NCBI GenBank assembly: GCA_049472355.1
Contig: JBLIRP010000025.1
Span: 1 to 42,813, forward strand
DNA from: a bacterium
GTDB taxonomy: Bacteria > SZUA-182 > DTGQ01 > JAFGSM01
Direction: 5' to 3'
Length of the DNA: 42,813 nt
The position numbers were made by a program, and so were the translations under genes. Every line of letters starts with the position of its first letter. Positions within the stretch are counted from its first letter, which is position 1. Positions 1 through 42,813 of this stretch are shown here, piece by piece. The notes beneath the pieces were generated by a model that ran no database searches, had not been told where the DNA came from, and was given only the letters and a program-made list of their open reading frames with translations.

Positions 1-741
1 GGGACGGTAGCTCGCATAGGTGATCATGATCCCGAAGGCCAGGGAGAGGGAGAAAAACATCTGCCCGTAGGCGGCGATCCATACCTTCCAGCTTGCCAGC
101 TTCTCCCAGTCGGGCTTCAGGTACCAGGCAACCCCCGAAAGGGCGCCCTCGAGGGTGAGGGACCAGAATACCAGTATGGCGGTCAGGATAAAGAGCGCGG
201 GCATGAAGATCGTGCATGCCTTTTCGATACCCCGGTCGATGTCCTTATAGCAGATATACCAGCATATGCCCCAGACAAAGAGGGTGGAAAGCAGGATGGA
301 GAGGCTCGGCAGCCCGACCTCCCACACATCCGAGGAAAGCCCGAGGAAGTGGTTCAGGAAGAATCCCTGGGTATCCTGCCCCCACTTGAGGGTGACGCTG
401 AAGATGGTATAGTTGACGCACCACCCGATGACCACGGAGTAATAGAGCAGGATGCCGAACATGGCGAACAGCGGCATCCACCACCCCAGCCACTCCCACC
501 TGCGACCGATCCTCGCAAAGCTCAGGTTGGAGGAGCCGTGTATCTTGTGGCCGAGGCCGTATTCCAGGATCAGCAAGGGGATGCCCGCGGTCACCAGGGC
601 AACCAGGTACGGGATGAGAAAGGCGCCCCCGCCGTTTTCATAGGCCACGTAACTGAATCGCCATATATTCCCGAGTCCGACTGCGGAGCCGATGGCGGCG
701 AGCAGAAAACCCATGTTTGATTTCCACCTGGAACGTTCCAT
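1..741 (-). CDS. Sodium-dependent transporter, SNF/NSS (LeuT-like) family; runs off the window
   Basis: My translation reads MERSRWKSNMGFLLAAIGSAVGLGNIWRFSYVAYENGGGAFLIPY, the NSS TM1 signature. RBS AAGGAGG lies upstream of ATG at 741. Missing from the ORF track because it is truncated. Confidence 0.93.
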   Translation of the reverse strand, partial: MERSRWKSNMGFLLAAIGSAVGLGNIWRFSYVAYENGGGAFLIPYLVALVTAGIPLLILEYGLGHKIHGSSNLSFARIGRRWEWLGWWMPLFAMFGILLYYSVVIGWCVNYTIFSVTLKWGQDTQGFFLNHFLGLSSDVWEVGLPSLSILLSTLFVWGICWYICYKDIDRGIEKACTIFMPALFILTAILVFWSLTLEGALSGVAWYLKPDWEKLASWKVWIAAYGQMFFSLSLAFGIMITYASYRP

Positions 742-803
742 TGAAGCCTCCTTCGAGAAGATTCTGGTTAGGGATCAAGGCGTTCAACGCAGGTACGGGA
801 CCG

Positions 804-832
804 AGTATAAACAAGAATTACCTGCCGGTCAA
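804..832 (-). promoter_or_regulatory. sigma70-type promoter of the SNF transporter
   Basis: Minus strand TTGACC-N17-TATACT. Confidence 0.65.
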
Positions 833-840
833 GAAAAAGG

Positions 841-872
841 GCCCTTGATGTCAAGCCCTTGATATCAAGCCC
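841..872. repeat. Tandem 14-bp palindromic repeat, operator-like
   Basis: GCCCTTGATGTCAA-GCCCTTGATATCAA-GCCC; second core CTTGATATCAAG is a perfect palindrome. Confidence 0.5.
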
Positions 873-943
873 CTGGCGGGAATCCCAATGCCGGCGTTGC
901 ATCACTGCGGGCAGGCATGTTTATAGAGCGATAGAGGGGGGCC

Positions 944-971
944 TTGACGCCCGTGACGGATGTGCTATCCT
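944..971 (+). promoter_or_regulatory. Putative sigma70 promoter for the DUF72 remnant and RLP-cupin
   Basis: TTGACG-N16-TATCCT with a TG extended -10. Confidence 0.4.
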
Positions 972-989
972 CTGTGTATGGGAGCCGCG

Positions 990-1220
990 ATGAATCCCGC
1001 CGAAGGGGAACGACGTTTCCGGATCGCCACCTCCGGCTGGTATTACCGGCACTGGGAAGGGCGCTTCTACCCGGAGGGGCTGCCGAGCGGGGAGTGGCTT
1101 GCATACTACACGAAGCACTTCAGTACGGTGGAGGTGAATGCGAGTTTCTACCGCCTGCGCTTCAAGGGCTTGATCATCCATTATCCGCCATTGAGAATTG
1201 TTGTGAAGGGAAGACCGTGA
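990..1220 (+). pseudogene. Truncated DUF72 (YecE-like) N-terminal fragment
   Basis: RIATSGWYYRHWEGRFYP...LAYYTKHFSTVEVNASFYR is the DUF72 N-terminus. Similarity ends after ~55 aa and the frame stops at 76 aa, far short of a full-length DUF72. Confidence 0.8.
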
Positions 1221-2812
1221 ACAAGGGATTGATCGTTACCTATTGTATCACCTGCCGGGCGAAGGAGGCACGGGACCAGGCGGAGGCACTGGCGCTCGAA
1301 CAGAGCGTGGAGCTGCCGCGCACCGCGGTCACAGACCCGGAGGTGGCGCAATCGAGCATCCCCGATATCCTGGAGCTTACCCCCATCTCCCGCCTTCCCA
1401 ACGGGCTCACCAGGCACAGGCTTCGCCTTGCCTTTTCGCCCTCCCTGGTGGGAGGGGATATACCGCAATTCTTCAACCTGCTGTTCGGGAATATCTCGTT
1501 AAAAAAGGGGGTGCGTGTCGAGGACATCGACATGCCCATTGAGATCGCCGGGCTCTTTCCGGGGCCTGCCCATGGCATGGAAGGGGTTCGGAAGGCATGT
1601 CAGCGGCCTTCGGGTGCGCTGCTATGTTCTGTGCTCAAGCCCGCGGGTTCTTCAACGGAGGCGTTCGCCGGGATGGCGGAGGCGTTCGCCAGGGCCGGTG
1701 TCCCGTTTATCAAGGATGACCACGGCCTTGCGGATCAGCCCTCAAGCCCCTTTGCAGAACGGGTCGCCTCCGTCCATGCGGCAATCAAGAGGGCCGGGGG
1801 AAGGAGCGTGTACCTTCCCAACATCACCGGTCCGCACGAGGAACTGCCGGAAAGGATCGCCATGGCCCTCAACGAGGGGGTGAAGGGATTCCTGGTCTGC
1901 CCCTTCCTGATAGGCCTGGACACCTTTCGTTATGTAAGGCAGCGGTATCCGGTGCTCTGGATGGCACAGCCGGCATTTTCAGGTGCATTCTTTGCCGACC
2001 CGCTCCACGGGTTCAGACCGGGGCTCCTCCTGGGAACCATCCTGCGGCTGTTGGGTGCGGATATGGTGGTGTATCCCGACGCAGGGGGTCGATTCACCTT
2101 GACGCCGGATGAGTGCAGGGACATCGCCTCCTGCCTGCGGGAAGGGTATCAGGGAACGTACCGGCAATCCATGCCGGTTCCAGCCGGCGGTATAACACTC
2201 TCACGGGTTGACAGGGTGCGCAGGTTTTACGGCGACGATGTCATGCTCCTCATCGGAGGGGATATCTATCTTCATGAATCGGGGTTGGAGAGGGCATCCC
2301 GCGAACTCGTGGAGATTCTCTCAACCCCCCCCGGGCCGGCACCGGGTACAAACGGTGCAAGCATGACCCGGGAAGACATACATTCCCGCCCAACGTGTTC
2401 CCTGCCGGAAGGGGTGACGAGACAGGCAAGGGCCGGGGAATGGGAAGGCATAGAGAAGTCTCCATACAAGGCCGAAGGGGGGAGGTTCCAGGGAATCACC
2501 AGGACGGAGTTATACGAGCCGGAATCCGGGGAGGCCGGGTTCGACGTGCGCTATTTCGAGATCGAGCCGGGAGGGTTTTCCAGTCTCGAGAGGCATGAGC
2601 ACATCCACCTGGTGATCGGCGCCAGGGGGCGGGGTGAGGTACGGATAGCCGACAGGTGGCATACGATTTTCCCCCATGATATTGCCCGCATTCCCAGGGA
2701 CTCTCCCCATCAGCTCCGCAACCGGGGCGCATCCATATTCGGTTTTTACTGCATCGTGGATCACGTGCGGGACAGGCCGGAACCCTTACAGGAGGGTGAT
2801 GATCCCCCGTAA
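1217..2812 (+). CDS. Form IV RuBisCO-like protein (DeepYkr / R. rubrum type; putative methylthioribulose-1-P isomerase) fused to a C-terminal cupin (putative methylthioxylulose-5-P methylsulfurylase)
   Basis: GTG start overlaps the DUF72 stop (GTGA). RLP motifs: LFGNISL, LKPAG, IKDDHGLADQ..SPFAERV, MPVPAGG, LLIGG. Cupin motifs: RYFEIEPGGFSSLERHEHIH and PHQLRN...FGFYCIVD..RDRP. No stop between the domains. Confidence 0.88.
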   Translation: MNKGLIVTYCITCRAKEARDQAEALALEQSVELPRTAVTDPEVAQSSIPDILELTPISRLPNGLTRHRLRLAFSPSLVGGDIPQFFNLLFGNISLKKGVRVEDIDMPIEIAGLFPGPAHGMEGVRKACQRPSGALLCSVLKPAGSSTEAFAGMAEAFARAGVPFIKDDHGLADQPSSPFAERVASVHAAIKRAGGRSVYLPNITGPHEELPERIAMALNEGVKGFLVCPFLIGLDTFRYVRQRYPVLWMAQPAFSGAFFADPLHGFRPGLLLGTILRLLGADMVVYPDAGGRFTLTPDECRDIASCLREGYQGTYRQSMPVPAGGITLSRVDRVRRFYGDDVMLLIGGDIYLHESGLERASRELVEILSTPPGPAPGTNGASMTREDIHSRPTCSLPEGVTRQARAGEWEGIEKSPYKAEGGRFQGITRTELYEPESGEAGFDVRYFEIEPGGFSSLERHEHIHLVIGARGRGEVRIADRWHTIFPHDIARIPRDSPHQLRNRGASIFGFYCIVDHVRDRPEPLQEGDDPP

Positions 2813-2843
2813 AGGGCCATACGTGTCCGGAGGCTCCACCACA

Positions 2844-3002
2844 TGCCACCTTGTTTGAGCATTGGCCATGCCCTCGCGGGCACCCTCCAAGGTGAATAGG
2901 GAGTCACCTCCCTGTCCGCCTTGTTTGGGCATCAGCCGGGATCTCGCGGGCACTTGTCAGGACGATTACCGGCTCGCCGACCCGTCCACCCCGTTCATGC
3001 AC
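2844..3002. repeat. Degenerate tandem array with a 70-bp period (~40-bp repeat + ~30-bp variable part)
   Basis: CCACCTTGTTTGAGCA..CTCGCGGGCAC at 2846, CCGCCTTGTTTGGGCA..CTCGCGGGCAC at 2916, decayed CCACCCCGTTCATGCA at 2986. Confidence 0.6.
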
Positions 3003-3121
3003 CAATGGATTGAACGCGCCGTATCGGCGACTCTTCGAATCGGGGGAAACTCGATCGGAGGGAGCCTGGTACACGCAGGATGCGCCGACTCCCTCTCGAT
3101 GTACCGGGAATGCTGCCTGGT

Positions 3122-3628
3122 TCAAAAATAGTAGTGGATTCCCGCACTCATAAAGCTGTCCGCCATCGTTCCCACGGCATCAAATTCGTCGTAATCAAGA
3201 AAGACCAATCCCAACTCCGTGGAGAACCCAAGGTTCGGCAATCCGCTGAAGAAATATTCCACGCCGAGGATCCCGCTCAATGAAAAGGCGGTATCACTGT
3301 CACCGGTGTCAGGATCAATGCTTGCGATCCCAATGCCCCCCCCGGCATAGACATTCATGTTCTGCTCCTCCTTGATGTTGAAAAGGACCTTGCCGCCGAA
3401 ATTGATGATATCGACTGGGTCGCTCATGGCAAAGCCGAACATTCCCTGGAGGCAAAGCTTTGGGCGCGGAGCATATTTGACCGATATGGAATCGACATCG
3501 AACTCCCCTATACTCAACTGGGAATTGAATCCTACACCAAGGCGCCGCTGCAGATCCTTGGCAACGGCATTGCCGGTACACACCACCATAAATGATACAA
3601 GCAGGATAATAATAGCTGTCTTTTTCAT
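3122..3628 (-). CDS. Small outer-membrane beta-barrel protein
   Basis: Signal peptide MKKTAIIILLVSFMVVCTGNAVA, amphipathic beta strands (VYAGGGIG, GVEYFF), C-terminal AGIHYYF beta-signal. Confidence 0.8.
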   Translation of the reverse strand: MKKTAIIILLVSFMVVCTGNAVAKDLQRRLGVGFNSQLSIGEFDVDSISVKYAPRPKLCLQGMFGFAMSDPVDIINFGGKVLFNIKEEQNMNVYAGGGIGIASIDPDTGDSDTAFSLSGILGVEYFFSGLPNLGFSTELGLVFLDYDEFDAVGTMADSFMSAGIHYYF

Positions 3629-3930
3629 TGCGCTTGCCCCTTTGGACACCTCAGCACTCATCCCCTATCCATAAAAACCTCTGATCTCCGGACTTCGATG
3701 CAGCAGGGTATTATGGCGGCAGGCACGGTGCGGAGGTCGTTGCTTAAAATAATGGTTGGTCGTCCTAAACCATCAGCGGTTTCATACACCCCTCGTTTTC
3801 TCCACTCTCACCCCCTTTCATAGTTAATTATCGGTCATGAAGGGCAATTCAGCCCCCGATTGTCCCTCAGTGGCAGGATATGGAGGCGCTCTGCCTGCGA
3901 TCCACTATGAACCGAAGGCAGGTGTTTCCG

Positions 3931-3963
3931 GACAAATAATGTCACCTGGAGACAAAATGTGTC
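3931..3963 (+). promoter_or_regulatory. Putative enhancer (UAS) for a sigma54 activator
   Basis: Two GACA-N5-TGTC palindromes at a 20-bp period, ~80-110 bp upstream of the -24 box. Confidence 0.5.
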
Positions 3964-4040
3964 AGGTTCCGGCGAGTGATTCGGGGGAAAAAAATCAGAA
4001 AACTACAAAAAATACATGGCGTTATAAAATAGGGTCTAAC

Positions 4041-4056
4041 TGGCACATAACTTGCT
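4041..4056 (+). promoter_or_regulatory. sigma54 -24/-12 promoter
   Basis: TGGCAC-ATAAC-TTGCT matches the consensus TGGCAC-N5-TTGC. Confidence 0.8.
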
Positions 4057-4159
4057 TTTTTAAGACCGTTTCATACTGCCGAAAAGGCCGGTCAGACAGG
4101 TCATTGGGAAACGAGAAGGAAATTCGATACAACGTGTCGCGTCAGAGGGAGATATCATC

Positions 4160-4191
4160 GGGATAAAGGGATAAAGGGATAAAGGTTATCC
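4160..4191 (+). repeat. (GGGATAAA)x3 followed by TTATCC in the 5' leader
   Basis: Read directly. The trailing TTATCC can pair with any GGATAA copy. Confidence 0.7.
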
Positions 4192-4251
4192 GGATCAAAC
4201 GGTCCATGGTTAGAGAGACGCCCATAATCCTTAAAGAACAAGGAGGCGGCC

Positions 4252-5367
4252 ATGAAGACCATGAAACGGTGGGCCATCCCGGCGATCCTTCTGATGGTGA
4301 TATGTGTCCTTCCCTCCATGCCGGCGGAGGTCAACGCCCTTCAGCTTGAGGTCGGCCCCGGCAGGCTCTATTCCACCATTTCAGATGCGATCTCCATTGC
4401 GGTCGATGGAGACGTGATCACCGTGTACAACGGGATTTACTCCGAGAATATATTCATCGAAAAGGGGCTGGTCATCCAATCGGCGGGTGAGATGGCATCA
4501 CCCGTTATCATGCCGAAGGACCCTGAGCTGCCCGTTTTCACCATTCTTGGCAGTTCGGTGCATATAACCGGGCTCACGGTGCAGGGATCGTCATCGAGCG
4601 GTATCCTGCTGAGCTGCGCCAACAATTGTACGATCGCCAACAACAAGGTGGTGAACAACCTCTACGGCATCACCCTTGAAAACTATGCGGCAGGCAATGA
4701 GATCATGCACAACGAGATACAGAATAACTACCTGGAGGGGATCAATGTATGGTCGCACGCACGCAACAATACCATTTCTCACAATAGCGTGCTGAGAAAC
4801 AACCGGGGGGTATACCTGTGGGATGTGGGGAATAATGAGATTTTCAACAACGAGATCATCAACAGCAGGACATTCGGTATCACCCTGGCCGATGCCCGGA
4901 GAAACATCATTTCCCACAATACGATCTCCAATATCAACAGCGCCTACTGTATCGAAATGACCGGGGCCTGCGGCAACACACTTTACAGCAACACCATTTC
5001 AAACAGGCGATTCGGTCTCAGGATGGATGAGGCCTCGAATGATAACCGCATCTACCTGAACCATTTCATGAACACCACGGTGAGCTCCGGCGAGTCTCAC
5101 AACACCTGGCATTCAATCGGCAGGGTATCCTATGTGTTTAGTTGGACCATGTATAAAGGCTACCTGGGGAATTACTGGGGCATCTATACCGTTAGTGACA
5201 AGGATGGTGACGGCATCGGAGATGAGCCCCACCGGCCGGATCCCTTGAACGAGATGGAATTTGACGATGCCCCCCTCTCCAGTCCCCTCGAATGCTATGT
5301 ATTCATGCAGTCGGTGGAACCGGACAGCGGTCTCGACGCAAGGCGCACCGTATCACCCGACCGGTAA
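4252..5367 (+). CDS. Secreted parallel beta-helix (NosD/CASH-like, PbH1 repeat) protein
   Basis: RBS AAGGAGG, signal peptide, YSTISDAI..A.DGD.I.V..G.YSE head, Asn-ladder repeats (GI.L....NN.I.NN.I), GNYWG.Y...D.DGDGIGD.PH tail. Confidence 0.85.
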   Translation: MKTMKRWAIPAILLMVICVLPSMPAEVNALQLEVGPGRLYSTISDAISIAVDGDVITVYNGIYSENIFIEKGLVIQSAGEMASPVIMPKDPELPVFTILGSSVHITGLTVQGSSSSGILLSCANNCTIANNKVVNNLYGITLENYAAGNEIMHNEIQNNYLEGINVWSHARNNTISHNSVLRNNRGVYLWDVGNNEIFNNEIINSRTFGITLADARRNIISHNTISNINSAYCIEMTGACGNTLYSNTISNRRFGLRMDEASNDNRIYLNHFMNTTVSSGESHNTWHSIGRVSYVFSWTMYKGYLGNYWGIYTVSDKDGDGIGDEPHRPDPLNEMEFDDAPLSSPLECYVFMQSVEPDSGLDARRTVSPDR

Positions 5368-5466
5368 TCCCTCCGCAAACGCTTCCGGGGTGACCCATGC
5401 CAGGTGAACAATGCCCGGCACATAGAATGGCAGGAATATCCGGGCACCTTCACGCATGGGGCAGGA

Positions 5467-6258
5467 TCAGCGTTGAAGCAGTCGCCCGGCATTCCCGGAC
5501 AGGATATCCTCCTTCGCCTTTTCAGGGATGGGGAGTGCCGCTATCTTTTTCACCTCCTCATCCTGCCGCTTCCAGGGGGAGTCCGTTGCAAAGAGGATCC
5601 TGTCGAAGCCGTGTTCCCTCATGATCCTCACCAGCCATGCCTGTTCCATGTGATCGATCACATAGGAGGTGTCAAGGAACACCCTTTTCCCCACCAGGTA
5701 TTGCTCAACCTCGTCCCAGCAATCATAGCCGCCCAGGTGAGCGGCGACGATGGTCATCGCCGGGAAGATATCGAGAACCCGGGCGATCCGCTGCGGGGTG
5801 CCATACATCGGGGGATAGAGGCCGATGTCCACGCCCGCATGGAAGAGGGCGATCATATCGTGCCTGATAAGGGCCTCATAGAGCGGGAAAACAGCCTCCT
5901 CATCCGGGTGGAAGCGTTGATAGTCGGGGTGAAGCTTCACCCCCCGGATGCCCAGCCCCTTGATCCTCCCGAGTTCCTCGTCGATCCCCTCGAACTGCGG
6001 GTGCAGGCTCCCGAAGGAGACGATCCGCTCGTCCTGTATGCCCAGCGCCCAATTGTTGATGGAGACAACCTGGGAGGGTGTGGTGGCGATAGGCTGATTG
6101 ACCGATACCGCAATCCCTGCCGCATCCATGGATCGCTTCAAATCGGCAACGGTGCCGTTCAAAAATGGCTTCACCCCCGCCTTCTCGGAGAGGAAGGCCA
6201 TGGTCTTTTCCGCAATGGCGTCGGGAAACACATGGATATGCATATCGATGATCTTCAA
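5467..6258 (-). CDS. Amidohydrolase family protein (Amidohydro_2-like)
   Basis: IDMHIH, GVKLHP, FHAG, VAAHLGG, LDTS and ILFATDSPW metal-binding motifs. Confidence 0.9.
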   Translation of the reverse strand: MKIIDMHIHVFPDAIAEKTMAFLSEKAGVKPFLNGTVADLKRSMDAAGIAVSVNQPIATTPSQVVSINNWALGIQDERIVSFGSLHPQFEGIDEELGRIKGLGIRGVKLHPDYQRFHPDEEAVFPLYEALIRHDMIALFHAGVDIGLYPPMYGTPQRIARVLDIFPAMTIVAAHLGGYDCWDEVEQYLVGKRVFLDTSYVIDHMEQAWLVRIMREHGFDRILFATDSPWKRQDEEVKKIAALPIPEKAKEDILSGNAGRLLQR

Positions 6259-7013
6259 CGGCCGTACTCTCCCTTCAGCACATACGAGAACCTGGTGAGA
6301 ATCCAGAGGACCTCGCTGAAAAACCGTTTAAGGGGCAGGGGTGTGGTGACGTATTCCACCCTCCCCGCCTTGATCGCCTCGATGACGCCGTCAACGGACC
6401 GCTCCCTGGCATATATGTACGAATAGGTGCTTGCGAAATCCTCCATCCGGTGGGCATCGGAGCACCCCACCATGGGGATGGAGAATCTCTTCGCCACCCG
6501 GACGGCGGTGCGATTCGGATTGAAAAAGCGGGTATAGAAGTGACAGTACTCGATGGCATCAAAACAGTCGATGTTCCGCACGAGCCTCCTGCCGAGGCAT
6601 ACCTGCCCCTTGTAAAAGGGATGGGGGGCGATCACCAGGCACTGTGGAAATAACCTCCGGTAATGCCTGAGGGCACGGAGACCTTCGATTGCCTCCGCAT
6701 GGGGGCAGTTGTATAAAAGCACATGCCGCCTGTCAAATGATCGTTCGATTCCCAGGACCAGGACAACGCCCTGTTCCTTTGCATGGGACCACACTGCGGG
6801 ATCATGGTAGAGGAAGTCGTGATAGGTGAGGGAGAGGACATCGAATCCCATCGATGCCGCCCGATCGATGAAGTCCGCCGGGGACATGTTCTGGGAGGTG
6901 ACACGGTCCTTCCACCGATCCCCCACGATGTGCGTGTGCAGGTCGCATTTGAGCTTGATGAATGATTCGTGCCCGCGATCGGATGGGACCTGTGTACGAT
7001 ATTCCGATTCCAC
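6255..7013 (-). CDS. PHP-domain metal-dependent phosphoesterase
   Basis: KCDLHTH, LTYHD, GIE, IAPHPF and GCSDAH motifs. Confidence 0.85.
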   Translation of the reverse strand: MESEYRTQVPSDRGHESFIKLKCDLHTHIVGDRWKDRVTSQNMSPADFIDRAASMGFDVLSLTYHDFLYHDPAVWSHAKEQGVVLVLGIERSFDRRHVLLYNCPHAEAIEGLRALRHYRRLFPQCLVIAPHPFYKGQVCLGRRLVRNIDCFDAIEYCHFYTRFFNPNRTAVRVAKRFSIPMVGCSDAHRMEDFASTYSYIYARERSVDGVIEAIKAGRVEYVTTPLPLKRFFSEVLWILTRFSYVLKGEYGR

Positions 7014-7019
7014 CGTACG

Positions 7020-8840
7020 TTACTGGGGGGTCGTTTTTTTGGGTTTTGCCGCCAGATCGGTGCGCAGATGGAGATCCCTCAACTGCTCCGGTTCCGGTTC
7101 GGAGGGTGCGCCCGTCATGAGGCATACCGCCTTCTGAGTCTTGGGGAATGCGATCACCTCCCGGATCGAGCCTGCGCCCGCCATGATGGCGAGCATCCTG
7201 TCCAGGCCCAGGGCAATCCCGCCATGGGGAGGGGCGCCGTATTCGAGGGCCTCCACGAGAAAACCGAATTTTTCCTCGATCTCCTCATGCTTCATGGAAA
7301 GGCGCGCAAACATACGGCGCTGGAGGTCGGAGCGATGGATCCTGATGCTCCCGCCACCGATCTCCTGGCCGTTCAGCACGATATCATAGGACTGGGCCCG
7401 CACCCGGTCCGGCTCCGACTCGAGAAGATCCACGTCCTCCTCCATCGGTGAGGTGAACGGATGGTGCATGGCTGCATACCGTCCTATTTCCTCGTTGAAT
7501 TCGAGGAGCGGAAAATCATGCACCCACACGAATGAAAAGACATCAGCAGGGATAAGGTCCAGACGATCCGCAAGGTACAGACGCAATCTACCCAGGGACT
7601 CGGCGACCACCTTGGGCCGGTCCGCCACAAACAGCAGCACGTCCCCCTCCTGTGCCGCCATCCGGTCGAGTATACCCTGCAACTGCGCCTGGGTAAAAAA
7701 TTTGATTATGGGCGACTGCATGCCATCCTTGCTGATCTTTATCCAGGCAAGCCCCCGGGCACCAAACGGCGCGATCTTTTCCGCCAGGTTGTCCAACTCG
7801 GTCCTGCTCATCCTGGCAGCCCCCTTCGCATTGATCCCCTTCACCTGCCCGCCCTTTTCCACTGCCTGCCGGAACACCTTGAAGTCCGACTCCCCGGCCA
7901 CATCGGACAGGTCGACAAGCTCCAGCCCGAACCGGGTATCGGGTGCATCCAGGCCGAACCGGGCGATCGCCTCCTGGTAGGTGAGCCGGGGAAACGGTGC
8001 ATCGAAGCGAATCCCCTTTTCCTTTGAAAAGAGCAGCTTTATGAGATGTTCGGTCACCGACATGATGTCCTCCCTGCCGACAAAGGACATCTCCATATCG
8101 AGCTGGGTGAATTCGGGCTGTCGGTCAGCCCTCAGATCCTCATCCCGGAAACATTTAACGATCTGAAAGTAGCGGTCATACCCGGAAATCATCAGTATCT
8201 GCTTGAAAAGCTGGGGGGACTGAGGCAGGGCATAGAAATGCCCGGGGGATAACCGGCTGGGCACCAAATAGTCCCGCGCCCCCTCGGGCGTGCTCTTGGT
8301 GAGAACCGGCGTTTCGATCTCCAGGAAACCCATCCCGGAAAGCTCCGATCGGATGGCCTGATACACTCGGTGGCGAAGGATGAGGTTCTGCTGCATACGC
8401 GGTCGTCGAAGATCCAGGTAGCGGTATCTGAGGCGGAGTTCCTCCCCTGCCTTGGCATTGTCCTCGACCATGATGGGAGGGACCTTGGAATGGTTGAGGA
8501 TCTTCAATGCATGGGCCATCACCTCAATCCTTCCGGTGGCAACCTTGGGGTTTGCCATGCCCTCCGGCCTGAGTCTGACCTTGCCCTCCACGGCGATGAC
8601 AAATTCCGTCTTAAGGTGGTGGGCCTTGAGATGGCATGCCTGGTCCCACTCCGGATTGAACACCACCTGGGTGATTCCCTCCCGGTCACGCAGATCGATG
8701 AATATGACCCCTCCGTGGTCTCTCCGCGTATCCACCCACCCCATGAGGGTCACCGTGCGGTCAATATCCTTATCAGACAGGGAACCGCATCCGCACGTCT
8801 TTTTCCACTCTCCTAAACCTTCCAACCGCACGTCAGACAA
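7020..8840 (-). CDS. aspS: Aspartate--tRNA ligase, likely non-discriminating (Asp/Asn) type
   Basis: RRDHGGVIFIDLRD, STPEGARDYLVP, FRDEDLRADRQPEFTQLD, GAPPHGGIALGLDR. His in RDHGG and Gly in RPEG are non-discriminating hallmarks. TTG start follows AAGGAGG. Confidence 0.96.
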   Translation of the reverse strand: MSDVRLEGLGEWKKTCGCGSLSDKDIDRTVTLMGWVDTRRDHGGVIFIDLRDREGITQVVFNPEWDQACHLKAHHLKTEFVIAVEGKVRLRPEGMANPKVATGRIEVMAHALKILNHSKVPPIMVEDNAKAGEELRLRYRYLDLRRPRMQQNLILRHRVYQAIRSELSGMGFLEIETPVLTKSTPEGARDYLVPSRLSPGHFYALPQSPQLFKQILMISGYDRYFQIVKCFRDEDLRADRQPEFTQLDMEMSFVGREDIMSVTEHLIKLLFSKEKGIRFDAPFPRLTYQEAIARFGLDAPDTRFGLELVDLSDVAGESDFKVFRQAVEKGGQVKGINAKGAARMSRTELDNLAEKIAPFGARGLAWIKISKDGMQSPIIKFFTQAQLQGILDRMAAQEGDVLLFVADRPKVVAESLGRLRLYLADRLDLIPADVFSFVWVHDFPLLEFNEEIGRYAAMHHPFTSPMEEDVDLLESEPDRVRAQSYDIVLNGQEIGGGSIRIHRSDLQRRMFARLSMKHEEIEEKFGFLVEALEYGAPPHGGIALGLDRMLAIMAGAGSIREVIAFPKTQKAVCLMTGAPSEPEPEQLRDLHLRTDLAAKPKKTTPQ

Positions 8841-8998
8841 TGATTGCCTCCTTATACACAAAAGGCCTCAGGGTACACCACACTAATCATCACAGAGATT
8901 GACGGCCGATATCATACAATGTCGTACCTTTAATTGTACATTTAAGGGATCTCTATTGTATCGAAAAAAGGGCCTTCAAACAATAGAGAGGGCCTTAT

Positions 8999-9172
8999 GT
9001 GGACGAAATGATGTGAATGTGACAAGAATGGTTGATCCATACTGGTTTAAGTAAACGAAAAGAGGATGTCGGGACAAGAAAGGTTCATCGGGAGATAGTC
9101 ATAGTAAACGAAATGAGGATGGTCGGGACGGATGAGGTTGATCCGAGCCGGCTTTAGTGAACGAAAAGAGGT
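8999..9172. repeat. Degenerate ~53-bp tandem repeat (3.3 units) abutting the tRNA 3' end
   Basis: GTRRACGAAAWGA cores at 8999, 9051, 9104 and 9157, with shared GAC.(A)GA..GGTT(G/C)ATC further into the full units. Confidence 0.75.
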
Positions 9173-9175
9173 AGT

Positions 9176-9261
9176 TGGTGCCGAAGAGGGGACTCGAACC
9201 CCTACGGGAATTTCCCACTGCCCCCTCAAGACAGCGTGTCTGCCAGTTCCACCACTTCGGC
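9176..9261 (-). tRNA. tRNA-Leu(GAG)
   Basis: GCCGAAG/CTTCGGC acceptor stem, anticodon arm CTGTC-TT-GAG-GG-GGCAG, long variable arm, GGTTCGAGTCC T-loop, encoded CCA. Confidence 0.97.
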
Positions 9262-9489
9262 ACGTGCCTGTATTTTTCCACGGTTATATGTGATCATGAG
9301 GATCATGAAGATCACTTTCTTAAAAGAGCGATATACATCGTTTTTATAGCATGTTTGGCGGATTTAATCAACACTCGCCCGGCACGAAGCACTCGGATAC
9401 GGTCCATATCCACTGGAGAGCCGGACTCATCATTGGAAGGAAATAGATCGCCATGATTCGTCGGCATCCGAGGAACGCGCGAGCCGGGC

Positions 9490-10845
9490 TCAATGGCTCG
9501 GGATCTTGAGTTTCTGCCCCACCATCAACAGCGAGGAGGAATGAAGCCCGTTGAGATTCCGAATGATATCCAGGGAGATGCCGTACAACGAGGAAATACG
9601 CCAGAGCGTCTCCCCCTGTTTGACAACATGAATCTCATAGTCATCTCCGGAAGCCGAAGCACCTGCAATCATCCGGTAGTGTTTTTCCTTCGGGGGGCAT
9701 TCCCCGAGAAATTCCAGCGCACCTTGACAGATCCTCTGGGCCATTTCCTTCTGATATCGTTTCGAGCTGAGCATTTTTATATCAGCGTGATTGCTCAAAT
9801 ATGCCAATTCCACGAGCACCGAGGGGATCGAGGGAGACTTGAGCACCCCGAAATTTGCGCATTTCAGCCCCTCCCTTTCCAGCCCTTTGATGCCGCCGAG
9901 TTCCCTCAAGACCTTCTCGCCGAGATCAATGCTCTCATTGATGGTGCGGGTCTGGGCCAGATCAATGAGGATGCTGTCCAAGAGGGAATCCTTCCCCAGC
10001 GGTATACCGCCGATGAGGTCCGAGGCATTTTCCTTGTCGGCCAGAAGCGCGGACGCCTCATCCGTTGCACCGTCACGAGAGAGGTAGTACACGGAGGTCC
10101 CGCGGGTGGTGGGCTTTAGATTCGCATTTGCATGAAGGCTTATGAAGAGGTCCGCCTGAAATTTATGGGCGATCTCAATCCGTTCGCGAAGGGAGAGGAA
10201 GTAGTCCCCGTCCCTGGTCAGGTACGCCTTTATCCCGGGTTGCTTATTGAGATGATCCCTCAGTATCTTTCCCACGGCAAGGACGATATCCTTCTCCCTA
10301 TACCCCTCCTTGCTCAAGGCGCCGGGATCTTCTCCGCCATGCCCGGGATCGATGGCCACAATCCAGTTCGCCTTTTTAAGATCCTCGATTTCCCTCTTGG
10401 TCTCCTTCTCTTGTTGAGCATCCACGGGGTGCTTGATATCGACGACAATCCGGTCTGGCTTCATCTCATATTTCTGGAGATAAAAAATATGGTATGAAAG
10501 CGCAATCGAGGTGGTGATTTCAGCAACAAGGGAATTGAGGGGGGACTGCGACAATCTCACCGATTCTATAAGCGATGAGTCGATATCATAGCGATCCTGG
10601 CTGGTGGTGTTGGTACAATTCCTCAGCTCAAGTGATATGTTCCGGGAATCCTTATTGTGCAGTTCCTGAAAAAGCACGGGACGGTCAAGGTCAAAGACAA
10701 TCCTGGTATAACCGGGGGCGGTCCACGAACGGACCGCCATCAACGAGGAGGCCTCCGATCCCGGAACCCGAACGACAATAATGATCGCAATGCCGAGGAA
10801 CAGCCCCAGCCACTTTCTCTGATCCATCTTCATCCATCCAACCAT
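9490..10845 (-). CDS. N-acetylmuramoyl-L-alanine amidase (AMIN + Amidase_3 + LysM); exact start uncertain
   Basis: TRIVFDL (AMIN); IDPGHGGEDPGA, LFISLHAN, PSVLVELAYLSN (Amidase_3); HVVKQGETLWRIS..LMVGQKLKIP (LysM). Confidence 0.92.
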   Translation of the reverse strand: MVGWMKMDQRKWLGLFLGIAIIIVVRVPGSEASSLMAVRSWTAPGYTRIVFDLDRPVLFQELHNKDSRNISLELRNCTNTTSQDRYDIDSSLIESVRLSQSPLNSLVAEITTSIALSYHIFYLQKYEMKPDRIVVDIKHPVDAQQEKETKREIEDLKKANWIVAIDPGHGGEDPGALSKEGYREKDIVLAVGKILRDHLNKQPGIKAYLTRDGDYFLSLRERIEIAHKFQADLFISLHANANLKPTTRGTSVYYLSRDGATDEASALLADKENASDLIGGIPLGKDSLLDSILIDLAQTRTINESIDLGEKVLRELGGIKGLEREGLKCANFGVLKSPSIPSVLVELAYLSNHADIKMLSSKRYQKEMAQRICQGALEFLGECPPKEKHYRMIAGASASGDDYEIHVVKQGETLWRISSLYGISLDIIRNLNGLHSSSLLMVGQKLKIPSH

Positions 10846-11005
10846 AGCTTACATTAACCCGCACAAAAATTCGAGGCGATGATTATATATTTTTATATAA
10901 TACATCCTTGATGTAAAAGTCAACTGTTTGCAGCATGATTGTTTCTATTTCCTGCCGATGAAGCATCATCCCTATCCTTTATATCGGACAACGGACCGCT
11001 TATAG

Positions 11006-11034
11006 TTGACACGCATTGTGAGTGGTGATAGAAT
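11006..11034 (+). promoter_or_regulatory. sigma70 promoter
   Basis: TTGACA-N17-TAGAAT with extended -10 TG. Confidence 0.7.
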
Positions 11035-11091
11035 TTACGATAAACTGTAACTTTATGATTATATTATAATTATATTTTCATGGAGGGGGCT

Positions 11092-11736
11092 ATGAACAAA
11101 CAGGGGGAAGGGATTCAATTCGTTATGGTATGTTGCTTTATCCTGATTCTCGCCATGGCGGTCATGGGAAACACAACGCCTGCCTATTGCCAGGGGCCAT
11201 ACGGTCCCGGATTCGGTCCCGGCATGGGCGGCCCCGGCATGGGAGGAGGGCCCGGTATGGGCGGCCCCGGCATGGGTGCGTCCGGCATGGGTGCTCAAAG
11301 GGCTTGTTGCAGCATCCCGGGCTCCAGGGGCATGAACCTCCAGCGGGGGATTACACAGGAACCCGCCTATTGCAGGATGCTCCTCGATCGCACCGACCTC
11401 AATCTGACTCCCAAGCAGCGGGAGGACATACGGATGCTGCAAACCAGTTACATGAAGGATACCTTCGATCTGAGATCGGACCTCCAAATCAACAAGATTG
11501 AACTGAGAAAGCTTCGCTTCGCGGAAAAACCGGATTTCAATGCCATCAAGGCAAAACTGGAAAAGATTGCAAAGATGCAATTGGACCTCCAGGTCCGCCG
11601 CGCAAAACTGCAACTCGATGCGGACAAGATGCTCACCAAGGAGCAACGGGATGCGCTCTATCTTTTGCCATGTACGGGCCTGGATATAGACTGGGATGTC
11701 GCTGAGGAAGGGCCCGGGCGCGAGTCGGGTAAGTAG
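11092..11736 (+). CDS. Periplasmic Spy/CpxP/ZraP-like (LTXXQ) protein with a GPGM repeat region
   Basis: Signal peptide, GPGM(GG) repeats, LNLTPKQRE and LTKEQRD motifs; ATG follows GGAGGGGG. Confidence 0.8.
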   Translation: MNKQGEGIQFVMVCCFILILAMAVMGNTTPAYCQGPYGPGFGPGMGGPGMGGGPGMGGPGMGASGMGAQRACCSIPGSRGMNLQRGITQEPAYCRMLLDRTDLNLTPKQREDIRMLQTSYMKDTFDLRSDLQINKIELRKLRFAEKPDFNAIKAKLEKIAKMQLDLQVRRAKLQLDADKMLTKEQRDALYLLPCTGLDIDWDVAEEGPGRESGK

Positions 11737-11750
11737 AATGCCGTTACATC

Positions 11751-12920
11751 ATGAAGACCTTTGAGGAGATAAACGAGAAGATCAAGAAGGGCAAGGCGGT
11801 GGTGGTGACCGCCGAAGAGGTGATCCCCCTTGCCCGCACGAAGGGGATCAAGGCGGTGGCCGAAAAGGTGGATGTGGTCACCAGCGCCACCTTCGGGCCC
11901 ATGTGCTCTTCAGGGGTCTTTTTGAATTTCGGGCATGCGGATCCCCCGATCAAGATGAACCGGGTCCTGCTCAACGATGTTCCTGCCTATGCCGGGCTGG
12001 CGGCAGTCGATGCCTATCTGGGTGCGAGCTCCCTCTCCGAGAAGGAGGGGGCATTCTACGGAGGCGGTCATGTCATCGAGGACCTTGTTGCCAGGAGGAG
12101 GATACTGCTCAGGGCCGAAGGATACAAGACCGACTGCTATCCCCTCGAACGAATAGAGACCGTTATCACCCTTGATTCCATCAACCAGGCGGTGCTCTGC
12201 AACCCAAGGAATGCCTATCAAAATTACGGCGCCGCGACCAATTCCTCCTCGCGCACCCTTTATACCTATATGGGTCCCCTTCTGCCCCGGTTCGGTAATG
12301 TCTCCTATTCCACATCGAGCCAACTCAATCCGCTGATCAATGATCCTGAGTACCGCACAATCGGCCTGGGCAGCCGGATCTTCCTGGGCGGAGGTATCGG
12401 CCACATCATCGGTGAAGGCACGCAGCACAATCCTTCACAGATTCGGGACCAGAATCACATTCCCCTTGGCCCTGCGGCAACCCTTGCGGTCAAGGGTGAC
12501 CTCAAGCAGATGAGCCAGCGCTATCTGCGTGGCGCACGGATCAAGGGATACGGGGTGAGCCTTTTCGTGGGCATAGGTGTTCCCATCCCCATCCTGGACG
12601 AAGCAATGGCGGAGGCGGTTTCCATCGACGACGAACATATATTCACCACGATCTATGACTATGGGGTCCCCCGCAGGGAGAAACCATCGTATGGAAGGGT
12701 GCACTATGGACTGCTCAGGTCCGGCTTTGTGGAGTTGGACGGGAGACATGTACCCACAAATCCCCTATCCAGTTACGCGATGGCCCGCGAGATCGCCCAG
12801 ATCCTCAAGGAATGGATCAGCCGCGGGGAATTCTTCCTGGTCAAGCCGATCCAGCCGCTTCCCCGGAATGTCACCCTGATGCCAATGTCTCAGCACATTG
12901 CAGAGGATATCGATTCATGA
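11751..12920 (+). CDS. DUF39 homocysteine biosynthesis enzyme (aspartate-semialdehyde sulfurtransferase, MA1821/MJ0100 family), without CBS domains
   Basis: KTFEEINEKI..G.AVVVTAEE, VDVVTSATFGPMCSSG, AGLAAVDAYLGA, TDCYP, NPRNAYQNY. Confidence 0.9.
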   Translation: MKTFEEINEKIKKGKAVVVTAEEVIPLARTKGIKAVAEKVDVVTSATFGPMCSSGVFLNFGHADPPIKMNRVLLNDVPAYAGLAAVDAYLGASSLSEKEGAFYGGGHVIEDLVARRRILLRAEGYKTDCYPLERIETVITLDSINQAVLCNPRNAYQNYGAATNSSSRTLYTYMGPLLPRFGNVSYSTSSQLNPLINDPEYRTIGLGSRIFLGGGIGHIIGEGTQHNPSQIRDQNHIPLGPAATLAVKGDLKQMSQRYLRGARIKGYGVSLFVGIGVPIPILDEAMAEAVSIDDEHIFTTIYDYGVPRREKPSYGRVHYGLLRSGFVELDGRHVPTNPLSSYAMAREIAQILKEWISRGEFFLVKPIQPLPRNVTLMPMSQHIAEDIDS

Positions 12921-13327
12921 AGGTTTCCCGGAGGGTCATCCTTACATTTCCCGCCAGCCTTGCGGGAACGCCGGTCACCTACAAACTGGTCAAGGATTAC
13001 GATCTCATCATGAATATCCTGCGGGCCAAGGTGATTCCCAAGGATGAAGGCCGCCTTGTGCTGGAGCTCACCGGTGAGCAAAAGAACATCGAGGCGGGCC
13101 TGAATTTCATGAAGGAGCAAGGGGTGAAGGTCGAGGCCCTTGCCAAGGATATCCATCTGGACGAGGAGGCCTGTATCCATTGCGGCTTTTGCACGGCGGT
13201 ATGTTTTCAGGAGGCCCTTTCCATAAATCCGCAAAGCAACAAACTGGAGTTCAACCGCGAAAAGTGCGTCCTCTGTGAGCAATGCGTGGATATATGCCCC
13301 ATAGGGGTGATCCAGATAAAATTTTGA
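12917..13327 (+). CDS. NIL domain + 2[4Fe-4S] ferredoxin (MA1822-like partner of DUF39)
   Basis: ATGA overlap with DUF39; MNILRAKV (NIL); CIHCGFCTAVC and CVLCEQCVDICP. Confidence 0.9.
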   Translation: MKVSRRVILTFPASLAGTPVTYKLVKDYDLIMNILRAKVIPKDEGRLVLELTGEQKNIEAGLNFMKEQGVKVEALAKDIHLDEEACIHCGFCTAVCFQEALSINPQSNKLEFNREKCVLCEQCVDICPIGVIQIKF

Positions 13328-13351
13328 CAATCTCAAAAAATTCTTTAAAAT
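13324..13351 (+). promoter_or_regulatory. sigma70 promoter
   Basis: TTGACA-N16-TAAAAT. Confidence 0.55.
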
Positions 13352-13381
13352 ATAAATAAGTTGTGGGTGTAGTGAATACGC

Positions 13382-13556
13382 GGATAAGAGGGAATCGTCG
13401 CTTAATTACGTCCGGCTGGTCATGGTGTTAGTCCGTATTATTATGAAACGCACATGGATCTTCGATTCACAAAGAACCATGAAAATGCCGGATAGGGATT
13501 TTCAATTGAAAAGAGAGGGTTTCCCTTCGTGTGATCAACCATCTCTTTTATCCTTT
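13382..13556 (+). ncRNA. Candidate structured RNA (leader or sRNA) upstream of the sigma54 activator
   Basis: Closing stem GGATAAGAGGG/CTCTTTTATCC (11 bp including 2 GU). Inner stems TCCGGC/GCCGGA and CATGGT/ACCATG. No family recognised. Confidence 0.3.
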
Positions 13557-13732
13557 GACAATACTATGTAACAGTAACCGATTCCCCTTGTCCCCCTGAA
13601 TTTTTTTTACCCCTTGCGTCTCGATAGAAGCTGCGCCGCCTTTCACCCTGTTCATCCCCTGCTGCCTTTACCGGCACTGAACGGGAGTACGGTTCATGCA
13701 GGCGTGTAATCCTTCCGTCTAAGGGATATACC

Positions 13733-16700
13733 ATGAAGAAATCACTTAAGGATGGCGTGAACATCAAAATGATTTCCCGGCATGTGCTCGACACGCTGCC
13801 TCATGAGGGGTCCCCTGTTTCATTGACCCCTGAATTCCCGGCAGGCACCTGGTACTGGGATATTCCAAAGGATGCATTCTATTTCCCCGATGCCATTTAC
13901 AGCCTCCTGGGATGGAAACGGGACAAAATGGGAATAAACCTTGAGCGGTTCCTCCAGGCGATCCACCCTGAGGACCGGGCATCGGTCAAGGCCGCCATCG
14001 ACAAGGCATTGTACGAGAAGTATCCGCTGTCCATAGAACACCGTATCCTCCTCAAGGACGGCTCATCGCGCGCCGTCCATACCCAGGCACAGATAAGCAC
14101 CGACGAACAGGAAAGACCGGTCAACTTGGTGGGAACGATCCACGACGTCACCAAGATAGGCCAGGTGGAAAAGGAACTGGCATATCGCCTCGAATTCGAA
14201 GACACCCTTATCACCCTCTCCACCCAATTCATAAAACTCTCGGTGAGCGAAACCGACAGTGCAATCAACGATGCACTCCGGATAATCGGCACATTTGCCG
14301 GTTTCGACCGCAGCTACATCTTCCAATTTTCAGAGGATCTCGCCAGAATGGACAACACCCATGAGTGGTGCGCCGAGGGTATCGAAGGGTTTAAACACCG
14401 GATGCAGGGCCTGAAAACCGACCAGTTCCAGTGGTGGATGGAGCGAATGGCGCGGTTTGAAACCATCTGTATCCCTTCGGTGGAAGGCCTTCCCCCCGAG
14501 GCCGACGCCGAAAGAAGGGAATTCCAGCGGCAAGGGATTCAATCCCTCATCGGGGTCCCCATGGTCTCGGACAACACCCTTCTGGGGTTTGTCGGCTTCG
14601 ACGCAGTGCGCAAGAAAAGGGAGTGCCTTGATGACATCATCAACCTGCTCAAAATCGTGGGAGAAATCTTCATCAATGCATTGGAGCGCAAGAGGCAGCA
14701 CGAGGCGACCCTGAGCAGCGAAAGCAAGCTCAATGCCATGCTCAGTTCCATCGGCGACTGCATGTGCATGATGGATCGGGATTACACATTTACCTGGGCC
14801 AATGATGCAATGCTGCAGCAATTCGGCGAGGATATCGTCGGCAGAAGGTGTTATGAGATATTCCATCACCGGGAGGAGCCCTGCAAGCCCTGTGCGTGCG
14901 CAACCTCCCAGACGTTCAAGGACGGCAAGATTCATTTCGGAGAGCCGACGGCGACATCGAATGACGGGCACGTCCGCTACTACCATGTAACCTCCAATGT
15001 GGCACTGCGGGATGAAAAGGGCGAACCCGGCGCGGTTATCCTGGTCGGCAGGGACATCACGGCACAGAAGCAGGCGGAGACCGCATTGCTGGAGGCCAGG
15101 AGGGAGCTTGAACAGAGGGTCAAGCAGCGAACCGCCGATCTTATCGCCGCGAACAAACAACTGCAGGAGGAGGTATTCGTCCGCAAGCAGATCGAAAAGG
15201 CCCTCAGGGAGAGTGAGGAACGATTCAGGTCGCAGTACAAGGGCATGCCCCTTCCCACCTACACATGGCAGAAGGTGAAGGACTCCTTTGATTTCATGCT
15301 GATCGACTATAATGATGCCGCGTACGAAACAACGGAGGGGGGAATCATCCACTACCTGGGAGTCAAGGCAAGTCAGTTCTACCAGGACATGCCCTTCATT
15401 CTCGATGATATGCAGCGCTGCTATTCGCAACGCTCCTCGTTTCAGAAGGAGATGACCTATCGCTTCCGCTACAAAGAAAAAACGGGCCAATTTCTTGCCA
15501 GCTACGCCTTTGTGCCGCCGGACCTCGTCCTGGTCCACGCAGAGGATATAACGGATCGCAAACGCGCGGAGGAAGAGCTGCGGCTCAAGGACAAGGCGAT
15601 CGGCTCCTCCCTCAATGCATTTGCCATTGCCGACCTCGACGGGCATCACACCTATGTCAACAATGCCTTTCTCAGGCTCTGGGGCTACAAGGATGAGAGG
15701 GAGGTCCTGGGCAGGAAAACCATTGAGTTCCTGCACGACAAGAAAATGGAAGGAGAGGCGGCAAAGAGCCTGAGAAAGACCGGGAGTTGGTCTGGCGAGT
15801 TGGTTGCGGTGCGCAAGGACGGCTCCCTCTTCGATGTGTTCGTGTCCGCAAGTATCGTCACCGACGAAGCGGACAATCCCATATGCGTAATGGCCTCGTT
15901 TGCCGACATTACCGAACGGAAGCAGGCCGAGAAGCAACTTGCCGGAATGTGCGTCGAGCTGGAAAAAAGCCGGGACGACATGCTCTCGATCCTGAACATG
16001 CTCCGCATGGGAACGGCCATCACGGATCGGGAGGGACGCATCAAGTTTCTCAGCCAGACTGCCCAACGTATTGTGGGGACATCCCAGAAGGAGGCAAGCG
16101 GGAGGCATTGGGCGGAGCTCTTCCCTGTTCGTGAGGAGGAAAGGGCCCAACTGAGGCATCTGGCTGCCCAGCGTCCCGAGTCGCGCAAGAAGCTCCAGAT
16201 ACACTTCGAGACCCCTGAGGGAAAGCAGTACTGGATCGATATCGAGGTTCAGGACGAGCCCAGAAACCCGGACCGGAAGATCCTTCTTTTCTATGATATG
16301 TCCGAGATCTATGACCTGAGACGTATGCTGGACGAAAAGGTCAGGTTCCACGACCTTACCGGCAGAAGTGATCAAATGCGGATGATCTATCAACAGATCC
16401 AGGAGATATCCAGCGTGGACTGGACGGTATTGATCGAGGGGGAAACCGGCACCGGCAAGGAACTTGTCGCACGGGCGATCCACTATTCAAGCCCCCGCAA
16501 GGACAAACCATTCGTCCCGGTAAACTGCGCCGGACTGACCGATTCGCTCCTTACCAGCCAGTTGTTCGGACATAAGCGTGGGGCATTCACCGGAGCGATC
16601 GAGGACCACATTGGATTGTTCGAGGCGGCAAACGGCGGCACCATCTTTCTTGACGAGATCGGTGACATCTCACTCAATGTGCAGACCAATCTGCTTCGGG

Positions 16701-17275
16701 TGCTTGAAGCAAAGGAGATAACCAGGGTTGGGGAATCGAAATCCAAGAAGATCAATGTCCGTATCATTGCCGCAACGCATAAAAGCCTCACCGCAGAGGT
16801 CGAATCCGGTCGCTTCAGGCCCGATCTCTTCTACCGGATCCGGGTGGCGCGTATAAAGATCCCGCCCCTTCGTCAGCGCAAGGAGGATATCCCGCTGCTC
16901 GCAGAGACCTTTCTCGGACAATGCCGCGCCATAACAGGGAAATCCGTTCAAGAAATCGGCAACGAGGTCATGCGGATCTTCATGGAATATGACTGGCCGG
17001 GGAACGTCCGGGAATTGAAGAGTGCCATCGAATTCGCCGTGACCCATTGCAAGAGATCGATTATCGAACTGGAGGATATCCCTCCGGAGATACGAGAACC
17101 TGAGCATTCGCGCCCGCTCTTCAAGGAGATCAAGGAGAGCGAACGGGAGCGAATACTCCTGGCCCTCAGGGACACAAAGGGAAATCGAAAAAGGGCCGCG
17201 CAGTCACTTGGAATCAGCAGGGCCACCTTCTATCGACGGTTGACGATCCTTGATATAGATGTTTCAAAGGAATGA
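13733..17275 (+). CDS. sigma54-dependent enhancer-binding activator with multiple PAS and GAF input domains
   Basis: Several PAS/PAC repeats (DITD/E-RK ends), a GAF domain, Walker A GETGTGKE, LFGHKRGAFTGA, LDEIGD, WPGNVREL, Fis-type HTH (AAQSLGISRATFYRRL); no receiver domain. Confidence 0.95.
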   Translation: MKKSLKDGVNIKMISRHVLDTLPHEGSPVSLTPEFPAGTWYWDIPKDAFYFPDAIYSLLGWKRDKMGINLERFLQAIHPEDRASVKAAIDKALYEKYPLSIEHRILLKDGSSRAVHTQAQISTDEQERPVNLVGTIHDVTKIGQVEKELAYRLEFEDTLITLSTQFIKLSVSETDSAINDALRIIGTFAGFDRSYIFQFSEDLARMDNTHEWCAEGIEGFKHRMQGLKTDQFQWWMERMARFETICIPSVEGLPPEADAERREFQRQGIQSLIGVPMVSDNTLLGFVGFDAVRKKRECLDDIINLLKIVGEIFINALERKRQHEATLSSESKLNAMLSSIGDCMCMMDRDYTFTWANDAMLQQFGEDIVGRRCYEIFHHREEPCKPCACATSQTFKDGKIHFGEPTATSNDGHVRYYHVTSNVALRDEKGEPGAVILVGRDITAQKQAETALLEARRELEQRVKQRTADLIAANKQLQEEVFVRKQIEKALRESEERFRSQYKGMPLPTYTWQKVKDSFDFMLIDYNDAAYETTEGGIIHYLGVKASQFYQDMPFILDDMQRCYSQRSSFQKEMTYRFRYKEKTGQFLASYAFVPPDLVLVHAEDITDRKRAEEELRLKDKAIGSSLNAFAIADLDGHHTYVNNAFLRLWGYKDEREVLGRKTIEFLHDKKMEGEAAKSLRKTGSWSGELVAVRKDGSLFDVFVSASIVTDEADNPICVMASFADITERKQAEKQLAGMCVELEKSRDDMLSILNMLRMGTAITDREGRIKFLSQTAQRIVGTSQKEASGRHWAELFPVREEERAQLRHLAAQRPESRKKLQIHFETPEGKQYWIDIEVQDEPRNPDRKILLFYDMSEIYDLRRMLDEKVRFHDLTGRSDQMRMIYQQIQEISSVDWTVLIEGETGTGKELVARAIHYSSPRKDKPFVPVNCAGLTDSLLTSQLFGHKRGAFTGAIEDHIGLFEAANGGTIFLDEIGDISLNVQTNLLRVLEAKEITRVGESKSKKINVRIIAATHKSLTAEVESGRFRPDLFYRIRVARIKIPPLRQRKEDIPLLAETFLGQCRAITGKSVQEIGNEVMRIFMEYDWPGNVRELKSAIEFAVTHCKRSIIELEDIPPEIREPEHSRPLFKEIKESERERILLALRDTKGNRKRAAQSLGISRATFYRRLTILDIDVSKE

Positions 17276-17338
17276 ATAATGTCTCAATGGTGTCTCACGC
17301 GAGACACCATTGAGACATTATTGAGACAAATATGTCTC
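17275..17338. promoter_or_regulatory. Helically phased enhancer array containing a perfect 22-bp inverted repeat
   Basis: AATAATGTCTCAATGGTGTCTC-acgc-GAGACACCATTGAGACATTATT; six TGTCTC/GAGACA hexamers at 17280, 17291, 17301, 17312, 17323, 17333. Confidence 0.7.
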
Positions 17339-17408
17339 GTTTCGCGTAGAACATGTTTCCAATCTCTCTTACAATCCCGTCCCATGGCACCCTATTGGCC
17401 CATTTTTG

Positions 17409-17424
17409 TGGCATCAAATTTGCT
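17409..17424 (+). promoter_or_regulatory. sigma54 -24/-12 promoter
   Basis: TGGCAT-CAAAT-TTGCT. Confidence 0.75.
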
Positions 17425-17435
17425 ACTTAATAGAG

Positions 17436-17758
17436 CAGTTACTCTTTTAGCACCATCAAGGATCGATAAGCACAACACAGGCATTGAATTGAACTCTATA
17501 GGGGAAATCAAGACATTTAAAGATATTAAAATATACAGTCTCTTACACCCATAACTCCTTTTCTTCCCTCTTCCACATGCTACCGCAAGGTGGCAGGGTT
17601 TTATGTTTGGGTCAAGGGTTGTGGAAACCATTTGAGAAATGGCATAATTAATCGTAGCGAATTCGACAGCGGCACGTTAGACAGCGTTGTTTTTACACTT
17701 CTTCCTGTTTGATCTCTAATGGCGATATAAGCATCACGGTTTCCACAACCCTTTTTTA
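17436..17758 (+). ncRNA. Candidate sigma54-dependent sRNA
   Basis: No credible RBS plus ORF downstream of the promoter. CU-rich tract 17554-17574, GCAA-tetraloop hairpin 17578-17595, perfect 16-bp long-range stem 17614-17629/17738-17753 followed by a U run. Confidence 0.45.
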
Positions 17759-17767
17759 TTCCCTCGC

Positions 17768-17932
17768 ACCAAGCTTGCAAGGTGGAGCGAAGCGACGCCC
17801 TATGCTGCACTCTGCAATTTCCAAAACGGCTGCAAATCCATCTTTAAAAGGCTTGCCAGGCGGAGCAACCAAGCTTGCTTGGTGGAGCGAAGCGGAACAT
17901 TATCCTGCCCTCTGAAGTCACCAAAGGGCAGC
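17768..17932. repeat. Two degenerate REP-like direct repeats with a 100-bp period
   Basis: ACCAAGCTTGCWWGGTGGAGCGAAGCG......TATSCTGCMCTCTG at 17768 and 17868. Confidence 0.7.
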
Positions 17933-18124
17933 GGCCGCCCCCAAAAACCACCCTCACCAGCCGCCGTTTCCTTTTCAATTACCCATAGAGCCCGCTCATC
18001 AATGGATCAGTCATGAAATCGGATACACCAAGGACGCGAGTCGGAGACCTTCTCAAGACGGATGGAAGCGTGTAACGCAAAGATTTACAAGGATGAGAGC
18101 GGCGGGGTGAAGGCCGGATTGTGA

Positions 18125-18970
18125 TCAGCCCACTACGGCCCTTTCGCCGGCCTCTGAGCGGTTCTGCGCCATGATGGCCATGCCTTCCTCATCGGTCCAT
18201 ATGATCTTTTGAGGGCACTTTTCCCAGCACGTGCCGCAGGAGATACATTCAGCCGGATCAATGACCGCCAATGAATCCTCCATATGGATTGCATTGACTG
18301 GGCACTTCTTTACGCATACCTGACAGGCGATGCACCCGATGGCACAGACCTCCTTGACCCTTTTCCCCTTGTCATGGGAGCTGCAGAGTACGGAAAACCT
18401 CTGTGATTGGGGAACCAGCCGTATGATCTGCCGGGGGCATATGGCAACACACTTGCCGCACCCTGTGCATTTAGAGGAGTCGATCACGGGGATCCCCTCC
18501 GGTCCCATAGTGATGGCGCTAAAGGGGCATACCTTTACACAGGTCCCGAATCCCAGGCATCCATAGGTGCACGCCTTGTGCCCCCCCGCCAGCAGTTGGG
18601 TTGCCCTGCAGTCTTCAATTCCGCTATATTCAAAACGGTTCGAGGCATGGTTGATGCCGCCCCGGCAAAACACACAGGCAATCATCTTGGGTCCGGTCTT
18701 TACCTGCAGACCGAGGACCCTCCCTATTTCATGCGCCACAGTGGCCCCCCCAGCAACGCACCCGGAAACGTCGGCCTTTCCTGCCACCACTGCCTCGGCA
18801 AATCCGGAACAGCCGGGGAATCCGCATCCTCCACAGTTCGCACCCGGAAGAAGCGCCTCGACCTCCTTCACCCTGGGATCGACCTCAACGGCAAAAAAGC
18901 GTGAGGCAATCCCGAGGCCGAATGCCGAAATGAAGGCAATCCCTCCTAATGCCGAAATTGCAGCCCACAT
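18125..18970 (-). CDS. rnfB: Rnf complex subunit B (polyferredoxin type)
   Basis: LPGANCGGCGFPGC FeS domain plus four ferredoxin-type Cys clusters; N-terminal TM helix. Confidence 0.93.
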   Translation of the reverse strand: MWAAISALGGIAFISAFGLGIASRFFAVEVDPRVKEVEALLPGANCGGCGFPGCSGFAEAVVAGKADVSGCVAGGATVAHEIGRVLGLQVKTGPKMIACVFCRGGINHASNRFEYSGIEDCRATQLLAGGHKACTYGCLGFGTCVKVCPFSAITMGPEGIPVIDSSKCTGCGKCVAICPRQIIRLVPQSQRFSVLCSSHDKGKRVKEVCAIGCIACQVCVKKCPVNAIHMEDSLAVIDPAECISCGTCWEKCPQKIIWTDEEGMAIMAQNRSEAGERAVVG

Positions 18971-19028
18971 AACAGATTACTCCTTTTCTTGTTATGATAG
19001 ATATTCCTTGGCGTTTTTAAGTATAAGC

Positions 19029-19607
19029 CTATTTCACCAGTCCGGCAAATCCCAGAAATGCGAGTGAAAGCAATCCCGCTGTGATCAATGCAATGGCAGT
19101 GCCCTCGAATGATCTGGGGATCTCGGAAAGGCTCAACCGTTCCCTGATACCCGCAAAGAGAATAAGAGCGAGTGCGAAGCCCACCGATGCACCAAAGGCG
19201 AATACGATCGTCTCGATGAATGTATACGGCTTCTGTACCGTCAATACCGCCACCGCAAGCACGCAGCAATTCGTGGTGATGAGGGGCAGATAAATACCGA
19301 GCGCCTGGTATAAGGCGGGGCTGGTTTTCTGAATGACCATCTCCACAAACTGCACCAACGCCGCGATCACCAGAATGAACGCGATGGTCTGCATAAAGGT
19401 GATCTGAAAGGGGACCAGTATATACATGTATACCAGCCACGTAATGGTGGCGGCCATAGTGATGACGAAGATGACCGCCATTCCCATGCCAACCGCCGTC
19501 TCAATCTTCTTGGATACCCCCAGAAAAGGGCAGATACCCAAGAACCTGGCAAGGACAAAGTTATTGACCAGTACGGTGCTGATAATCAGGAGGATAAATT
19601 TTACCAT
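19029..19607 (-). CDS. rnfA: Rnf complex subunit A
   Basis: [31 protein letters not shown]. Confidence 0.96.
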
Positions 19608-19660
19608 ATCATTCTCTCCTCACCTTTTCCCCTATCCCCATTCCTTATACGGGGTCCATT

Positions 19661-20257
19661 TCAATAGGCCAATTTCTCGTTAATCTTGTTCATCAGTCCC
19701 AAAAGAAGGCCGAGGGCGACAAATGCCCCGGGAGGAAGTATGGCGATCAAAAAGGGCAGGTATGATTTTCCGAGGAGGGAAAACCCGAATACGCTGCCAT
19801 TCCCCAAAAGTTCCCTGATGGAGCCCAAAACAGTGATGGACAGGGTGAAACCAAGCCCCATTCCCAGGCCGTCGGCAATGGAATTCATGACCGGATTCTT
19901 GGAGGCAAACGCCTCCGCCCTGCCCAGGATGATGCAGTTGACCACGATGAGGGGGATGAAGATCCCCAGCGACTTGTGGATCTCATAGAAAAATCCCTCC
20001 ATCACAAGGTCGACGATGGTCACGAAGGTGGCGATGATGACGATAAACACCGCTATGCGGACCTTGTCAGGGATGATCTTCCGCAGCAAGGCGATGACAA
20101 GGTTGGAGCATACCAGCACAAAGGTGGCGGCGAGCCCCATCCCGATCCCGTTGATCGCCTGGGTGGTTACTGCGAGCGTCGGGCACATGCCCAAAACGAG
20201 TCTGAAGGTGGGATTTTCATTCCACAACCCATTGGCAAAGTCCTTTATCAGGCTCAC
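19661..20257 (-). CDS. rnfE: Rnf complex subunit E
   Basis: GLWNENP..LVLGMCPTLAVT, IPLIVVNCIILGRAEAFA, LPPGAF. Confidence 0.96.
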   Translation of the reverse strand: MSLIKDFANGLWNENPTFRLVLGMCPTLAVTTQAINGIGMGLAATFVLVCSNLVIALLRKIIPDKVRIAVFIVIIATFVTIVDLVMEGFFYEIHKSLGIFIPLIVVNCIILGRAEAFASKNPVMNSIADGLGMGLGFTLSITVLGSIRELLGNGSVFGFSLLGKSYLPFLIAILPPGAFVALGLLLGLMNKINEKLAY

Positions 20258-20859
20258 GCTTGTCCCTCCATCCTCTCAGAAGAGGTACCCTGTATAATCT
20301 CGTCCCTGTGGGCCTGGAATAACTCCAGCCCCTGCCGTATCGCCTTGACAATGGCCCGGGGAGAGGTGGTCGCCCCGGTGACCTGATCGAAGTCGCCGCC
20401 ATCCTTTTTCACTGCGAAGGTTGCATTGACCAGTGATTTCCCGACGAATTGCGACCTGAATTCCGGCAGGGTGACCTTGGCTCCCAGGCCCGGGGTCTCC
20501 GAGTGGCGCACGATCTCCACCCCCTGGATCACCCCGTTCGGATCAAGCCCGAGCATGGCCACGATTTCTCCACCGTATCCTTCGCTGTTGCTAATCTCGA
20601 ATGCCACCCCGCTGATACCATCCCCGGAGAATCCCAGGTACACCATTCTGCTCTCGCCGCTCGCGAGATTTACGGTCACCGTATTCTCATCAGGCTGATT
20701 ATCATGCTCCGGAAGCACCGCCTCAACCGCCTTCAAACGGGCGAGTCGCCGCTGTTCGGCAATGGGCTCCTTGGTGAAGTCATACACCTTGGCAAGGGCT
20801 ATGGCCGCGACAACGCAGACAAGGGTGAGGACGACGATCAAACGCAGTATATCACGCAT
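20254..20859 (-). CDS. rnfG: Rnf complex subunit G (FMN-binding)
   Basis: GYGGEI, HSETPGLGAK, flavinylation motif VTGATTS. Confidence 0.94.
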   Translation of the reverse strand: MRDILRLIVVLTLVCVVAAIALAKVYDFTKEPIAEQRRLARLKAVEAVLPEHDNQPDENTVTVNLASGESRMVYLGFSGDGISGVAFEISNSEGYGGEIVAMLGLDPNGVIQGVEIVRHSETPGLGAKVTLPEFRSQFVGKSLVNATFAVKKDGGDFDQVTGATTSPRAIVKAIRQGLELFQAHRDEIIQGTSSERMEGQA

Positions 20860-21829
20860 CCCGGTTGACCCTCCCGTACCTTTTCGGCCTTGTGTATTGA
20901 TCGATGAGAGGGGTTGCGGCGTTCATGAGCAGGATGGAGAATGACACCCCCTCCGGATACCCCCCGAAAAGTCGTATGATACCTGTCAGAAGACCGCATC
21001 CCACCCCAAAAATGATCTGCCCCTTTATGGTTACAGGGGATGTCACATAATCGGTGGCCATGAAGCAGGCCCCCAGGACAAGACCTCCTGCCAGGAGATG
21101 AAACAGGGGATTGGCATATTTCTGGGGGTTGGCCGCCCAGAAGATCCCGGTGAAAACCACCACCGTACCCATGTAGCTCACCGGTACGTGCCAGGTCACA
21201 TACCCCTTCCACAACAAGAAAATGAATCCCGCCAGCAGGGCGATGGCCGAGACCTCGCCGATACACCCGCCCACATTCCCGATGAAGAGATCAAAGAGGC
21301 GCACCCCTCCCAGCCGCGCTATGCCTTCCGACTTTAATATCCCGAGGGGGGTGGCGGTCGAAACCCCATCGATCGGGGATATCCATTGGGTCATATGCAC
21401 CGGCCAGGATACGAGGAGCACTACCCTGGCCACCAGCGCAGGATTGAAGGGATTGTGCCCCAGGCCACCGTAGATCTGCTTGCCCAGGATGATCGCCACC
21501 GCTGCACCCACCATGACCATCCACCACGGGGAGGCAGGGGGTAGATTGAGGGCCAGCAGGAGTCCGGTCACTGCCGCACTCCCATCGAGCATACTCGCCT
21601 TGCGGCCCATGGCATATTGTACCGCCCCCTCGGTGAGGATCGCCACCAGGGTGGAGACCACGATCACCTTCAACGCCCCCCACCCGAAGAGATAGATACC
21701 CATGATGGACGCCGGGACAAGTGCGATGATCACCCCGTACATGATCCGGGGGATATCCCTTATTGCATGCACATGAGGGCCGGTGGAAACGAGCAATTCC
21801 TGTGCGGTTGAATCGTGTCCGTTGCTCAT
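20852..21829 (-). CDS. rnfD: Rnf complex subunit D
   Basis: GPHVH, DGSAAVTGLLLAL, KQIYGGLGHNPFNPAL, STATPL, FMATDYVTSP, GGYPEGV. Start moved to ATG 21829, overlapping the rnfC stop. Confidence 0.95.
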   Translation of the reverse strand: MSNGHDSTAQELLVSTGPHVHAIRDIPRIMYGVIIALVPASIMGIYLFGWGALKVIVVSTLVAILTEGAVQYAMGRKASMLDGSAAVTGLLLALNLPPASPWWMVMVGAAVAIILGKQIYGGLGHNPFNPALVARVVLLVSWPVHMTQWISPIDGVSTATPLGILKSEGIARLGGVRLFDLFIGNVGGCIGEVSAIALLAGFIFLLWKGYVTWHVPVSYMGTVVVFTGIFWAANPQKYANPLFHLLAGGLVLGACFMATDYVTSPVTIKGQIIFGVGCGLLTGIIRLFGGYPEGVSFSILLMNAATPLIDQYTRPKRYGRVNRDA

Positions 21830-23163
21830 GGCGCAGCCCCGGCCTTTTTCTTGTTGTTCATGATCTCCTGTTTCCCCAGTTTGATGAGATGTACCATTTG
21901 CCTCCGTGCAGGGCAGATGAAGCTGCACGAACCGCATTCCATACAATCGAAGATATGCTGCTCCTCGGCATCCTCCCATCTCCCCTTCTCACAATAAACC
22001 CCCAGCAGATTGGGCAGAAGGTTCATGGGGCACGCACGTACGCACAATCCGCACCTGATGCACGTGGTGGATTGATAGCGTTTCGCGTCCCTCGGGTTCA
22101 GGAGCAGGACACCTGAGGTGCCTTTGATCACAGGGGCATCGAGGCTGTATTGGGCAATGCCCATCATCGGACCGCCCATGATGACCTTGCCCAGGGAATC
22201 AGTCAACCCTCCGCACAGGCCTATCAGGTCGCGGAAGGTGGCGCCGAGGCGGACCCTCAGATTCTTGGGATCCTTCACCCCCGATCCGGTCACGGTGAGC
22301 ACCCGTTCGACGAGGGGCCTGCCTTCCCGAACTGCCTCATAGATGGCAGCGCAGGTCCCTGCATTCTGAACCACCACCCCGACGTCCATGGGGAGGCCGG
22401 GAGGGGGAGGCACCTCACGGCCCAGGATCGCCTTGATGAGCTGTTTTTCCGCCCCCTGGGGGTACTTCAACCGAAGGGCCTGCACCTGAATCCGGGGATC
22501 ATTTTTGACGGCATCGGACATGGCTGCAATGGCGTCGGGCTTATTCGCCTCGATTCCGACAAAGGCCCTGTCCACACCGAGCGCCTTCATGACCAACGTG
22601 AGACCGGCGACGATCTTCTCCGGCTCCTCCAGCATGACCCTGTGGTCAGCCGTCAGGTAAGGCTCGCACTCGACGCCGTTGACAATAACGGTGTCAATTG
22701 TTTTCTCCTTGGGAGGCGAGAGCTTGACCGCCGTCGGAAACGCCGCACCCCCGAGCCCCACAATCCCCGCATTCCTTATTCTCTCCACGATCTCCTTCGG
22801 CTCCAGTCTCGTATAGCCGGGATCATCCTTGATGGTCGCATCCCATTCATCCTTACCGTCGGATTCAATGGTGACCGCACACGAGGGCTTTCCCAGGGGA
22901 TGGGGGGCATCACCCACCGCAGTGACGGTCCCGGAGACCGGGGCGTGCACCGGGGCGGAGACAAACCCTGTAGCCCGGCCGATGACCTGACCGGTTTTGA
23001 CCCTTTCACCTACCGCGACCGCCGGTTCGCATGGCGCGCCGATGTGCTGCGACATCGGGCAGATCACCACGCCGGGCAGAGGGGCCTTCTCTATCCCTTT
23101 ACTGCGCGTTCGAGCCTTTTCATCGTGCGGGTGCACCCCGCCGGGAAATGTTTTAAGTCTCAT
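21826..23163 (-). CDS. rnfC: Rnf complex subunit C
   Basis: [68 protein letters not shown]. Confidence 0.96.
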
Positions 23164-23695
23164 GTGCTTCACCATGTTTGATAAGGGGGATCCCTGCCTC
23201 TTGCAACATCCTCGATGCAAGGGGATCGGGATACCCCTCTTCGTACACGATCTCCTTTATTTGGGCGTTTATGAGCATCTTTGCGCAGACCACACAAGGC
23301 AGGTGGGTGGAGTAGAGGGTGGCGTCCCGTATCGAAACCCCATAGAGGGCCGCCTGAATGATGGCATTCTGTTCTGCATGGAGGCCGCGGCACAGTTCAT
23401 GCCGCTCTCCCGGCGGGACACCCCTTTCCTTTCTGATACAGCCGACATCTTCACAATGGGGGACACCGGAGGGCGCCCCGTTGTATCCGGTTGCCAGGAT
23501 ATGCCGGTCCTTCACCAGGATTGCACCGACATGACGGCGGCAGCAGGTGGACCTGCCCGCCACCAGATGGGTGATGCCCATGAAATAGTCCGCCCAACTC
23601 GGGCGAAGGATGGGATCAGGGGATAAATGAGGGGATGCCGGCTCACCGCAGGCGGCGTTTATCTGGAATTGACTGCTCTTGACCCTTCCTTTCAC
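23153..23695 (-). CDS. dCMP deaminase / ComEB family; start uncertain
   Basis: [39 protein letters not shown] Zn motifs. Confidence 0.92.
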
Positions 23696-23773
23696 GGCAA
23701 CCTATTCACTCCAGCAGATATGATTTTCAGAAGAACCGCTCGTAAATCAGGTACCGAACAAAGGCACCACGCT

Positions 23774-23801
23774 ATTATATGGATTTTTTGCCATATGTCA
23801 A
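23774..23801 (-). promoter_or_regulatory. sigma70 promoter for deaminase-rnfCDGEAB
   Basis: Minus strand TTGACA-N16-TATAAT; the -35 lies inside an inverted repeat GCCATAT-N5-ATATGGC. Confidence 0.7.
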
Positions 23802-23818
23802 ATATGGCCAAAAAGCAC

Positions 23819-25066
23819 TCATGAAGAGGGGTACAGGGGAAAGCGGCTGCAAAGTCGTGAGACCTCGTCCCGGACCGCTGCTAATACCTGTTTATCCCCT
23901 GTGCTCCGAAGTACACGATCGATGAGTCCGGCTATGGCCTTCATCTCCGGTTCCTTCATTCCTCTGGTAGTGACTGCGGGCGTTCCGATACGTATACCGC
24001 TGGCGATGCTCGCCTCACGCTCGTCAAAGGGGATCTGGTTTTTATTGACACTGATTCCGGCCGCATCCAGGGCCTCCTCGGCATCCCTTCCGGTAATCCC
24101 CTGGGATCTCAGGTCCGCCAGTATGAGATGGTTGTCGGTGCCCCCTGATACCAGCCGGTATCCAAGCGAGCAAAGCCCTTCGGCGAGTGCCCTGGCGTTG
24201 AGCACGATCTGCCGCTGGTAGGAGCGGAATTCGGCGGTCAGGGCCTCCTTGAAGCATACCGCCTTCGCGGCAATCACGTGCATCAGGGGTCCTCCCTGCG
24301 ATCCGGGAAACACCGCCTTGTCGATCATCCCGGCATATCGCTTCGGGCAGAGTATCATCCCCCCCCGGGGGCCGCGTAGTGTCTTGTGGGTGGTGGTGGT
24401 TACCACATCGCAATAGGGGATGGGGCTGGGGTGCTCGCCGGCCACCACAAGGCCGGCGATATGGGCGATATCCGCCATGAGTAAGGCCCCGCATTCATCG
24501 GCGATCCGTCGGAATGCGGCGAAATCGATCAGCCGCGGATAGGCGCTCGCCCCGACGATGATCATCCTCGGCTTAGCCTCACGGGCCTGGCGTGCAATGT
24601 CATCAAGATCGAGGGTCTCCGTATCCCGGGATACGCCGTAGGGTGAGTTATCGTAAAGCATCCCCGAGATATTGACCGTGCTTCCGTGGGTCAGGTGCCC
24701 CCCATGGCTGAGCCGCATCCCCATAATCCGGTCACCCGGTTTCAGGAAGGCGAGATAGGCGGCGATGTTGGCCTGAGTACCGGAGTGGGGCTGCACGTTT
24801 GCATGTTCGGCGCCGAACAGGTCCCTGGCCCTCTCCACGGCCAATGATTCGGCCATGTCCACGTAGGTGCATCCCCCGTAATACCTGCGGCCGGGATATC
24901 CCTCTGCGTATTTGTTGGTGAGCAGGGATCCCTGGGCATCCATCACGGCGGGGCTGGTAAAATTCTCCGATGCGATCAACTCCAGGGTGGTATTCACCCG
25001 GTGGCGCTCACTGGCGATCACCTCATAAACTTGGGGGTCCAGATCCTTCAACAATTGGTGAACCAT
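23819..25066 (-). CDS. glyA: Serine hydroxymethyltransferase
   Basis: [39 protein letters not shown]. Confidence 0.98.
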
Positions 25067-25067
25067 C

Positions 25068-25556
25068 TCAGGCCGTATTCCCTTCGAGACGATCGATCTG
25101 TTTCAACCTGGCGGCATGCCTCCCTTCGCCGGAAAATTCCGTATGCAGCCATACCCGGAGCATCTCTTCGGCCAGGCCCTTCCCGAGGGTCCTTCCCCCC
25201 AGGACCAGGATATTCGCATTGTTGTGTTCGCGGCTCATCCGGGCCGTATAGAGGTCATGGCAGAGGGCGGCTCGCACCCCGCGAAACCGGTTTGCGGCGA
25301 TGGACATCCCGATGCCCGTACCGCAGATAAGGATGCCGCGCCCGATCCTTCCTTCGCTGACGGATCGAGCCAGGCTGATGCCGATGGCCGGGTAATCGCA
25401 TCGCTCGGGGGTATGGCAGCCGAAGTCCTCGACCGCGAACCCCTCCCGTGTCAGAATCCCCTTGAGGTGCTCCTTGAGATCCCATCCGCCATGATCACTC
25501 CCGATGGCAATGACCTCTTTTGCTTGTTCTTTTCCGCGCAATTCGTCATGTCCCAT
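25068..25556 (-). CDS. rpiB: Ribose-5-phosphate isomerase B
   Basis: [43 protein letters not shown]. Confidence 0.95.
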
Positions 25557-25706
25557 AAAAAAAGGGGTTGGACGCGTCACTGACAACCAACCCCCTGTAT
25601 GAATGAAATTCAGGGTATCATGAATGATTCAGATTAACTACACCGTACTATATACAATCGGTATGCGGGCATTCCCTGGATACCGAATCTATATTTTGGT
25701 CGCCTG

Positions 25707-26180
25707 CTACTTGGGCGCCTGCTCCGGATGACACCAGATGCAAAAGGCCTGGGTATTACCCGCCGAGACCATGGGCCCCCTGAGATACATATAGTTTGGA
25801 TTGGAAGGGTGGGGATCATGACACCCCATGCAAGTAAGATTTTCTTCCTCGCCCTTGAAGCCTTTTGCCTCTGCAGGAAGTGTTACCTTCACGGGGGTGA
25901 TGCCGCACGGATGGGTGCTTTCCATGGCCACGGGACGATACCCCAAACCATTGGGCTCTTCGGCATGGCAGGCCATGCAGATGGAGTCGATCCGCCCCAG
26001 CGGAGTCCCCGTCGCAGGATTGATGGTGGTGATATCAGGCTTGGTAGTGAGCAGCCCGGGTCCTACGGCCGCATGGGCGCCGTGACAGAGGGCGCACTCC
26101 TCGTGACCTTCACCTGCAAATACGAGGACGGGGATCAACATGAGAACCAGAATAACGATATACAGGGAATATTTCTTCAT
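25707..26180 (-). CDS. Periplasmic tetraheme cytochrome c (paired-CxxCH type)
   Basis: Signal peptide; CALCH, CMACH, CMGCHDPH, CIWCH; RBS AGGAGG. Confidence 0.88.
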   Translation of the reverse strand: MKKYSLYIVILVLMLIPVLVFAGEGHEECALCHGAHAAVGPGLLTTKPDITTINPATGTPLGRIDSICMACHAEEPNGLGYRPVAMESTHPCGITPVKVTLPAEAKGFKGEEENLTCMGCHDPHPSNPNYMYLRGPMVSAGNTQAFCIWCHPEQAPK

Positions 26181-26221
26181 CCATTACACCTCCTTTCTCG
26201 GGTGAATGACCAACTATGAGA

Positions 26222-26251
26222 ATAATAAATGACCAGCCTACATTTTGTCAA
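26222..26251 (-). promoter_or_regulatory. sigma70 promoter of the tetraheme cytochrome
   Basis: Minus strand TTGACA-N18-TATTAT. Confidence 0.55.
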
Positions 26252-26297
26252 GGAAAAGGGGGTAAACATGGATGTCCACTATTGCACAAGGCCGAAA

Positions 26298-27371
26298 TCA
26301 GGATTGCTTGGGAAGGGGGCCTTCGGCCGGCATGTCCCCCTTTTCCAAAACCTTGTACTCTTCGGGAACCGATGCCTTGATCTCACGAAAGCTGAGCTGT
26401 TCCCGGGAGAGGTAAAAGAGCCCCAGCGTGACAACGGGGATGATGCAGGCGGCATGGTGTACGATGGCAAAGGTCTTTGCGACATGGGCATTGATTCCGA
26501 GAAGGATAAGGGCTTCCGAGCTAGCCAGATGGAACGTGCCGACAAAACCGGGTGATGAGGGGAGCATGACCACGACCGCCACCACCACCATGATCAAAAT
26601 GGCGCTCAAAAAATCAAGCCGGATGGAGAATGCAGGGAAAAGCAGATAGATTCCGAATGCGGTGAGCATCCACAGCAGTATGGAGTAGATGCCAATCGAG
26701 AGGATGTGCCGGCCCCGCTTGAGTGATTCCAGGCCGGAGAGAAACGCCCGGTACAGCACCTCGATCCGCTTGATCATCTCCGCCGGAAGATACCGAAAAA
26801 GGGTGAGACTCATCAGGCGCCATACGTGATCCGGTTTCCAGCTCAGGAAAAAAAGGGTGGCGATGACGATCCCGTAAAAAAAAGAGGTGACCCCTACCGC
26901 CCACTTGAGGAAGCCGATGGTTATGTAGCTTCCGTAGTTCTTTTCAGGAAACGGAAATACGGCCACGACGATGATCAACATGAGAAGGAGGGTGAGCCCG
27001 TCAAAGAGCCTCTCGGTCACAATCGTGGCAAACGCACCGGTCTTGGTGATCCCCTCCCGCTTGCCGATCACATAGGCGCGGATGAATTCCCCGGCGCGTG
27101 CGGGCAAGAGGCTGTTGCCCATGAATCCGATACACACGGCGGAAAAAAGGCTGGGAAATCGCACCTTCTTGATGGGCTCCAGGAGATACTCCCATCGTTC
27201 CGCCCTGATGAGGAAGGTGCCAACATTCACGACAATGGCGAGGAGGATGAAGAAATAGTTGGCCTGCCGGGTTGCCGTCCAGACCTTTTTGAGGTCCATC
27301 CCCCTGACAAACAAAAGGAAAAAAAGCCCGCTGATCAGTATTCCCGCCCAAAACTTATACCGTTTCTTCAA
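26298..27371 (-). CDS. UPF0104 / lysylphosphatidylglycerol-synthase TM (flippase-like) membrane protein
   Basis: RAERW.YLL, GFMGNSLLPARAGEFIR, ERLFD, LPSSPGFVGTFH; multiple TM helices. Confidence 0.88.
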   Translation of the reverse strand: MKKRYKFWAGILISGLFFLLFVRGMDLKKVWTATRQANYFFILLAIVVNVGTFLIRAERWEYLLEPIKKVRFPSLFSAVCIGFMGNSLLPARAGEFIRAYVIGKREGITKTGAFATIVTERLFDGLTLLLMLIIVVAVFPFPEKNYGSYITIGFLKWAVGVTSFFYGIVIATLFFLSWKPDHVWRLMSLTLFRYLPAEMIKRIEVLYRAFLSGLESLKRGRHILSIGIYSILLWMLTAFGIYLLFPAFSIRLDFLSAILIMVVVAVVVMLPSSPGFVGTFHLASSEALILLGINAHVAKTFAIVHHAACIIPVVTLGLFYLSREQLSFREIKASVPEEYKVLEKGDMPAEGPLPKQS

Positions 27372-27868
27372 TGCAGGCTCCTTCCGGTCACCATGCCATG
27401 CTCATACCGCCATCGACGCGTAGTTGCACTACCCCATCCCATATCAGCGCATCCTATTAAATCACAAAAGCGATTCCCGGGCAAAACAGGGGTATGATCA
27501 TTCCTCAAAGACCCCGGAGTTCCTGCGCACATCGAAACGTCCCTTAACCGCCTGCTCAATGCATTGCACACATCGACCATACAGCGAGTGATTCCCCTCA
27601 GGTCCTTGAAACAATAAAGATATGCAAAGCATATTTCGCCGGACATACGGCATCCCCCGCCGGATCGGATTCGCAGGCTTGAACCGATTATTTGAGATGG
27701 GAAACAAAGTATTAAATAATAGAGACCGAAGAAAATTGCAGGTCTCGCGGAACCTTGCCGGCAATTCTCATGGTGAATCGTCAGGCAAGAGGCATGGGCA
27801 GACATTGAATAAACATGAGGGAGGGACGTTAACCAATGAACGTAACACCTCAAGGGGGAGGAACAGGC

Positions 27869-29578
27869 ATGATACGAATGAAGAACAACCTGGTTACGAT
27901 AACGTTGTGGTGGTGCCTTGGTGCCATGGCCGCCGTCATCATTGCCGGGGGATGCCGTACACGGATGAAGAAGGGGACCCTTGCCACGGTAAACGGCGAG
28001 GAGATATCCGCACACGAGTTCGTGGAATTCTATAACAGCCGCCCCAGGGTGGCTGACTGGACCTCACAAGGGGGGGCCCTCGATCCCGAGTCGGTCCTCG
28101 ATGCCCTGGTGGAAAAGATCCTGATGGAGCAGGAGGCGCGAAGAATGGGCCTGGCGTCCTCGCCGGTTCTCGCGGAGCAGGCGGAAAAATTCAAGCAGCG
28201 GGTCATGGTGAACGTCTTTATCCAGAAACGCTTCGATCCCCAGGTGCATATAACGGACCAGGAGGTCCTGGACAGCATCCCGGAATATCAGAAGAGGGAG
28301 GTCAAATTCGCCCGGATATGTGTGCTCGACGAGGATGAGGCATGGGAGATCAAGGGACTCCTTGATGAGGGGGATGATTTCACCCGGCTTGCCCGTTCGC
28401 GATCAATCGGCGTCGATGCCGCGCAGGGAGGGGTGGGTGATTTCCTGAGCCCCCATCGCGGGATCTACCCCAAGCAGGTCATTGAGACCATATTCACCCT
28501 GCCCATCGGCACCATAAGCGATCCACAGAAGGTCCGCGAAGGGTATGCGCTGTTCAAACCACTCGAGGAAAGACAGCTCAATCAAGGGGAGATGGAGCAG
28601 ATTGTACAGTATCACCGGAGCCTGCTCTTTCGGGAAAAGAAAAACGATCTCATACGGGACCTCCTTGAGGAGGCAAAACTGGAACGGGGGATCGGCATCC
28701 GCCGGGAGGCCCTGGAGCAAATCGCCTCAGGGGAGGTGATTTCCTCCCCCGCTTCATCGAACCTTGTCCTGGCGGATGGTGAGGGGATCACCATCACCTG
28801 GGGAGACATCAGGGGGATTATCCCCCAATCCCCTGCGCAGGGGGCAAAGGCATTGTGGGAGGATCCCAACCTGCTTGCAAACATGGTCGAGACCAGGCTG
28901 AATAAACAGCTCATGGTGCTCGAGGCGGAAAAGGCCGGATTTTCGGATGATCCCGATCTTGCCAAAGAGGTGCGACGATTCGAACAGGATCTCCTCGCCC
29001 GGCAGCTCATGATGTACGAAGTGGAAAGAAAGATCGTCGTTACCGACGAGGATTGCCGAAAATATTATCAGGAAAACCTTACCCGTTTTTCCGAGCCGGA
29101 GATGGTCAGGGCCGGCCACATCCTTGTGAAGGACAAAGCGAAGGCCGACGAGATCCTGTCAAAACTGAAGGACGGAGAGGATTTTGCCACACTCGCGGAG
29201 GCATATTCCGAATATCCGATAACATCCCGAAAGGGCGGGGACATGGGGTATATCAAATCAGGACAAAGCGGCATGGGAAGGGAATTCGAACGGGTTGCAT
29301 TTTCGCTCCCCATCGGAGCGATAAGCGAACCGGTGAATACCCCCTTTGGGTATCAGATCATAACCGTGACGGAGAAACAACCCAGCCGGGCCGTCCCCTT
29401 CGAAGAGGTCCGGGATTCGATACGAAAGGACCTTGTCAATCAGATGCGGAAATCCCTGTTTGATTCCTACCTGCAGGACCTTCGCAAAAAGGCGACGGTT
29501 GCCGTCAACCAGAAGCTATTCCAAACGATAAAGCACGACCTTGCAAAAACGGGTCCGGGGGGGCATGATCAGGTTTGA
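27869..29578 (+). CDS. PpiC/parvulin-type peptidyl-prolyl isomerase (PrsA/SurA-like foldase), two parvulin domains, probable lipoprotein
   Basis: Lipobox-like IAGGC, LATVNGEEI, F..LAR.RS..GG, HILVK..FATLAEAYS..KGGDMGY..F..P..TPFGYQII; ATG follows GGGGGAGG. Confidence 0.9.
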   Translation: MIRMKNNLVTITLWWCLGAMAAVIIAGGCRTRMKKGTLATVNGEEISAHEFVEFYNSRPRVADWTSQGGALDPESVLDALVEKILMEQEARRMGLASSPVLAEQAEKFKQRVMVNVFIQKRFDPQVHITDQEVLDSIPEYQKREVKFARICVLDEDEAWEIKGLLDEGDDFTRLARSRSIGVDAAQGGVGDFLSPHRGIYPKQVIETIFTLPIGTISDPQKVREGYALFKPLEERQLNQGEMEQIVQYHRSLLFREKKNDLIRDLLEEAKLERGIGIRREALEQIASGEVISSPASSNLVLADGEGITITWGDIRGIIPQSPAQGAKALWEDPNLLANMVETRLNKQLMVLEAEKAGFSDDPDLAKEVRRFEQDLLARQLMMYEVERKIVVTDEDCRKYYQENLTRFSEPEMVRAGHILVKDKAKADEILSKLKDGEDFATLAEAYSEYPITSRKGGDMGYIKSGQSGMGREFERVAFSLPIGAISEPVNTPFGYQIITVTEKQPSRAVPFEEVRDSIRKDLVNQMRKSLFDSYLQDLRKKATVAVNQKLFQTIKHDLAKTGPGGHDQV

Positions 29579-32500
29579 TCACAAAGGGCATAGTGTATCC
29601 GGTCGTCTTCATATGTCTCGGACTCTTCATCCTCATCTCATCTCCCGCCACTGCCGTTGACGGAGGCTCAGGCGACCCGGAGGGCGCCCACAACCAGATA
29701 CTGCCCGGGTACACGGACAAGGTTTGCGAGCGGTGTCATTTCTCAAGGAGCGGGAAAAAACCGAAGATCTGGGAAAAGATGCCCACTGGCGCGGAGACCG
29801 TCAAGGGCACCAAGGGGATGAGGACCATATGCCAGACCTGTCACTACCCCGGCAATGCAGTCAATGCACTCTCCGGTTTTACCCTGGACACCCATCCCAT
29901 GGGCGGTCACCGGTATACGCATGCCAACGTATTCGTCGATCAGACCGAATCCCGTCTCGGCGAAGACCACGTGATGCATGACTGGGCGGACCCTGATCCT
30001 GCAACAGGAAAACTCCCCAAGGCCCCCGATCCTGTGTTCCCGTTGAAGAAGCGGGACCAATGGGGGCATCCCGAGGCGGAGGGGGACACGGAGAACAAGG
30101 GATTCTACTGCGGTTCCTGTCACGATCCCCATCAACAACCGCATGCGAATACCAGCGGCCACGGTGATTACCTGCGGGTCGTGGAGGGCGGGAAGGTGGG
30201 AACATCAGGGGACCGAACCGCCTTTTGCCTTCAATGCCATCAGAATCTCCCGGAGCATCCCCAGCACGGCACGGATCTCGGGTGCCAGCGATGCCACCAC
30301 CCTCACGACGGGATCATACGGATCGAGGACAATCCCATACTCGGCCAGTGGATCCACACCAACTCCGTCATGCGCGCAAATTTCAGGGCGCTCCCCAATG
30401 TCCCCTCCTTCGGCAGACAGCAGGAGGGGATCGATGTGGACCCCTCCTCCATCTGCTACGGATGCCACCGCCAAAACCGTCCCCCTGAAATTGAGCAGTT
30501 GGGTGCGGCGATCATCCATGCCGATGACGCCGAAACCCCGCGGGAGCATCACCCCATGGGATCACAGGCGGTCATCGAAGGAAACGTCCATGTGACCCGG
30601 GTGGATCATCCCAGCCCTGAAGGCCAGATTACCTGTATTTCCTGTCATAACGGATTCCATGGGGGGAACCACCCCTATTACCTGAGGGAGGATTTTACCG
30701 AGGACAATGCGGTTTTTTGTTCCCTGTGCCATAGCGACAAGACGGCGGAGGGACTCGGAACGGTGAAGGGATCCGCGCACCGCCAGGTCTTCGGGAGGAG
30801 CCCCAATGGCAGGGGTGATTGCCTGTTCTGCCACTTCATCCACGACGGGGAGGACCAGGGGGCCGAATCTACGACCAGGCTCCAGGCGATCATCAGGATC
30901 ACCCCGATAAACCTCCAGTGGGGGCTGAAGGACGATGACCCGGACACCGGCGACTATGAGGACATATGCTATGGATGCCACGGCAATCCCCTGTATATGA
31001 AGGGTTCGGGTGCAGACGGGGCGCGGCTTCGTCCCGATTCGTTTGCCACCCATCCATTCTCGGGGAACATCCGTACGGCCAACCCCAGCGGCGATTTTTT
31101 GGTATCCGACGGCCCGGGGTTATGGGTGGGTAACGACTACGGTGTCCCTGCAGGTGAGCTGTTTTGCGGCTCCTGTCACACTATCCACCGGGCATCCAAC
31201 AGACCGTATCTACGGGGAAATGCATCTCCTTACAAAAACCAGGGATTCTGCGAGGGATGCCACACCGAGCAGCCCGCGGGCGGGATGTCGAGCCATCCCG
31301 TGGGCGTGCCCCCCAATCCGGACAAGACCCTGCAGGCGTTTCCCGCCCCTCTCTTCGGCGGGGGGAGCGGTGATCCACGCGGAATCACCCAGGGGAATAT
31401 CCCTGAGGGGGAGATCCTCTGCCTTACCTGCCACAGCGTGCATGCCGCCTCCACTACCCACAACGGTGACATCCTCGGCGAAACGGACCGGACGGACACG
31501 CAGGGCGGACACGGGCACCTGCTCGTTGCAGACAACCGTGAAACCGAGGAGGGGAGTGATCTGTGCCGCCTGTGTCATGAGTCTTTTTCCGCAATCTGCG
31601 AGTCACGACACGACTTCTCACACCTTGACATAGGGGAGACAGGTTCACGGGGGGTGTGCTCCGCCTGTCATACCCCCCACCGGACCAAGGACAAACTGCT
31701 CCTCTGGCCGCGCTCCCTGGCGGAGGAACGGGGCACGTTTTTCCATACCGACAAACCGGACTACGTTCCCGGCACAACCATATTCTGCTACGATTGTCAT
31801 GAGGATTACGCATCCACGGATAACGATCCCCCCCCCAATGTCTTCTTCAATCCCCCGCAGGATATCGCCTTCACCGATGGACCGGGGATCAGCACCAAGG
31901 TCGGCTACTACGACACCATACCACCCAACGAGGACCAGCCGCCGGTGGACGGCTCACCCACCGGAGGCCACTACATCAAGACAGAAAGCCTCTCAAAACT
32001 CAGGCATGGGATCGAAACAGGGGACAAGATCCCCTGCAGCCTGTGTCATGATCCCCATGGCCGCACCAAAAACCAGGCCTTCCTGGTGAATCCCCTGGGG
32101 GTCAATACCGTGGATAACCTGGAAACCAGCCGCCATACCAGAAACGGCACCGGCAACGGAAGGGCGATCTGCGCCTCCTGCCATGGATATGCGGAAAGGG
32201 ATGCCATCATCGGAATCCCTCTGAAGCTCTATGATTTTTATGTGCTGCAGACCTCCGAGAACAGGACCGAACATAAGAAGGACAGTGACACCCCGTGTAC
32301 GAGCTGTCACCTTCACAACCGGATAGTACCCGTCCAGAACCAGGCGCACCTCGTGCACCTCATCTCACCGCCGGAGACCGCCCAAACCGCGGACCGGCTC
32401 ATCCGCGCGAAGGGCATGATCGAGACGGAAAGGGGCATCGGCATCAGCACCTGTTCCGTGTGCCACCCCCCGGAGCTCGCCTACCAGATAGGAGACCTTA

Positions 32501-33651
32501 CCTTTGCGGACGAACAGCCTTTCGCAGGCACCAAGGTATGCCAGCCATGCCATAGCCAGGGAGGCAGCTACAACGGGGTATCGGATTCCCTCATCGGTGC
32601 GAAAAACAACTGGGAGTCGTCCCCGTATAATTCCAACGGCACCCTCAAACTGGGAAGGGAGAAATGGTGCGCGGGATGTCATGATGACGAGCCATCGAGA
32701 ATATGGTGGCCGGGCCTCGGGGCCCCCATTGTGGCACCCAATGTATGTGGTGAAGTCGTCGATCCTGTCGCGCAACCCGAGGGATACGGTTTCTTTCAGA
32801 CAGGTCACGGGCTCCCCCCCTATCTGGTCAACCCGGATTCGGGTAGACGCGGGGCCGGTCTTATCTGCACCGATTGCCATGATCCCGATATGCCCCACAT
32901 CAACATCAGTCGCTACAATGCAGAGGAGGCCAACTACCGGTCGGGCTTTCGCCTTCGAATGGTGAACGGCAAGGAGCCCATGGTGATTCCCCGCTGGCGC
33001 GACGAATACTGGTCAGGGGATTTCAACCTGTGCTATTCCTGCCACAATGAGGAGTCGATCATAGGCCTCGGATTCGGTTATCGCTACTACTCCACCAACC
33101 ACAATCCCTTCTTCCTGGTGGACACCGTGCAGACAGGATTCAAAAACGTGGACCTCCTGGGGCTGAACAGGCACAACACCACCAGGGGGCCGACCTTCGA
33201 ATTCGTCAATTATTTCCCCAGCAACAGCCACTGGAACCATCTGGCGATCCCCAATGCCCTGGTCACCCTCTCCGCACCCGCCGGAAGCGGTGGGGCCAGC
33301 CGGACGAACCGATGCACCGACAGCCGATGCCACAGCAAGATCGTTTGGGATTCCGACCGGGACGGATGGCTGGACTCCCGCCCCTCCTGTACGGCATGCC
33401 ATAATCCCCACGGAACCAAGCACACGGCCATGACCAGGAACGATCTTGCCATCACCCATGACAAAGACGGGGCGGACTGGACATACGGGTATATAGGGAC
33501 CGGCAACTACGGCCTTTTCGGCAACGAAGGCGACGACCTTTACTGCGGTGAATGTCATGCCGGGCTCATGCGCTTCGGCGTGAGCAACTACAAATACTAC
33601 CGGAAACCATGGGACGAGGAAGACGAGGTACCTCCCCTGCCTCCCGGTTGA
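29575..33651 (+). CDS. Large multiheme cytochrome c (26 CxxCH + 1 CX4CH by manual count)
   Basis: TTG start overlaps the foldase stop; Sec signal peptide; CxxCH motifs counted in the translation. Confidence 0.93.
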   Translation: MITKGIVYPVVFICLGLFILISSPATAVDGGSGDPEGAHNQILPGYTDKVCERCHFSRSGKKPKIWEKMPTGAETVKGTKGMRTICQTCHYPGNAVNALSGFTLDTHPMGGHRYTHANVFVDQTESRLGEDHVMHDWADPDPATGKLPKAPDPVFPLKKRDQWGHPEAEGDTENKGFYCGSCHDPHQQPHANTSGHGDYLRVVEGGKVGTSGDRTAFCLQCHQNLPEHPQHGTDLGCQRCHHPHDGIIRIEDNPILGQWIHTNSVMRANFRALPNVPSFGRQQEGIDVDPSSICYGCHRQNRPPEIEQLGAAIIHADDAETPREHHPMGSQAVIEGNVHVTRVDHPSPEGQITCISCHNGFHGGNHPYYLREDFTEDNAVFCSLCHSDKTAEGLGTVKGSAHRQVFGRSPNGRGDCLFCHFIHDGEDQGAESTTRLQAIIRITPINLQWGLKDDDPDTGDYEDICYGCHGNPLYMKGSGADGARLRPDSFATHPFSGNIRTANPSGDFLVSDGPGLWVGNDYGVPAGELFCGSCHTIHRASNRPYLRGNASPYKNQGFCEGCHTEQPAGGMSSHPVGVPPNPDKTLQAFPAPLFGGGSGDPRGITQGNIPEGEILCLTCHSVHAASTTHNGDILGETDRTDTQGGHGHLLVADNRETEEGSDLCRLCHESFSAICESRHDFSHLDIGETGSRGVCSACHTPHRTKDKLLLWPRSLAEERGTFFHTDKPDYVPGTTIFCYDCHEDYASTDNDPPPNVFFNPPQDIAFTDGPGISTKVGYYDTIPPNEDQPPVDGSPTGGHYIKTESLSKLRHGIETGDKIPCSLCHDPHGRTKNQAFLVNPLGVNTVDNLETSRHTRNGTGNGRAICASCHGYAERDAIIGIPLKLYDFYVLQTSENRTEHKKDSDTPCTSCHLHNRIVPVQNQAHLVHLISPPETAQTADRLIRAKGMIETERGIGISTCSVCHPPELAYQIGDLTFADEQPFAGTKVCQPCHSQGGSYNGVSDSLIGAKNNWESSPYNSNGTLKLGREKWCAGCHDDEPSRIWWPGLGAPIVAPNVCGEVVDPVAQPEGYGFFQTGHGLPPYLVNPDSGRRGAGLICTDCHDPDMPHINISRYNAEEANYRSGFRLRMVNGKEPMVIPRWRDEYWSGDFNLCYSCHNEESIIGLGFGYRYYSTNHNPFFLVDTVQTGFKNVDLLGLNRHNTTRGPTFEFVNYFPSNSHWNHLAIPNALVTLSAPAGSGGASRTNRCTDSRCHSKIVWDSDRDGWLDSRPSCTACHNPHGTKHTAMTRNDLAITHDKDGADWTYGYIGTGNYGLFGNEGDDLYCGECHAGLMRFGVSNYKYYRKPWDEEDEVPPLPPG

Positions 33652-33724
33652 TGAGGCCCGCCCTTCATCGATTCGTTACGTGAAGATTTTCAACTAATCA
33701 CCTGTTTTTAAAACCTCCCATCCT

Positions 33725-33860
33725 TGATGGCCTCACAAAAAGTCGTCAAGCCTGTCACTCCGGCGAAGGCCGGAGTCCAGAAGTCCTTGAAAAGACTTGA
33801 TTCCGTGTCAAGCACGAAATGACGGAATAGGATGGAAATCGACTTTTTACGATTCCATCA
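33725..33860. mobile_element. MITE / REP-like palindromic element with terminal inverted repeats
   Basis: TIR TGATGGcctcacAAAAAGTCG / CGACTTTTTacgattCCATCA (17/21 match); internal hairpin ACTCCGGC-GAAG-GCCGGAGT; flanked by the direct repeat TCCT. Confidence 0.75.
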
Positions 33861-33969
33861 TCCTTCGTTATGATCAAAAAATCACGGTGGTTCATCTGAA
33901 AATAATTCAACAAGCCTTTGTTTTATTTATTTTAATCCTTCGTTGTGATCGATAGATCATGGCGGTTTA
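33860..33969. repeat. 35-bp degenerate direct repeat, 75-bp period, with TGAT-N6-ATCA cores
   Basis: ATCCTTCGTTATGATCAAAAAATCACGGTGGTTCA and ATCCTTCGTTGTGATCGATAGATCATGGCGGTTTA. Confidence 0.65.
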
Positions 33970-34386
33970 GCGGAACGGGCCGTGAGGATCATGGAGGGAT
34001 ATCCTGCATGATCATATTATACAATATTGCATATAGAATGCATATTATTGCAGAACAATACAACATTCCCCTGCCCCGGCCCCTTTTGTCCCTGTAACCG
34101 AATCCCCTTGAAATTCGTGTCATATACCATGGCTCAACCTCCTCCGGCAAAAAATGATCAATGCTGATCAGTGACTAAACAGCAGTGTCCCTGTGCACGC
34201 TTGTTCCTGGTGCATGATCCCCCATACAGGGGGAGATATGGCGAAGACTCCCTATCACCCCTCACCCCCGGCAATGCCTTCACCCCTTGCCCCTCCCTCC
34301 CGTCCGACCCTGCGCCGAGCTTCGTGTACTCGTGGGCGATTGACATGTGACTCCCATGCACGGACAAACGTTCCGGGTGTGCATCA

Positions 34387-34402
34387 TGGTATTTGTTTTG
34401 CA
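34387..34402 (+). promoter_or_regulatory. Possible sigma54 promoter
   Basis: TGGTAT-TTGTT-TTGCA (GG-N10-GC). Confidence 0.45.
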
Positions 34403-34610
34403 TGTTATCCACACGGATGGGGACATATGCAACACTAATTAAATTAAATATATTTTTGCTGTATTAATTTGTTTATTTGCAGGCAGGTGCAAGGACAAAC
34501 GCCCCGGATTGCCGGGCAGTGTTCGATGCGGGGCTGGGAGGGGGGCTCATCCATTATCACTATCGAAATAATTAATATTAAAATAATTAATAAGTTAGGA
34601 TGGTCTTAAC

Positions 34611-34639
34611 TTGAAGTCTGTTCACAAAATTACTATAAT
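34611..34639 (+). promoter_or_regulatory. sigma70 promoter of the giant cytochrome
   Basis: TTGAAG-N17-TATAAT preceded by an AT-rich UP-like tract. Confidence 0.65.
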
Positions 34640-34713
34640 GAGATACTTTAATCGAAACCATTTCCCGACGATGGGAATGATACTGCACAGGTGTATCTGA
34701 AAACAAAAAACTC

Positions 34714-37700
34714 ATGCCATATACAATATCAGATCGCAGCGCACCACGATGTGCCACGCTTACCCTCGTGGTTACCTGTCTTCTCTTGTTTTTTTGCGCA
34801 GTAAACACATACGCCATAACCGGGCCTCACGGGGATGAGAGAATCAAGAGCCCGAAAGGGGTATGCGCCACGTGTCACATCCCCCACAGATCGAAGGGTC
34901 CCAAGATATGGGCAAGGACCAGCAAGAAGCCCGGGCTCTATGACGGCATCCACCAACTGTGTGCAACCTGTCACGATGGTACCATGTTCTTCAAGGGGGA
35001 CGCCGTGTCCGGCGGTGAAGTCTTCATGGTCGACGGATACCAGTCAGGCGGTTATTCCCCGGCCAACGAATATGAAGGGGTTTTCACCGTGGACACCGGA
35101 CCGGACGGTGAACCGGAGGTCTATGCAAGCACCGGCACCGACGATGTCATGGACGAGATGGAGGGGGGTTCCTCCACCGACGGCCCCTTTGAGAACCATG
35201 TCATGCACGGAGGGGCTGATGTAGGCCTCGACGATGCACTTATCTACTTCGATTCAGAGGTATTTCCCCTCGATCCCACGGACAGGGACACCTATCCCCA
35301 GGGGCCTGGTCTTGAACACTATCAGTCAGGAGGGGCCGGGGTTTACTGCGGCACCTGCCATGATCCCCATAATCAGCCGGATGAGCGTAAATCCGGCGGA
35401 TTCTACCTGCGAACTCGGCCCGGCCACAAAGTGGGTGATCCCTGGTACAACCGGAAGCCCTTCTGTGCCCAATGCCACGGGGAGATTCACGCCCCCGAGT
35501 CGGATTGCCTGGCCTGCCACCATCCCCACCTGGGAAGGACGATGATCAAGGATAACGAGACCCTCGGCAGAAAGATCTTCCTGTTTCCGGTGGAGGAGAG
35601 GCCATTCATCGCCACGCCCAATGTGCTCTCGATAAACGATACCGGCGACGACGAATGGTCGGCCGCCCTGTGCTACGGATGTCATAACGGTATCCAGGGA
35701 AACCTGTGGACACAGGCAGGGGCGGTTCCCATCTGCGGCGAGGACATCACCGATGATTCCAGGGAACACCACCCCATGGGCACCCAGGCATGGCTGGGTG
35801 ACGGCTCCAAGGTATACAACGGCCTTTTTATCCGGGCACCGGGAACCCCGGCGGAGTTCCTCAACAAGAACGGGGGGCTTACCTGCACCAGTTGTCACGA
35901 CGGATTTCACGGCCCGGGGCCCTATACCGGGACGGGGGCCAAGGGGAAGAACAAGCGAAACAACTTCCTGCGCTGGCACTTCGCCAATCCGGACGGCGCC
36001 GGTGAACCCCAGAGCACGGACCCCTCGGAGGACAGCGCCGACTTTTGCATCGCATGCCATTCGGACAAGAGCGCATCCATGCTTGATGGCAGGCATCTGC
36101 ACACGAGGTCGGAGGCCTATGCACGGAATGTCACGAGGCTGACCTTCATGGCCGACCCGAACGGGAGTGCGAGCGAAACCGAAGTGGGATGTGCGAATTG
36201 CATGTTCTGCCATTTCATCCACGACGGCACGGAGCGGCAGAAGACGAGCACCAGCGAATCCCTGGAGACCCTGGTGATCCGTCCGGATGTGGATTCCCTG
36301 ATGCGCATCGCCCCCCTCAACCTGGCATGGGGAGAGCACCTTGATAACACCGATCCCTTCGATTACGAAGACCTTTGCTACGGATGCCACGGTGATCAGG
36401 CCATCGTGGGAGAGCTGGGGGCAGGGTCGCTGCTCAGACCCGAGGAATACTACACCCACCCCTTTACCGTGGAACCCCAGATCTTCATCGACCCGAACTC
36501 CTTTCCCGTGTCCGACGGGGGGGAGAACGGGGTGACCGATGACTACGGCGCCCAGCAGGGGGAGATATTCTGCGGAACATGCCATGACGTGCATACAGGG
36601 GCGAACCGCCCCTACCTCAGGTCCCAACGCTCCCCCTATGAGGCCAATGGCTTCTGCGAGGGGTGCCATGACCAGGATGGGTTCCTCTCTACAAGCCATC
36701 CCATAGACCGGGGCCCCAATCCCGATCCACAAAACGGACCGGTCACCGCCGAAACCTTCGAAGACACGCTGTGGGGGAACGGCCCGGTCTTCTCCTCCGG
36801 CGGAAGCGGGAACCCGGGAGGGATCACCGCCCCCTACGATGCGGCGCAATCCTCCTCCCTGCTCGGAACAAAGGGGAGGGTCATCTGCCTTACCTGTCAC
36901 AACACCCATGCAGCGCGCACCTCACGAAAGGGTGAAGTGCCCGGTGATTCGAGCATGGTGCACGGGAAGCTCCTGGTGATGGACAACTTCCCCACCAACT
37001 CGACGGAGCCGGGGGACGAGCTGTGCAGGGCATGCCATGATCGCAGCATCTTCCCCATCAACGGTCCTCACCGGGAAGATCTTGCATCCTATGAAGAACG
37101 GGGCATCTGCCACAACTGCCATGTACCCCATCGCGCGCAGTCCGAATCCAAGCTATGGGCCATAGACCTGCCGGGGACCTTCGATGGGGTGCACGATATG
37201 TGCAACAGTTGCCACAATCCCCTGGACTCCTCGACCGTATCCGGGCAGGGGAACGTCTTTTCGAAGGGGCAGTATGAAAATCATGTGATGTTCGGCGGAG
37301 CGGTCATCACCACCGGGGAATGCCCGGAGGCCCCCAGTTTGAGACTCATAGGGGATGTGAACACCGCCATCTTCCCCCTCGATCCCAACGACTGGGACAC
37401 CATCCCCGATAAGGACGACGGAAGTTACTGCAATCGCTCCACCTTCAGCTACCGGGAAGGGGGTGAGGGATTTTACTGCGGCACCTGTCATAATCCCCAC
37501 AACGATCTCTCGGAGGACCCGAACGGTTACGGCGACTACCTCAGGGCAAAGGATTCCTCATGGATAGGGGGGGCCGGTAAGAGAAAGCCCTTCTGTATCC
37601 AGTGCCACGGTGAGATCCATGCACCCGGCAGCGATTGCCTCGACTGCCATCACCCCCACCAGGGGAAGACCCTCATCGAGGATGACGAGCGTATAGGCCG

Positions 37701-40700
37701 GCTGATTCTCTCCCAATTCTCGGTGGTTGCCACCGCGTTCACCGCCCTCCCCAATGTTCCCGAGATAACGGATGACCCGAATGACACCAACCCATCGCAA
37801 TTCTGTTATGCGTGTCACAATCCCGATGCGGGGGGAAGTGCCGGCATACCGGTCATATACGGTGACGATACGGGGGATGAAAGAAGGGAGCACCATCCCA
37901 TGGGTACCCAGGCCAGCGTCACCGACACGGAGAAGGTGAAGGATGGGGTATTTATCAGGGCGCCGGGGACGCCTCCCCAATTTCTCAACAATAACAAGCA
38001 GCTCACCTGTACCTCCTGTCACGACGGTCTGCATGGGCTTGGCCCCTTCGTGGGACTGGGTGAGCGGGAGAAGAGCAAGGCGAATTCCTTCCTGCGCTGG
38101 GTCCTCAACGACGGGGAGGACCGGGACAAGCCCGACTTCTGCCTGGCGTGCCATTCCGACAAGACCCCCTTTACCCATGAGGGAAGGCACATGGTGTCTC
38201 CGGCAGAGTCGCCGAACGGGCGGGGGGGATGCATGTTCTGCCACTTTGTCCACGACGGGGATGAGCGCCAGACCGACCCCATCCAGGGGATCGGCATACG
38301 CACCGACCTGGATGCCCTCATGAGGGTACCCTCTCTCAACCTGGTGTGGGGCGACCGGCAGGGGGACACCGACATCTTCGACTATGAGGATCTCTGCTTC
38401 GGCTGTCATGGGACCCAGGCCATTGTGGGCGGCACCGGCGGCGCCGGGGCGCTGATCGATCCGAACGTCCATTTCACCCATCCCTTCACCCTGGTCCCCG
38501 ATGCGGATATCATCGGGGAGGGATTCCCCGTAGCGGACGGCACAGCCATGACCATCCACGACGACTACGGCACAGAGAACGGCCATATGTACTGCGGCAC
38601 CTGCCACGACGTGCACGACAACCGGACCGCACCCTACCTGGGGACCCATCCCTCGCCGTATACGACCAAGGGCCTGTGTGAGGCATGCCATGATGCGGAC
38701 AGCGAGTTCGTACCGGCCAGTCACCCGGTCGGGGTCGGACCGAATCCCGATCCCTCGGACGGCGCACCCACCCCAGCCGCCTTTGCGGACACCTTTCACG
38801 GAGGCGGCCCGCTCTTCTCACAGGGGGGAAGCGGAAGACCGGGCGGCATTACCTATCCCTTCAATGCAACTACCGGCCAGTCCACCTTGGGCGGCAAGGG
38901 CGCGGTGATATGCCTGACCTGCCACAACACCCATGCCGCCGCAACCTCGTGGGAAGGCACAACCAAGACAGATGCGAGAGAGGACCATGGCTACCTCCTG
39001 GTCAAGGATAATTTCGTCGAACGCAGCACCCTCAGCCCGGGAAGCGAGTTGTGCAAGGCCTGCCATCCATTCGGGGATACCGAGTATGACTTCCCCTCAG
39101 GGGATCACGGAGGCGGTGGACTCTCCGGGGCCGAATGGGGGATCTGCAATGCCTGCCATACCCCTCACGGCGCAGTCGGACCAAAGCTCTGGTCACGCCC
39201 CGGCTACGGGGCAGGTCCCTTCCAGGGCTTCCGCCAACTCTGCTTCACCTGTCACAACCTCGCGGGCATCGCCAAGACCGGCGCGGAGTCCGTCTTCAAA
39301 AAGGCCCTCCCCGGAGGACAGATACCGGGCGATTACCTGGAGGACCATGTGATGCGAAACTGGGCGGACATTGATGGAGTGGCCTACTACGATCCCAACA
39401 CCTTCCCCCGCGATCCATCCGATCATGACGCCATCCCCACGGGGCCGAAGCCCCAGCCCGATCCCCATGACGGCTTCTACTGCGGGTCCTGTCACAACCC
39501 GCACCTCCAGCAGGGCGATGCCTACCTGCGCAGCAGGGGCGGGAACGCCGGGTACCCGGGCAAGCGCGAGGACTTCTGCAACGACTGCCATATCGACGCC
39601 CACTTCCAGGATCAGGATGACGGGTGCCTCTTATGCCACAATCCCCACCAGGGCGGGACACGCATAGAAGAGGACCCCAATGTGGGACGGCTCATCCTGA
39701 TCGTGGATTTCAGGGCGCGAACCTTTACCGCCGAGCCCAATGTGGACGGGTTCACCGGCGGTGACGTCAGTTCGACCTGCTACGGATGTCACGGTCCGTC
39801 CGAGTCCGACCCGAACAGCATCTCCTGGGAGAACCTTGGCGCCACCTGCATCTACGGCGATGACGCCGCTACCGTGGAAGACGCCGATTCCCAGGCCCGC
39901 CGGAGGGGGAAGACACTGACCTATCCCCCCAGGGACCACCACCCCATGGGCAGGCAGGCCCGGTTCGGCCAGTGCCCCAGGGCCCCCGGTGCGGACCGGA
40001 GCCTCTTCAACAAAAACGGGGAGCTGACCTGCACCTCCTGTCATTCGGACAACCATCAAGGCGACCGGGGAAACAACTTCCTGCGCTGGGACTTTGCCAA
40101 AGACAACAGTCACTTCTGCCTGCGGTGCCATCCCAATAAGCAGGAGACCAAGCTCGGGCCTCTCGGCGGGGGCCACCACCAGACCTGGGAGACCAGCCCG
40201 GTCACCAGGGTGGTTCGCACACTGGCGACACAAAACGGGAAAAAGACGGTAACACCGATCACGGTCAGGTGTGGAAACTGCATGTTCTGTCACTTCATCC
40301 ATGACGGCGAGGACCAGGGGGACACACCGACCCCGGGGGTGAAGACCCTGATGCGGATCAGCCCGGTGAACCTGCGATGGGGGGACGCATGGCAGGATGA
40401 CGATTCCCTGGATTACGAGGACCTCTGTTACGGTTGCCACAGCAGGGAACGGATCGTCGGAGGGGTGGGGAGTCTGGGGGCGCTGATCGTTCCTCCTCTG
40501 GAACTGGGGCCGGAGGCTGCAGCCGATCCCATTCTGGGCAGGAGATTCAGTCATCGATTCAGGTGCGAGCCCAACCCGGCGAGCCCGACCTCGATCAGGC
40601 TCAGATCGGCAAACCCGGTGTTCCCGTTGTCGGACGGAACAGGGGAGATGGTGGTGGATGATTACGGCACCCAAGCAGGGCGTCTCTACTGCGGCACCTG

Positions 40701-42546
40701 CCACGACGTACACACATGGGCGGCAAACCCCGGAACCAAATACCTCAGGGGCCTGACCTCCCCCTATGCGCCCGGCGGGGGTTTCTGCCACGAGTGTCAC
40801 AGCGCCGATCCCGCGCCGAGCGTCTGCACCCCCGCCGTCAACCATCGCCTTGCACCGGCACCCGAGGGGATCATCTCCGTGGTTGAATGGTCTCCACTTT
40901 TGTTCAGCAATGTTGACCCCGGAATGGCCCGCGGCAAGGGAGAAAAGGGGGGGTATGTCGCGGCGCCCACCGGCCTTTCTCCCAGCGTGGGGCAGATGAC
41001 CTGCCTCACCTGCCACAATATCCATGCGGCGGAAACCACCTATGACGGTCAGGTCGCCGGACCGCAATCCGACGAATCGGTCCTGGTGGACGGAAGGCAC
41101 GGAAAGCTGCTGGTCATCGACAACGGTCACGGACCGGCAGGAAGCGACCTGTGCATCAACTGCCATCCCGATCATTCGCAGATCGTCGGGTCCGCCCACG
41201 ACTTCTCCCACCGGGGTCTGGACGGCCTGGGCGGAGGGATTGCCACCAAGGGGATCTGCTCCGCATGCCACAGCCCCCACCTGGCCCCCGGTGAAAAGCT
41301 CCTGTGGGTCCGTTCCATGGCGGAAGAGCGGTTGACCTTCGGGGCTGCGCCCGGTTTTGCCCTGGGATCGACCATATACTGCTATGATTGCCATTCGGGC
41401 ATCGTATGTGATGCGAACCCGCCGCCCGAGCTATTCCTCCCCTTCCCGCCCCAGGACGTGGCCTTCGTGGATGGACCGGGAGGGCTTATCGCAGGCTACT
41501 ACGAAAACGTGCCCGCCTATGTCCAGGACATACCGCCGCACCGCCTCCCCTCGGGGATGCCGACGGAGATCAAAACCGCGGGACACTTCGTGCGGCAACC
41601 CATACTCACCCCGGGCATTTCCCAGAACGATAAACTGGCCTGCAATGACTGCCACAATCCCCACCGGGGGATCACCAAGGAAGGAATCCCCAACCAGGCC
41701 TTTATCAAGGCGATCCTGGGGGGAAAACCCATGGGCCCCTACAAGGCGAGCATCAACATGGCCTATCACCCGGAGACCAGGGACAACCTGGAGAGCAGGC
41801 AGGCGTGTGTGGCCTGTCACGGGCTCGCCGAGCGGACCAATGCCCCCATCTACGCCCCGACCACCTTCACGAACGTCAATCCGCTCTATACGAGCGCCTT
41901 GCTCCTGGCCAGGCCGCCCAAAACCGTATACGAGCATTTCGATGCAGGCATCTATGCCTGCACGGATTGCCATCGACACAACAGGGCCATGGTCCTGTGC
42001 ATCGATTGCCACGGCTACCCCCCCACCAGCGTCGGCAATGGTTGGATGGGACCCGGGGATACCGACCAGAATTATAAAGGAGGTGCGGGGGCGCACTACA
42101 CGCATGTAGTGGAACACCAGTTTGTCTGCACCATGTGCCACAAGGGCTGTCTCCACGACCCGGGAGGCGCCACGGTGGTAAACCCCTCCTTCAAGAGGGC
42201 GAAGGTGAGCATCGACTTCGATACATCCTATGCATTCCCCAGGTCCTCGGGTGAGTTCCAGACCAAAATGGGATACTATGGCACGGACGGGAAGGCCATT
42301 ATCCCGCCGATCTATGATCCCATCAAACAGACCTGCTATGTGGGATGCCACAATCCGCTGGTGGGCGATCCCGACGATATTCCGAACCTGAACAATCCCA
42401 CACCGGCCTGGTCATTGCAGGCGGCGCAGGCGCCGACAGCGCCGACCTATCCAGGGGGATCCAGCACACCCACCTGGATAACGGTGAGGATACCCTATGT
42501 GATTCCGGGAGTGCTTCCTGGTACCTGGCAGATACCGGGGCTCTAA
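34714..42546 (+). CDS. Giant modular multiheme cytochrome c (49 CxxCH + 1 CX3CH by manual count)
   Basis: Signal peptide ending NTYA; three tandem 14-heme modules, a 5-heme module, a C-terminal CHGYPP..GAH..H domain and a Pro/Thr-rich tail. Confidence 0.95.
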   Translation: MPYTISDRSAPRCATLTLVVTCLLLFFCAVNTYAITGPHGDERIKSPKGVCATCHIPHRSKGPKIWARTSKKPGLYDGIHQLCATCHDGTMFFKGDAVSGGEVFMVDGYQSGGYSPANEYEGVFTVDTGPDGEPEVYASTGTDDVMDEMEGGSSTDGPFENHVMHGGADVGLDDALIYFDSEVFPLDPTDRDTYPQGPGLEHYQSGGAGVYCGTCHDPHNQPDERKSGGFYLRTRPGHKVGDPWYNRKPFCAQCHGEIHAPESDCLACHHPHLGRTMIKDNETLGRKIFLFPVEERPFIATPNVLSINDTGDDEWSAALCYGCHNGIQGNLWTQAGAVPICGEDITDDSREHHPMGTQAWLGDGSKVYNGLFIRAPGTPAEFLNKNGGLTCTSCHDGFHGPGPYTGTGAKGKNKRNNFLRWHFANPDGAGEPQSTDPSEDSADFCIACHSDKSASMLDGRHLHTRSEAYARNVTRLTFMADPNGSASETEVGCANCMFCHFIHDGTERQKTSTSESLETLVIRPDVDSLMRIAPLNLAWGEHLDNTDPFDYEDLCYGCHGDQAIVGELGAGSLLRPEEYYTHPFTVEPQIFIDPNSFPVSDGGENGVTDDYGAQQGEIFCGTCHDVHTGANRPYLRSQRSPYEANGFCEGCHDQDGFLSTSHPIDRGPNPDPQNGPVTAETFEDTLWGNGPVFSSGGSGNPGGITAPYDAAQSSSLLGTKGRVICLTCHNTHAARTSRKGEVPGDSSMVHGKLLVMDNFPTNSTEPGDELCRACHDRSIFPINGPHREDLASYEERGICHNCHVPHRAQSESKLWAIDLPGTFDGVHDMCNSCHNPLDSSTVSGQGNVFSKGQYENHVMFGGAVITTGECPEAPSLRLIGDVNTAIFPLDPNDWDTIPDKDDGSYCNRSTFSYREGGEGFYCGTCHNPHNDLSEDPNGYGDYLRAKDSSWIGGAGKRKPFCIQCHGEIHAPGSDCLDCHHPHQGKTLIEDDERIGRLILSQFSVVATAFTALPNVPEITDDPNDTNPSQFCYACHNPDAGGSAGIPVIYGDDTGDERREHHPMGTQASVTDTEKVKDGVFIRAPGTPPQFLNNNKQLTCTSCHDGLHGLGPFVGLGEREKSKANSFLRWVLNDGEDRDKPDFCLACHSDKTPFTHEGRHMVSPAESPNGRGGCMFCHFVHDGDERQTDPIQGIGIRTDLDALMRVPSLNLVWGDRQGDTDIFDYEDLCFGCHGTQAIVGGTGGAGALIDPNVHFTHPFTLVPDADIIGEGFPVADGTAMTIHDDYGTENGHMYCGTCHDVHDNRTAPYLGTHPSPYTTKGLCEACHDADSEFVPASHPVGVGPNPDPSDGAPTPAAFADTFHGGGPLFSQGGSGRPGGITYPFNATTGQSTLGGKGAVICLTCHNTHAAATSWEGTTKTDAREDHGYLLVKDNFVERSTLSPGSELCKACHPFGDTEYDFPSGDHGGGGLSGAEWGICNACHTPHGAVGPKLWSRPGYGAGPFQGFRQLCFTCHNLAGIAKTGAESVFKKALPGGQIPGDYLEDHVMRNWADIDGVAYYDPNTFPRDPSDHDAIPTGPKPQPDPHDGFYCGSCHNPHLQQGDAYLRSRGGNAGYPGKREDFCNDCHIDAHFQDQDDGCLLCHNPHQGGTRIEEDPNVGRLILIVDFRARTFTAEPNVDGFTGGDVSSTCYGCHGPSESDPNSISWENLGATCIYGDDAATVEDADSQARRRGKTLTYPPRDHHPMGRQARFGQCPRAPGADRSLFNKNGELTCTSCHSDNHQGDRGNNFLRWDFAKDNSHFCLRCHPNKQETKLGPLGGGHHQTWETSPVTRVVRTLATQNGKKTVTPITVRCGNCMFCHFIHDGEDQGDTPTPGVKTLMRISPVNLRWGDAWQDDDSLDYEDLCYGCHSRERIVGGVGSLGALIVPPLELGPEAAADPILGRRFSHRFRCEPNPASPTSIRLRSANPVFPLSDGTGEMVVDDYGTQAGRLYCGTCHDVHTWAANPGTKYLRGLTSPYAPGGGFCHECHSADPAPSVCTPAVNHRLAPAPEGIISVVEWSPLLFSNVDPGMARGKGEKGGYVAAPTGLSPSVGQMTCLTCHNIHAAETTYDGQVAGPQSDESVLVDGRHGKLLVIDNGHGPAGSDLCINCHPDHSQIVGSAHDFSHRGLDGLGGGIATKGICSACHSPHLAPGEKLLWVRSMAEERLTFGAAPGFALGSTIYCYDCHSGIVCDANPPPELFLPFPPQDVAFVDGPGGLIAGYYENVPAYVQDIPPHRLPSGMPTEIKTAGHFVRQPILTPGISQNDKLACNDCHNPHRGITKEGIPNQAFIKAILGGKPMGPYKASINMAYHPETRDNLESRQACVACHGLAERTNAPIYAPTTFTNVNPLYTSALLLARPPKTVYEHFDAGIYACTDCHRHNRAMVLCIDCHGYPPTSVGNGWMGPGDTDQNYKGGAGAHYTHVVEHQFVCTMCHKGCLHDPGGATVVNPSFKRAKVSIDFDTSYAFPRSSGEFQTKMGYYGTDGKAIIPPIYDPIKQTCYVGCHNPLVGDPDDIPNLNNPTPAWSLQAAQAPTAPTYPGGSSTPTWITVRIPYVIPGVLPGTWQIPGL

Positions 42547-42689
42547 CATGAAATGATCGGAGAGGGAAGGATTATGCTAATGGGCTATACAAAAAAAACG
42601 GCGATATGGCGTGACGTCCATACCGCAATGATTTCAGGGGAAGGGGAATAATGACCGCCGACGTGAAGACGAACCGGAGGTGCACTCGA

Positions 42690-42813
42690 ATGCACACGTT
42701 TACCCTGATGGCGTGTATTTCACTCCTTTTCTGCCTCCTGCTGCCCGGGGCACGTATCCTCGACGCACAGGGAACGCGGGAGAGGACCTCTCCCCCCAGA
42801 AGCTGTACAGGCT
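42690..42813 (+). CDS. Start of a secreted protein, probably another cytochrome c (truncated by the window end; alternative in-frame ATG at 42651)
   Basis: GGAGG RBS; MHTFTLMACISLLFCLLLPGARILDAQ signal peptide; ends S-C-T-G plus a T base, compatible with CTGCH. Confidence 0.5.
   Translation, partial: MHTFTLMACISLLFCLLLPGARILDAQGTRERTSPPRSCTG

Follow-up and report, generated by a model that had tools for sequence, protein, structure and literature searches.

Fused OmcE-like tetraheme units make up a 14-heme module in giant cytochromes of an uncultured bacterium

The 14-heme module that recurs in two giant cytochromes of an uncultured sediment-type bacterium consists of three OmcE-like tetraheme units and a half unit and is probably not a new fold. 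The two exported-type proteins, here called A and B, carry 26 and 49 heme sites, respectively, and are encoded in the 42,813-nucleotide stretch of DNA analyzed here (the window). Because the repeated block is a fusion of copies of the unit from which Geobacter builds its conductive nanowires, the genes may determine how long a wire is and what its ends are. We consider it reasonably probable that A and B are Sec-exported, all-bis-His wires of fused OmcE-type units, with the steps of exit from the cell and electron carriage included in that estimate. The features of the window are as follows.

18125 to 23220, minus strand: rnfCDGEAB, pointing away from the cytochrome operon
25707 to 26180, minus strand: cyt4, coding for a free-standing 157-aa tetraheme cytochrome in which the same His pattern recurs; first gene of a cyt4-rpiB-glyA-dCMP deaminase-rnf block
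27836 to 29578, plus strand: SurA/PrsA-type PPIC peptidyl-prolyl isomerase (PPIase), 580 aa, Pfam Rotamase/SurA_N
29575 to 33651, plus strand: cytochrome A, 1358 aa, with signal peptide, one 14-heme module, 5-heme block, and 7+1-heme tail
29683 to 31590, plus strand: module A1 of A (U1, U2, U3, and half unit U4)
29725 to 30240, plus strand: U1 of A1, hemes 1 to 4
30283 to 30732, plus strand: U2 of A1, hemes 5 to 8
30820 to 31263, plus strand: U3 of A1, hemes 9 to 12
31420 to 31578, plus strand: half unit U4 of A1, hemes 13 and 14
31615 to 32316, plus strand: 5-heme block of A, opening with a further OmcE-like unit
32422 to 33648, plus strand: tail of A, 7+1 hemes, the last 9 aa being D-x-x-P-P-x-P-P-x
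33724 to 33861, no strand: palindromic REP-like element of 138 bp between A and B, with 21 genomic copies
34714 to 42546, plus strand: cytochrome B, 2610 aa, with signal peptide, three modules, 5-heme block, 2+1-heme tail, and Pro/Trp-rich end
34822 to 37050, 37066 to 39078, and 39103 to 41178, plus strand: the three modules of B
41215 to 41979, plus strand: 5-heme block of B
42651 to 42813, plus strand: start of cytochrome C, interrupted by the contig end, 54 codons in the window

The architecture first proposed for the two proteins, one module in A and three in B, each followed by a 5-heme block and a tail, was borne out by motif counts. A contains 26 CxxCH motifs and one CxxxxCH (14+5+7+1), and B contains 49 CxxCH motifs and one CxxxCH (14x3+5+2+1). 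In 1000 shuffles of each protein, CxxCH occurred on average 0.16 times in A (maximum, 2) and 0.23 times in B (maximum, 3). Between A and B, the 5-heme blocks share 38% identity (E 5e-38), and the first four hemes of the block in A are matched by the U1 profile (E 6.7e-13). Modules span 600 to 810 aa. The four copies in the window, A1 and the three in B, show 40 to 52% pairwise identity, and all 15 of the landmark patterns tested, which the earlier note had called conserved, occur in every copy.

For each unit of the module, the best solved match by sequence was OmcE. U1 and U2 align with 7TFS 44-220 and 44-231 (E 1.8e-10), and the alignment of U3 with OmcE is limited to the last two hemes (E 6.9e-7). 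OmcE was likewise the best solved match for both of two structure models, with weak Z scores and 16 to 22% identity in the structure alignments. OmcE units contain four CxxCH motifs and four conserved additional histidines (PMC13712944). In the module, the His before odd hemes is 89 to 100% conserved, depending on the unit, and the His after odd hemes is present in 55 to 57 of 57 rows. The exception is the position after heme 1, where the His is replaced in all A orthologues and kept in 40/40 other module starts. As far as sequence can indicate, this pattern is compatible with a bis-His wire, as the heme-wire reading of the earlier note would have it.

All 12 genomes examined from the same order contain the module, in free-standing as well as fused form, and the family was seen solely in that order and one sister family. 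It is reusable, in that free 14-heme proteins, such as those of the L012 or L025 type with their PPIase and NHL partners, exist alongside fusions of one, two, and three modules, and profile searches returned no named family spanning the whole of it; rather than a new unit, it is a composite of 3.5 OmcE-like tetraheme units. Each orthologue of B carries 21 or 49 hemes and an unchanged tail of 7 hemes, and since either one or three modules thus precede one tail, the proposed length scaling is real. The change in length appears to sit at the joint between hemes 5 and 6 rather than at a module edge. A putative recent exchange of 600 bp involves B and the C92 gene. Free paralogues of 14, 24, and 28 hemes also occur; in these, xxGPH follows the signal peptide and the chain stops 1 to 8 aa past the last CxxCH. 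Trees were built with FastTree, leaving out beta pieces of <300 aa and alpha pieces of <150 aa, and the like-named free-module rows of genomes L021 and L022 were merged to one each.

The PPIase stop codon overlaps the start of A by 4 nucleotides. A PPIase gene lies 5' of A in six relatives (L005, L011, L013, L015, L017, and L020), and in L078 two genes are inserted between them; the enzyme is probably a folding chaperone for the cytochromes. The 54 codons of C within the window match, at 98% identity, the beginning of a 9-heme cytochrome of 520 aa in the close relative L005, so the guess that a third cytochrome follows was right. In relatives, C is followed on its 3' side by D, an approximately 1,200-aa FN3/Big_1/invasin-D3 protein. 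In relatives the operon reads PPIase-A-B-C-D, and no beta-barrel, porin, propeller, or secretion gene was found in it. A barrel and propellers are encoded on other contigs of the genome (C80 and C136), and the distribution of the barrel follows that of the module. A hexaheme protein on C80 lacks a PDB match at E 0.01 and is for that reason not assigned to OmcS. A search for sigma-54 promoter motifs in front of B, the PPIase gene, cyt4, and the LPG-synthase gene found none. Four RNA-library assemblies, from 4 of the 6 runs listed, gave two short contigs on B, for which DNA carry-over is a possible source: X3 (206 nucleotides, exact, 39978-40183) and X2 (175 nucleotides, 3 differences, 39928-40102). 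Whatever else matched was either short and due to chance or came from the repeat element.

The placement of the cytochromes next to Rnf holds in part. The adjacency is conserved, but the two lie on opposite strands with six genes between Rnf and A (PPIase, an LPG-synthase-family gene, the tetraheme cytochrome, rpiB, glyA, and dCMP deaminase). Cotranscription of A and B with rnf was not found, and only cyt4 is co-oriented with rnf. The cytochrome operon diverges from cyt4-rnf in 5/7 order relatives read far enough, and across the five relatives read from the order, cyt4 shows 75 to 86% identity. The cyt4-rpiB-glyA-rnf block is also present in class relatives lacking the module; the Rnf operon is older than the module. 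Besides Rnf, the host genome encodes a Wood-Ljungdahl ACS and NiFe hydrogenases, and DsrA was not found in it.

In the reading that we favor, the histidine lent between neighbors in an OmcE filament would be lent within one chain, giving an insulated wire of some 11 to 12 nm per module, or 14 to 15 nm in A and 35 to 39 nm in B. The PPIase would fold the chains, the outer-membrane beta-barrel encoded on C80 would export them, and the FN3/Ig protein D would hold them while electrons pass along them between the cell and a mineral, humic matter, or a partner cell. The same fold might instead serve in the periplasm or on the face of the outer membrane, with A and B as electron stores or membrane-to-membrane links for Rnf and the hydrogenases and with no extracellular wire. 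We regard this as unlikely, although the operon lacks a barrel or secretion gene, it diverges from cyt4-rnf, and the lengths of A and a one-module B, about 14 to 15 nm, come near that of a 17-nm periplasm (PMC11492766). A three-module B, if linear, would far exceed that figure, D is an FN3/invasin-type protein, the barrel is codistributed with the module, and relatives of the A tail in other phyla are fused to surface-type domains (beta-helix, RCC1, thrombospondin, discoidin, and Ig).

It is improbable that the likeness to OmcE is driven by motifs, with generic doubled-CXXCH chains of the MtrA/DmsE type and large insertions producing a four-heme period without true homology. Doubled-CXXCH motifs are indeed shared with those decahemes, above cutoff for PF09699 (100.8 and 147.7 bits versus 20.6) and TIGR01905 (81.5 and 85.7 bits versus 25.2), but TIGR03508, the DmsE/MtrA family itself, scored only 71.3 and 41.5 bits against a cutoff of 192.2. 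The alignments run the whole length of two OmcE proteins, and the best scores come from in-phase windows. Moreover, masked U1 matches a family of tandem-tetraheme cytochromes (E 2.8e-9) where DmsE-like controls fail, and the only PDB hits of that family are 7TFS and 9YUQ. A role for A as a redox enzyme or terminal reductase, with a chain-fed catalytic heme opened either by loss of the His that follows heme 1 or by the atypical tail motifs CxxxxCH and CxxxCH, is highly improbable, as A and B contain no CxxCK, no enzyme family scored above its cutoff, and the ligand lent between OmcS subunits goes to the penultimate heme of the neighbor (PMC6584659), such that a chain end lacking this His would not necessarily expose a site.

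If A and B are indeed exported wires, their ends deserve attention, as the initiation, termination, and attachment of OmcE-type nanowires are described as an open question (PMC13712944, Discussion). The sequences suggest a tip role for A, an anchor role for B, and polymerization of the free paralogues. A fuller proposal, which we find rather doubtful when all of its parts are taken jointly, is a complete nanowire kit whose ends are defined by the genes. In it, the free 14-, 24-, and 28-heme paralogues, with a spare N-terminal His and an unsatisfied last odd heme, would polymerize head to tail. B, with its spare His and capped C terminus, would be an anchor or terminator whose length is set by one or three modules, and A, with no His after heme 1, would form a blunt end. 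The C terminus of A resembles an FN3 leader peptide, and the C-terminal peptides of A and C might complete the leaderless first FN3 domain of D, docking the proteins on a D stalk. A predicted complex of the last half unit of a free paralogue with its own first two hemes, four hemes present, scored 0.25 against a mark of 0.32, with the controls unfolded.

Were the kit to exist, it would provide the cytochromes for tip and anchor that are listed as missing in work on OmcE, and would do so in a Wood-Ljungdahl/Rnf bacterium of an uncultured order. The module family supplies natural fused, capped, and open-ended forms of one unit, and it offers a sequence rule in which the presence or absence of the His after heme 1, and a chain that ends at its last heme or is capped, predict whether a protein polymerizes, terminates, or caps. 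Compared with a polymer, a single-gene wire of set length would be a simpler object for expression and measurement. The family also suggests that this uncultured order has extracellular electron exchange among its core traits.

Rnf-linked multiheme cytochromes include MmcA of Methanosarcina and DhcA of Desulfovibrio. As with these, a multiheme gene, cyt4, heads the block holding rnfCDGEAB; unlike them, A and B lie in a divergent operon, and three housekeeping genes separate cyt4 from rnfC. Compared with MtrA and DmsE, heme spacing is much wider and there is no adjacent porin. The GSU1996 dodecaheme, described as built from c7 modules, and 27-heme Geobacter cytochromes are single-chain wires with proposed module concatenation (PMC11492766, section 11). 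In contrast to GSU1996, the repeat period here is four hemes, OmcE-like, with a His after every odd heme; PF14522 passes its cutoff on summed hits, and a triheme c7 period was not observed. Closer are the clean tandem-tetraheme cytochromes of uncultured bacteria (P0025-P0048; HHL39433.1 is from a Deltaproteobacteria bacterium), in which OmcE-type units are likewise fused head to tail at a heme spacing of about 38/30/55/42 and whose homology to U1 and U3 extends past the motifs. Those proteins repeat single similar units, whereas here a fixed, diverged 3.5-unit super-repeat also occurs as a free protein. With OmcE itself (Geobacter sulfurreducens, 7TFS; D. soudanensis, 9YUQ), each unit shares four CxxCH motifs and four further histidines in the same order, along with a coil-rich fold in the models; the free paralogues share the xxGPH start and a chain end near the last CxxCH, and propellers and a barrel are present somewhere in the genome. 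OmcE genes cluster with those for a large beta-barrel and beta-propeller lipoproteins, and the operon in the window has neither. OmcE polymerizes from subunits of about 200 aa, each with one tetraheme unit; A (1358 aa) and B (2610 aa) differ in that modules of 3.5 diverged units are repeated one to three times and capped by a tail. Judged from its sequence, the fixed 3.5-unit super-repeat is a variation on the known OmcE-type unit, with fusions of one to three modules.

The two giant multiheme cytochromes of the window, A and B, were confirmed as first described in coordinates, lengths, and heme-motif counts:

29575-33651, A, 1358 aa, with 26 CxxCH motifs and one CxxxxCH motif
34714-42546, B, 2610 aa, with 49 CxxCH motifs and one CxxxCH motif

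Shuffled versions of A and B contained at most 2 and 3 CxxCH motifs, respectively. The four copies of the 14-heme module in A and B are 40 to 52% identical, and the conserved landmarks listed in the earlier note were recovered, all 15 patterns tested being found in every copy. The probable third cytochrome, C, also held up, as its 54 codons before the contig end match a 520-aa, 9-heme cytochrome of locus L005 at 98% identity. Pfam and NCBIfam matches of A and B were generic only (doubled-CXXCH, c7, c3, and MtrC-domain), and the DmsE score was far under the NCBIfam cutoff. The intergenic region between A and B contains a palindromic REP-like element of 138 bp (33724-33861; 21 copies) and a second repeated element of about 80 to 90 bp (33889-33978; 17 matches).

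The feature is real and lineage-wide. A profile search of genomes for taxonomy and copy number, proposed in the earlier note, found the module order-wide, with one or three copies in B orthologues. The profile of the 9-heme half, which follows the joint between hemes 5 and 6, matched 12 of 12 same-order genomes (one match being a fragment), 1 of the 7 remaining genomes in the class, and none of the 21 from outside the class. Among 56 loci listed in a species-genome scan, at least 21 carried the module and 35 gave weak matches only. Searching 1.84 billion representatives gave 1,749 matches at an E value of 0.001; the first 24 covered about 330 to 645 profile positions and most later ones 50 to 170. 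The host genome, of 3.49 Mb and 87.5% completeness, contains 36 open reading frames with at least three CxxCH motifs, 420 motifs in total, and three further module genes, one on contig C92 and two on contig C136. The latter encode 28-heme and 24-heme proteins flanked by NHL propellers and a surface protein. Free 14-heme proteins occur at L012, L014, L021, L022, L024, and L025.

The proposal of a length-scalable family was borne out by B orthologues, which differ in module number ahead of the same 7-heme tail. Three modules (49 hemes) are found in the window, L005, L006, and L014, and one (21 hemes) in L011, L013, L015, L017, and L018; A orthologues have 26 hemes every time. Module number also varies in the first C136 cytochrome, with two copies in L001 and L009 versus a single copy in L012 and L025. 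The heme 5/6 joint is the probable site of expansion, because in a FastTree phylogeny the 9-heme half of one-module B clusters with the corresponding half of the third module in three-module B (support, 99), its 5-heme half falls outside the group of the window's third module, and partial modules start or end at F-x-A-x-P-N-V. The DNA at 39033-39633 shares 88 to 96% identity with the end of the C92 gene, compared with 57 to 76% upstream, suggesting that there was a recent exchange or that the assembly is in error. The C92 gene (G000:C92:11990-21787, minus strand; L002) encodes a 3257-aa, 60-heme module protein in which 17 hemes at the N terminus are combined with Ig and MopE-type domains and with shuffled halves of the module; it terminates exactly at the heme 5/6 joint, its last 600 bp being the B-like stretch.

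We take the His located three positions past heme 1 to be the donor lent to a neighboring subunit. Among A orthologues, it is missing in 12 of 12 whose start is intact (of 13 rows, one is truncated) and at 7 of 7 A loci, and it is kept at 40 of 40 other module starts. Chains of free paralogues, like that of OmcE, end 1 to 8 residues past the last CxxCH. If the assumed donor assignment holds, A would have a blunt start, B would have a His to spare and a capped terminus, and free module members would be polymerization competent. The arrangement in B would match the "anchor" pattern (spare His, capped end) proposed in PMC13712944. In OmcE and OmcS, the second His of one heme comes from the adjacent subunit (PMC9473688 and PMC13712944), this being the fifth of six hemes in OmcS (PMC6584659).

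The order PPIase-A-B-C-D is found in L005, L006, L011, L013, L015, and L017; in L006 two extra genes stand ahead of A, and in three of the loci D is truncated where the locus ends. D is about 1,200 aa, has FN3, Big_1, and invasin D3 domains, and resembles the non-heme portion of a 12-heme protein on contig C80. The D of L006 (16636-20181) has a biotin/lipoyl-like domain at its end, after FN3 and Ig domains. In 12 of 13 orthologues, the C terminus of A reads D-x-x-[APS]-P-x-[PAS]-P-x, and all eight listed C orthologues have the same type of terminus (six unrelated rows caught by the pattern were left out); among 2,701 long reading frames of the host genome, only A matches. In the C80 protein, an FN3 domain is preceded by this same peptide, which is absent before the first FN3 domain of D and may serve docking in trans with D or be a relic of gene fission. 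Neighbors of the 12-heme protein include cytochromes with 25 and 16 hemes, NHL propellers, a PPIase, and a putative outer-membrane barrel of 537 aa. The barrel was detected in 12 of 13 relatives that carry the module and in 0 of 6 class relatives that lack it, kin that are not independent. The region (G000:C80:2877-27403; L003 and L004) is a large porin-cytochrome-like cluster with 13-, 8-, 16-, 25-, 12-, 7-, 3-, 5-, and 6-heme cytochromes and three small proteins, of which one matches LpoB weakly.

The placement of the module next to Rnf was upheld as conserved adjacency, but a functional link was unsupported. The block cyt4-rpiB-glyA-dCMP deaminase-rnfCDGEAB, headed by the free tetraheme gene cyt4, is divergent from PPIase-A in five order relatives (G005, G008, G009, G011, and G012) but not in G006 or G007. 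cyt4 (25707-26180, minus strand) encodes a 157-aa tetraheme protein whose His pattern resembles that of OmcE (best PDB match, 7TFS; E value, 0.0056). It is present in 19 of 19 class relatives and shows linkage to rnf. Since cyt4-rnfC linkage is found in class relatives without the module (4 of 6), gene order indicates that it is older than the module. Sister families have two or three tandem cyt4 copies in one frame (G015:C33 and G016:C127), and one homologue (38% identity) is labeled "Candidatus Schekmanbacteria." In L076 (13430-18999; family f3), the rnf operon continues into precorrin-2 dehydrogenase, CcsB, HemA, HemC, and CobA/HemD; heme supply genes there adjoin giant cytochromes.

The host genome encodes ACS (CdhC), NiFe hydrogenases, two cytochrome c assembly proteins, and LpxC, with no DsrA above the cutoff. 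Other window genes are as follows:

944-2812, plus strand, RuBisCO-like protein with a fused C-terminal cupin domain
4252-6426, plus strand, NosD-like beta-helix protein, then a 340-aa ORF without Pfam or NCBIfam match
11751-13327, plus strand, homocysteine biosynthesis (HcyBio) gene, then NIL-ferredoxin gene

No description of the module or of fused OmcE-type chains was found in the literature searched, which included few subscription papers. PMC13712944 covers 5-heme OmcE-like proteins, and its text does not contain the words "tandem" or "fused"; its supplement may list further homologues. P0025 to P0048 form a separate family in which 24 to 48 hemes are arranged as clean tandem tetraheme repeats; many members terminate in Y-K-Y-(F/Y)-H. 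The module proteins fall outside the OmcE family as defined, and we consider it reasonably probable that A and B function as a prepolymerized OmcE wire. What the module adds to the known system is its free, fused, and capped forms, which yield testable predictions on wire ends.
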